A stretch of 64,000 bases of DNA from Alphaproteobacteria bacterium (GTDB lineage: Bacteria > Pseudomonadota > Alphaproteobacteria > Paracaedibacterales > VGCI01), in assembly GCA_016869075.1 (NCBI GenBank), contig VGEY01000003.1, forward strand, positions 4,657 to 68,656. Reading direction: 5' to 3'. The notes under the pieces were generated by a model. It saw only the letters and a program-made list of their open reading frames with translations. It was not told the origin of the DNA and made no database searches. Shown here in pieces: positions 1 through 64,000 of the stretch; the first letter of the stretch is position 1, and each line of letters starts with the position of its first letter. The position numbers and the translations under genes were made by a program.

Positions 1-814
1 TGATAAAAGCCTGTCCAATGTTTAAGTATGAGAGGGAAAGCCTACTCTTAAGAGCGGCTGTTTCGTACCGTTTTAAAGCTGAGTCAAAGCGTGTCGCCTC
101 GTGGTTTTCATTATTAAAATATTTAACTGTTTCAAAGTTAAGCAAACTATCAATGGCTTTCGTGTGGGCCTCTGTGTCTGTCGAATTCATGGTTCTTACA
201 AACCCAATGCGCCATTCAGTGATATAGAGGGTGAAGGCTGTATATGCGATCATTGTGCAGAGTGTAATGAGAGAGAAGCGATAATCATACAGAAACCATA
301 ATACGACGCCTACCAACAAAATTTCGACAAAGGTGGGGACAATGTTGAAGGTTAAAAACTGGAGAAGAGATTCAATACCCTTCGTTCCTCGTTCAATGGT
401 GCGGCTTAAGCCACCCGTCTGCCTTTCTAAATGGTAGCGTAAACCAAGGTTGTGCAAGTGATGAAAAACATTTAAAGCAATTTGACGAAGGGCTCGTTGC
501 GTCACTGTTGCAAAAATTCCATCTCGTGCTTCAGAAAAGAGGGCTGAAACAAGGCGCGCAATTCCATAGGACAAAATAAGAACTACGGGAATCGTTAAGG
601 GAGTTTGCTCAGGAGAAAGAGCATTAATGGCATCTTTAAATAGCAGCGGCACCCATAATGTAGCGCCCTTTGCAATGACAAGAGAGATACAGGCTAAAAT
701 AATCCGTGCACGAATTTGTGGCAGGGATTTGGGCCAAATATACGGAAGGAGTTTTCCGATCGTTCGAATTCCCGGCTTTAGGGCAGAATCTTGTGGGACA
801 GGTGTAATAATCAT
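1..814 (-). CDS. ABCB-family ABC exporter, ATM1/HMT1-like (5' part; runs off window edge)
   Basis: Not in the ORF track. Manual minus-strand translation from ATG at 814 gives MIITPVPQDSALKPGIRTIGKLLPYIWP... and later ...KAIDSLLNFETVKYFNNE...LSLSYLNIGQAFI, the ATM1-family transmembrane-domain signature. Confidence 0.9.
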   Translation of the reverse strand, partial: MIITPVPQDSALKPGIRTIGKLLPYIWPKSLPQIRARIILACISLVIAKGATLWVPLLFKDAINALSPEQTPLTIPVVLILSYGIARLVSALFSEARDGIFATVTQRALRQIALNVFHHLHNLGLRYHLERQTGGLSRTIERGTKGIESLLQFLTFNIVPTFVEILLVGVVLWFLYDYRFSLITLCTMIAYTAFTLYITEWRIGFVRTMNSTDTEAHTKAIDSLLNFETVKYFNNENHEATRFDSALKRYETAALKSRLSLSYLNIGQAFI

Positions 815-1133
815 AAACACTCTCTATGTTTTTTTGCTTTTTTGCACTATATCATTTTTTTGAGGAAGAGAGCATATTTAAATCCCATTCCAAAATCAAT
901 ACCCTTTCCTTAAAATAATAAAATCATAGTTTTTTCAAATAGTTTTGAGTGATTTAAGTAAAAAAAATACATCAAGACAATATTTTTTCTTTTTTTTGGA
1001 GTTGTGTTAGGCTAGGGTGTGGAATTGTTGTCAATTAAGATTGGGTAAGATTGTTATAGCCTATGAATATAAATTCGGTCTGTTTCAACACTTCAATCTA
1101 TATTTCATTATCTCATTTTAGTAGGATGAAAGC

Positions 1134-2498
1134 ATGAAACAATTGCAGAATGTAACTTTGTCTTCATATGCCGAGTCAGCGGCAACACTCCCACCACAAG
1201 TTGAATTAGTGAAATCTGTTGAAGAGCGGTATGCCTATTGGCGTTTGCGGATACTCTATAGCATGATCTTTGGGTATGCTGCTTTCTATCTTGTCCGCCA
1301 AAATCAATTCTCTCTTGCAATCCCAAGCTTAAGTGCCGAATTTGGGTATACCAAGACACAATTGGGTGCCATCATAACCATTTGGTCGATTGTGTATGGT
1401 GTTGGAAAGTTCGTTAACGGTTATTTTAGTGATCGGTCCAATGCACGTTATTTCATGACCATTGGGTTGCTGGGTTCTGCTCTCACATGTTGTATTTTGG
1501 GCTTCGGGACAAGTCTGTATTTTTTTGGATTTTTCTTTGCAATCAATGCATGGTTTCAGTCCATGGGCTGGCCTCCGGTTGCCCGTCTTTTGGCGCATTG
1601 GTTTAGTCCCGCAGAATTAGGAACAAAATGGGGTTTTACCATTATTTCCCATCAATTGGGAGGTGCTGTTATTACCTTTATCGCCAGCTGGCTTATTTTG
1701 AATTATGGGTGGCAATCATCTTTTATTGTTCCCTCTATGATTGTGGTTGGCATTGCTCTTTTCCTCTTTAATCGCTTGCGGGATACTCCAGAATCCATTG
1801 GCTTACCTTCTATTGAGCAACATCATGGTTTAACTGATGCAGCTGAAGAAGGTGAAGACGAACATCTGACCCCTAAAGCGCTCATTTTGCGCGTTATGAA
1901 TAATAGGCTTTTATGGTATGTGTGTCTTGCCAACATGTTCTTCTATGTTGTTCGTCTCGGCATTGTTAACTGGGCCCCCACATTCTTGCGAGAATTAAAA
2001 GGAGCCTCCCTCATGTCTTCAGGGTGGCAGGTGATTGGGTATGACATTGCAGGAATGTTTGGAGGCATTGCAGCTGGGTGGATATCAGATTATTTTTTCA
2101 AAGGTCGCCGCGGTCCTGTGAGCGTTCTATATATGACACTTTTAATTGTGTGTTTATGCTGCTTATGGTTGGTTCCGGCAGGAAACGATCTTATGAGTGC
2201 CTTTACAATGATGGTACTTGGATTTTTAGTTTATGGCCCGCAAGTGCTTGCAGGAGTTGCTTCAGCGGATATTGCTTCTAAAAAAGCAGTTGGTATGGCG
2301 AATGGATTAACGGGAACTTTTGCTTATCTCGGCAGTGCTCTAAGCGGTATTTGTGTGGGTTGGATCGCAGATCACTATGGTTGGAATGGTGGCTTTATGT
2401 TCTTTGTGATATCTGCCCTTCTTTCCACATTTTTCTTTTCTCTTACTTGGGGATATAGATCTAAAGTCTTAGAAGAATTGCACGAAGACCTCATTTAA
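1134..2498 (+). CDS. MFS organophosphate:Pi antiporter (UhpC/GlpT family; hexose-6-phosphate or glycerol-3-phosphate uptake)
   Basis: YWRLRILYSMIFGYAAFYLVR, WFQSMGWPP, RDTPESIGLP, GFLVYGPQ motifs; about 12 hydrophobic segments. Confidence 0.9.
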   Translation: MKQLQNVTLSSYAESAATLPPQVELVKSVEERYAYWRLRILYSMIFGYAAFYLVRQNQFSLAIPSLSAEFGYTKTQLGAIITIWSIVYGVGKFVNGYFSDRSNARYFMTIGLLGSALTCCILGFGTSLYFFGFFFAINAWFQSMGWPPVARLLAHWFSPAELGTKWGFTIISHQLGGAVITFIASWLILNYGWQSSFIVPSMIVVGIALFLFNRLRDTPESIGLPSIEQHHGLTDAAEEGEDEHLTPKALILRVMNNRLLWYVCLANMFFYVVRLGIVNWAPTFLRELKGASLMSSGWQVIGYDIAGMFGGIAAGWISDYFFKGRRGPVSVLYMTLLIVCLCCLWLVPAGNDLMSAFTMMVLGFLVYGPQVLAGVASADIASKKAVGMANGLTGTFAYLGSALSGICVGWIADHYGWNGGFMFFVISALLSTFFFSLTWGYRSKVLEELHEDLI

Positions 2499-2557
2499 CA
2501 AAAATTGAGAACCTTTTTTCTTGAGTTAAACGTATATCTACGATATATTTTTTTATC

Positions 2558-3163
2558 ATGAAAGAAGATTCAAATCATAGGTCCTCGAATGCGTCACTCA
2601 GCTTTCGTCCTCCAAAGACAATTGTTCTGGTTGGCCTTATGGGAGCAGGTAAGACGAGTATTGGTCGGCGCCTTGCAAAGCGCCTAGAGGTACCTTTTTT
2701 TGATTCTGATATGGAAGTTGAGTCTGCAGCAGGGTGTCATATCAAGGAAATTTTGGACCTCTTTGGGGAAAATGCTTTTCTCAATGGTGAATATCGCGTC
2801 ATAAATCGTCTACTCGAGCAAGAACCTCACGTTTTAGCAACAGGAGGCGGTTCATTCATGAACCCGGATACGCGGGAGCAAATTAAGAACAAAGCCATTT
2901 CAGTGTGGTTAAAGGCAGATTTAGACACTCTTGTTGCGCGTGTGTCTCGGCGCACTGATCGGCCATTGTTAGAAGATGCAACGCGTCATCGAACAACTTT
3001 AGAAGAACTTATCACCCAACGATATCCCATTTATGGAGAGGCAAATGTTATTGTTCAAACATTTGATGAGCCAACAAACACAACTGTGGATCGCGTGATT
3101 GCAGCATTAGCTGAATATATTCGTGACCATTATCCCGCACAATACGTATTAAAAGCCTTTTAG
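2558..3163 (+). CDS. aroK: Shikimate kinase
   Basis: IVLVGLMGAGKTSIGRRLA P-loop, FFDSD, VLATGGG, RPLL, R-x-PIY. Confidence 0.93.
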   Translation: MKEDSNHRSSNASLSFRPPKTIVLVGLMGAGKTSIGRRLAKRLEVPFFDSDMEVESAAGCHIKEILDLFGENAFLNGEYRVINRLLEQEPHVLATGGGSFMNPDTREQIKNKAISVWLKADLDTLVARVSRRTDRPLLEDATRHRTTLEELITQRYPIYGEANVIVQTFDEPTNTTVDRVIAALAEYIRDHYPAQYVLKAF

Positions 3164-3267
3164 AATAATGATGGTTGGTCATAACTTGTGTTTACGAGAA
3201 CATGAAAAATCCTTATAATCAAAATTGCAGGAAATGTTTGAGTTGATATGGTTAAGTTAAGGATTGT

Positions 3268-3861
3268 GTGTTGAAGAAAATGTATTATGTCATACGAAGT
3301 TTTTTGGGACTTTTGTTGGCTTTGAACTTCATGAGTAATTCAAAAGCTGCCATAAGAGGGCAACGTTACTCTCTCACTAAGGAAATAATTAACTGTCAAT
3401 CAAGTTTGAAGACCTCATCGAAACATTTGCAACACTATACTAAAGATCGCCCAACACAAATTTATTATGAAAATCTTGATCGCCAGATCCAGGACTATTT
3501 AAAGTCTTTAGAAAACGTAGCTTACAATCCTGTTCATTTAAATCAGTGTCAAAATTTTCTCACAGCAATACACAGCATTGTTGGTAAACACGTTGCTGAT
3601 GTACCTGAGATGCCACGTTATATGGCGATTCGAAGCGACAAAGGATTGTCAAAACCTATTTTAGAGCTGAGTAAACGAAAAGAATTGCGTCGCATCCATT
3701 ATGTGTATGAATCTCCCAAACCAAAAAAGGCAAAAACTGAACAAGGTGGTGCAGAAGAAGATGAAGAGACCCTAGAAGCTGTCCCCTTTTCAAGCCACCG
3801 TGCAGCTAAGACCGGGGGAGTTTTAGCTTCAGCCGCTAAAGAACGTAAAGAACTTGAATGA
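3268..3861 (+). CDS. Hypothetical exported protein with charged C-terminal tail
   Basis: 197-aa ORF, co-oriented with neighbours; signal-peptide-like N-terminus (FLGLLLALNFMSNSKA|AI); start may be ATG 3280. Confidence 0.7.
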   Translation: MLKKMYYVIRSFLGLLLALNFMSNSKAAIRGQRYSLTKEIINCQSSLKTSSKHLQHYTKDRPTQIYYENLDRQIQDYLKSLENVAYNPVHLNQCQNFLTAIHSIVGKHVADVPEMPRYMAIRSDKGLSKPILELSKRKELRRIHYVYESPKPKKAKTEQGGAEEDEETLEAVPFSSHRAAKTGGVLASAAKERKELE

Positions 3862-3924
3862 GTAGATCTATATTAAAAAGTGATATATGGACATAAACCT
3901 TAACCATAATCGTGCAGGTATGGC

Positions 3925-5202
3925 ATGATTTTATTACTTGCACTTATTATTTTGTTGCTCCTTGTTGGAGCGGCTTTTCTATCTGCATCTGAGACTGCTA
4001 TCACTGCTGCTTCAAAATCTAAATTGCATCAGATGGCGAAACATGGCGATAAGAAAGCTGTGCTCATACGCTACCTCCAACAAACACCTGGGCTAACATT
4101 AAGTGCACTTCTTTTGTGTGCAACAATATTTATGACCTTCGCTACTTCGATCATGACGGAATTACTTGACCGTATCTTTGAAGATGGAAGCGGTGTTATT
4201 TATGCGCCAATCATTGTAAGTTGTTTGATCACCATTTATGCAGAAACAATGCCGAAAATTATTTCAGTAAACCAGCCAGAGCGCGTTGCACTTTTTCTGG
4301 CAAGGCCTATGGCTCTCATTTGTAAAGTTTTTCGCCCATTGACAGTTGCTATCAATTTTATTGCACGCATAACATTAAGACTTTTTCGATTTCATGTTCG
4401 CGTAACTTCAACATCCCATGCAACTTTAGATGAATTGCGAGGGGTCATTGATCTCCATCATGGACCGGGCCATGATGTACCACATGAGCGTGCTATGCTG
4501 AAAAGCATATTAGATTTAGGGTCAGTACAGGTGGGTGAGATTATGGTTCATCGCAAAAATGTTACAATGGTAGATGCCGATGACCCGCCCGAGGTTATTG
4601 TTGATCAGGTTTTGGCGAGTCCTTTTACGCGAATTCCTTTATTTAAGGAAGACCAAGATAATGTAATAGGTGTTATTAATGCTAAGGCTCTCTTGCGTGC
4701 TGTTCGGGCGCAGGATGGTCAAGTCAATAATCTTGATATCACCACTGTTGCAAGTTCCCCATGGTTTATACCCGAAAGTACTGACCTTCTTGAGCAACTT
4801 CAGGCATTTCGTCATCGGCGGGAACATTTTTCACTCGTGGTAGACGAATATGGCTCTATTATGGGAATTGTAACTCTGGAAGATATTTTGGAAGAAATTG
4901 TGGGTGAAATCTCTGATGAACACGATGTAACTGTCAAAGGGGTACGGGCACAAGAAGATGGGTCGTATATCGTTGATGGAAATGTAACCATTCGAGATCT
5001 AAACCGACAATTCGAATGGGATTTGCCAGACGAAGAAGCTGCAACAATCGCAGGCTTAATTTTATACGAAGTTCGTCTTATTCCTGAAGTTGGTCAAAGC
5101 TTTATGCTGGCAGGATTTCGTTTTGAGGTTTTAAGACGACATCGGAACCAAATCACTCTTTTGCGAATTACACCTCCTTTACGTGCTTCTTCTGAGACTT
5201 AA
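3925..5202 (+). CDS. HlyC/CorC family (CNNM/DUF21 + CBS pair + CorC_HlyC) Mg/Co transport protein
   Basis: FLSASETA, EIMVHR, FTRIP, VVDEYG, GIVTLEDILEEIVGEISDEHD, ATIAG. Confidence 0.93.
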   Translation: MILLLALIILLLLVGAAFLSASETAITAASKSKLHQMAKHGDKKAVLIRYLQQTPGLTLSALLLCATIFMTFATSIMTELLDRIFEDGSGVIYAPIIVSCLITIYAETMPKIISVNQPERVALFLARPMALICKVFRPLTVAINFIARITLRLFRFHVRVTSTSHATLDELRGVIDLHHGPGHDVPHERAMLKSILDLGSVQVGEIMVHRKNVTMVDADDPPEVIVDQVLASPFTRIPLFKEDQDNVIGVINAKALLRAVRAQDGQVNNLDITTVASSPWFIPESTDLLEQLQAFRHRREHFSLVVDEYGSIMGIVTLEDILEEIVGEISDEHDVTVKGVRAQEDGSYIVDGNVTIRDLNRQFEWDLPDEEAATIAGLILYEVRLIPEVGQSFMLAGFRFEVLRRHRNQITLLRITPPLRASSET

Positions 5203-5458
5203 TATCGTATTATTAATACATTCATTTACAATTCATTGGAGCTTATAGTTGCTCCCTGCGTCATTTCGAGCTTGGTAATGAAAATTATACGTAACATTAT
5301 GAATGTGTTTATAAAACCATTTCTTTAAATATGTACGTAGGTAGTACTTACGCATATTTTCCGGATAAGACAAAAAAAATTTTTTTTATAAACGCTGAAT
5401 TGCAGCCGCCAGTATGAGGTGAAAATAACAACTTTTGCAAATACAAGGGATAAAACAC

Positions 5459-5542
5459 ATGAAAGCACAAAACAGTATATTTTTCTTTGCCACGATTATT
5501 TTATATTTTACATGCTTGCTTTCAGCTTTATCCAGCTTTTAA
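5459..5542 (+). CDS. Candidate 27-aa hydrophobic small protein (MKAQNSIFFFATIILYFTCLLSALSSF)
   Basis: Manual translation; AAGGGA upstream of the ATG; single hydrophobic stretch. Could be chance in AT-rich DNA. Confidence 0.25.
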   Translation: MKAQNSIFFFATIILYFTCLLSALSSF

Positions 5543-5634
5543 TCAAAAGCGCAAAATTATAGAAAGACTATTTTATTTGTGCCAAAAAAATATATTTCTT
5601 TTACCATTCACACACAAGTAAAAATCGGCTGTTG

Positions 5635-5656
5635 TATCTCTCCTTTGGGAGAGATA
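5635..5656. terminator. Stem-loop just downstream of ruvX
   Basis: tatctctcc-tttg-ggagagata, perfect 9-bp inverted repeat 11 bp past the ruvX stop; no clear U-tract. Confidence 0.5.
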
Positions 5657-5667
5657 TGGGGCTCTCT

Positions 5668-6162
5668 TCAAAAGTTGCGGTAATTGAAACTTGATGGTTC
5701 AATGTTCTTTAATCTGTCTAAAGCGCCTTGAAGAATATATGTTGCTGCAAGTTTATCTACCACTTCATTGCGTCTCTTGCGGGACATATCTGCGTCCATA
5801 AGGGTTCGGGTAACAGCAACGGTTGATAATCTTTCGTCCCAAAGAGCAACTAAGATTTGGGAGAGCTCTGAAAGTGAGCGCGCAAACTCACGCATTTTTT
5901 CGGCTTGAGGGCCCATAGAACCATTCATATTGACAGGTAAGCCGATAACTATTCCAACAACATGATATTGGTTGGCGAGACTTAATACAGAGGCTATATC
6001 TGAATTCTTGTTGGTTCTACGAATGACTGACACGGGTGAGGCAACTCTCCAAGTTGAGTCTGAAATTGCGACACCAATGGTTTTTTCACCTAGGTCAATT
6101 CCTAGGAGACGTCTTCCTCGTTCACGGTAAGTTGCTAAATCATTTATATCATATACTGGCAT
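5668..6162 (-). CDS. ruvX: Holliday junction resolvase-like / pre-16S rRNA nuclease YqgF
   Basis: LLGIDLGEKTIGVAISD, IVIGLPVNMNGS, WDERLST, VDKLAATYILQ. Confidence 0.95.
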   Translation of the reverse strand: MPVYDINDLATYRERGRRLLGIDLGEKTIGVAISDSTWRVASPVSVIRRTNKNSDIASVLSLANQYHVVGIVIGLPVNMNGSMGPQAEKMREFARSLSELSQILVALWDERLSTVAVTRTLMDADMSRKRRNEVVDKLAATYILQGALDRLKNIEPSSFNYRNF

Positions 6163-6172
6163 TGTTCTCTCC

Positions 6173-7468
6173 TTATGATTTCATGGTACCTTGGGTTCGA
6201 AGTTTATTCCAATATTCTAAACGCTTTTGAACTTCACGCTCAAAACCTCTTTCAACAGGGTGATAAAAAACTTGGCGCCCCATTTTTTCGGGAAAATAGT
6301 TCTGTCCTGAAAATCCCTGTGTAGTATCGTGGTCATATTCATATCCTTGCCCATATCCTTGCTGCTTCATGAGGCTGGTTGGAGCATTCAAAATGATTTT
6401 AGGTGGGACTAAGGAGCCAGACATTTCTGCAGCCTTTTCTGCTTTATTCCATGCTATATATGCAGCATTAGATTTTGGAGCTGTAGCAAGGTAGATGGCA
6501 GCATTGGCCAGAGAAAGTTCTCCTTCTGGGGAGCCGAGACGCTCATAACTTTGCTGAGCAGCCGTGGCATGAATAAGAGCTTGTGGATCCGCAAGGCCAA
6601 CATCTTCTGCAGCAAAACGGATCATACGTCGTGCGATGAAAAGTGGATCTTCTCCACCTTTAATCATCCGCGCCATCCAATATAGAGCTGCGTCGGGATC
6701 TGATCCACGCATTGATTTAATAAAAGCACTGATTAAGTTGTAATGAAACTCTTGAGAACGATCGTAGAGGGCAGCACGCTTTTGAAGAATTTTAGCCAGA
6801 TCTTCTGGTTTTAAAGGTTCGCTTTCTGCTTGCTCAAAGATTGTTTCAATTAAATTCAAGAGCATCCGACCATCCCCATCAGCTAGATGGAGTAAACTGG
6901 TTCGGGCTTCTGGCGTGAGTGGCAAGGGTTTTCCTATTTTATCTTCTGCCCTTAATGTTATGGATTCAAGAGCCTCAATAGTTAGGGAATGAACAACGAG
7001 TACGCGAGCACGGGATAATAATGCAGAATTGAGAGCAAAGGAAGGGTTTTCAGTTGTTGCGCCTAAAAGAGTGATTAAGCCACTTTCCATAGGACCTAAT
7101 AGAGCATCCTGTTGAGATTTATTGAAACGATGAATTTCATCAACAAAAAGAATTGTGTTTGGTTTTTTTGTGGCTTCGTCAAACACGCGGCGCAAATCTG
7201 CTACGCCTGCAAATACTGCCGATAACTGAACAAATGGTTGGGAACGTTCATGGGCAATAAGGCGTGCAAGCGTTGTTTTTCCTGATCCTGGAGGGCCCCA
7301 TAAAATAAGGGAAGGTAAACGAGTTGATTTAAGCAAATGTGAAAGAGGGCCGTTGGGTCCTATAAGGTGATCTTGCCCTACCACTTCACTCAATGTTGTT
7401 GGGCGTAATGCATCTGCAAGGGGAGTGGAAGAGGGAGAAGTTTGTGATGTGAATAAATCTTTTTTCAT
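6173..7468 (-). CDS. rarA: Replication-associated recombination protein A (AAA+ ATPase)
   Basis: PLADALRP, WGPPGSGKTT, FVDEIHRFNKSQQD, GATTENPSF, KSMRGSDPDAA. Confidence 0.96.
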   Translation of the reverse strand: MKKDLFTSQTSPSSTPLADALRPTTLSEVVGQDHLIGPNGPLSHLLKSTRLPSLILWGPPGSGKTTLARLIAHERSQPFVQLSAVFAGVADLRRVFDEATKKPNTILFVDEIHRFNKSQQDALLGPMESGLITLLGATTENPSFALNSALLSRARVLVVHSLTIEALESITLRAEDKIGKPLPLTPEARTSLLHLADGDGRMLLNLIETIFEQAESEPLKPEDLAKILQKRAALYDRSQEFHYNLISAFIKSMRGSDPDAALYWMARMIKGGEDPLFIARRMIRFAAEDVGLADPQALIHATAAQQSYERLGSPEGELSLANAAIYLATAPKSNAAYIAWNKAEKAAEMSGSLVPPKIILNAPTSLMKQQGYGQGYEYDHDTTQGFSGQNYFPEKMGRQVFYHPVERGFEREVQKRLEYWNKLRTQGTMKS

Positions 7469-8856
7469 TGGTGTTTTACCTCTATACGACGATCGCCTTG
7501 TCGAATTTTAATGGAATTTATTCTTCCATGCAAAAGAGATAAAACATTTATGAGCTCATCAACTGAACGAAGAGCTTGGCCATTCACTTCTTCAATTATG
7601 TCTCCTTTACTTAAATTAAGACGGGCTGCGAGCTGATTTTTACCTGTGTCAGTAATGATAACTCCCTGTTCGGGTGTACCAAAGGGGAGTTGATATTGCA
7701 CAATGAGAGCGGGAGATAGATTGGCAACTTCAATATCATTTAAGAGAGTTGCACCTTCTGTGAGGCGCTGTTTTTGAGGAGCAGGAAAGGCAGGCGGATC
7801 AATAGGATAAAATTGTATATTCACTTTCTGTTGACCACGCAGAATATCAAAACTTATTTGCTGACCTAAAGGGATAGATTGAATGCGATAAATGAATTCT
7901 TCAGGGTTAACAATCTGCTGATTGTTGATATGTGTGATGACATCTCCTTGTGCAAGACCAGCGGCTCGTGCAGGGCTGGAAGGGTGGAGACCCACAACTA
8001 AAACTCCTAGGGGCAGTTGCAATCCAAGAGAGGAGGCAAGATCATTCGTCAGACGTTGAACTTCTATTCCTGCCCAGGGACGAATAATTTTACCACCGGC
8101 ATTAATACTGTTTAAAAGATTCCGAATCATGACACTTGGAATAGCAAATCCAATTCCATGATTGACCCCAGTTTTTGATAAGATGGCATTCGGGATTCCG
8201 ATTAAATTACCATTCATGCTAATCAGGGCTCCGCCAGAATTCCCTGGATTAATTGGCGCATCTGTTTGAATGAGCATTCGTCCACGGACATTTCGTGCGA
8301 TAGCTGAGATAATTCCATTGGTTACGGTTTGCCCGACACCAAAGGGATTACCAATAACAAGGATGAGATCTCCGACTTCAATATCACTTTCTTCAAGATA
8401 AACAGAGGGCAGGGGGGTTTCCATACGCACCCTTTTCAAACCGATAGCGGCTAAATCATTTTGCATATCTTTGAGAATAACTTCTCCTTCAAACTCTCTA
8501 TTATCGCTTAAATGCACAACAATTTTTTGAGCATTTTTGATGACATGGGCACACGTGACGACAATGCCACTTGGATCAACTATGACGCCAGACCCTAGGG
8601 AATTAACCAAACCTTGGCGATGCGGATCGCCGGTTAGATTGTCTCCAAAGAAAAAATTAAAAAATGGATCGTTGCCAAATAACGATCCTGCATTATGTAC
8701 CCGTTGCTGTGTTGAAATACTCACAACCGCTGGGGCGACTTTTTTAACAATGGGAGCATAACTTACTTTTGAGAAAGTTAGGGGTTGTTGTAGAGCCATC
8801 AATGGCTGTACTGAATACAAAAGCCCAATCAAAAGCAAAAAACGCAACAAATACAT
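7465..8856 (-). CDS. degQ: HtrA/DegQ family serine protease with two PDZ domains
   Basis: Signal peptide; SLGSGVIV, TCAHV, DLA, IQTDAPINPGNSGG; position upstream of rarA. Confidence 0.9.
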   Translation of the reverse strand: MYLLRFLLLIGLLYSVQPLMALQQPLTFSKVSYAPIVKKVAPAVVSISTQQRVHNAGSLFGNDPFFNFFFGDNLTGDPHRQGLVNSLGSGVIVDPSGIVVTCAHVIKNAQKIVVHLSDNREFEGEVILKDMQNDLAAIGLKRVRMETPLPSVYLEESDIEVGDLILVIGNPFGVGQTVTNGIISAIARNVRGRMLIQTDAPINPGNSGGALISMNGNLIGIPNAILSKTGVNHGIGFAIPSVMIRNLLNSINAGGKIIRPWAGIEVQRLTNDLASSLGLQLPLGVLVVGLHPSSPARAAGLAQGDVITHINNQQIVNPEEFIYRIQSIPLGQQISFDILRGQQKVNIQFYPIDPPAFPAPQKQRLTEGATLLNDIEVANLSPALIVQYQLPFGTPEQGVIITDTGKNQLAARLNLSKGDIIEEVNGQALRSVDELINVLSLLHGRINSIKIRQGDRRIEVKHQ

Positions 8857-9263
8857 TACTCCTCCCTTATAACTTTCTAGCTTATCATAAAATACTTAAA
8901 AAGAGGTTACATATTTTACTTGAAGTTAATAGTTTATAAAAGAAATTTTATAATTTTTATATAAACTATACAATTTTACACATAACAAAACAATGAAATT
9001 GAAAATGTTTATTTAGCAATAAACATAAAGGATATTTTTTAAAAGAAGAAATATGTTAAAAATAAAAATTTTAACAATAGGGACTTGATTCCTTCCCTAA
9101 TAAATGATTTTATATTTACACGAATGAAATTTATCTTAAATATGAGATAATTTTTAAATTCTACGTTCAAAAAATATTTTTGCAGCACAGCTGCAGGAGT
9201 AAAAAAAATCTCAAAAGCGAAATCTTGTTTTAATAATCTTAAAAAATTTGATTGGAGAAAAAT

Positions 9264-11465
9264 ATGAGCATCAAAGGGCGCATTATATCTTTCATTTTGT
9301 TTTACATGATTTTTGGTTCTACCTTAAGTGTGTCATTGGATAGCTCCTTATTTGATCGAGAAGGAGGTAACTCTGCTAGATCAGCCTCCGCTCCTCAATT
9401 AAGAGAGCAATGCCCTAGTATTCAATCTTATGGAGCTGCCTCTTCGGGCTCTGCCCCTCCACCACTTCTTGGATCTTGGTCTAGATCTTCTCTGACTAAT
9501 GCTGATATTGATGCACTTCTGGCAGATGAAAAAAATCGCGCAATGATTGATGAATTTAATAGTAAATTATCAGTAAGAAGTGAAAGACTCCCCGAGGTAG
9601 CAGAATGGCCGGTAGAGCTACGTGAACCCTTAACTGAAAGATCTCTAACTCCCCTTGATGCAGAGCTTCAGGAAAAGAAAGGAAAATGGGTGAGATATCG
9701 CTGGGCGTTAGGAAAACCAACGCGTGCCAATTTTGATACGGTAGAAAACTCGAAATGGCAAGAGGCGCGCGATGTTGTAATTGACAGTCTCTGTACGCGC
9801 GCCGATGGATTAATCCATGTTGAAAGAGCGAGTGAGATTCAAATTAGGGAGGCATTTAAGACATTTAGTGGTCCCGTTATTGCTGTAACGGAGCTTGGGG
9901 GGGTATTTTTTAACTTTGCTAATAGAGAAAGCAGAGATGTTGTGGTGGTGCCGATTGTAGCTCTATCTGCCTTGCTTGGCCTTACGGCAACGCAAGCTGA
10001 TGTCCCTCTTGCGGTGGTAAGTTTGGGAGAAACTTTTAATTTGGCCATCAGTGGCCCGGGAAGTGATACAATTATGGCTTTGGTAACAAGCTTATCTCTC
10101 CTTCCATACACGCATCAATATTCAAAGCTTTTTCTTACACTTGTGCGCCATTGGTACAAAGAACCCTTAAATAAAATGCGTCGTAAGGAAAGTGGATTAC
10201 AAGGAGCGGCAAAAGTGATGGTTGTTCTTAGTTCACTTGTGAGAGCGGGCGTCAAGCTTGCCTATCTTCTTGCTTTAGAGTCAGATTCGAGCGTGAAGGG
10301 GGGCCGTGTGTTTGCAGCTATTGTAGGGGGACCTTCCGTATTTTCTGAATGGTTATGGCAAATGAAAGTAGGCAGAACAGCCCTTGATAATTCTTATCAT
10401 CTTAATATGCGAGATGCCTTGACTGACAATAAAAGAAGAATCATAAGAAAGGGAATTGAAAACTGTCTTTTGAGAGCAAGTCAAGATTCTGTTTTCTGCG
10501 ATAAGGTATTTGGAGTGGTTAAAAGTAATTTTCGTTCGCACTTTCATTTTGAGCAATGGATCATTGAAAGTGTTGCTCTTAATTCGACAAGAATGGATCG
10601 AGAAGTTGCTCTATCTGCGTTATTTTTGATTCATGGTTCTCATCGTACTCAAGACACGGCCTTTGGGTGCGATTTCCAAACCATTTCATCAGACTTACAG
10701 GGAGGAACATTTTCTCGGTATCTAGTAGATGCAACATCGGGAATTGCAACAGCAGTTAGTTTCATAGGAACATCTTATGGTGTTGAAAATTTAATATTAA
10801 AAAAATTGTTTCATTTGGATCCTTCCACGGCTGTAACAATTACCTCTAAAGCTATTGGAGGGGCGTATGCTATTGCAACTGGTCTTCTGAAATTTAGAGC
10901 CCCCCTCGATCAGCAATATAATGTGAGACAAATTTCGCCCACTTACAAAAGCTTTCCAATATGGAGAGGCCTAGGCCGTGTGGCCAGCACGATCAATTCA
11001 GCGCTGCAGATGTGGTGGCCCGTTTCTATTGCAAATCAGGCTTTTGAGGCCGCCTCTGCGACAAAGGATGTGGTTATTCCCGTGTTAGCGTGTTATGCAG
11101 GTCATGAATTTGCTACGGCTGATAGACGCTATAATGAGGGAATTCAGGATACCATTACACATGTAGGTTTAAGAACGATGAATTGGGATAACCCTTCTTC
11201 AAGTGCAAAACTTAATTTAATAACTTATGTGGGTGGTAAATTAGCGAAAGAGATTGATCGTTTTCCTATTCAAACTGTCCAAGACCTTTATGAAGTTATT
11301 TTTGCCTCTCATCTTGACCCGGAAAATATGGCGATGACTTCCGCAATCATTTCTCAAAATGATGTCGAAAGTGCAGTTGCCGCGGCCGCGCGAGCTGCTG
11401 CACCTCCTCTTCTTGTATCTGCAGGACTTGCTAGCGCTAAAGAAAAACATAAAAGCACACGCTGA
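9264..11465 (+). CDS. Large hypothetical protein, signal peptide plus several hydrophobic helices
   Basis: About 733-aa ORF; GGAG RBS before ATG 9264 (track start 9252); Ser/Pro-rich N-terminal region; no family recognised. Confidence 0.8.
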   Translation: MSIKGRIISFILFYMIFGSTLSVSLDSSLFDREGGNSARSASAPQLREQCPSIQSYGAASSGSAPPPLLGSWSRSSLTNADIDALLADEKNRAMIDEFNSKLSVRSERLPEVAEWPVELREPLTERSLTPLDAELQEKKGKWVRYRWALGKPTRANFDTVENSKWQEARDVVIDSLCTRADGLIHVERASEIQIREAFKTFSGPVIAVTELGGVFFNFANRESRDVVVVPIVALSALLGLTATQADVPLAVVSLGETFNLAISGPGSDTIMALVTSLSLLPYTHQYSKLFLTLVRHWYKEPLNKMRRKESGLQGAAKVMVVLSSLVRAGVKLAYLLALESDSSVKGGRVFAAIVGGPSVFSEWLWQMKVGRTALDNSYHLNMRDALTDNKRRIIRKGIENCLLRASQDSVFCDKVFGVVKSNFRSHFHFEQWIIESVALNSTRMDREVALSALFLIHGSHRTQDTAFGCDFQTISSDLQGGTFSRYLVDATSGIATAVSFIGTSYGVENLILKKLFHLDPSTAVTITSKAIGGAYAIATGLLKFRAPLDQQYNVRQISPTYKSFPIWRGLGRVASTINSALQMWWPVSIANQAFEAASATKDVVIPVLACYAGHEFATADRRYNEGIQDTITHVGLRTMNWDNPSSSAKLNLITYVGGKLAKEIDRFPIQTVQDLYEVIFASHLDPENMAMTSAIISQNDVESAVAAAARAAAPPLLVSAGLASAKEKHKSTR

Positions 11466-11480
11466 GGTTATTAAACAGAA

Positions 11481-12326
11481 ATGCACACAAGTCTCTTTCT
11501 TATAAAATTCTTCGTGGGGTTCTCCAGCATTTTTGTTTGGTGCAAAACTGAAGCAGTTGAACAACTTGTAATGCGGCGACCTTACGAAGAAGCATTTATA
11601 GAGGGAAAGAAAATACAGAGACAGGTTTTAGTTCACCTTCTCCCGCACCATAATTTGCCAGATGATTTAGGAGAAGCTCCTCATGAGCAGGCATTCTGGA
11701 CAGAAGCGCGAAAACAATTTTGTAAGGTAATGGAAGAAGACCAAGGAGAATTTCACTCTCTTACAAATCTTTTGGGACAATCAAATGCCTGCTTTACAAA
11801 AAGCCTGAAGTTACATCCCCATTTCCCTTACCCCCTTTATTATATGGGAATAAATTGGTGTATGGGGGGAAATGTTTTGAAGGCTGAGGATTATTGTAGA
11901 CTGTTAGAGAATAAAGAAAAAGAACAGCAAGTAATAGAAAGAAAATGGAAGTTTCCGCTGTTGCAAGCTCTCATTGGAATTCATATTGAAATGAATTTAA
12001 AAATTGAACGAGAAAAATCTGAAGCGCAACGCCTTTATCTTTTTAATGAAATGGCTGGTTTTGCCGTTGCCGCTTTTACACTTGTGTATTGTCGAGAACA
12101 TGTGATGCAGGGGGTTGGGAATGTTGGACAAAGTCTATTGGGGCCTGGTTATGGTGATGCTTGGAAGGTACTCATAGAACTTAGGAATATAATTCCTGGT
12201 TGTCAGTTCCTGATTGAGCCCGCAATAATCTTCACATTGACAAAAAATGCAACGCATGCAGTTTTTGACTTTGCAATGCCCTATGTTTATAAAACCAGGC
12301 CTGCTGCTCATCTGAAGGAGGAGTGA
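11481..12326 (+). CDS. Hypothetical exported protein
   Basis: 281-aa ORF 15 bp after the previous gene, GAGG upstream; signal-like N-terminus ending TEA|VE. Confidence 0.7.
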   Translation: MHTSLFLIKFFVGFSSIFVWCKTEAVEQLVMRRPYEEAFIEGKKIQRQVLVHLLPHHNLPDDLGEAPHEQAFWTEARKQFCKVMEEDQGEFHSLTNLLGQSNACFTKSLKLHPHFPYPLYYMGINWCMGGNVLKAEDYCRLLENKEKEQQVIERKWKFPLLQALIGIHIEMNLKIEREKSEAQRLYLFNEMAGFAVAAFTLVYCREHVMQGVGNVGQSLLGPGYGDAWKVLIELRNIIPGCQFLIEPAIIFTLTKNATHAVFDFAMPYVYKTRPAAHLKEE

Positions 12327-13088
12327 TTACCAAGCTGGAATAACAGCACCTTTATAAGTTGTTTCAATGAAGTTTTGAATTTCTTTGCTTTGATAGAACT
12401 TTACGAATTTTTTGATCTCATCTTTTGACTCGTCTCCGATACGGACCACCAGAACGTTTGCGTAAGGAGAATCTTTGTCTTCTTGAAGGATGGCTGATTT
12501 GGGATCAAGCCCTCCCAAAAGAATCCAATCTGTATTAATAGCAGCTGCATCAACATCATTCAAAGATTGGGGTAAAAGGGGTGATTCAATTTCTATAAAA
12601 GACAAGTTCTTTGGGTTTGAAGTAATATCCAAAACAGAAGGAATTGGCACATCTTTAACTTCAATTGCTCCAGCTTTAGATAATAATTTTAGGGCACGCC
12701 CTCCATTGGTTGGATCATTAGGAATGGCAACTTTTGCTCCCTTTGAAAGCTCACTCAAGGAATTAATTTTCTTTGAATAAATTCCAAGTGGCATCACAAC
12801 TGTTTTTGCAATGACTTTCAATTTATAGCCACGACTCTCAGTTTGGCTGTTTAAAAAAGGTTCGTGTTGGTAGCTATTTATATCGAGATCGTTATTATTT
12901 AAAGCCTCATTAGGCAGGATGAAATCATTAAATTCTTTTATCTCAATATCTAAGCCATTCTTTTTTGCGACCTCACTTATTTTCTTTACAATATCTGCAT
13001 GGGGGCCTGCGGTTACTCCCACTTTTAGAGCAGTGGTAGAAAAGCATAAAGAAAAAAAGATCTGTAGTACTAAAAGAGGGTATTTCAT
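12327..13088 (-). CDS. metQ: Methionine ABC transporter substrate-binding protein
   Basis: LKVGVTAGPH, FNDFILPNEAL, YQHEPFL, AIPNDPTNGGRAL, SPYAN. Confidence 0.93.
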   Translation of the reverse strand: MKYPLLVLQIFFSLCFSTTALKVGVTAGPHADIVKKISEVAKKNGLDIEIKEFNDFILPNEALNNNDLDINSYQHEPFLNSQTESRGYKLKVIAKTVVMPLGIYSKKINSLSELSKGAKVAIPNDPTNGGRALKLLSKAGAIEVKDVPIPSVLDITSNPKNLSFIEIESPLLPQSLNDVDAAAINTDWILLGGLDPKSAILQEDKDSPYANVLVVRIGDESKDEIKKFVKFYQSKEIQNFIETTYKGAVIPAW

Positions 13089-13102
13089 ATAAATATGATC
13101 CT

Positions 13103-13741
13103 TTATTTAGAGAGTTTACGAGAAATCAAATCACCGCTCATTTGTATGCCTTGCACAAAAGCGACCAAAATTGCGACAATGATGATCATTAAAGAAAAGT
13201 CATAGCGTTGATATCCATAGCGAATTGCTAAATCTCCAAGGCCACCACCGCCAACAGCTCCTGCCATGGCAGAAAAACCTATAAGATTAATAATGACGGT
13301 TGTAACATCAGCTGTTATAGAGGGCAACGCTTCGTATAAAAGAATTTTCGATATAATTTGCAGCTTTGAAGCTCCCATTGCTAAACCTACTTCTACTAAT
13401 TCATAGTCAACATTTCTTAGAGAATTTTCAACTTTACGCGCAACAAGAAGGATGCCTGCTAAGCTTAAGGGAATTATTGCAGCAAACGTGCCTATGGAAG
13501 AACCGACCATGAGTCGTGTAATGGGAACTAAAAGGACGACGAGAATTATGTAGGGAATTGATCTGATCGCATTTACCAGTGTGCTTAAAGCATGATTAAA
13601 AATTGAATGCGGTAAAAGTCCATTAGGAGAAGTTATATTAAGTAAAATTGCCAATGGTAGTCCTAAAAATACGGAAAAGAAAGAGGCTGCACCAACAATA
13701 AGAAGTGTCTCTAAACTGGATTGGAGAAGAAGGGATGTCAT
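13103..13741 (-). CDS. metI: Methionine ABC transporter permease
   Basis: VNAIRSIPYIIL, GSSIG, SAMAGAVGGGGLGDLAIRYGYQRY. Confidence 0.95.
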   Translation of the reverse strand: MTSLLLQSSLETLLIVGAASFFSVFLGLPLAILLNITSPNGLLPHSIFNHALSTLVNAIRSIPYIILVVLLVPITRLMVGSSIGTFAAIIPLSLAGILLVARKVENSLRNVDYELVEVGLAMGASKLQIISKILLYEALPSITADVTTVIINLIGFSAMAGAVGGGGLGDLAIRYGYQRYDFSLMIIIVAILVAFVQGIQMSGDLISRKLSK

Positions 13742-14817
13742 GGTTGAGGTATATATCCTAATATTTCGGCTGCTATGCCGTGCGTTTGAAAATAATCCAA
13801 AAGTTTTGGGAGTTGCTCATCTTTTTTAGGTGTGCCCTGAAGAGGAAGAGTTACGATCATTGATCCACATGTTACTTCCTGTATGTGTCCTAAATTTCCC
13901 GCAATAATGTTAAGAGGAACTTTAAACTTTTGAATTGCTGAAGCAAGAGTTGGCCTGGAGGATGTCTTACCCGAAAACATCAAGCGGAGAACTGCATGAT
14001 CATTCTTTAGGGGTTTGGCATGTAAAGTTTCATGAATAGTGCGCGGTAAATCTTTGGTAAATAAATGACTGATAAGTGATTTTGTTACAGGATGTTGGGG
14101 TCTTAAGAGTATAGATTCAATTGTTCCTATCTCAACCACTTTCCCATCATCTAAAACGCAGACTTGATCACAAATTTCACGAATAACTGACATATCATGT
14201 GTGACTAAAACAATGGTAATACCTAGGCGCTGGTTTAGATCACGTAAAAGAGACAAAATTTCTAAAGCGGTTTCGGGATCTAGAGAACTTGTAAACTCAT
14301 CGCACAAGAGAAGCGTAACGTCTGAGACAATAGCCCGTGCAATGGCAACACGCTGGCATTGTCCACCACTTAGTTGGTTAGGATATGAATTGTACTTGTC
14401 ACTTAAACCAACTAAGTCTGCCATTTTGCGGGCTTTGATTTTGATTTCTTTTGGAGAAATACCCATAATTTCCAATGGGAGAGCAATGTTCTGTAAAACG
14501 GTTCGTCGACTTAGGAGATTGAAATGTTGAAAGACAGTTCCAATTTTGTGAAGTATTTTTCTACGCTCGTGAGACTGTTTTGTGCCTAACATTTTTTTCT
14601 GAATATAAATTTTTCCTGAAAGCGGTTTCTCAAGACCGTTGAGACACCGCAACAAAGTACTTTTCCCGGCCCCGCTTCGTCCAATGATGCCAAAAATTTG
14701 TCCGTTGGGAATGGACAATGAAATACCATTCAAAACATCTAATATGCCTTGCTCTGAAACGTATGTTGTCCGAAGATCGGTGACTGAAATTGCTAGATTG
14801 GTGAACGTAAACCCCAC
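13738..14817 (-). CDS. metN: Methionine ABC transporter ATP-binding protein
   Basis: GIIGRSGAGKSTL, FQHFNLL, LSGGQCQRVAIARA, LLCDE, C-terminal NIL-like domain. Confidence 0.93.
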   Translation of the reverse strand: MGFTFTNLAISVTDLRTTYVSEQGILDVLNGISLSIPNGQIFGIIGRSGAGKSTLLRCLNGLEKPLSGKIYIQKKMLGTKQSHERRKILHKIGTVFQHFNLLSRRTVLQNIALPLEIMGISPKEIKIKARKMADLVGLSDKYNSYPNQLSGGQCQRVAIARAIVSDVTLLLCDEFTSSLDPETALEILSLLRDLNQRLGITIVLVTHDMSVIREICDQVCVLDDGKVVEIGTIESILLRPQHPVTKSLISHLFTKDLPRTIHETLHAKPLKNDHAVLRLMFSGKTSSRPTLASAIQKFKVPLNIIAGNLGHIQEVTCGSMIVTLPLQGTPKKDEQLPKLLDYFQTHGIAAEILGYIPQP

Positions 14818-15179
14818 ATATTGTGCAACATTTGAAGGTACTTGCTTTTAATATATATCAAAAAAACTAATTCTTAAAGTAAGACAGAGCGGAATTTTTT
14901 AATTATACGAAAATCCAAGTCTATTTTCCAAAGCCAAATATTTCCTTTTAAAAAATAATCTTTCTCTCAGGCATTAAGAAGGAAGATGATTTATGTTTTT
15001 TTACCCTAAACCTTTTCTCAAGTTTATTCAAGGACAATATGTCTCAGTTGGTTGCTTAAAACAATCATTTTTAACTTTCAAGATTTAAATAATTGCTGTT
15101 TTTTGATAAAAACTTATTGATAAAAGAACAAGCCAATGGTTGAATGCTAAATATTAAAACTTTAATTAAAGGAAAATCT

Positions 15180-15725
15180 ATGTATAATATTATAAAAACA
15201 AGCAGAGTCCTTAAGAGAGTTTTTAGTTTTCTCGTTATTATTCCATCTTTATTAACTTTGGTATTGTGGGTATGTACGTCACATTTAGGGATTGGTTTAT
15301 ATGCTAAATTATTTGGGTATTTGAATTTATCAAATGTTTTTATTAAGAATGATTTATTTGTTACAATGACTTTTCCAATCTTTATTCTTTTTGTAGTTAT
15401 ATTCGCAATACAAACTTATTGGTTCTGGCAACTTAAACAGTTATTTGGGTTTTATTCTGAAGGGAGAACTTTCACTTCGAAAAATAGTGCATATCTCTAT
15501 CGTGCAGCATTGTCATTTATGATGATTGCTTTTTTTCAAATGCTGATTAATGGCTTGCCCAGTACATACTTAACGGCTAATAATTCTGAAGGACACGTAC
15601 TTTTGAATATAATCTTTGCAATATTGCAGGTTTGCAATATTCTCATGGGATTTGTCTTACTGGTGGTTGCTCAAATCATGGAAGAAGGGCAACGTTTAAA
15701 AGAAGAGATTGATTTTACAATCTAA
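15180..15725 (+). CDS. DUF2975-type membrane protein
   Basis: Four hydrophobic segments; LFGFYSEGRTF; C-terminal IMEEGQRLKEEIDFTI; paired with an HTH gene. ATG 15180 has AAGGA upstream (track start 15144). Confidence 0.8.
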   Translation: MYNIIKTSRVLKRVFSFLVIIPSLLTLVLWVCTSHLGIGLYAKLFGYLNLSNVFIKNDLFVTMTFPIFILFVVIFAIQTYWFWQLKQLFGFYSEGRTFTSKNSAYLYRAALSFMMIAFFQMLINGLPSTYLTANNSEGHVLLNIIFAILQVCNILMGFVLLVVAQIMEEGQRLKEEIDFTI

Positions 15726-15748
15726 GGTTGGTACAGGGAAGGGGACCG

Positions 15749-16054
15749 ATGGCCATCATTACGAATTTGGATGTTATGCTTGCAAAGCGTAAGATGAGCT
15801 CTAAAGACTTAGCTGAGGTTATTGGTATAACCATACAAAATCTCTCAATTCTAAAAACTGGTAAAGCCCGTGCAATCCGCTTTTCTACGCTTGATTCCAT
15901 CTGTAAAGTTCTTCAATGCCAGCCAGGTGATATATTTGAATATCAGCCAGACGAGAATATGGAACGAGTGATCAATAATGGAAGAGGAAGTCCAGAGAAC
16001 AATGAGTCAAGTTCTGGTAAAAAGACTTTTTTCGTCATTCGCAACAATAAATAA
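15749..16054 (+). CDS. Cro/C1-type HTH transcriptional regulator (YozG family)
   Basis: MAIITNLDVMLAKRKM...NLSILKTGKARAIRFSTLDSICKVLQCQPGDI; ATG 15749 (track start 15728). Confidence 0.9.
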   Translation: MAIITNLDVMLAKRKMSSKDLAEVIGITIQNLSILKTGKARAIRFSTLDSICKVLQCQPGDIFEYQPDENMERVINNGRGSPENNESSSGKKTFFVIRNNK

Positions 16055-16101
16055 AAATTGATCAAACGTTCTTTTAATAACAAATTTTTAACCTAAAAAA
16101 G

Positions 16102-18693
16102 CTAGCTCTTAATTATTATGCCTTCTTTGTTACTGCTTATACTGACATTAGACCCTTCTCCGAGAGTTCCCTCAAGTAATTTCAAAGCGAGTGGATCTTG
16201 TAACGTCCTCTGAATAACGCGTTTCAGGGGGCGTGCACCATATAAAGGATCGAAGCCTGCTTCAGATAACCATTCAAGAGCTTTATCATCAACATCGAGC
16301 GTAATTTTTCTATCTTCAAGTCGCTTTTGTAAATCCTGTAACTGTATTTTTACAATTTTTGCCATATTTTGTCGGGTGAGACGATGGAAGACGATGATCT
16401 CATCTAAGCGGTTTAAAAATTCAGGCCGAAATGCTTGCTTAACAATCTTCATGACTTGATCTTGCATATGAGGGGTAATGTCTCCTTCCATTGTATCTGT
16501 CAATATTTCAGCACCTAGATTAGATGTTAAAATTATGAGAGTGTTTTTAAAATCAACTGTACGGCCTTGGCCATCTGTGAGTCGTCCCTCGTCAAGTACC
16601 TGCAGAAGGATATTAAAAACATCTCTATGAGCTTTTTCCACTTCATCGAATAAAATAACTTGATAAGGACGACGACGTACGGCTTCTGTTAACTCCCCTC
16701 CTTGTTCATAACCGACATAGCCCGGAGGCGCACCGATTAAGCGAGATACAGCATGCTTTTCCATATATTCGGACATATCAATACGCACCATATTTGTTTC
16801 ATCATCAAATAGGAAAGCAGCGAGCGCTTTCGTCAATTCTGTTTTTCCAACGCCGGTGGGGCCTAAAAAGAGAAAAGATCCCATAGGGCGATTAGGGTCT
16901 TGTAAGCCCGCCCGTGCTCGACGGACTGCACTTGAAATGGCCTTTATGGCTTCTTCTTGACCAATAACTCGTTGCCTAAGCGCGTCTTCCATGCCCAAAA
17001 GCTTATCTTTTTCTCCTGTGAGCATCTTTTCAACTGGAATTCCAGTCCATCGGGCGACAATAGAAGCAATATCCTGCTCAGTCACTTCCTCTTTAAGTGA
17101 GCGCTGAGTTTGTTTAGATTCAATATCTTTTAACTTTGCCTCAATATCAGGAATCAACCCATACATAATTTGCCCAGCACGTGCTAAGTCACCTTTACGC
17201 TGAGATACCTCTAGTTCCGATCGTAATGAATCGAGTTGTTCCTTTAATTTTTGTGCTTGAGAAAGCGTTTCTTTCTCAGCATGCCATACAGAGCTTAAGC
17301 TTCGTGATTTTTCTTCAAGTTCAGCTAATTCCTTTTCAATTTTGTTCAAACGATCTTGAGATGCAGTGTCACTTTCGCGCTTTAAGGCCTCTCGTTCAAT
17401 TTTCAATTGAATAATACGACGATCCAGTTCATCAATTTCTTCAGGTTTTGAGTCTACTATCATGCGTAAACGACTGGCTGCTTCATCCATTAAGTCAATG
17501 GCTTTATCAGGCAAAAAGCGATCACTTATATACCGATTTGAAAGCGTACAAGATGCAACAATTGCGCCATCACTGATGCGTACACCATGATGAAGTTCAT
17601 ATTTTTCCTTTAATCCTCGTAAAATAGAAATTGAGTCTTCCACCGTTGGTTCTGATACAAAGACAGGTTGAAAGCGGCGTGCAAGAGCAGCATCCTTTTC
17701 AATATGTTGGCGGTATTCATCTAAAGTTGTTGCCCCAAGACAATGCAACTCTCCTCGTGCCAGGGCTGGCTTAAGCATATTGCTGGCATCCATTGCTCCA
17801 TCCGCTTTACCTGCACCTATAAGGGTATGTAATTCATCAATGAAAAGAATTATATCTCCATCAGAATGGGTGATTTCATTTAATACGGCTTTAAGACGTT
17901 CTTCGAATTCACCCCTATATTTGGCTCCAGCAATGAGAGCACCTAAATCAAGAGACATGAGCTGGGTTTCACGTAAAGTTTCTGGGACATCTCCATTTAC
18001 AATGCGCTGTGCTAGTCCTTCCACGATGGCGGTTTTTCCCACACCTGGCTCCCCTATAAGGACAGGATTGTTTTTCGTACGGCGGGAGAGAACTTGTATT
18101 GTGCGACGAATCTCTTCATCTCGCCCGATAACCGGGTCTATTTTTCCGTCTCTGGCAGCTTGAGTAAGATTGCGTGCATACCTTTTAAGCGCATCGTATG
18201 TATCTTCTGCACTGGATGAATCAGCTTTACGGCCTTTTCTTAAGTCTGCTATTGCTTTATTAAGGGAACTCGACGTAATACCTGCTTTAGTAAATAATGT
18301 TTTTGTGGGTTCTACCATTGAAAGCGCCAAAAATAAAATTTCAACCGTTACAAAGCGGTCACCCATTTTATCTGCAGCTTTCTCTGCTGCTTCAAATACT
18401 TGAGCAACTTCAGGAGAAAGATAAACTTGTCCTGCGCCTGCTCCCGAAATTTTAGGTTGCTTATCCAATATTTCCTGAACCAAAGAAAGTAAGTGTGTTC
18501 CTGAGTCTTTGCCCCCGGCTTTTTCTTTTGCGGCTGCTTGCTCAGAAAGTTGACGGCAAAGCCCTTCTTCATCTTCGAGAAGTACTTTTGTTATGTGTTC
18601 AGCCATAAGACGTTGATGACCTTCTCTCAAGGCCAGCATTTGGCTTGATTGAATCATCCCTTGAGCACGTTGTGTGTAGCGTTCACTATTCAT
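16102..18693 (-). CDS. clpB: ATP-dependent chaperone ClpB
   Basis: [20 protein letters not shown], coiled-coil middle domain, [25 protein letters not shown]. Confidence 0.98.
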
Positions 18694-19043
18694 AAATATG
18701 CCTCTTTTTAAAAGTGTTTAATTTCCGCATTGTGATACAAAATATGAATATTTAAAGTCGATTAATATTATCACAAAATTGGAGTAAGCTGCTGAAAAAT
18801 ATTTTCATTCAAAAATTTTTATTGAGTAGATTTAAAAGGAATCTTCGAAACAGTCCTCTTATAGGAGAATGCGAAGGGATTTGTCTTAATTATTTATTAA
18901 CAAAATTGCATTCCAAGCATTTTTGTAAGAAACCTAAATGAGATCTATAAAGCTTATAAGGCAGAAATAGATCGTCAAAGCGTAGTAAATCTTGAAAACA
19001 AAATTTACCTAGAAAAGATGAAAGATGAGATTGCTGTTGGAAA

Positions 19044-19430
19044 CTACAAATTTGCTTGAGCCATTGCTAACTCTTGTTCGATTGACAATTCAAAGTCATT
19101 AGCTGGAACCATAGCCTCTTGAGAAGGTGCTGATGCTTCACAGCGAGGAAGGACAAGGATATTTTCTTTAAATTCATTACTGAGGCGTAAATAATGTTCA
19201 GCTTGCTGGTAATAACTTTCTGCTTGGATTCGATCACCGGCAAGCATCGCTTCGCGTGCTAATGCGGTATATTTCTCAACTGAATTTTGAATATTATTGC
19301 GTAAGTTTCCGCGAACATTTTCCCCTTGAGAGAAATCAGATGTGTTCATTTTCATTGAATTCTGCTGTTTAGTCCGCGTTGTTTGCGCAGTACGAGTACG
19401 TGCACGTTTCATCATAATTTGCTTCATCAT
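19044..19430 (-). CDS. DUF4167 domain protein
   Basis: EKYTALAREA...GDRIQAESYYQQAEHY; usual alphaproteobacterial position between prmC and clpB. Confidence 0.85.
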   Translation of the reverse strand: MMKQIMMKRARTRTAQTTRTKQQNSMKMNTSDFSQGENVRGNLRNNIQNSVEKYTALAREAMLAGDRIQAESYYQQAEHYLRLSNEFKENILVLPRCEASAPSQEAMVPANDFELSIEQELAMAQANL

Positions 19431-19575
19431 GAAATCCCCAAAACTATTTATGCCAATTAGGAAAAATTAAGCCGAAGTGATGTCTTTAAATTATTAACAA
19501 CTTCTAGCTCTAAACTTATTATAGACTAGTCATTTTTTTTTGGCAATAACTTTTTGCATATCTTTTATGCTAGTT

Positions 19576-20418
19576 CTACAGGACTGGTTTATATGCAAAA
19601 ATTCCACATCTAGTATGTATGCCGAGGTCCGAAACTGTTTTAATGAGGGAAAGATTGGAAAAAATAGAGGTTATAGCATCTAATTGACCGGCTCCCAGTT
19701 CTAAAAAAAACAATGAATATGGAGTAAGGAGGTTTGGAATGAGGCTAGAGAGCTCACGATAACATTTAAGACCATCATTCCCACCATAAAGCGCTAATTT
19801 AGGGTCAAACAAAGCAACTTCAGGGGGAAGGAATTCCTCATCCCTTACATAAGGTGGGTTGCTGATAATAATGTCAAAATATCCCGAAAGAGATTCGCAC
19901 CAATTACCAACAATAAAACATGCACGATTACTCAAATTTAATATGGCAGCATTTTGTTTTGCTATAGAAGATGTTGCTTCATTATAATCAACGCCAACTC
20001 CCCAAGCATTAGGATATTCGTGCAATAAGCTTAAAAGAAGGCAGCCTGTACCTGTTCCTAGATCTAGAATGCGGAAATGCTTTTTTTTGTCTGGAAAGAA
20101 CGATAGCACTGCCTCAATAAGAGTTTCGCTATCTGGCCTTGGATCAAGGGTATCTTTCGTTACGCGGAATGGGAGGCTCCAAAACTCTCTCTTTTCTGTA
20201 ATTTTTGATAAAGGCTCATAATTTTTTCGTCGCTGCAGAAGTTTGTGAAATGCCTCCGTTTCATCCTCTGTGAGCTGATAATCCTTTGAGAAAAAAAGTG
20301 TCTCATAAGGAATATTAAGACTATGTGCAAGAAGCAAACGAGCTTCGCGTAAGGGAATTTCAGCCCTATTTTCTAATTCTTTGGCTGCATTTTGAAGTAA
20401 TGAAAAAATTGAATTCAT
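19576..20418 (-). CDS. prmC: Release factor glutamine methyltransferase
   Basis: TLDPRPDSETL, ILDLGTGTGC, ISNPPY, ALYGGNDGL. Confidence 0.95.
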   Translation of the reverse strand: MNSIFSLLQNAAKELENRAEIPLREARLLLAHSLNIPYETLFFSKDYQLTEDETEAFHKLLQRRKNYEPLSKITEKREFWSLPFRVTKDTLDPRPDSETLIEAVLSFFPDKKKHFRILDLGTGTGCLLLSLLHEYPNAWGVGVDYNEATSSIAKQNAAILNLSNRACFIVGNWCESLSGYFDIIISNPPYVRDEEFLPPEVALFDPKLALYGGNDGLKCYRELSSLIPNLLTPYSLFFLELGAGQLDAITSIFSNLSLIKTVSDLGIHTRCGIFAYKPVL

Positions 20419-21653
20419 GAACTACTTTTGCGGGATTCGCTTTGGCACATCACGCAAATAAGAGCCAACGCTGCTAAAAAGGTGAAGAGCGCTCCCCCGT
20501 AAAAGCATCCTTGAATTTTATAGAGGTCTGCTAAATAGCCTGCGATTATGTTGCCAATCATTGCAGCACCGCCAATACAAAAATAATAGAGTGCAAAAGC
20601 TGTACCACGTAAATCGGCGGGTGCCTCATCTGCAATCATTGCTGACAACAGACCTTGAGTCATTCCCATGTGTAATCCGACAACCATAACACCCACTAAA
20701 GTGCCCCACCAGGTATTGGTGCTAATGAGGATAAAATTAGCGAAGAGTAACACTGCTAATCCTACAAGAAGGAGGCTTTTACGATTTACTCTATCAGCAA
20801 GGCGACCCATGGGATAAGCAACCGCGGCATGAACCAGGTCATAGGCCACAAAAAGCAAGGGCAACATTGCAATTTGCCACCCTGTGGATTTAGCTTGCAG
20901 ATTTAAAAATGCCTCACTAAAGCGAGCAAGCATCAAAATAGAGGTGACGCCCAGAAGAAGCCAAAAGCGGTAGGATAAATATTTTATATCCTTGATACTC
21001 CATTTGAGTGTTCGCTTTGGTATTTCATGTTGAATTTTAGGTTGGCGAATAAAGTAAAGTAAGATCAGCAATGCTAAAATGCCTGGAATGGTTGCTAATA
21101 AAAAAACGGTTCTATAGTTATTGTTGGTGGCCACCATTAAGCCTGTTGCCAAAAGAGATCCAAATACAACGCCCAAGGGATAAAGAGTTTGACGTATACC
21201 GTAGCTTGTGCCGTGCGATTGTTTGGTGGAAATATCTGCAATAAGTGCGTCAGTAGGTGAAGATCGAATTCCTTTACTAAGGCGGTCGACACATTTAGCA
21301 AAAAAGACAAGATTATAACTGGTTGCGGCTGCAAATAAAAATTTAACAATAATTGTGAAAAGGCTTCCTATAACAATCATGGGCTTGCGGGTACGGAAGA
21401 CGTCACTTAAGACTCCAGCAATTATTTTAGAAGCAAACATGAGAGCTATCGCAACACCTTCTAAGATGCCTAATTTGGTATGAGACGCATGAAGGACTTC
21501 AGTTAAAAAAGTTGGTAAAAGGGATGCGACCATAATGGTGCCTGTGCTCCAGAAAAAGCTCATCCATCCAACTGCCCAAAGGGCATAATCATTTTGAAGG
21601 GTGGGTTGAAAAGGAGAATGAAGATAGGCTTGGGCTTGGTTGTGTTTTGCCAT
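20415..21653 (-). CDS. MFS transporter, substrate unknown
   Basis: GVLSD...RKP, DRLSKGIRSSPTDALIAD, LARFSEAFL, GRLADR, GLHMGMTQG; ATG 21653 has GAGG upstream (track start 21731). Confidence 0.88.
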   Translation of the reverse strand: MAKHNQAQAYLHSPFQPTLQNDYALWAVGWMSFFWSTGTIMVASLLPTFLTEVLHASHTKLGILEGVAIALMFASKIIAGVLSDVFRTRKPMIVIGSLFTIIVKFLFAAATSYNLVFFAKCVDRLSKGIRSSPTDALIADISTKQSHGTSYGIRQTLYPLGVVFGSLLATGLMVATNNNYRTVFLLATIPGILALLILLYFIRQPKIQHEIPKRTLKWSIKDIKYLSYRFWLLLGVTSILMLARFSEAFLNLQAKSTGWQIAMLPLLFVAYDLVHAAVAYPMGRLADRVNRKSLLLVGLAVLLFANFILISTNTWWGTLVGVMVVGLHMGMTQGLLSAMIADEAPADLRGTAFALYYFCIGGAAMIGNIIAGYLADLYKIQGCFYGGALFTFLAALALICVMCQSESRKSSS

Positions 21654-21882
21654 TTGGCCTCTTGTTTGTGTTAAAAAAGTGTTAACGACAGAAGTTACTT
21701 TATATCTACCGTTCTTTTGAGGGAAAAGCAATCTTTTGCATAATTTTTAGGGGAGTAAAAGCTCTTAGATCATTGATTTCTGCAGATCTTGGCGTAACAC
21801 TTTGTAACATTCTATTATTTGTAGTTGCTGGGTATCTAGGCCATCCTATATGTAGGTAATAACTTTTAGAGAGTATTATGTA

Positions 21883-22818
21883 GTGCAATCGGTTGGTGTA
21901 GTTTCTAAGAACGTAAAGACCATCCCTCTTGCGGGGCTACAGCTGACACAGCCATTGGATTCTATTGCTTTCCAAAAAACAATTTCAAAACCCGTTTCTT
22001 GCACGGGCGTAGGTGTTCATTCTAATAAGCCAGCTACACTTACTTTACGGCCTGCTTCTGCAGGTTCTGGATATATTTTTGTCCGTACTGATGTACCGAA
22101 GTCTTCTCAGCGTATTCCTGCGCGCTGGGATACAGTAACAGACACAGTCATGTGTACAAAAATTACCAACGAAGTTGGTGTTTCCATTTCAACAATTGAA
22201 CATGTAATTGCTGCTCTTGCGGGATGTGGTGTTTTTAACGCCCTTATAGAAGTAGATGGTCCCGAAGTTCCCATCATGGATGGAAGCTCTTCCGAGTTTG
22301 TTGATCTTATTCACCAGGCCTGTGTGCATCAATTGAGCAAACCTACTCGTAAAATAAAGATATTAAAGCCCATTGAAGTTAAATCTGGCACTTCCAGCGC
22401 TGCCTTTAAACCAGCCAACGAAACTAAGTACATGATGAAGTTTAATGCCAATGGACGTCTTAATAATCAAGAGTGGTCTCTTACATTTTATCCGGAACAA
22501 GACGACTTTTGTAATCTACTTTCTTCGGCTCGTACCTTTGGATTTTATGAGGATGCGCAACATCTTTGGTCCCAAGGTATGGCTCAAGGAGCATCCCTTG
22601 AAAACACTATTGTTATTAAAGATGGACAGGTAATGAATGAAGAGGGCTTGCGTTTTTCAGATGAGTTTATTCGCCATAAGATGTTAGATGCTATTGGTGA
22701 CCTTGCTCTTGCAGGTGCGCCTCTCGTTGGTCACTTCGTTGGCGTCAATTCTGGACATGCCTTAAACAACCAACTGTTGCGGGCTTTCTTTTCTGACAAA
22801 ACCGCTTGGTCTTATTAA
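21883..22818 (+). CDS. lpxC: UDP-3-O-acyl-N-acetylglucosamine deacetylase
   Basis: QKTI, GVGVHS, TIEHVIAAL, EVPIMDGSS, ARTFGF, RHKMLDAIGDL, GHALN. Confidence 0.96.
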   Translation: MQSVGVVSKNVKTIPLAGLQLTQPLDSIAFQKTISKPVSCTGVGVHSNKPATLTLRPASAGSGYIFVRTDVPKSSQRIPARWDTVTDTVMCTKITNEVGVSISTIEHVIAALAGCGVFNALIEVDGPEVPIMDGSSSEFVDLIHQACVHQLSKPTRKIKILKPIEVKSGTSSAAFKPANETKYMMKFNANGRLNNQEWSLTFYPEQDDFCNLLSSARTFGFYEDAQHLWSQGMAQGASLENTIVIKDGQVMNEEGLRFSDEFIRHKMLDAIGDLALAGAPLVGHFVGVNSGHALNNQLLRAFFSDKTAWSY

Positions 22819-22848
22819 CTTTATCAAAAATGTAAGGATTATAAGAGG

Positions 22849-23115
22849 CTATCCCTCTAATTTGGTTGAGTAGTTCTCTTTATACCACCGCATGATTCCA
22901 TATACACTGATGGCACCCCAAGCAATTTCAATAATAACTGATGTCAAATTCCACGTGTTTAATAAAGAAAACAGAATTAGGAATGTGCCAACAAGATTGA
23001 TAACTGAATAAGCGAGTCCGGTTGCAGACATTTTTTGTGCCTGGAGAAGAAAATATGTAACTAGGATTGAAATAGCTCCAATGATGCCTATTATGTCGTG
23101 CAATTCTATAATCAT
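22849..23115 (-). CDS. Small three-helix membrane protein (CBU_0592-like)
   Basis: DIIGIIG...YFLLQ...YSVINLVG...FSL...NLTSVIIEIAW..IS.YG pattern. Confidence 0.75.
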   Translation of the reverse strand: MIIELHDIIGIIGAISILVTYFLLQAQKMSATGLAYSVINLVGTFLILFSLLNTWNLTSVIIEIAWGAISVYGIMRWYKENYSTKLEG

Positions 23116-23296
23116 ATTTTTATCTATTAATATTTATCATTAAAAAATAATTTATTCTCTCAATTCTTGTTAATATACCAGAATACTTGTCAGCTGGCAA
23201 ATTTCTTTTGTTTGGCTTCTTTGTCAATAAGCTGATGAATGTTCCTTTATGTCCATGGAGGAGTTTTAGAATGAGACTTCACGAAAGATAAATAGT

Positions 23297-24691
23297 TTAT
23301 TTAGTTCCGGTGTAAGGATGAGCTGACAGCTCTTTCAGGAGCCAATCAAATTGTTCACGTAAAATAGAAAGAGTTGCTTCCCAATTATAGTCTCCTACAG
23401 ATATATATCCTTTTGCTCTTCTGCTATCATGGTTAATTTTAATTCTATCTTGTAATACAGGCTGGCGTCTCACAAGCTCTTTTGGAAGATCAGAAAGAAA
23501 TCTATAAGCAAATTCTATGCTATCTATTTCCTCGAATTCATTAAATCCCATATCCCCCTTGATGGCTGCGGTGAGGACGAAAGTAAGATAGTTCTCTGCT
23601 GTACTTTCAAAAGAGAGGGGAGGCGCCGCCTGAAAAAACCGACTTGTGGTACTTTTGACAATTTCTTGTTTTGGCAGGTTTGATTCATGTATCACATTAA
23701 ATCCTGTATCAATCACAAGACCGTGCCTGAGGGCCTCTCCTTTTTGTGTATAAAGGGAAGCTAATTCTAAAATTCTTGCAGAAATATAACTCAAAACAAG
23801 TGCATGTCGATTCAGATGTTCAGGAGTCTCTCCAGCAGCTCCCTTACATAAAGTTGAGAAATGCCCTTCATCATGACACCATGCTAAATAAGGGGACTCA
23901 AAAACACGCCCATGACCAGGAAAGTAATTCTTTTGGAGGCCAAATAACACAATCCCTTTAGAGAGTGCATAGAAAAAATCTTCTTTATCGAACGTGCTGC
24001 TCTCTAACAAAACGAGCGGATAAAGATGATTTTCAAAGACACCCTCTTTCTCGCTTGTATCTTCAAAGCCACTCATAGCCCTCAGACGGGCATTCATCTC
24101 TTTCAATTTCTTCTTTTTATCAGCGGAGGCTGTAGTTTCTTCTGGAGTGAGCAAATATTTTTTTGCTTTTTTTCCTGCATTGCAAATAAGCGGATATTTA
24201 TCAGCACACATGGTCTCTACAGCAACTGTATTCAAAGACTTAGGTGATAAAAATAAAGAACAAAGAATGCCTAATTTTCGAATGTGCGTATAGACGGATC
24301 CTGCTTTTGTTCGATTCAATACGATGCGGGTATAAATATTCACAATGGCGCGCTGATCTTCACTAAGAGCTGCGAGCTCTACAAGAGTGGCCAAATTTGA
24401 AAGAGCGGTAAATGCGCGACATCTATCAAAAAACGGATGCAATGGTTTGTAATAAGGGTCATCTTGAAGAACTTTTTCAATTTTATTTCTCATTTCTTGA
24501 AGATTGAGTTCTGGGTTGGTGACATGCATGTCGATTCTTGTGCGTGTTGTAATTAATTTGGCAGTTACCAACGAGGAGGCGCTAGCAGCATCTTCGACAT
24601 TCTTAAGATCAGCACTGTGAGTCGCAACACTGTTCAGGAAAGAGGCAAAAAGGAAAGGAAGTACTTTTGACATAAAATGGTAGGATCGCAT
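23297..24691 (-). CDS. Hypothetical exported protein with HG / HDxxH / HE motifs
   Basis: 464-aa ORF; signal-like N-terminus (alternative start 24673); GHG...SP..AWCHDEGH...FNVIHE. Confidence 0.75.
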   Translation of the reverse strand: MRSYHFMSKVLPFLFASFLNSVATHSADLKNVEDAASASSLVTAKLITTRTRIDMHVTNPELNLQEMRNKIEKVLQDDPYYKPLHPFFDRCRAFTALSNLATLVELAALSEDQRAIVNIYTRIVLNRTKAGSVYTHIRKLGILCSLFLSPKSLNTVAVETMCADKYPLICNAGKKAKKYLLTPEETTASADKKKKLKEMNARLRAMSGFEDTSEKEGVFENHLYPLVLLESSTFDKEDFFYALSKGIVLFGLQKNYFPGHGRVFESPYLAWCHDEGHFSTLCKGAAGETPEHLNRHALVLSYISARILELASLYTQKGEALRHGLVIDTGFNVIHESNLPKQEIVKSTTSRFFQAAPPLSFESTAENYLTFVLTAAIKGDMGFNEFEEIDSIEFAYRFLSDLPKELVRRQPVLQDRIKINHDSRRAKGYISVGDYNWEATLSILREQFDWLLKELSAHPYTGTK

Positions 24692-24889
24692 GGTTTATTA
24701 ACTCTAACTACTATCATGTTTTCTAAACTTGGAGATATAAAGTGTTGCTAAGTATATAGGTATTCTTTTTTTTAAAACAAGGGATATATGAAGTATGATA
24801 GGTGATTTTAAGAGAGCGAGGAAACTTATATTAGTGCATCATTTTATAAAAAAAGACGACCAAAAACCACATTCTTTTGTGAGGTCGAT

Positions 24890-25756
24890 TTAGCTATCTT
24901 CTTTCTTATGCGGTGACGGTTCAGGCTGTGCGGGCTTTTCAGGAAGCATCGTGGTGGCAAGTTCAAACCATTCAGAAGCAAATTCTGCAGTCCTGAATTC
25001 TCCACCTTGGCAGGGGGAACCCCTTGTCCAATGGATGAGCGCTGGTTTTACTAAAGGAGGAGAATACGTTACCAAGTAATTCCATTCTGCCGGCAATTCT
25101 CCAATTTCATCTTCCGACAGTAACCACTTAAATTGGTGTAAATCTACGTAAGGAGCGTTTTTAACATAATCTGGGGTGAGTTTTTTGCACTTTTTGTTAT
25201 TAAGTAACATCACACTAGACCAATTAAATTTAGTGTAGATTGGAGATTTTCGATCAAGGTTTGTATGTTCTGGATGGTCACGGCCGAAATCTGAATGCTT
25301 CACAACCATGACAGTATATTTATCATCTCGTAAGGCCCATAAGTTTGCTATATCTTCCTTTAACATCATATCAGCAGCATCGCAAAAAAGGGACCATTCC
25401 TTATACTGACTCAGATGGGGCACTAAAAAACGTGAGCGCCCAAAGGGGGACATTTGTTTTGGATCCCATCCGGTGGGGTGAGAACTACCTGCTGGCAGCC
25501 AGCCATTTTTCTCATAAATTTTTTCATTTAAAATAGTAACTTCAATGGGCTTTGAGGCATGTTTATAAACGCTCTCTACAAAGGCATACGTACCGATGGT
25601 GGGTTGACGCTCGTCATAACCTGCAAAAATTTTTATAGGGGATTCTTCTATAGAGTCGCCCGCCTTTAGGGATGGTATGCAGAAGGAAATAAATAGAATT
25701 AAGAAGGCCAAAAAACCACTTTTAAAGAAATTAACTTTATGGACTCTTCTAAGCAT
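24890..25756 (-). CDS. GT-A fold glycosyltransferase (GT8-like/CDI-like) with signal peptide
   Basis: IFAGYDER, SRFLVPHL, WSLFCD, DIANLW, VMVVKH, NWSSVML, LHQFKWL, IGELPAEWNYLV, IHWTRGSP; GGAGG RBS before ATG 25756 (track start 25801). Confidence 0.88.
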   Translation of the reverse strand: MLRRVHKVNFFKSGFLAFLILFISFCIPSLKAGDSIEESPIKIFAGYDERQPTIGTYAFVESVYKHASKPIEVTILNEKIYEKNGWLPAGSSHPTGWDPKQMSPFGRSRFLVPHLSQYKEWSLFCDAADMMLKEDIANLWALRDDKYTVMVVKHSDFGRDHPEHTNLDRKSPIYTKFNWSSVMLLNNKKCKKLTPDYVKNAPYVDLHQFKWLLSEDEIGELPAEWNYLVTYSPPLVKPALIHWTRGSPCQGGEFRTAEFASEWFELATTMLPEKPAQPEPSPHKKEDS

Positions 25757-25920
25757 CGTTTCCTCCATAGTATGTCTTGCTAGCGGTTCAGATTTTCGCA
25801 TAAACCCCCATGAAAGCGCAAGTGAAATGAAAAGGTGCGGTCTTTAAGAAAGTCTTAAAGTGTAGGGGTGTATGCTGATCTTAAGAAATGTTTGCATTTG
25901 ATGAATGAGGAGAAACTTAC

Positions 25921-27378
25921 ATGAAAACGAAATTATTTTTTTGGATCATCACAGCGTTGATAGGAACAGGTGTGATCTGTGGTGCAAGCGAGGCAATGGA
26001 TAAGCGGAATATTACTAATTCGAAATCGAGTTCTTCTTATGTTAAGCCGAAAAAAACATCTGAAATGCGTTCTATAGATGAAAAAAAGACAAATTTACCA
26101 CGTGAGGTTTCTGTAAATGGAGTCAAGTGGCAAACTGACTATAAGGCAACTGAACAGGGATATACATCCTATTATCCTCCTAATACTGGAAGTATGTTAA
26201 AAAAAGTAACAAATCATTTAACGGTCGATGGATGGAGTGAAGAACATCAAGCCCTCCTCTTCCACATCACTATTTTAGAAAAACCCACTCAGGAGCAAGG
26301 AGTGGCGGGCAAGTTTCTTATGCAAGGAGAAAAGTTAGGGCATGCTCATACAATTAGCTACCTATATAAAGATGGGCAGGATTTCATTACCCATAAAGAC
26401 TCGGGAGATATCATTAAACTTGATGGCGATATACACGACTCTGCAACCGATAAATTGGCACGAGATTTTATAAAAGGTCTAAAGAACACCTATGAGTTTA
26501 AAAATATGAACATAAAAGATGTTAAGACAAGCATTCGGCTTCAAAACGAGAATCAAAGATATAAAGAAAGAATAGGGCAAAGCAAAAGTGAGTCTAGCAG
26601 GAGCAGTGATCGAGGAGGCAGTCGTTCAGATTCTAGATACGGTGACAGAAGAGATAGCAGAAAGGATCTATACGATCGGGATAGCAAACGAGAGGATGAG
26701 AAAGATAAGTATCGGAGGAAAGACAGCCAAGGTTATCGAGGTGATGACAGACAAGATCGAAAAAAACACGAGAGTACAGAGAGTTCAAGTGGCGAACACG
26801 AAAGAGATCGGGATCGCAAGCATAATCCAGAACGGAACAGAAAAGAAAATCGTGATCGTCAGAAAGAGAAACTTCGTGATCAAAGGTCAACAAATGATGA
26901 TACAAGAAGCACATCTGATCATAAAGACAAGGATAGAAAACGTGATCGGAAAGCTGGAGGGACCGAAAAGAGTGATTTAGAGAAGGATCAGAAACGTCGG
27001 GAAATAAAGAAAGGTCAGTCGAGTGATAGTTCTAAAGGAAAAAGGGAGCAATCTCCGACTTCTAAAATAGAAACTGAGGGACTAATAATAATTGAGCCAC
27101 AAACTGATCAGAAGCCGCTCCTATCCAAAAAACAAGGGTTGCAACACGGGGGTAGGCCCACGACTGGCGGATTAATCCCATACACGTCACAACCCACACC
27201 TCAAAATCAGAATCAGGGTGGACTCCAACAGCCCCAAAAAATATTGACAGAAGAAGAGAAGAGAGCAGCCCGAATAGAAGGATGGAGAAAAATGAAGGAG
27301 CAGAAAGCTCAGGAATCTCAAACCACACAAAAATCATCCGATGAGAAATCTATGGAATTCTCAGAGGAAAAAAGGTAG
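25921..27378 (+). CDS. Exported protein with long Arg/Asp/Lys/Glu/Ser low-complexity region
   Basis: GAGGAG RBS; signal peptide ending SEA|MD; about 180-aa globular-looking region, then RD/RS/KD-rich tract and Gln-rich tail. Confidence 0.85.
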   Translation: MKTKLFFWIITALIGTGVICGASEAMDKRNITNSKSSSSYVKPKKTSEMRSIDEKKTNLPREVSVNGVKWQTDYKATEQGYTSYYPPNTGSMLKKVTNHLTVDGWSEEHQALLFHITILEKPTQEQGVAGKFLMQGEKLGHAHTISYLYKDGQDFITHKDSGDIIKLDGDIHDSATDKLARDFIKGLKNTYEFKNMNIKDVKTSIRLQNENQRYKERIGQSKSESSRSSDRGGSRSDSRYGDRRDSRKDLYDRDSKREDEKDKYRRKDSQGYRGDDRQDRKKHESTESSSGEHERDRDRKHNPERNRKENRDRQKEKLRDQRSTNDDTRSTSDHKDKDRKRDRKAGGTEKSDLEKDQKRREIKKGQSSDSSKGKREQSPTSKIETEGLIIIEPQTDQKPLLSKKQGLQHGGRPTTGGLIPYTSQPTPQNQNQGGLQQPQKILTEEEKRAARIEGWRKMKEQKAQESQTTQKSSDEKSMEFSEEKR

Positions 27379-27391
27379 GGGGTATACAAAG

Positions 27392-27410
27392 AGAGGAAAA
27401 TTTATCCTCT
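27392..27410 (+). terminator. Probable intrinsic terminator
   Basis: agagga-aaattta-tcctct followed by tgttgt, 13 bp after the stop at 27378. Confidence 0.4.
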
Positions 27411-27705
27411 TGTTGTGCATATAAAATTAAGGTCTTTCCACTATTTGTAACTCTATACCGGTCTTATATCTTTTTCTTTCGCATACTAATAAATAATTGC
27501 GCACCCGTACCTAATCACTCTACGTAGGTATACTTTACGAATAAACTTGAACTCCAAGCAGGCGTATTTTCTTTAAGTAAGGCTGGGTGGCAAGTTCTTT
27601 GTTTTGACTCCCCTGAATTTATGCCACCCACCTGATGATACTGAAAGAGAATTGCTCTCTATATTAAATTTGGAACTTAAACTTATCAAATGAATGGAGT
27701 GGGTT

Positions 27706-28650
27706 ATGAAGCATCGAGCGTTTGGAATTATTTTTGGAATTATCGTTCTGTTTTTAGGGCGAGTGCCTGTTACAACAGCGTGTTGTTGGCCAGGGGGATA
27801 TGATGTCTTTGAGGAAGAATTGAGTTATCAACCGGCACCTACCTCGCGCGCACTGAGCAAAAAACTTCCTCCGCTTAAACATTATTCTGTCGATGTAACG
27901 ACCTACGCAAATGGAAGAACAACTGACAGTCGTCTTGTTGACTCGCCTCTCGTATCAATGTCGACACCTATTCATATTGGCGCCCTTATCGGCCATGATG
28001 ATCGAACAAGAGTTAAAGCGCCTCACACTCAAGGAAAGTGGAGACCCCATGGTCTTCTCCACATTGATTTTGGAAAAGGTCGAGGAGGCACTGGCAGTGG
28101 AACGATGATTCATCCGCACCATGTTTTAACAGCTGGTCATTGTGTTCATGATGATGAATTGGGTTGGGCTCGTAGTCTTACCTTTTCTGCTGCACAAGAG
28201 GGAGATAGCACTCCTTTTGGGAAAGCAAATGTTGTAGAAATCTACACCGTTAAAGAATGGGTTAAAAAGAAAAATCCTGAATGGGATCTTGCTCTTCTTG
28301 TTCTAGACAGAGATCTTGGGTTTCAAACTGGATGGCAGGGCCTTCTAAGCGCATCAGATAAACTCTTGAGTACACTTTCTATGACAGTATCAGGATATCC
28401 TGGAGATAAAGGCACAAAGTATTTATACACAATGTCTGGGCGGCTGAAAGCTTATAATGATGAGCGTTTTACTTATCTTATGGACACTAATAAAGGACAG
28501 AGTGGTGCCTCTGTCTGGACGACTTTGACTGATAATAAAAACTATTGTTGTGGCATTCATACAAATGGTCAAACTGATGTGGAAAATACAGCAACAAGAA
28601 TCAGTGGGACGAAGTTTGATCTTCTCACGGAATGGATGAAAAAGTCGTGA
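27706..28650 (+). CDS. Trypsin-fold serine protease, V8/glutamyl endopeptidase-like, pre-pro form
   Basis: LIGHDDR mature start, GSGTMI, VLTAGHC (His), DLALL (Asp), GYPGDK, DTNKGQSGA (Ser), GIH; GGAG before ATG 27706 (track start 27694). Confidence 0.92.
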   Translation: MKHRAFGIIFGIIVLFLGRVPVTTACCWPGGYDVFEEELSYQPAPTSRALSKKLPPLKHYSVDVTTYANGRTTDSRLVDSPLVSMSTPIHIGALIGHDDRTRVKAPHTQGKWRPHGLLHIDFGKGRGGTGSGTMIHPHHVLTAGHCVHDDELGWARSLTFSAAQEGDSTPFGKANVVEIYTVKEWVKKKNPEWDLALLVLDRDLGFQTGWQGLLSASDKLLSTLSMTVSGYPGDKGTKYLYTMSGRLKAYNDERFTYLMDTNKGQSGASVWTTLTDNKNYCCGIHTNGQTDVENTATRISGTKFDLLTEWMKKS

Positions 28651-28743
28651 GAATTGTGCCTCACAGTGCTCAGGACTCTCGTGCTGTGGGGCATTCATAG
28701 AAAAAAATGATGAAATTAAAATTTTTAAATGTGGAGATTAAAA

Positions 28744-30141
28744 ATGCTCTTTGCAAAAAAAACTCTTTCGACTGCATTCGTATGGATATCCTTATTTTTC
28801 GTAAATTATGCGTCTATCCTTGCTAAAGAGGTCATAGATATTGATGTGTTTTCTTTTCCATCAACTCAGACAAAAGGTGTGCGCGTTGTTGCCTTTGACA
28901 CTGATGCCCAAAGGTTCACAGGTATACATTATTTTGTCCAACCTACCAAAACTGTTATTAGATGCAGTTTGTGGGGGATGAAATTTGATTCTGAAGGAAA
29001 TGTGGATTTAACAAAACAGTTCAAATTAAAGGACCGCATTCTGACTACCAAAGGGACGCTTAAAGTTGAAGGTGAAGATGCTACAGATGTTGCAGTTGCT
29101 GATGAAGATGCAAGTGAAGGTGATGAGTGGGTTCTGAAATCGCTTAGTGATTTTCATAATAATGGATCTGAAGTTACACGCCTAGTTTTAAGTCTTAAAA
29201 AAGTGGAAATAAAGTCAGGTGCTCATATCATGGCAAGCATGAATACTCATGCGGGAAAAGTACAATCTAAGAAGACTTTTCAAGCAACATTTCATCGAGG
29301 CGAGAATGTAGAAACAGAAACTTTTGGTAATTTGACGAGTGTGGGAGTGGATAATAATAACGAAAGAGGAAATCTCGGAGAATTGGCAACAAAGCTGACG
29401 ATGATTGGTTTTGGATATGGGGGGCATTTTTCCAAATATGGAACGGACAATGGTTTTGATGGCATCTTTACGGATATCTCTGGTAATCCAGAGATGTTTA
29501 TCACAGAATCAAAATGCCGTGAAAGAGCTGATGGTGTAAAAACAATTATGAGAGATAATCTTTCAGAAGAAAAAATAAATTTCAAATTAAAGCGGATTTC
29601 AACACATACGCATCCCTCTTTATCTGACGAAGCAAGAGAACGTTTGGTTGCAACGGGAGAGTTGGTGAGAGAATTTATATCTCAATCTCCAGTAAAAATT
29701 TTCAAATTTGCCCACCGTATTAAATCAGATGGAACATGTGAGTGTTTGGTAGAAAAGTTTGACTTGAGTAAATATCAGGCGAGCCTATTGCCAACACTTT
29801 CCCCTGAGTCACCAACAAAAGATAAAGTCACGGCACTGAAGGGCGTTACTCAACAACTTTGTTCCAGTGAAGATCAAAAAGCCGAGCTTTATATGCGTAC
29901 GCTCGTAGGAACCCAAGAGGACAAGTTGAGACTCGTTTTTGGAGCCTTAAAACTGGATGATGAGCAACAAGAGGCAATGCTTGCCGTTTTGGCTCCTAAA
30001 AAGAAAGTTAATCGAGTATTATTTATAAATACTGATGGTGACTCAGTGGGTAATGGTGAAGAAGCTTCTGGAACAGAGTCAGCTGAGGAGTTTGAAAAAG
30101 AAGATGAATATGCACATGACTCAGATGCAGAAGCAGCGTAG
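28744..30141 (+). CDS. Exported protein with central PD-(D/E)XK (restriction-endonuclease fold) nuclease-like domain and acidic tail
   Basis: Signal peptide ending ILA|KE; GNLGE...DNGFDGIF...FITESK; GGAGA before ATG 28744 (track start 28729). Confidence 0.7.
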   Translation: MLFAKKTLSTAFVWISLFFVNYASILAKEVIDIDVFSFPSTQTKGVRVVAFDTDAQRFTGIHYFVQPTKTVIRCSLWGMKFDSEGNVDLTKQFKLKDRILTTKGTLKVEGEDATDVAVADEDASEGDEWVLKSLSDFHNNGSEVTRLVLSLKKVEIKSGAHIMASMNTHAGKVQSKKTFQATFHRGENVETETFGNLTSVGVDNNNERGNLGELATKLTMIGFGYGGHFSKYGTDNGFDGIFTDISGNPEMFITESKCRERADGVKTIMRDNLSEEKINFKLKRISTHTHPSLSDEARERLVATGELVREFISQSPVKIFKFAHRIKSDGTCECLVEKFDLSKYQASLLPTLSPESPTKDKVTALKGVTQQLCSSEDQKAELYMRTLVGTQEDKLRLVFGALKLDDEQQEAMLAVLAPKKKVNRVLFINTDGDSVGNGEEASGTESAEEFEKEDEYAHDSDAEAA

Positions 30142-30167
30142 AAAGATATTGTAGGAATGATAAAAAA

Positions 30168-30198
30168 AGGGAAATATCTTGTTCTAAGATATTTCCCT
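30168..30198. terminator. Intrinsic terminator, copy 1 of a duplicated element
   Basis: agggaaatatctt-gttct-aagatatttccct, 13-bp perfect stem; A-run on the left gives a U-tract on the minus strand; lies between convergent genes. Confidence 0.85.
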
Positions 30199-30221
30199 TA
30201 AAGACAAGAGCAAAACTACTT

Positions 30222-30620
30222 TTATCTTATGCCTAAGAGGGTGTTGAGCAACTGAACATGTTCCATTGTTGGTTTTTTAATCATCACACAATCTTGCAGA
30301 TAAGCAATAATATTACAATTTGAAGCAGTTGGAGGAAGAAGTAGGAGATGCTGTTGAATATAGGCAGCTGCTTCTTTCTGTCGGAGCATAATTTTTTTAT
30401 TTATTGTCTCTTCAGTAGAAGTTTGGAGAGGAAAGCCATACATTCTGGCAATATCATTTTTTTCTATAGGAAATGCGTGCGTTGTGGGATTTGAGTTCTT
30501 ATCCATGATTTCTGCATTTCTTTGCACGACACTCTCAACAGCCCGAAGTGGGCCTACAGCATGCCCAAAGAATATTAAAGATCCTATTATAAAAAATAAT
30601 TTGTTGAGGGTATGTATCAT
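30222..30620 (-). CDS. Small hypothetical exported protein
   Basis: 132-aa ORF; GGAAGG upstream; signal peptide ending LRA|VE; followed by terminator copy 1. Confidence 0.7.
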   Translation of the reverse strand: MIHTLNKLFFIIGSLIFFGHAVGPLRAVESVVQRNAEIMDKNSNPTTHAFPIEKNDIARMYGFPLQTSTEETINKKIMLRQKEAAAYIQQHLLLLPPTASNCNIIAYLQDCVMIKKPTMEHVQLLNTLLGIR

Positions 30621-30845
30621 TGTTCAACCTTCCGGTATTGTGCTTTTAAAAAAAAATATGTTTGAGATATTAATATATATTTTAATGAAATGCTTTTTTA
30701 TAAGCAAATTATTTGCGAAGAACATGAAAATGGGGACAAAAAAGTATAATTAGTTTTTTTGGTAAAATGGGTTATGTGATAATGAAGTTTGTTAGCCTCT
30801 AGAGGAAGAGGTGGGTTATGTAAAAGCTTGTAAAAGAATTAAAAA

Positions 30846-30876
30846 AGGGAAATATCTTGTTTTAAGATATTTCCCT
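30846..30876 (-). terminator. Intrinsic terminator, copy 2 of a duplicated element
   Basis: agggaaatatctt-gtttt-aagatatttccct; one loop base differs from copy 1. Confidence 0.85.
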
Positions 30877-30898
30877 AAAGCCTAAAGGATAAAGTTAT

Positions 30899-31939
30899 TT
30901 ACTGTTGAGTCCCATAATAGAATGGTGTAATGGCTTCAACTTTTATGTGATTATAATTTCCTTGGTCAATAATTGAAATTTCAGCCAGCTCTGTAACATC
31001 AATTTTATTTCCATCCTTATCATATAAATACCCTTGCCCAGGTTTTAAACTGTCCTTTAATATTTTTTGCATGCTGCCGATAGGAGATACCGTCATTACT
31101 GTTTTACTCGGAAATTCCACTTGCACAACTGCGCCGATAAATCCATGCATCGCGGTGGCTAAGCCTGAGTCTCCCCCGTTTATAATGGAGACAGGGTTCC
31201 TAAAAATTCCTCTGTTTTCATAAGTATTGGGGCCAATATCATGTTTTTTGTTGTTCTTGCCGAGAGGCCTAACTCCTGCCATGCATGTGGATAAGCACAT
31301 GATTATTCTTCCATAATTTTCAAAATATGCCTTAATAGTATCTGTTCCATCTGTCGGTGTCTCTGATGGGGTATTTGAAAAAGAAAATGTTGGATCCGCC
31401 GTGATATACACGAAATAGTTTTTCCCTTTGCAACCCTCTATTTTCTCACCATTAAGAAGCTGTGAGGCCCCTGCATAAGTACATTCGAGCATTTTCAGTT
31501 TTTTAGGATTTTGACTTAGGGCAGCAAGTTTTGCTTTTAAGTCGACAAGAGCTTGGCCAGAGTATCCAGAAATTTTTGAAAGGTCGTCTCCATATTTTTC
31601 AATTTGGTAGTTATTTTCTTCTTGTGGTTGTAAAAATAAATATAAGATCCCTATACCCCTTCTGGTCAACCAACCGGTTCTTTTTTCAAAAACAGTTAAA
31701 TTTTTTTCAAGCTCTGGAGTTATGTGCTGCATTCGAATATGAAGTTTTTTACCAGTATCCGTTGTGAATTCACCCTCAAAAACACCTGGACTTACCTGAC
31801 GGGGCTTTGTGCCGTGAAAGTGAGAAAGGGCAGGAGCGGGAGCATCAATTTTTTCTCTCTCCGCAGCCTTCATGGGCGTTAAGATAAGAGAAAACAAGGG
31901 TATATAAAAAATAATCACTTTAGAATACATAAAAAACAT
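30899..31939 (-). CDS. Hypothetical exported protein
   Basis: 346-aa ORF; signal peptide ending MKA|AE; YENRGIFRNP...GLATAMHGF segment; 137 bp downstream of tssA on the same strand. Confidence 0.8.
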   Translation of the reverse strand: MFFMYSKVIIFYIPLFSLILTPMKAAEREKIDAPAPALSHFHGTKPRQVSPGVFEGEFTTDTGKKLHIRMQHITPELEKNLTVFEKRTGWLTRRGIGILYLFLQPQEENNYQIEKYGDDLSKISGYSGQALVDLKAKLAALSQNPKKLKMLECTYAGASQLLNGEKIEGCKGKNYFVYITADPTFSFSNTPSETPTDGTDTIKAYFENYGRIIMCLSTCMAGVRPLGKNNKKHDIGPNTYENRGIFRNPVSIINGGDSGLATAMHGFIGAVVQVEFPSKTVMTVSPIGSMQKILKDSLKPGQGYLYDKDGNKIDVTELAEISIIDQGNYNHIKVEAITPFYYGTQQ

Positions 31940-32076
31940 TTTTCTGTTGGGGATTTATATTATAGTTCTGTTCACAAATAAGCATTCATAATTCAGAAGT
32001 CAAGAAGGGAATGTTTTTTTTAGTTTTTTCAAATAATTATGTCTAAATCTTATTTTGCCAAGAATCAAGATTTTTC

Positions 32077-33222
32077 TTATTGAGGGGGGGCGCCTAAGAC
32101 CTTCATGAGTGTTTCATATTCTTGCGGGGATTGTGCGATTTCTTTAAAGATGTCGAGAATGTTCTTATTTTCCCAGCGGATAAGTTGGCGAATGAGCTGC
32201 GGGGCAAGGCTATGCGGGTCATTCTCTTCAAGAAAAGCGGCAATGATATCCAGAAGTTTGTAAGCATCTTTACGTGTGGTAAGGCTTAATGTATCGGAAG
32301 AGCTTTGGGGTGAAGCAGGTGCACCTTCTTGCATCGTTTGAGGAGAATCAGCGGAAGATTGTTGAGATATCTGCTCAGACGAAGGGTCACTCTTGATAAT
32401 AGGTTTGCGCGTTTGAAGAGCATTATTAATGATGCGATGCATTTCCTTTAACGTTCCCAGAAGAATTGAGAAAGAAGGAGCTTGGTTCCCCACAAAATCA
32501 GTAAGGCTCTTTTTCAAACTTAATGTTGAATCAAGAGCAATCGTTAAATTCTCATGATATTCAGCTATATATTCATCAGAAGTTTGTTCCATACTCTTTT
32601 GAAATTCTTCAACTGTCCCAATGTTCTTCGAAGGATCTTCGCGTGTTTGAGCGGATGGTTTATCAAGACGCTTTTTGGCAGCATCACTATGCTGTGCAGA
32701 TTTTAAGTACCCTAAACTAAAGCCTTTTTGGTCAAATTTTGAATAGGTTAATTCGATGGATAGAAGGCGGTAAGAAAGGGTCGTATCCATCCATTCAAAA
32801 ATCATCAGACGGCTTTCAATGTCTTCAGTATCTGGTACTTGAGGGTGAATGTCATCCCATAGAGCTTCAATTAAGCTAATAAAGATTTGAATACCAAGAG
32901 AATATCCTTTAATGCCATCAAGCATTGTCCATGCCTCAAGGAGCCATGCAGCAAGCTGAAGGTCTTTAGATTTTGACGTCAGTGCTTCCACACAAAGAGC
33001 TTCAATCTTATTCCAATCAGCCTTCTTCAATTCAGTTTCCCAAATGCCCATGGAAAGACGTGGGTCGTCCTCTTGACGGGCAAGGCGAATCTCATCATAG
33101 ACAGGATCGTAGCGTAAAGAGGGACCGACAGGATTGTTGCCTGCGATTGGAGCAACAAACGCATTATAGTCAGGTATGCTCACTCTTGAAGCAGGCTTAG
33201 ATGTAGATGGCATTTCTGTCAT
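32077..33222 (-). CDS. tssA: Type VI secretion protein TssA (ImpA N-terminal domain)
   Basis: PVGPSLRYDPVYDEIRLAR.EDD, ADW, SKDLQLAAWL, WDDIHP; C-terminal TRKDAY...DPHS...IRW. Confidence 0.93.
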   Translation of the reverse strand: MTEMPSTSKPASRVSIPDYNAFVAPIAGNNPVGPSLRYDPVYDEIRLARQEDDPRLSMGIWETELKKADWNKIEALCVEALTSKSKDLQLAAWLLEAWTMLDGIKGYSLGIQIFISLIEALWDDIHPQVPDTEDIESRLMIFEWMDTTLSYRLLSIELTYSKFDQKGFSLGYLKSAQHSDAAKKRLDKPSAQTREDPSKNIGTVEEFQKSMEQTSDEYIAEYHENLTIALDSTLSLKKSLTDFVGNQAPSFSILLGTLKEMHRIINNALQTRKPIIKSDPSSEQISQQSSADSPQTMQEGAPASPQSSSDTLSLTTRKDAYKLLDIIAAFLEENDPHSLAPQLIRQLIRWENKNILDIFKEIAQSPQEYETLMKVLGAPPQ

Positions 33223-33225
33223 GGA

Positions 33226-36200
33226 TTAACCTGCTTTACCATTCTTAGCAGCTGCATCATCGGCTGGAGCTTCATCAGAAGAATCATCATCAGATGATTT
33301 AGATTTTTTCTTATCATCTTTCTTTCCCTTGGCTGCCTTTTCCTTGCTCTCAATATCTTCCTTAATTTCCGGGGAAATTTCCACCTGTCCCATTATAATG
33401 ACAGGCTTTTCAGCAACATCCTGAATGGATTGATCTAATGCTGGTGCGTCAGTTGGAAAGTTTGGCATCTCAAGGGGAGCTCCCGGCTTCTTTCCTTTAG
33501 GAGGTTTAAGTAAAGTGACACGATCAAAAATAATGGTGTTCGTATCAGGACCATTGGGAATGGTAAACTTTAATGTTGTGGGCTTTGTGTCTTGCATATT
33601 GTCAAAATCACTGCTGGTGGCTTGTTGTGTGCGCAACATCCAGAAGAGGGCCCACTGTCCTGGATAAGTATATGTCACGGTTTGTTCATTCACAGCCATA
33701 AAGGGTTGTGCTTTATCTTGGAATGGTTGTGTTTCAGCCGAGTCAGGCCAGCGGAAGGTTAATATTACAGGATTCCCATAACTCCATCGCCCAAGATTTG
33801 ACTTGTCTGTATTGGAAATCTTCGTATTAGCATCAGGGGCAATCGCCCATTCAATAATCATATTTCCCCCAATTTCTTTTTCTTTATTAACTCGAAAATC
33901 AACACTGAAATCGAAAGTGGGAACATCTCCAGGTGTTTTCGAATTAAGGAAATTTTGGAAAAATTCTCTGACACCTTCCATGGCTGTTAAAAACTGATAA
34001 GGTTCTTTTGCGGCATCTCCTAATTGGTAAACTTGCTCAAGAATATTTTTAGCGCTGTCTCCTGCATCATGGAAAATGGTGAAAAAGTTTTTAATATCTG
34101 CAGGGTCAGCTTCACCTTGGCTTTGAGAAGCATTTTCACCTACGAAGGGGAATTTATCTTTCAGCGTTGTGTTGAAAACTTCAACCAGCTTTTCATAGTT
34201 ATTAATGGATTCTTTTCGCTTAGCAACCTCGCACCGAGTCATAAGAGCGCGTTGAAGTTGAATACGACGATCTTGGAAGAAATCGTTGGATGATTTTTTG
34301 GCGCTTGCAACAGATAATTTTGTAAAGCAATTGCTCATAGTTAAATCACTTCCATCAACTTCAATGAAATTTTCAAGCGCACTAATAGAATTATTGGGCT
34401 GCTTTTTATCGTAGTGTGAAAGTTGGGAGATAATGCGGTTCCAACGGTTTATAAGAGCCTGCTTTCCAACGTATCCTTGCATTTGAGGAGATGTTAAGAG
34501 GACAAGAATGGGTTGGGCATAATCAACAGCAAGATGAGAAATAAGTTGGCGTTGATGATCAAGATAAGATTTTAATTCGTCTTGATCTTTTACTGCAAAT
34601 CCTTCTAAAAAGACAGGAGATTTACCATCCCACCAATCAAAGTTATTTTCACGAACTTTATAAGGTAAGTATGAAATGAGGAGTGCGTCAACCTTCTCTA
34701 AAAGACGTGTTGCCAATATGCCGAGTAGGTTTTGAAGTTCAACAAATATTGTACCACTTTGTGAGTGCTTGAGTGTCTCTAAGAGTTTTATAAAGTGAGG
34801 CACTATTGTTTTTACATTTCCAATTTTACTGCGCAAAAGTTCTTCTTGAGCATCCCCGATATCTGGTCCCTTTGGAACATCAACTAGGCTTTGAGCTTTT
34901 GCAATATTACTTATGACATTGAGATGTAAATTCTGCAAAGCGATCTGTTTAAAGGTTTCTCGTAATTGTACTGGAAAATGTTGTAAGTCCTTTTCAACAA
35001 AATCTTCATATCTCTTTATTAATTTGGTGGTTTCATCAATAAGATCCTGATTCCAAAAAATGACTTTGTTTTCTGGAACTTGTGAAATGAACATTTCTCC
35101 ATTCGATTTTGCCATAAAGGGCTCTGCAAAAAGTTTACTCAAGTTCTTTTCCAGATTAAATATTCCCTCAGAAGGTTGAATAGGTTTATTGGAAGGTGTG
35201 GCGCTTAAACTTATCAATACCCGATTCATTTGTAACAACTCTTGATGGAAAGCTGTATATGCAAGACTGGTTTGCTTTGCCAATTGTTCAACAAAGGCAG
35301 GGCCAAAGGGGGAAAGCTCATCCACTTGTGTCATTAAGTCTACGAACTCTTGACCAGGGTCAAAGTAGGCTGCATCAATCCAGTTATGTCCTGCTGAACC
35401 AAGAGTTGGGAGGCTCTGTCCAAGATCACTGATAAAACCTCTTACCACTTCGAGGTTAATGGGTTGAGTGTTCTGGCCTGACCCAAGGGTTGTTGTTAAA
35501 TATCGCAACTGTCCAATAAGCGACATAGGATCAGTTTGAGAGAATAATATTGAAAGGAAATTAGTATAGAGCCCTAAAAACGTGCTTTGAGCAATGGGGT
35601 GATAGTCTTTTAAATTAATAGCGGGATATGGAGCTTCTTGAAGAAGTTTTTGAAATTTTTGATAGGACTCCGTAAATTCCGGAGGTAAATGCATATTAAA
35701 TGTATATTCAATAAGCTCGTTTAAAAGTGTAGGATCTGGAGTCTCACGTAAACGATTATATTTATCGATATGATGTGTTAATTGAGCAATTTGGTTAACG
35801 TAGGTTTTTAAGTGTTGAAATTCCACAGTTCCTGTGGGATTAAGCAGTTGCCCAATGGCGGTTGTCTTTTGATGTATTTCATAAGGGGGTGTTCCTGGGC
35901 GAATATTTAAGGTGTCCCGAGCCTTGAGAAGAAGGTCCATATAAATAGTGCGTAAAATAATTTGCTCATAAGATATTTTTAGGGAGCTGTTCAAGTGATC
36001 CTGGAGCGGACTAAACCAAGAGGAAGGAATAAAGAAAGAAAAAAAGCTTGAGCGGTGAACATGGTGCATCATCTCAAGGAGGCTTTTTGCTTGATTATCA
36101 AATAAGGCTTCCGTGCCGTGAGCCCCCCCAACGGGTGAATTAGGAAGTTGTGTAAGAATAGAGCTTACTTTCCCTAACACTGGCATCAAATAATCACGAT

Positions 36201-37701
36201 TCTTTGTAAAGTTATCGTACGCATTAAACATGCCGAAAGTACCAATACCTACAAAAGCAACCATACCTGCTTTTGCCAAATTTATATTTCTGTTGGCCGA
36301 TACAAGTCGACTATAAATTGGGTAGGCAAGGCCAGACTCAAAGAAAATTTTATCTTCGAAAATATCTCTACCAAATGCAATTTTACGAATAGAAGTGTCA
36401 AAATATTGCGATTCTTCAGATGTGGGTGGACTTGTTCGATTTTGTCGCTCAATACCATAATCAATTTTTTCATGCCATAATTGGAGGGCTTCTTCATTGA
36501 TCTCCAGGGGCATTGTCGAAAGAGACAAGTCTGCTTTAAGTTGTTGGTTTTCAGCCTCTTCTAAAACATCTTCTCCAATAGAAAATCCAGCTGGAAATTT
36601 ACCGCAATCACCACAAAAATAGATACCGCGGAGCATAAGAGATTCAACATAGGCACTAGATTTAAAAATATGATTTAAATAATTCTTTAAACCACTTTTG
36701 AGTGAAAGAAATTCATTAGGTAATACGTAAACTCCTTCTTTATTTTCATCGGAAACTCCTTGAGTGAACATTTCCAATTGTACACTCGACATATCCTCAA
36801 AAATTGTATGGAAAGCTTCATCAACCCAATGAGGAGTATAGGCTGTATGGAGGGCATAAGGGACTGACCATCCGAGCATGTTGTTCAGTCGTGCAAAAGG
36901 TAATTCATGACAGAAGCTTTGAAAACCAGGTAAGAAATCGCATTTTGTGACGACGACATATACAGGCAGACGCAGTCCTAGAAGATGTTGAGCCGCCGCA
37001 AGTTTTTGAGACAAAAACTTTGCGCGCGCATTGATATTTTCTGGGCTTAAGCGCTCCCGTCCATAAAGCTCTGTAGCAGGAATTGTCAGTATAATCCCAT
37101 CAAGAGGGCGTTTTGCACGATAACGTCCGAGAAGGCTTAACACAGATCTCCATCCCCGTTCATCTGAAGAAGCTTTATGTTCATCTATAACCAACGATCC
37201 ATGAATATCTAATACGACGGCCCTGTTGAAAAACCACCAACGACAAGCAGGATGAGGATCTTTAATACCTAAATCAGGCATTCCCACAGGCAAGTTCATT
37301 CCTGCAAATTCAAGTAAGGTTGATTTTCCGGAATTACTTGCCCCAACCATTAAATACCATGGAAGCTGATATTTATAGGTTATGTTATCAAGACGGTCTC
37401 TTAAGAAAACAAGAGCGCGCAGAAATGATAGGCTGATATCACCTACTCGAAAGATACCTCTTAAGGTTAAATATCGTGAAATCCGTCCACCAATGGGCGG
37501 CATTTTATATTCCAAGATGGTTTCTTCTTTTGGCTCTTTTTTGGAAGGAGGCGGAGCCCCTTTTTTCTCAGCTTTCTTAATTGCATAATTGGTGAGAAAT
37601 GTAAGCAATAAAATCATTATTACTGCTAGTATTGTAACAGTTAAAATGACTTCTGGCAGTCGGCTTCCGAGATGGGAAAGGGATTGCAAAAACGAATTCA
37701 T
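33226..37701 (-). CDS. tssM: Type VI secretion membrane subunit TssM/IcmF
   Basis: YQLPWYLMVG.SNSGKSTL, CRWWFF, RPLDGIILTI, LPVYVVVTKCD.LPGF, LRGIYFCG, second TM helix, KFPF and GQWALF near the C-terminus. Confidence 0.93.
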   Translation of the reverse strand: MNSFLQSLSHLGSRLPEVILTVTILAVIMILLLTFLTNYAIKKAEKKGAPPPSKKEPKEETILEYKMPPIGGRISRYLTLRGIFRVGDISLSFLRALVFLRDRLDNITYKYQLPWYLMVGASNSGKSTLLEFAGMNLPVGMPDLGIKDPHPACRWWFFNRAVVLDIHGSLVIDEHKASSDERGWRSVLSLLGRYRAKRPLDGIILTIPATELYGRERLSPENINARAKFLSQKLAAAQHLLGLRLPVYVVVTKCDFLPGFQSFCHELPFARLNNMLGWSVPYALHTAYTPHWVDEAFHTIFEDMSSVQLEMFTQGVSDENKEGVYVLPNEFLSLKSGLKNYLNHIFKSSAYVESLMLRGIYFCGDCGKFPAGFSIGEDVLEEAENQQLKADLSLSTMPLEINEEALQLWHEKIDYGIERQNRTSPPTSEESQYFDTSIRKIAFGRDIFEDKIFFESGLAYPIYSRLVSANRNINLAKAGMVAFVGIGTFGMFNAYDNFTKNRDYLMPVLGKVSSILTQLPNSPVGGAHGTEALFDNQAKSLLEMMHHVHRSSFFSFFIPSSWFSPLQDHLNSSLKISYEQIILRTIYMDLLLKARDTLNIRPGTPPYEIHQKTTAIGQLLNPTGTVEFQHLKTYVNQIAQLTHHIDKYNRLRETPDPTLLNELIEYTFNMHLPPEFTESYQKFQKLLQEAPYPAINLKDYHPIAQSTFLGLYTNFLSILFSQTDPMSLIGQLRYLTTTLGSGQNTQPINLEVVRGFISDLGQSLPTLGSAGHNWIDAAYFDPGQEFVDLMTQVDELSPFGPAFVEQLAKQTSLAYTAFHQELLQMNRVLISLSATPSNKPIQPSEGIFNLEKNLSKLFAEPFMAKSNGEMFISQVPENKVIFWNQDLIDETTKLIKRYEDFVEKDLQHFPVQLRETFKQIALQNLHLNVISNIAKAQSLVDVPKGPDIGDAQEELLRSKIGNVKTIVPHFIKLLETLKHSQSGTIFVELQNLLGILATRLLEKVDALLISYLPYKVRENNFDWWDGKSPVFLEGFAVKDQDELKSYLDHQRQLISHLAVDYAQPILVLLTSPQMQGYVGKQALINRWNRIISQLSHYDKKQPNNSISALENFIEVDGSDLTMSNCFTKLSVASAKKSSNDFFQDRRIQLQRALMTRCEVAKRKESINNYEKLVEVFNTTLKDKFPFVGENASQSQGEADPADIKNFFTIFHDAGDSAKNILEQVYQLGDAAKEPYQFLTAMEGVREFFQNFLNSKTPGDVPTFDFSVDFRVNKEKEIGGNMIIEWAIAPDANTKISNTDKSNLGRWSYGNPVILTFRWPDSAETQPFQDKAQPFMAVNEQTVTYTYPGQWALFWMLRTQQATSSDFDNMQDTKPTTLKFTIPNGPDTNTIIFDRVTLLKPPKGKKPGAPLEMPNFPTDAPALDQSIQDVAEKPVIIMGQVEISPEIKEDIESKEKAAKGKKDDKKKSKSSDDDSSDEAPADDAAAKNGKAG

Positions 37702-38495
37702 GAAATCCCCATCTGATGCGCTTGAAGTAATATTTGACTCAAATATTCATCCATGCCTTTTACAAGCTTGTACCACAATATAGTCGAAGCAAAGAGGTAG
37801 GCACCGATTATGCCCGCAAAAGTCAAAAGCCACATTCTAATTTCTGGTAATCCCTTACCTAGCGTGGAATCTAAAACATGTTCGTAGCAATCTTGTATCA
37901 AGTGCTCTCGTCCAGGCTCATAAAGATCTGAAGGGCGTCGATTAACGACAATGTAAAGTTGCTTTTTGTAGTATTCCAACTTTGTTTGATCTTCATCTTT
38001 GTCCCGAAATTTACCCATAAATCCGAGGCCTAAAATGTAAAGATAAACCATTGCAAGATCAGAGCGCATCGGGTCATTGTGAGCAATGAGATCATCAATT
38101 TTATCAAATATAAGCTCTCCGGCAATTTGTGTTTGAAAAAAGCGACTCTCGAGTAAATTATCTTCCCATTCCTTTTGCCCTATCCATGAAATATTTAGAA
38201 AAATTTCATCAGCTAAAGCAATCATCGCGTACAATGCATCTTGATATGAGCTGGTGGCAAACTCTCCGACTTGTATGGTTGACTCAACAGCTTGCTCTTC
38301 AAAAAGCACGCTCAAGCGTCTTTGAATTGTATTAACAATGTTTGCTACTTTGTCATTACCTGCTTGTTTTTCAAGCTTTAAAGGATCTTTTTCATTAGCC
38401 CTTAATGCAAATTCTTTTTGGCGCAAGAGCAAATTAAAAAACTCACGAAAATTATGAACTAGAAAAGAATGAGAAGGAACTTTAAAATGACTCAT
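37698..38495 (-). CDS. tssL: Type VI secretion protein TssL/DotU
   Basis: ALYAMIALADEIFL, W...LLE..FF.TQIAGE..F, YL..LGLGF.GKFR, C-terminal TM helix; no OmpA-like domain. Confidence 0.93.
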   Translation of the reverse strand: MSHFKVPSHSFLVHNFREFFNLLLRQKEFALRANEKDPLKLEKQAGNDKVANIVNTIQRRLSVLFEEQAVESTIQVGEFATSSYQDALYAMIALADEIFLNISWIGQKEWEDNLLESRFFQTQIAGELIFDKIDDLIAHNDPMRSDLAMVYLYILGLGFMGKFRDKDEDQTKLEYYKKQLYIVVNRRPSDLYEPGREHLIQDCYEHVLDSTLGKGLPEIRMWLLTFAGIIGAYLFASTILWYKLVKGMDEYLSQILLQAHQMGIS

Positions 38496-38497
38496 AC

Positions 38498-39856
38498 TTA
38501 ACCTTCTTGTTCTGTTGGTTCATTCGTAAATGGGTAGGGGCCCTTTGCATATAAGACAATCCCAGCTGGACGCTTTTCAGGTTGGTCAGCTGCATGGAAA
38601 ATTGTTAGATTTTCTCCTGTTTTGATAAAATGAGGATCAAGTTGAACACGATAAAGTTGGATACCGCCACCCGGCATTAACTCAGCAAATTCATTCCCCT
38701 CTATAATTTCCCTAACAGCTCCAGTTACGCGCAACATGCGGGCGGACTCTAAGTGGCTTTCTGAAGCAATAACACATTCGCGAACCCAATCGAGCATTTC
38801 ACTAGGACTCATCGTGGTAGGAATGCGAACGCCTATCAGAAGTGTGCGTTCTTCCCAGTTAGCTGGTAGCTTGTAATAGAAAACACGATCATTCTGCTGA
38901 AAGGGAATGATGGTATATGCTCTTTCTATGCTCTTGATTACTTGGTCTAACCATAACAATAAAGGATTGATGGATTTCAAAATTTCATTGTGATTATAAG
39001 GTGGGAAAGAAGGTATTGTTTGGTTTAGACGTAGAGTGGCAAGGCGTCCGGCAATGGTGCACAAATTAAGATATAAGTCGTAAGGATGTGTTTTTCCTGT
39101 CCCCACTATTGCTTCAAAAAGAGGTAAAGATTCAGCCAGTGGTTTTAAAAACTCGGTTGTTTGCTTGATTAAGTCAGTTCCCACTTGATTTTGCAGTTTT
39201 TCTATCAAATAGGCAGATTTTTCACGCATTTGTAATGCCAAGGTCGCGCAACGGTTTCCGAGAGAGGAGTTTTGGTGAACAATAAAACAGGGAGGAAGAT
39301 AAGGGGTTAAATTATAAGATTCATCCTGAAAAATAATGCGTGCAATAGGAAGAGATTCAAATCGAGCAGGGGGTACTGCGCTAGCAATTAAGCTAACTCT
39401 GGGTATTAATCTTGGGATGCGTATTACATTGTCAGAAGTATTTTCATCAATAATCTCCTTACCATCCATAGATACATACCTAGGCCATTCACCTGTAACA
39501 GGTGAATTCACGAGTGAGCGCTCTGGCACTGCCAGATAAAGGGTGAGTTCACCTTTTGCAAGGTCGTCCTTAAGAGGGGACAAGTCTAATTCCAAAGGAA
39601 CGTCAGTTTCGCTTGTTCGATAAACGATAAGACCATCAGGCATAACAGCATCTATTTCAAGGAGCCGCATCAATCCTGTGCTGATGACCACCGGGTCAAA
39701 TTTTATGTGATGAATTCCCCAGTGAAAAGGTGACAAACGATGCAAGTGGTAGTTTAATACTTGCTGATTGCGCAATTCCATTTGTTGAAAATGTTGTGGG
39801 GATAAAAGCATACCTTCATGCCACTGAATCTCTGGTATTACAGGTATTCTCGCCAT
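38498..39856 (-). CDS. tssK: Type VI secretion baseplate subunit TssK
   Basis: IQWHEGMLLSPQHFQQ, FHWGI, MPDGL, YLPPC, HPYDLY, PYNH; AAGGAG before ATG 39856 (track start 39871). Confidence 0.93.
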   Translation of the reverse strand: MARIPVIPEIQWHEGMLLSPQHFQQMELRNQQVLNYHLHRLSPFHWGIHHIKFDPVVISTGLMRLLEIDAVMPDGLIVYRTSETDVPLELDLSPLKDDLAKGELTLYLAVPERSLVNSPVTGEWPRYVSMDGKEIIDENTSDNVIRIPRLIPRVSLIASAVPPARFESLPIARIIFQDESYNLTPYLPPCFIVHQNSSLGNRCATLALQMREKSAYLIEKLQNQVGTDLIKQTTEFLKPLAESLPLFEAIVGTGKTHPYDLYLNLCTIAGRLATLRLNQTIPSFPPYNHNEILKSINPLLLWLDQVIKSIERAYTIIPFQQNDRVFYYKLPANWEERTLLIGVRIPTTMSPSEMLDWVRECVIASESHLESARMLRVTGAVREIIEGNEFAELMPGGGIQLYRVQLDPHFIKTGENLTIFHAADQPEKRPAGIVLYAKGPYPFTNEPTEQEG

Positions 39857-40104
39857 CCAGTTCTCCTTCACCTATTCTCTATATCAAGGACAAATGATAA
39901 AATTTAATAAAAATCCTTTCTTTCTAGTATGAGCAGATTATGCGCCTGAGACAAGGGTGTAATATCCCTAAAATTGAATTTTATAGCAGATTTTTTTTGA
40001 TAAATATAAAAACCCTTGGAAGTGGTTTTAAGTAAATATAGATTTGTAAATGGCACATCAATTATTATAAGAATAAGATAAAAAAGATTCTTATAAATTA
40101 CGAT

Positions 40105-40740
40105 TTAATCTTCATTATCTAATATATGTCTTAAGGATACGCGCTTATCAAGGCGCTCTATGGCTTCTTTTGTGAGGTCTAAGCCATCTTTATAATAGAG
40201 AATAATGGACTGGTCCATTTGATTTCCCTCGCCAATTGATTTATTTAAAATAATTTGTAAGCCATGGATTTTTCCTAATTCATCCATAATTTCAGTTAAG
40301 GCAGCTTTTATTTTTGATAATCCTTTTGAATATTCTTTATCGAGCTCCTCTCGTCGGGACCGAACCATTTTTTCTAATAAAGCATATTTTTTATCAAGCT
40401 CTGTCTTTTGTTTAATAATTTCTAAGGTCTGTTCTTTGGCCTCTTCTGCTCGGTTTCTAAATTGTTCATATTCGGTCCGCAAAGTTGTTTCACGATCTAA
40501 GACTTCTTTATAAATTTTTGCATTTCGACTATCAAGTGTTTCTCTAAATTTCTGAAACACACGAGAATCATTCTTGATCTTGTTAATATCCACAACCCCA
40601 ATGGATAAAGGGATTGGGAGTTCTTTGGGTGGCGAATTAAAGATAAATGAGGGCACATAAAAGCGACTTGCACTCCATACTAGAACGGATGCGCATCCAA
40701 TAAATAAAAGGGCAAAGAGAATAATTTTACGACGTTCCAT
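40105..40740 (-). CDS. skp: OmpH/Skp family periplasmic chaperone
   Basis: IGVVDINKI...S, long charged coiled coil, LDLTKEAIERLD; directly after bamA. Confidence 0.85.
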   Translation of the reverse strand: MERRKIILFALLFIGCASVLVWSASRFYVPSFIFNSPPKELPIPLSIGVVDINKIKNDSRVFQKFRETLDSRNAKIYKEVLDRETTLRTEYEQFRNRAEEAKEQTLEIIKQKTELDKKYALLEKMVRSRREELDKEYSKGLSKIKAALTEIMDELGKIHGLQIILNKSIGEGNQMDQSIILYYKDGLDLTKEAIERLDKRVSLRHILDNED

Positions 40741-40766
40741 TCATCCTCCTTGCCATATTTTTGAGC

Positions 40767-43040
40767 TTACCAGCGGGAACTAAATCCAAATAGGAAGCGT
40801 TGTGTTTGATCGTATTTCTGCTTTTTTACAGGAATTGAATAATCCACTTTTAAAGGTCCAAAGGGTGATGACCAGGATAATCCTACACCGACAGAGACAC
40901 GAATCGATCTCTTATCAATGACTTGAGGACCTGTTTGCCCAGGTTTCCATGTAGTACCAAAGTCTGAGAAGAGTGCCCCTTTTACACCAAACTCATTGGG
41001 TAGCCCAATAGGGAAGAGTGTTTCGACGGTTCCAGTCCAAAAGCGTGTACCACCAAGTGGGTCCCCTGTTATGCTATCACGGGGTCCAATACCGCCATAT
41101 TCAAAACCGCGAAAAGTATCTGCGCCTAACATAATGCTGTCTACGATGCGAATATATCTCTTCCCAGCCTTATCAATATTACCTACAACAGCTCGAAGAT
41201 TTAAAACGACATCTTCAACTGGGGAATAAAACATAGAGCCAGCAATTGAGTTTTTCAAGTAATTAACTTTTCCACCCAGGCCTGCATATTGGTTGCTCAA
41301 ACTCAACACATATCCGGACGTTGGGTCTATACGACTATCGCGACGATCGTATGCAAGTGTTTGACCAATTGCAGATGTTACAAATTTACCGGCTTGTTGT
41401 TGAATAAAAATGGAGGAACCTGGTGCAATATGGGATATATGATCGTCTTTTAACGTATAGGTTATTGTCTGACCAAGATATTCCGTAATTGCATAAGCAA
41501 TGTGTGGACTTACACCGTTTGTTGCGGAAATAAATTGTGAAAGACGCGTTGAACGTATGCGGAAAATATCTAAACCAGATTCTAAGTTATAACCCAAGAA
41601 GTAAGGATCTGTAATACCAACATCGAATTCTTGCATACGACGTGCAATTGTGACGTTGGCATGAACAATACGGCCTGTTCCCATAAAGTTACGTTCTGCA
41701 AACTTAACATTTCCTAAAATACCATCAAGAGTTGAAAAACCTGCTGCTACACCCATTTCTCCGGTGGGTTGTTCTTCTAATTTAACCACAATACGTGCTT
41801 TATCTGGTACGTTTCCTTGTTCTGTAAGAATTTCAACCTTCTTGAAATAACCCAGATCTTTGAGTTTCTTTTCTGCTTGTTTGATTTTTGTTGCGTTATA
41901 AGCGTCTCCTTCGAGCATGCTGAGCTCTCGCCGAACAACCTCATCTCGCGTGCGGTCATTTCCGACAACATCAATACGTTCAATATAAACGCGAGGACCC
42001 TCTTTAACTTCAAATATTATGTCGACGGTCTTTTTATCTCGATGCTTTTCAATACGGGGTTGAATGTCTGCAAAAGCATATCCATATGTGCCAACGTGGT
42101 TATTTAAGGTTGTTACGTTTTTCTCAATCCGTTTGCGAGAAAATTGATCTCCTGTGCTAATATCAATGAGGGACTTAAGATCTTCTGCGTTGACCTGTTT
42201 CAAATGGGATACAATGTCAACTTTTCCAAAAGTATATCTTTCACCTTCTTCAATTGTAAAAGTAAGATAAAAATCTTTATGGTCGGGGCTCAACTCAGCA
42301 ACGGCTGAAATCAGACGAAAATCCGGAAATCCCATATCCAAATAATATTGCTGCAAGTTTTGTTGGTCGGCTGTAAAACGGTCGGGATCAAAAGTGTCAT
42401 CACTGGCCCATAGGCGATACCAGCGTTGACGTTTCGTGTAGAGTTGGTCTTCTAAACGGGAAGAGGTAAAGTGCTTATTGCCAATAAAATTAATCTTACG
42501 GACGTAAGTCACTTCTCCTTCATTAATTTCAAAAACCAAATCAACACGATTTTCTTCTAGGCGAATAACTTTGGGTTCAACCGTGGCATCAAAACGTCCC
42601 ATACGCCGATATATTTCAAGAATACGTTGCTGTGCTGCCTGAATTTTTGTTCGAGAGAGCACTTCTCTTGGGCGCAACTGAATTTCTTCAGTGAGTTTAT
42701 CATCTTTAAGTTTCGAATTTCCTTCGAATGAAATGCGGTTAATAAGACTATTCTCAATAACTTCAACAATAAGTGTGTTACCTGAGCGATGAATGTGTAC
42801 GTCTGCAAAATATCCGGTGGCAAAAAGATCTTTTAATGCTTGGTTCAGTCGAAGGTCATCATAAGAATCTCCTACTTTTAAAGATAGGTTTGAAATAATG
42901 GTTTCTGTTTCGATACGCTTATTGCCGGTTACTTGAATGGCTTGAATTGTTTCTGCAAAGTTTGGACTTGCTAGGAGCGTACAGATAAGTAAGCCAGCGA
43001 AAAGAAGTTTTGAATATTTAAGAACAGAAGCCATTATCAT
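40767..43040 (-). CDS. bamA: Outer membrane protein assembly factor BamA
   Basis: POTRA repeats (GNKRIETETI, LFATGYF, GNDRTRDEVVRRE), ERNFMGTG, FRGFEYGGIGPR, SPFGPL, aromatic C-terminus. Confidence 0.97.
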   Translation of the reverse strand: MIMASVLKYSKLLFAGLLICTLLASPNFAETIQAIQVTGNKRIETETIISNLSLKVGDSYDDLRLNQALKDLFATGYFADVHIHRSGNTLIVEVIENSLINRISFEGNSKLKDDKLTEEIQLRPREVLSRTKIQAAQQRILEIYRRMGRFDATVEPKVIRLEENRVDLVFEINEGEVTYVRKINFIGNKHFTSSRLEDQLYTKRQRWYRLWASDDTFDPDRFTADQQNLQQYYLDMGFPDFRLISAVAELSPDHKDFYLTFTIEEGERYTFGKVDIVSHLKQVNAEDLKSLIDISTGDQFSRKRIEKNVTTLNNHVGTYGYAFADIQPRIEKHRDKKTVDIIFEVKEGPRVYIERIDVVGNDRTRDEVVRRELSMLEGDAYNATKIKQAEKKLKDLGYFKKVEILTEQGNVPDKARIVVKLEEQPTGEMGVAAGFSTLDGILGNVKFAERNFMGTGRIVHANVTIARRMQEFDVGITDPYFLGYNLESGLDIFRIRSTRLSQFISATNGVSPHIAYAITEYLGQTITYTLKDDHISHIAPGSSIFIQQQAGKFVTSAIGQTLAYDRRDSRIDPTSGYVLSLSNQYAGLGGKVNYLKNSIAGSMFYSPVEDVVLNLRAVVGNIDKAGKRYIRIVDSIMLGADTFRGFEYGGIGPRDSITGDPLGGTRFWTGTVETLFPIGLPNEFGVKGALFSDFGTTWKPGQTGPQVIDKRSIRVSVGVGLSWSSPFGPLKVDYSIPVKKQKYDQTQRFLFGFSSRW

Positions 43041-43050
43041 TATCCTTTTA

Positions 43051-44154
43051 TTATTTTAAAATAAGACGCACAATATCATTCCATGTTGATATAAGCATGA
43101 TGCTTACTACTATGGCTAATCCAATCATAAAAGCATATTCTTGAATTTTTTCTGGAACAGGTTTGCCTCGAATTCCTTCAATGGCATAGAAAAATATATG
43201 GCCTCCGTCTAATACAGGAATAGGGAGGAGATTAATAAGACCCAGATTAATGGACAAAATAGCCATAAAAGCAAATAGAGCAGCAAGACCGCCTTTGGCA
43301 CTTTTTCCTGCCATATCACCAATAGATAGGATGCCCCCCAACTCATCGGAGGAGCGTTTACCTACGATAATTTGCCCAATCCCAACTAAAGTATCTGCGC
43401 TTATAATCCATGTTCTCTTAATAGCGTGCGTTATTGCTTCGTAAGGATTCACCTTATGGTATTCAGGCAGGCTCGGAATAATTCCCAATACACCTACAGG
43501 GCGTTCATTTCCCATATTATCAGTTTCAACCATTTTAATAGTGAGGGATTTCACTTCATTGCCGCGCATAAAACGAACATTAATTTCCTTCCCTTTATTG
43601 TCAATAATCAAATTTCTCATATCGTTGAAGGTATCAACACCAACGCCGTTGAGGCTAAGGATTTTATCACCTTCTATAAGCCCAGATTTTTCTGCCAATT
43701 TCCCTGGAGTCAGGCCACCAACGGTTGTTGTAATAATGGGTTCTCCCTTCATAAGGAAGAGGACGCTGAAGACAACAATAGCAAACAAAAAGTTAGCAAT
43801 CGGCCCAGCTGCACTTACGGCCATACGTTGACTGACTTTCTTACTATGAAGTGTTTGGGCTTTCTCTTTTGCGGTCATTTTCTTCATCGACTTCGCATCA
43901 GGCCGGCTGCTGGCATCGGCATCTCCCAACATGCGAACATAGCCACCTAGTGGAATGACGCTGAACTTCCAGCGTGTTCCAGCTCTGTCATTCCAACCAA
44001 AGAGTTCGGGACCAAACCCAATAGAAAAAACTTCGATTTTAACCTTGTTATAACGTGCAACAAGGTAATGCCCAAGTTCATGGACAAATACAAGTGCAGT
44101 AAGAACAAGGAGAAAAGGGAGGAGGTGTTCACCAAAATTTATCATTGAAGCCAT
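43051..44154 (-). CDS. rseP: RIP metalloprotease RseP
   Basis: HELGH, FSIGFGP, PLGGYV, AGPIANF, PDZ, NLLPIPVLDGGH. Confidence 0.97.
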   Translation of the reverse strand: MASMINFGEHLLPFLLVLTALVFVHELGHYLVARYNKVKIEVFSIGFGPELFGWNDRAGTRWKFSVIPLGGYVRMLGDADASSRPDAKSMKKMTAKEKAQTLHSKKVSQRMAVSAAGPIANFLFAIVVFSVLFLMKGEPIITTTVGGLTPGKLAEKSGLIEGDKILSLNGVGVDTFNDMRNLIIDNKGKEINVRFMRGNEVKSLTIKMVETDNMGNERPVGVLGIIPSLPEYHKVNPYEAITHAIKRTWIISADTLVGIGQIIVGKRSSDELGGILSIGDMAGKSAKGGLAALFAFMAILSINLGLINLLPIPVLDGGHIFFYAIEGIRGKPVPEKIQEYAFMIGLAIVVSIMLISTWNDIVRLILK

Positions 44155-44230
44155 AAAAAACCCTCTCTATAAAAAATCAGTTACCTGCAACCTTAGCCGA
44201 TTATTAAAGATATGAAAATGCGCAAAAACA

Positions 44231-45394
44231 CTAAATTGCATTTTTTTTGTGAATAACTTTTTCGGCAATGAGTCGGGCTTGTTGGTCAGACAAGAGTACC
44301 TCTTCAATAGAGGAAGGGGATGAAGTCTCTATTTGATCAAGAACCTGAGAGACTATAGGAACAATATCTAGATAAGCCGCTTTCCCACTGATAAACGCTT
44401 GAACGGCAATTTCATTGGCAGCATTCATTATAGTTGGACGATCTGCCCCTTTTTTGAGCACCTCCCGGGCAAGAGAAATGGCTGGGAATAATTCTTCATC
44501 AGGCGACTCAAAGGTTAATTGCTTTAAGGCGCTGAGATCAAGGCGGGGCAAATCGGTTTTTATGCGAGTTGGCCAGCCCAGCGTATATGCAATTGGAACA
44601 CGCATGTCATGAATACCAAGTTGTGCCAAAACAGACCCATCTTCATAGGCGACAAGCGAATGAATGATAGATTGTGGATGAATAAGAATATCTATTTTAC
44701 TTTCAGGAAAGCCAAAAATATAAGATGCTTCAATCATTTCCAAACCTTTGTTCATTAAATTTGAGCTGTCAATGGTGACCTTTGGGCCCATTGACCAATT
44801 TGGATGTTTTAAGGCTTGATCAATAGTAACTGATGCCATTTGTTTCCGTGTGAAGGTTCTGAATGGTCCACCTGAAGCTGTTAGGATGATTTTTTCCACG
44901 TGTGGACGATGGGGTTCATGCAAAACTTGAAATATAGCATTATGTTCCGAATCCACTGGGAGAAGTGTTGCTTTGTATTTCTTGAGAGCTGAGAGGATGA
45001 CGGGTCCAGCAGAAATCATGGATTCTTTATTGGCAAGAGCAATGATTGCACCGCGTTCAATAGCAGCATATGTTGATCTAAGTCCTGCAGTTCCCACAAT
45101 AGCTGACATTACCCACTCTGCAGGACGTTGTGCAGCTTCAATGACAGCAGATTTTCCAGCAGCGGGTATAATGTCGGTTCCTGCCAAAGCATCTTTGAGT
45201 TCTTCATAAAGAGACTCCTCTTCAACAACAGCCATTTTTGCTTGTAAGGTTTTGGCTTGTTTTGCGAGGGCCTCTATATTTTTTTGCGCTACAAGAGCTT
45301 CTACTTTAAAACGGTCAGGATTTTTTATGAGAAGATCTACTGTACTACGACCAATAGAACCTGTACTTCCGAGAATGGTAACTGAACGCATCAT
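44231..45394 (-). CDS. dxr: 1-deoxy-D-xylulose-5-phosphate reductoisomerase
   Basis: LGSTGSIG, LANKES, PVDSEH, LTASGGPFR, HPNWSMG.KVTIDS, NKGLE.IEA. Confidence 0.98.
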   Translation of the reverse strand: MMRSVTILGSTGSIGRSTVDLLIKNPDRFKVEALVAQKNIEALAKQAKTLQAKMAVVEEESLYEELKDALAGTDIIPAAGKSAVIEAAQRPAEWVMSAIVGTAGLRSTYAAIERGAIIALANKESMISAGPVILSALKKYKATLLPVDSEHNAIFQVLHEPHRPHVEKIILTASGGPFRTFTRKQMASVTIDQALKHPNWSMGPKVTIDSSNLMNKGLEMIEASYIFGFPESKIDILIHPQSIIHSLVAYEDGSVLAQLGIHDMRVPIAYTLGWPTRIKTDLPRLDLSALKQLTFESPDEELFPAISLAREVLKKGADRPTIMNAANEIAVQAFISGKAAYLDIVPIVSQVLDQIETSSPSSIEEVLLSDQQARLIAEKVIHKKNAI

Positions 45395-45406
45395 TATATT
45401 TTCTTA

Positions 45407-46225
45407 TTAAAATATGTTTGCAAATTTGAGAACCCCTAAGAAGAGGGCAACAAGTAATAAACTGTCAATACGATCCAAAAGACCCCCATGTCCTGGAATT
45501 ATGTGCCCTGAATCTTTAATTTTAAAAATGCGCTTTGCGAGAGACTCAAGAATATCTCCAATATGTGCAACAAACGTTATCAAGAGACTGAGGCAAAACA
45601 AATGCACTTGGTTTTCGAGAGGTACTTGGCAATAGGGAGCAAGGGTCATGCCCACTGCAGAGCCAAACATAGAGCCCCCTATGAACCCTGACCAGGTTTT
45701 ATTGGGGCTAATGCGTGGGATTAATTTTGGTCCTCCGAGAAGACTTCCCACGACATACGCTCCAGTGTCTGTTGCCCAAACCATCATTAAACTCCAGAGC
45801 AGTATAAGCGGGACAGTTTTTGAGAAAAATAAGATCATGGTCATTCCTAGACCTATGTAGATGGGGCCAGATAGAAGAATGAGAGAAGGAACGAGGCGTG
45901 CTCCTACTTGGTAATGATAGAAAGCCGTAAAAAGAAGACCAATTACGACAAAGGAAATGGCAGAAAGATACGCTCCTGGCGCGAAAATAAACCACGCCAA
46001 CAAACCCCAAACAACCGCACTTATTGGGTGCAAAAGAGGAAGACCAGACATTTTAGACCATTCCCATAAAAGGATGCCTAAGAGAAGTGCTGCAAAAATG
46101 TCTACATAGGGACTTCCTAATATAATCATTCCAATTGCAAGAGGGCCCCCAATGGCAGCTGATAGAGTTCTTTTCCCAAAGTTGCTTTCGATGAGATTAT
46201 TTCTTTGTGGCGATAGTTGTACCAT
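45407..46225 (-). CDS. cdsA: Phosphatidate cytidylyltransferase
   Basis: WATDTGAY, ISPNKTWSG, GDILES..KR...IKDSG.IIPGHGGLLDRIDS; ATG 46225 preferred over track start 46312. Confidence 0.93.
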   Translation of the reverse strand: MVQLSPQRNNLIESNFGKRTLSAAIGGPLAIGMIILGSPYVDIFAALLLGILLWEWSKMSGLPLLHPISAVVWGLLAWFIFAPGAYLSAISFVVIGLLFTAFYHYQVGARLVPSLILLSGPIYIGLGMTMILFFSKTVPLILLWSLMMVWATDTGAYVVGSLLGGPKLIPRISPNKTWSGFIGGSMFGSAVGMTLAPYCQVPLENQVHLFCLSLLITFVAHIGDILESLAKRIFKIKDSGHIIPGHGGLLDRIDSLLLVALFLGVLKFANIF

Positions 46226-46964
46226 AACGACGCTCTCTTTTTTGGTAGACTTCAAGGGCTTGATCAAAATCTTCCGGTGAAAAATCAGGCCATAAAGTTT
46301 GGGAGAAAACAAATTCAGTATAAGCCATTTGCCATAAAAGAAAATTGCTTATACGTTCTTCCCCACTTGTTCGGATAAGTAAGTCAGGATCAGGAATGCC
46401 GGCTGTGTATAGGTTATTGCTAAATGTATCTATGCTAATATCTTCAACTTCTAAGGTGTTGGCTTTAATTTGGTCTGCAATCTTTTTTGTTGCAAAAAGA
46501 ATTTCATCGCGTCCTCCATAACTGAGGGCTACAATGAGAGTTAAGCGATCATTGTTCGCGGTTTCTGATTCACTTTTTTCTATGAGGGAAACAATATCTG
46601 CAGGAAGCTTGGTGCGGTCTCCAATTACTTTTAAACATACCCCATTATCAGCTAAGTCCTGGAATTGGTTTTTAAGATTATAACGCAATAATCCCATAAG
46701 ATCATCAATCCACCCTTGAGGTCGCAGCCAATTCTCTGCAGAAAACGCGTAAAGAGTAAGGTATTTTACGCCACGCAATGCTGCATGATGAACTATTTTA
46801 CGGGTGACTTCTGCACCCATACGATGACCTGAAATTGTAGACACGTTATTTTGATCAGCCCATCGCCCATTACCATCCATAATGATAGCAACGTGAAGTG
46901 GTAGCCTCTTAAAAGAGGGCTCTACCGGCAAACTAACTGGCTGTGAGCTTGGCATATATGACAA
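46197..46964 (-). CDS. uppS: Undecaprenyl diphosphate synthase
   Basis: HVAIIMDGNGRWA, YAFSAENW, YGGRDEI, DPDLLIRTSGEERISNFLLWQ, RRYG. Confidence 0.97.
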   Translation of the reverse strand: MSYMPSSQPVSLPVEPSFKRLPLHVAIIMDGNGRWADQNNVSTISGHRMGAEVTRKIVHHAALRGVKYLTLYAFSAENWLRPQGWIDDLMGLLRYNLKNQFQDLADNGVCLKVIGDRTKLPADIVSLIEKSESETANNDRLTLIVALSYGGRDEILFATKKIADQIKANTLEVEDISIDTFSNNLYTAGIPDPDLLIRTSGEERISNFLLWQMAYTEFVFSQTLWPDFSPEDFDQALEVYQKRERRYGTTIATKK

Positions 46965-47119
46965 ACCTAAGTTTAAAAAATAACTGCTACCTATAAAACA
47001 TAATTATAGGACGCGCGTCAATGAAGATGAGGTGGTTTTCTTGAAAGAAAGTGTATGCTAGATAAGTATTATCCATCCCTTGTATGTGGCGGATGACATA
47101 GGATAAAAAGAGGTTTATT

Positions 47120-47887
47120 TTGAGATATTTTAATAAATTTAAGTTTTCAAGGGTATACTATCTCATTTTCCTCTTCGGCGGTGTCTTAAGCATTGTTCTT
47201 TTTTATCATACGTCTTTTGTAAGTCATTTATTTTTCCCCATTTATTCTTCACCCCAAGAATACGTTAAAAAGCAGCTTCTTGTTTCTGCTGTATTTGCGC
47301 AAAGTGTATGGGATCAGAATTTTTTGAATCAACATCCCATTATCAAAGAGCGAATTCTCAGTTTTGAAAAAGGAGATTTGTGTAAAGATCTCAAAGACCT
47401 GGACACGGAAAATTTGTCTCATATTGATTTACAAGCTCAATTAAAAAAAAGGGGTTTCTCATGCGTCTTAAGGCCATTAGTGGCTAACCCGTTTGATGCT
47501 CAGCCAAGTTATTTGAAAATAGATCAAACAATTACATTTAATCCAAATGAAGAAGGCATTGCCTATCAAGAGATATGCAATAAACTGCAAGAACCAATTT
47601 GTGTTATTCGTTTTAAGAGAGATGGCTTTCCTTTGCACAGAAGATTACAGCCACATTCAACGAAAGCTGTGTTGTTAGACGGGACCAAGGATGGAGTAAT
47701 CTATGCTAATGAGGCTTTTAAAATTACTGCCCATGGTCGAGCTGTACCAAAAGGCCCCCATCGAAAGCATGGTTTAAAGAAATGTCCATATTATCAAAGG
47801 ATACATTGCCATCAATGGGTTGATGAAGTCATGACGCATGCACACCCCACACTTAAAGATCCAGTGCCGACCGTTTCAAAGCAATAA
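47120..47887 (+). CDS. Hypothetical protein, N-terminal membrane anchor, Cys/His-containing
   Basis: 255-aa ORF with TTG start and AGAGG upstream; fills the gap between uppS and coq7. Confidence 0.7.
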   Translation: MRYFNKFKFSRVYYLIFLFGGVLSIVLFYHTSFVSHLFFPIYSSPQEYVKKQLLVSAVFAQSVWDQNFLNQHPIIKERILSFEKGDLCKDLKDLDTENLSHIDLQAQLKKRGFSCVLRPLVANPFDAQPSYLKIDQTITFNPNEEGIAYQEICNKLQEPICVIRFKRDGFPLHRRLQPHSTKAVLLDGTKDGVIYANEAFKITAHGRAVPKGPHRKHGLKKCPYYQRIHCHQWVDEVMTHAHPTLKDPVPTVSKQ

Positions 47888-47889
47888 TT

Positions 47890-64000: not shown

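Follow-up and report, generated by a model that had tools for sequence, protein, structure and literature searches.

Seven genes with Sec-like signals form a strain-specific island beside tssA in an alphaproteobacterium from lake water: a possible, partly host-directed accessory secretome

The window (the whole stretch of 64,000 nucleotides that was analyzed) contains seven consecutive open reading frames, designated o1 to o7, between a small membrane protein gene and tssA. The following features were identified at this locus.

22849-23115, reverse strand: gene of a CBU_0592-family small membrane protein (NCBIfam NF047864, 2e-26), left boundary of the insertion
23297-31939: seven-ORF island o1 to o7, orientation -,-,+,+,+,-,-
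23297-24691, reverse strand: o1, signal-bearing orphan of 464 aa, likely start Met7
24890-25801, reverse strand: o2, GT8-like glycosyltransferase with N-terminal signal or anchor, likely start Met16 at about 25756
25921-27378, forward strand: o3, orphan of 485 aa with signal, 190-aa domain and Arg/Asp/Ser/Lys-rich mixed-charge tail
27694-28650, forward strand: o4, secreted serine protease of S1B (glutamyl-endopeptidase-like) type, CCW.GG motif following the signal
28729-30141, forward strand: o5, 470 aa, with signal, beta-rich N-domain, PD-(D/E)xK-like core (D244, E260-x-K262) and acidic tail
30160-30201, no strand assigned: terminator-like hairpin of 42 nt, copy 1 of 2, between the convergent o5 and o6
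30222-30620, reverse strand: o6, signal-bearing orphan of 132 aa, no Pfam match
30838-30879, no strand assigned: copy 2 of the 42-nt hairpin (93% identical), just downstream of o7
30899-31939, reverse strand: o7, GNAT-fold protein of 346 aa with helical insert and N-terminal hydrophobic segment
32077-33222, reverse strand: tssA (TIGR03363 7e-70, PF06812 5e-34), right boundary of the insertion
33226-39871, reverse strand: tssM (1491 aa), tssL and tssK, which complete the conserved tssK-L-M-A module, outside the island

The codon-usage scores of o1 to o7 were similar to those of the adjacent housekeeping genes. In tblastn searches against the whole genome each ORF matched only itself, so that the preliminary description of seven consecutive, mutually unrelated genes in mixed orientation was confirmed. 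The arm of the 42-nt hairpin is present at only these two sites genome-wide, and the seven genes occupy at least three transcription units. The island and both of its junctions were also recovered in contigs of four other lake-water runs, which may come from one campaign. An assembly chimera is therefore ruled out, both junctions being bridged by contigs from other runs. The bacterium, from lake water, has a small genome and is of protist-endosymbiont type, probably a member of the Holosporales.

Signals were called throughout with our own heuristic at a strict and a loose threshold, not with a trained predictor. It requires a positive n-region, an uncharged hydrophobic h-region, agreement with the -3/-1 rule and the absence of any other TM segment. 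Six of the island ORFs passed at the strict threshold and all seven at the loose one, in agreement with the earlier claim that all start with a signal-like peptide, and the cleavage motifs proposed for them (THS/AD, LKA/GD, SEA/MD, TTA/CC, ILA/KE, LRA/VE and MKA/AE) are present in the translations. By the same heuristic, 18-21% of the 1367 ORFs called across the genome (1.55 Mb) are signal-like. GalU and Ugd were false positives; the heuristic thus overcalls, and the true background is therefore below this range. Among the called ORFs, o1 to o7 form the longest signal-like run in the genome. In 2000 shuffles, the probability of a longest run of at least 7 was 0.026 at the loose threshold, and that of at least 6 was 0.044 at the strict one.

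In o1, o3, o4 and o6 the signal is standard in both length and site, and signals are kept in homologues of o1 (5/5 aligned), o4 and o5. SecY is present in the genome and LspA within the window, while no signal peptidase I (PF10502) was detected in the assembly, which is 78% complete. Judged by these sequence features, the N-termini of the island proteins look like genuine Sec signals. The uncharged hydrophobic stretch that precedes the proposed site, measured by eye, reaches 20 aa in o5, 17 aa in o2 and 16 aa in o7, and in each of these could be an uncleaved membrane anchor. In o7 a Met occupies position -3 of the proposed site and there is no canonical AXA cleavage site; the choice of its start codon is ambiguous, with the gene beginning 7 codons further in according to the database.

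The labels given earlier to o2, o3 and o4 (glycosyltransferase, mixed-charge protein and protease) all hold. The o4 product matched Pfam Trypsin (3e-9) and Trypsin_2 (5e-8), both above cut-off, and the glutamyl endopeptidase of PDB 1p3c (1e-15 over 190 residues). It shares the GHC and SG catalytic blocks, as well as a Sec signal plus pro-region, with the S1B exoenzymes Bacillus intermedius BIEP (1p3c) and staphylococcal V8; its identity to 1p3c, estimated by eye, is about 25-30%. Unlike BIEP and V8, it carries the Cys-rich CCW.GG motif after the signal, a feature common only to congeners: the orthologues in congeners G001 and G005 retain both signal and motif. In relatives, an o4-type domain also terminates giant ORFs of 1000-1900 aa.

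The o2 product matched PF01501 with an E value of 0.0027, under the Pfam cut-off, but 454 homologues were found, many with PF01501. They are mostly of 224-233 aa and without an N-terminal extension, whereas the four nearest have a hydrophobic N-terminus and D-x-x-D replacing D-x-D. By sequence, o2 would be of nucleotide-sugar glycosyltransferase type, with ordinary relatives that have no signal. Neither Pfam nor NCBIfam gave a match for o1. A search of 5.8 billion proteins gave only three homologues of it (49-51% identity), each with a signal-like N-terminus; its conserved blocks are FPGHGRVFE...AW.HD.GHF and IHE.NLP. The o3 product has no Pfam match either, and residues 216-400 of its tail are composed of R 17, D 15, S 14, K 14 and E 10%.

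For o5, six homologues were found. The closest named one, a hypothetical protein with 59% identity, comes from Ca. Odyssella thessalonicensis, a symbiont of amoebae, and a signal-bearing relative of 811 aa is fused to an OTU domain (1.4e-8, above cut-off). The known substrates of OTU domains are ubiquitin-like modifiers. The earlier label 'nuclease-like' was borne out in part: the D...ExK motif columns are invariant in the family and the top rows of the structure comparison were mostly PD-(D/E)xK nucleases, but these fold matches were weak (VIA Z <= 4.5; AF2 mean pLDDT 64).

The o7 product matched no Pfam family, including those of GNAT, and belongs to a family of 151 representative clusters at E <= 1e-3. 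Its predicted structure (AF2 mean pLDDT 85) resembled GNAT-superfamily chains, AHL synthases included, in all 50 VIA rows listed (Z 6.4-8.8, over 130-185 residues), with Foldseek E values from 5e-3. A helical insert of roughly 90 residues sets it apart from GNAT acyltransferases, and the likeness is one of predicted fold. The Legionella Dot/Icm effector VipF is a GNAT-superfamily acyltransferase. The o7 family was found in sixteen named loci, ten of them Chlamydiae-type and two from Legionellaceae, with the relatives of both groups in MAGs. Most relatives differ from o7 at the N-terminus, 41 of 55 aligned members having no hydrophobic segment there.

Among 61 other genomes of the order, o5 was detected in six (none in the genus) and o1 in two; the hit counts were 16 for o4, four for o7 and one for o2 (a weak 35-aa match), and zero for o6 and for the N-terminal domain of o3. 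Five of the seven genes had no match in the six congeners searched, o1 was absent from four of these six, and none of the seven was found in the tssA flanks of 20 relatives. The junction between tssA and the CBU_0592-family gene is variable, and here it carries this strain-specific accessory island of 8.7 kb.

In its strong form, the preliminary description had the products cross by Sec and then pass from the periplasm to the outside through the adjacent TssJ-less TssL-TssM or the T6SS, so that the position beside tssA would be functional. In line with this, o7 and o6 follow tssA on its own strand, and the 137-bp gap between tssA and o7 has no predicted terminator-like site, but it does contain a promoter-like one. 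The group's T6SS is moreover described as non-standard, its secreted cargo being without experimental data (PMC11909080). Variable signal-bearing orphans beside tssA do occur in two of five informative congeners (G001 and G003), with genes different from those here; over 20 relatives, however, 15 of the 77 ORFs among the four downstream of tssA were signal-like, which is the background rate. The functional tie found no support. In G004 and G002, tssA and the CBU_0592-family gene are direct neighbors (160-260 bp apart) without such genes, and orthologues sit elsewhere, that of o1 between ybaB and valS in G006 and those of o4 in G001 and G005 on contigs other than the tssA contig. Nor is the T6SS block partial as had been supposed: tssB-tssC-hcp-like-tssE and the spike locus vgrG-MORN-DUF4280 are on other contigs, and the block is the tssK-L-M-A module of a dispersed T6SS of Holosporales type, as previously published (PMC8163844).

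Likeness of the island to canonical T6SS cargo is limited to genomic proximity to a T6SS gene. Such cargo is loaded on Hcp, VgrG or PAAR and has no Sec signals. Its genes adjoin vgrG, hcp, PAAR or adaptor genes, and it often carries PAAR, MIX or Rhs domains; the island has no such neighbors, and a Pfam search found no PAAR, MIX, Rhs or adaptor domain in the seven ORFs. We know of no T6SS that takes cargo from the periplasm. We therefore give export through the T6SS hardly any probability; a T6SS role is unsupported, and the T6SS genes are best read as neighbors by insertion site only. An accident of landing site or an insertion hot spot, the latter already raised as a caveat, is the better reading of the tssA adjacency. 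Another reading, to which we give a slight chance, takes the hydrophobic N-termini as segments that target effectors to host membranes or the host ER, the effectors themselves leaving the bacterium by a Sec-independent route. The o7 family, mostly without the segment, and o7 itself, without an AXA site, would fit, as would the TM-length uncharged stretches of o2, o5 and o7. However, VirB4 was not found in the genome, o1, o3, o4 and o6 have ordinary signals, and a strongly hydrophobic N-terminus with a basic n-region is captured by the bacterial SRP/Sec route anyway.

Orphan secretomes rich in signal peptides are already described for this bacterial group. Ca. Bodocaedibacter vickermanii, with a small genome of about 40% GC as here, has 158 SignalP-positive proteins, 66% of them uncharacterized and 'probably secreted', including serine endoproteases (Midha et al., 2021, PMC8163844); the available part of that account describes no contiguous seven-gene cluster, tssA-flank insertion or families of the present kind. 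In Holospora obtusa, of the same order if the Holosporales placement holds, the 63-kDa PRP1 and an 89-kDa protein are periplasmic and released into the host (PMC9866348; review PMC11909080). These signal-bearing proteins are kept in the periplasm and later secreted into the host nucleus, and PRP1 binds DNA (PMC9866348). They offer a working example of Sec export with a subsequent outer-membrane step. The likeness is in export route, and Holospora, as far as these sources go, has no T6SS and has a specialized infectious form. RARP-1, an effector-looking Sec-signal protein of Rickettsia, an obligate intracellular alphaproteobacterium, is an ankyrin-repeat protein unrelated to the seven. A two-step export via Sec-TolC is proposed for it in Rickettsia typhi, and TolC-like genes are present here too, but in R. 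parkeri it is periplasmic (PMC9553169). This precedent thus cuts both ways, and effector-looking Sec substrates may therefore never leave the bacterium.

That the products are ordinary envelope proteins (periplasmic, inner-membrane-anchored or outer-membrane) serving the bacterium's own physiology, such as proteolysis, envelope glycosylation or nucleic-acid scavenging, and never reaching a host, is possible, though we think it unlikely. Besides R. parkeri RARP-1 and the possible anchors, this is favored by o4, from an ordinary secreted protease family, by the o2 family, annotated as LPS-biosynthesis glycosyltransferases in free-living bacteria, and by the other signal-bearing runs of the genome, which are housekeeping (Tol-Pal and three ABC substrate-binding proteins). 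Against it, GNAT enzymes depend on acyl-CoA and GT8 enzymes on nucleotide sugars, neither of which is, to our knowledge, available in the periplasm. The o7 family is found mostly in obligate intracellular bacteria, the OTU fusion points to eukaryotic substrates, and the sparse distribution among congeners is not a housekeeping pattern.

On balance we consider it rather probable that the island is a Sec-exported, partly host-directed accessory secretome, with T6SS adjacency by insertion site only. Of the earlier proposal, a host-directed island using Sec and a second step, the Sec-like N-termini and effector-like o7, o5 and o2 are supported, while the T6SS tie is not. Several cargos (o7, the o5 family and o2) look host-directed rather than periplasmic. 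Against this are the weak nuclease fold of o5, the GT8 match of o2 below cut-off and the S1B protease, an ordinary secreted enzyme type. The argument that a nuclease has no periplasmic role went too far, as many nucleases act in the periplasm or outside the cell.

We infer export, cleavage, release and host targeting as follows. SecYEG would carry the products across the inner membrane, and some may stay in the envelope or leave as ordinary exoenzymes, for example o4. Since o7, o2 and the o5 family appear to be enzymes needing cytosolic cofactors or eukaryotic substrates, their most plausible site of action would be in or on the host, following a second step at the outer membrane. Candidates for this step are a secretin with a GspE/F-like type IV filament system, TolC, vesicles or lysis. 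Routes of this kind had been suggested earlier, and a lipoprotein secretin, GspE/PilB- and GspF/PilC-like genes and two TolC-like proteins were found in the genome.

The seven consecutive open reading frames o1 to o7, together the island, lie between a small membrane gene of the CBU_0592 family and tssA. They are arranged in the window as follows:

22849-23115 (-), small membrane gene of the CBU_0592 family (NCBIfam 2e-26)
23297-24691 (-), island ORF o1
24890-25801 (-), island ORF o2, GT8-related
25921-27378 (+), island ORF o3
27694-28650 (+), island ORF o4, predicted serine protease
28729-30141 (+), island ORF o5
30222-30620 (-), island ORF o6
30899-31939 (-), island ORF o7, predicted GNAT fold
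32077-33222 (-), tssA (TIGR03363 7e-70)

The assembly of the studied genome (G000) comprises 1.55 Mb in 35 contigs, is 78% complete and has a GC content of about 40%. The codon-usage scores of o1-o7 were comparable to those of the flanking housekeeping genes (native-like), and the GC of the island bins (0.33-0.42) was not clearly different from that of the window. Each of the seven ORFs matched itself alone when searched by tblastn against the whole genome; therefore o1-o7 are not paralogues, and the cargos are mutually unrelated as the preliminary description had stated. Both island junctions were bridged without differences by contigs of four other lake-water runs, which may come from one campaign, including the following from contigs X5 and X6:

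22017-24529, left junction, X6
22817-24325, left junction, X5
30721-33400, right junction, X5
31464-33145, right junction, X6

Since contigs from other runs span both junctions, the arrangement is not a chimera. Among the 24 runs listed for the island sequence no RNA dataset was present.

Of the 41 genomes searched (the studied genome and its 40 nearest relatives), 38 yielded TssA, and the tssA flanks of 20 relatives, up to 20 kb each, were compared by tblastn with all local genes. None of these 20 flanks contained a match to o1-o7, and no conserved T6SS linkage of the island genes was found in them. Among the six congeners (G001 to G006), the CBU_0592-family gene follows tssA after about 160-260 bp in G004 and G002. 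In G004 it is succeeded by lpxC, an MFS gene and prmC, as at the far side of the island in G000, while in G002 it is the only gene matched past tssA. G001 displays a 1.4-kb gap beside tssA with two small, different signal-bearing orphans, and in G003 two signal-bearing ORFs, paralogous to each other, adjoin tssA. G005 is rearranged, with clpB adjoining tssA, and G006 gives no information on this flank because its contig stops 167 bp beyond tssA. The signal-bearing ORFs of these flanks, none of which has a Pfam match, are:

16494-16988 (-), orphan at the tssA flank of G001 (locus L037)
17236-17541 (+), second orphan at the same flank
2395-2997 (+), first ORF of the pair at the tssA flank of G003 (locus L033)
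3397-4185 (+), second ORF of the same pair

Across the 20 loci, 15/77 of the nearest ORFs downstream of tssA were signal-like by our heuristic, which is the background rate; counting the two ORFs of G003, judged by eye, the figure is 17/77. Variable signal-bearing orphans beside tssA, for which the preliminary description suggested checking relatives, occurred in G001 and G003, but G004, G002 and the background-level rate spoke against a general pattern. An o1 orthologue of G006 (50-55% identity) sits between ybaB and valS, and in G001 and G005 the full-length orthologues of o4 are located on contigs other than that carrying tssA. Because the tssA flanks differ among congeners and orthologues of o1 and o4 are located elsewhere, the island is an accessory-gene assembly specific to G000, located at a junction that is variable within the genus. 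The caveat of the preliminary description, that adjacency to tssA may just mark an insertion hot spot, was therefore the right reading.

No tRNA gene was found in the window, and neither an integrase nor long flanking direct repeats marked the insertion of the island. The only local repeat at the island was a terminator-like hairpin of 42 nt with a perfect stem and a T run, present in two copies that are 93% identical:

30160-30201, hairpin after o6
30838-30879, hairpin after o7

The hairpin arm had no further copy in the 1.55-Mb assembly, and allowing up to one mismatch added only two unrelated half-matches. The pair may have arisen by local duplication or represent a shared terminator that arrived with the genes. 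ORFs that look by eye like IS-type transposases flank o4 orthologues in G001 (L108, contig C10, 121-941) and in G031, another genome of the order (L110, 177-500 and 2394-3073); these predicted flanks fit the membership of such genes in the mobile genome.

The preliminary description regarded the T6SS block beside the island as partial and proposed its channel as a possible route for the island products. The order tssK-tssL-tssM-tssA was found (TIGR03353 7e-65, DotU 3e-27, IcmF-related_N 3e-46 and TIGR03363 7e-70), and further T6SS genes are located on two other contigs, so the T6SS is dispersed rather than partial. The genes tssB, tssC and tssE lie together on contig C25 with a weak Hcp-like ORF. 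This ORF of 187 aa (L002, 11966-12529, +) is located between tssC and tssE, and its PF05638 match (E 0.0029) did not reach the cut-off; a search of the 78%-complete assembly with PF05638 detected no Hcp, and TssF was likewise not found in it. Contig C6 (L111, 8705-11913, +) encodes vgrG, then a MORN-repeat (YwqK-like) protein and then a PAAR-like DUF4280 protein, which likely form a T6SS spike module; this locus had no signal-bearing neighbours. No PAAR, MIX, FIX, Rhs or adaptor (DUF4123, DUF1795, DUF2169) domain was detected in o1-o7 by Pfam, and tssA is their only T6SS neighbour. With no cargo domains, vgrG on C6 and no linkage in 20 relatives, the proposed T6SS tie of o1-o7 is not supported. 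Here, adjacency to tssA is no reason to regard a gene product as T6SS cargo, a caution against reading cargo from position.

The TssM (33226-37701, -) has 1491 aa, which is long for its family. Pfam recognized only IcmF-related_N at residues 178-463, TIGR03348 scored 196 bits versus a cut-off of 388, and the C-terminal tail is rich in Lys, Asp and Ser. The studied genome probably belongs to the Holosporales, judging from its T6SS layout and the best named homologue of o5. A 2025 review describes the T6SS of the Holosporales-type group as conserved and probably non-standard, with cargo lacking experimental data, and as seemingly without some core parts (PMC11909080). The weak Hcp-like ORF on C25 bears on this remark about missing core parts.

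The N-termini of all 1367 ORFs called in the studied genome (87.6% coding) were scored with a purpose-built heuristic, not SignalP, using a basic n-region, an uncharged hydrophobic h-region, the -3/-1 rule and no further TM segment as criteria, with scores of >= 3.4 (strict) or >= 2.8 (loose). A first version calling 38% of the ORFs positive was dropped; in the version used, the positive share was about 18% (strict) to 21% (loose). Six of the seven island ORFs passed the strict and all seven the loose threshold of this heuristic, o7 being the one that passed loosely only. At the cleavage site previously proposed for o7 (MKA|AE), position -3 is Met, and the start in the public gene call lies 7 codons downstream. 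The island was the longest signal-like run among the 1367 ORFs, and 2000 shuffles gave P = 0.026 for a maximal run of >= 7 (loose) and P = 0.044 for one of >= 6 (strict). The row of seven Sec-signal-like N-termini in the preliminary description was thus recovered at the level of the heuristic. The next-longest runs consisted of housekeeping genes: one comprised a Pfam-less signal-like ORF, TolB, an OmpA-family (Pal-like) lipoprotein, GalU and Ugd, the last two being false positives of the heuristic, and another comprised three paralogous ABC substrate-binding proteins.

In o2, o5 and o7, inspection by eye showed 16-20 uncharged residues ahead of the proposed sites, and these stretches could be membrane anchors. 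SecY is present in the studied genome (6e-111) and LspA is encoded within the window; signal peptidase I (PF10502) was not detected in the assembly, which is 78% complete. With the cleavage sites of the preliminary description, Asp or Glu occupied +2 in 6/7 island proteins, compared with 31% of the 242 signals predicted outside the island (binomial P 0.005). The heuristic sites differ from these for o1, o6 and o7, and an acidic +2 residue was dropped as a mark of the island, since the excess depends on which cleavage sites are chosen. Because 31% of the non-island signals carry it, compared with 11% D+E in the proteome, the acidic +2 is a genome-wide habit, in agreement with the caution expressed earlier.

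At E <= 1e-3, o7 had 151 representative relatives; it belonged to no Pfam family. Its predicted model (pLDDT 85, 55-sequence alignment) had GNAT-superfamily proteins as all 50 listed VIA neighbours (117-185 aligned residues), with Z of 6.4-8.8 around the caution line of the tool near 8; they include LasI, Hat1, NatD, aminoglycoside acetyltransferases and TacT. Foldseek gave probabilities up to 0.99 with E of 5e-3 to 8e-2, and at E <= 0.001 it gave no match for the models of o5 or o7. No sequence-level GNAT match was obtained for o7, and the PDB profile search returned chance-level rows only. By its structural neighbours, the o7 model has a GNAT alpha/beta fold. F-box-like N-termini in some o7 relatives amount to a lead only, the sole Pfam match being at E 0.0086, below the cut-off.

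A search with 11 sequences of the o7 family led to 16 named genome loci: 10 of Chlamydiae-type, two of Legionellaceae, one gammaproteobacterial, one from an Acidobacteria bin and two unnamed. A hydrophobic N-terminus was present in 14/55 aligned family members, and it was clear in 3/4 copies from other genomes of the order versus 1-2/16 of the named loci. A quick maximum-likelihood tree with 72 rows has a starred branch that separates a signal-rich half (14/18 rows with signal), which holds the order's four other copies, from a signal-poor half (5/54 rows with signal), which holds the members from Chlamydiota and Legionellaceae. The o7 branched in the signal-poor half, and since its branch is long (1.81), its place is unsure. 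At least 7 changes of the signal label are needed on this tree, the label being a crude, start-codon-sensitive hydrophobicity cut by which one gene received both labels depending on which of two starts was taken.

The o2 had 454 detected homologues, most of 224-233 aa and from Burkholderiales, Rhodospirillaceae and similar sources; several are named glycosyltransferase or LPS-biosynthesis glycosyltransferase. Precomputed PF01501 matches existed for about a quarter of 120 listed homologues (40-52% identical), while o2 itself scored 17.8 bits, under the cut-off of 24.3, and is therefore regarded as GT8-related rather than as a scored member. Ordinary relatives begin at the catalytic domain without an N-terminal extension; the extra hydrophobic N-terminus was found in o2 and its four nearest relatives. 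These five also share D-x-x-D-M in place of the D-x-D motif of the signal-less relatives (D-[GCS]-D-M). Within the order o2 gave one weak 35-residue match, and as a single sequence it had no PDB match.

For o5, six homologues were detected among 5.8 billion proteins, the best named one being from Ca. Odyssella thessalonicensis. All homologues with an intact N-terminus (5/5) were signal-like, and the sixth (P0005, 279 aa) comprises the C-terminal half only. One family member, of 811 aa, is fused to an OTU domain (above the cut-off at 1.4e-8). D244 and E260-S261-K262 were invariant in 7/7 family sequences. The o5 model (pLDDT 64) had weak fold matches (Z 3.3-4.5), mostly PD-(D/E)xK nucleases such as CinB, CidB, NlaIV and Hjc, and no PDB match was obtained with the single sequence or the profile. 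Of 61 other genomes of the order, 6 carry the family, none of them a congener.

The o4 matched Pfam Trypsin (PF00089, 3e-9, 37.4 bits versus a cut-off of 20.6) and, over 190 residues, glutamyl endopeptidase 1p3c (1e-15); in the latter alignment TAGHC and GQSGAS coincide with the catalytic GHC and SG blocks. By these matches o4 is classified as an S1B serine protease of putative glutamyl-endopeptidase type. The protease domain was detected in 16/61 other genomes of the order. It is also found at the C-terminus of giant ORFs (1000-1900 aa) in G061, G031, G025 and G028, with 17 matches in G061; these ORFs resemble a polymorphic family whose large secreted members carry a protease at the tip. Three homologues of o1 were found, all with signals; the Protein Atlas gave no usable match for o1 and the PDB profile search only chance-level rows. 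Neither o6 nor the N-terminal domain of o3 had a homologue elsewhere in the order, and in the tail of o3 (residues 216-400) R, D, S, K and E make up 70%.

The distribution of o1-o7 is patchy and horizontally mobile, and their products would be exported via SecYEG and then either kept in the envelope or released. If they stay periplasmic, they represent ordinary accessory envelope content. GNAT enzymes need acyl-CoA, GT8 enzymes need nucleotide sugars and the substrates of OTU domains are ubiquitin-like modifiers; given these cofactors and substrates, it is hard to see o7, o2 and the o5 family working in the periplasm, and for these three the more economical reading would be that they act in the host. 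The o7-family tree and o2 suggest that effector-type domains may repeatedly have captured Sec signals. In its full form, this capture would mean a changed delivery route, with signal-less effector domains fitted with Sec signals and the island as a collection point for re-routed, horizontally acquired effectors; we hold this extended reading to be rather unlikely. It would apply to the o7 family with its GNAT fold, to the GT8-like o2 and to the o5/OTU family, and its basis is modest (the o7-family tree and the o2 relatives without extension). The Chlamydiae and Legionellaceae presumably deliver their signal-less versions by T3SS or T4SS, whereas under capture the cofactor-needing enzymes would cross the periplasm and then reach the host via an outer-membrane step.

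Precedents exist on both sides. Holospora PRP1, a periplasmic protein, is secreted into the nucleus of the host (PMC9866348), and RARP-1 of R. typhi is exported by Sec-TolC, but RARP-1 of R. parkeri remains periplasmic (PMC9553169). A study of a Holosporales endosymbiont reports abundant lineage-specific signal-bearing orphans, "probably secreted", together with a dispersed T6SS (PMC8163844). Our literature search found no paper on Sec-dependent T6SS export or on this island; supplementary tables, outside that search, may list relatives. The main value of the island is a short list of testable candidates, which address a gap in how Holosporales-type endosymbionts communicate with their protist hosts. 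If GNAT-fold, GT8-like and PD-(D/E)xK/OTU-related proteins reach the host after Sec, this would be a two-step route for families injected directly elsewhere, and the outer-membrane step (secretin, TolC or vesicles) would be the thing to find.

VirB4 was not found in the 78%-complete assembly. Candidates for the outer-membrane step encoded in the studied genome are a secretin, a GspE/PilB-GspF/PilC pair, a Tad-type ATPase locus on contig C22 and two TolC-like proteins. The GspE/PilB-like (MshEN domain) and GspF/PilC-like genes are located on contig C13, apart from the secretin, and are adjacent to three ORFs without Pfam match. Together with the secretin they could constitute a T2SS-like system or equally a type IV pilus. 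The secretin is encoded on contig C2:

126576-128237 (-), secretin of 553 aa with a lipoprotein-type signal (…LVSC|RS)

The secretin gene stands alone among housekeeping genes (ddpX-like, tsaB, rimI and miaB).
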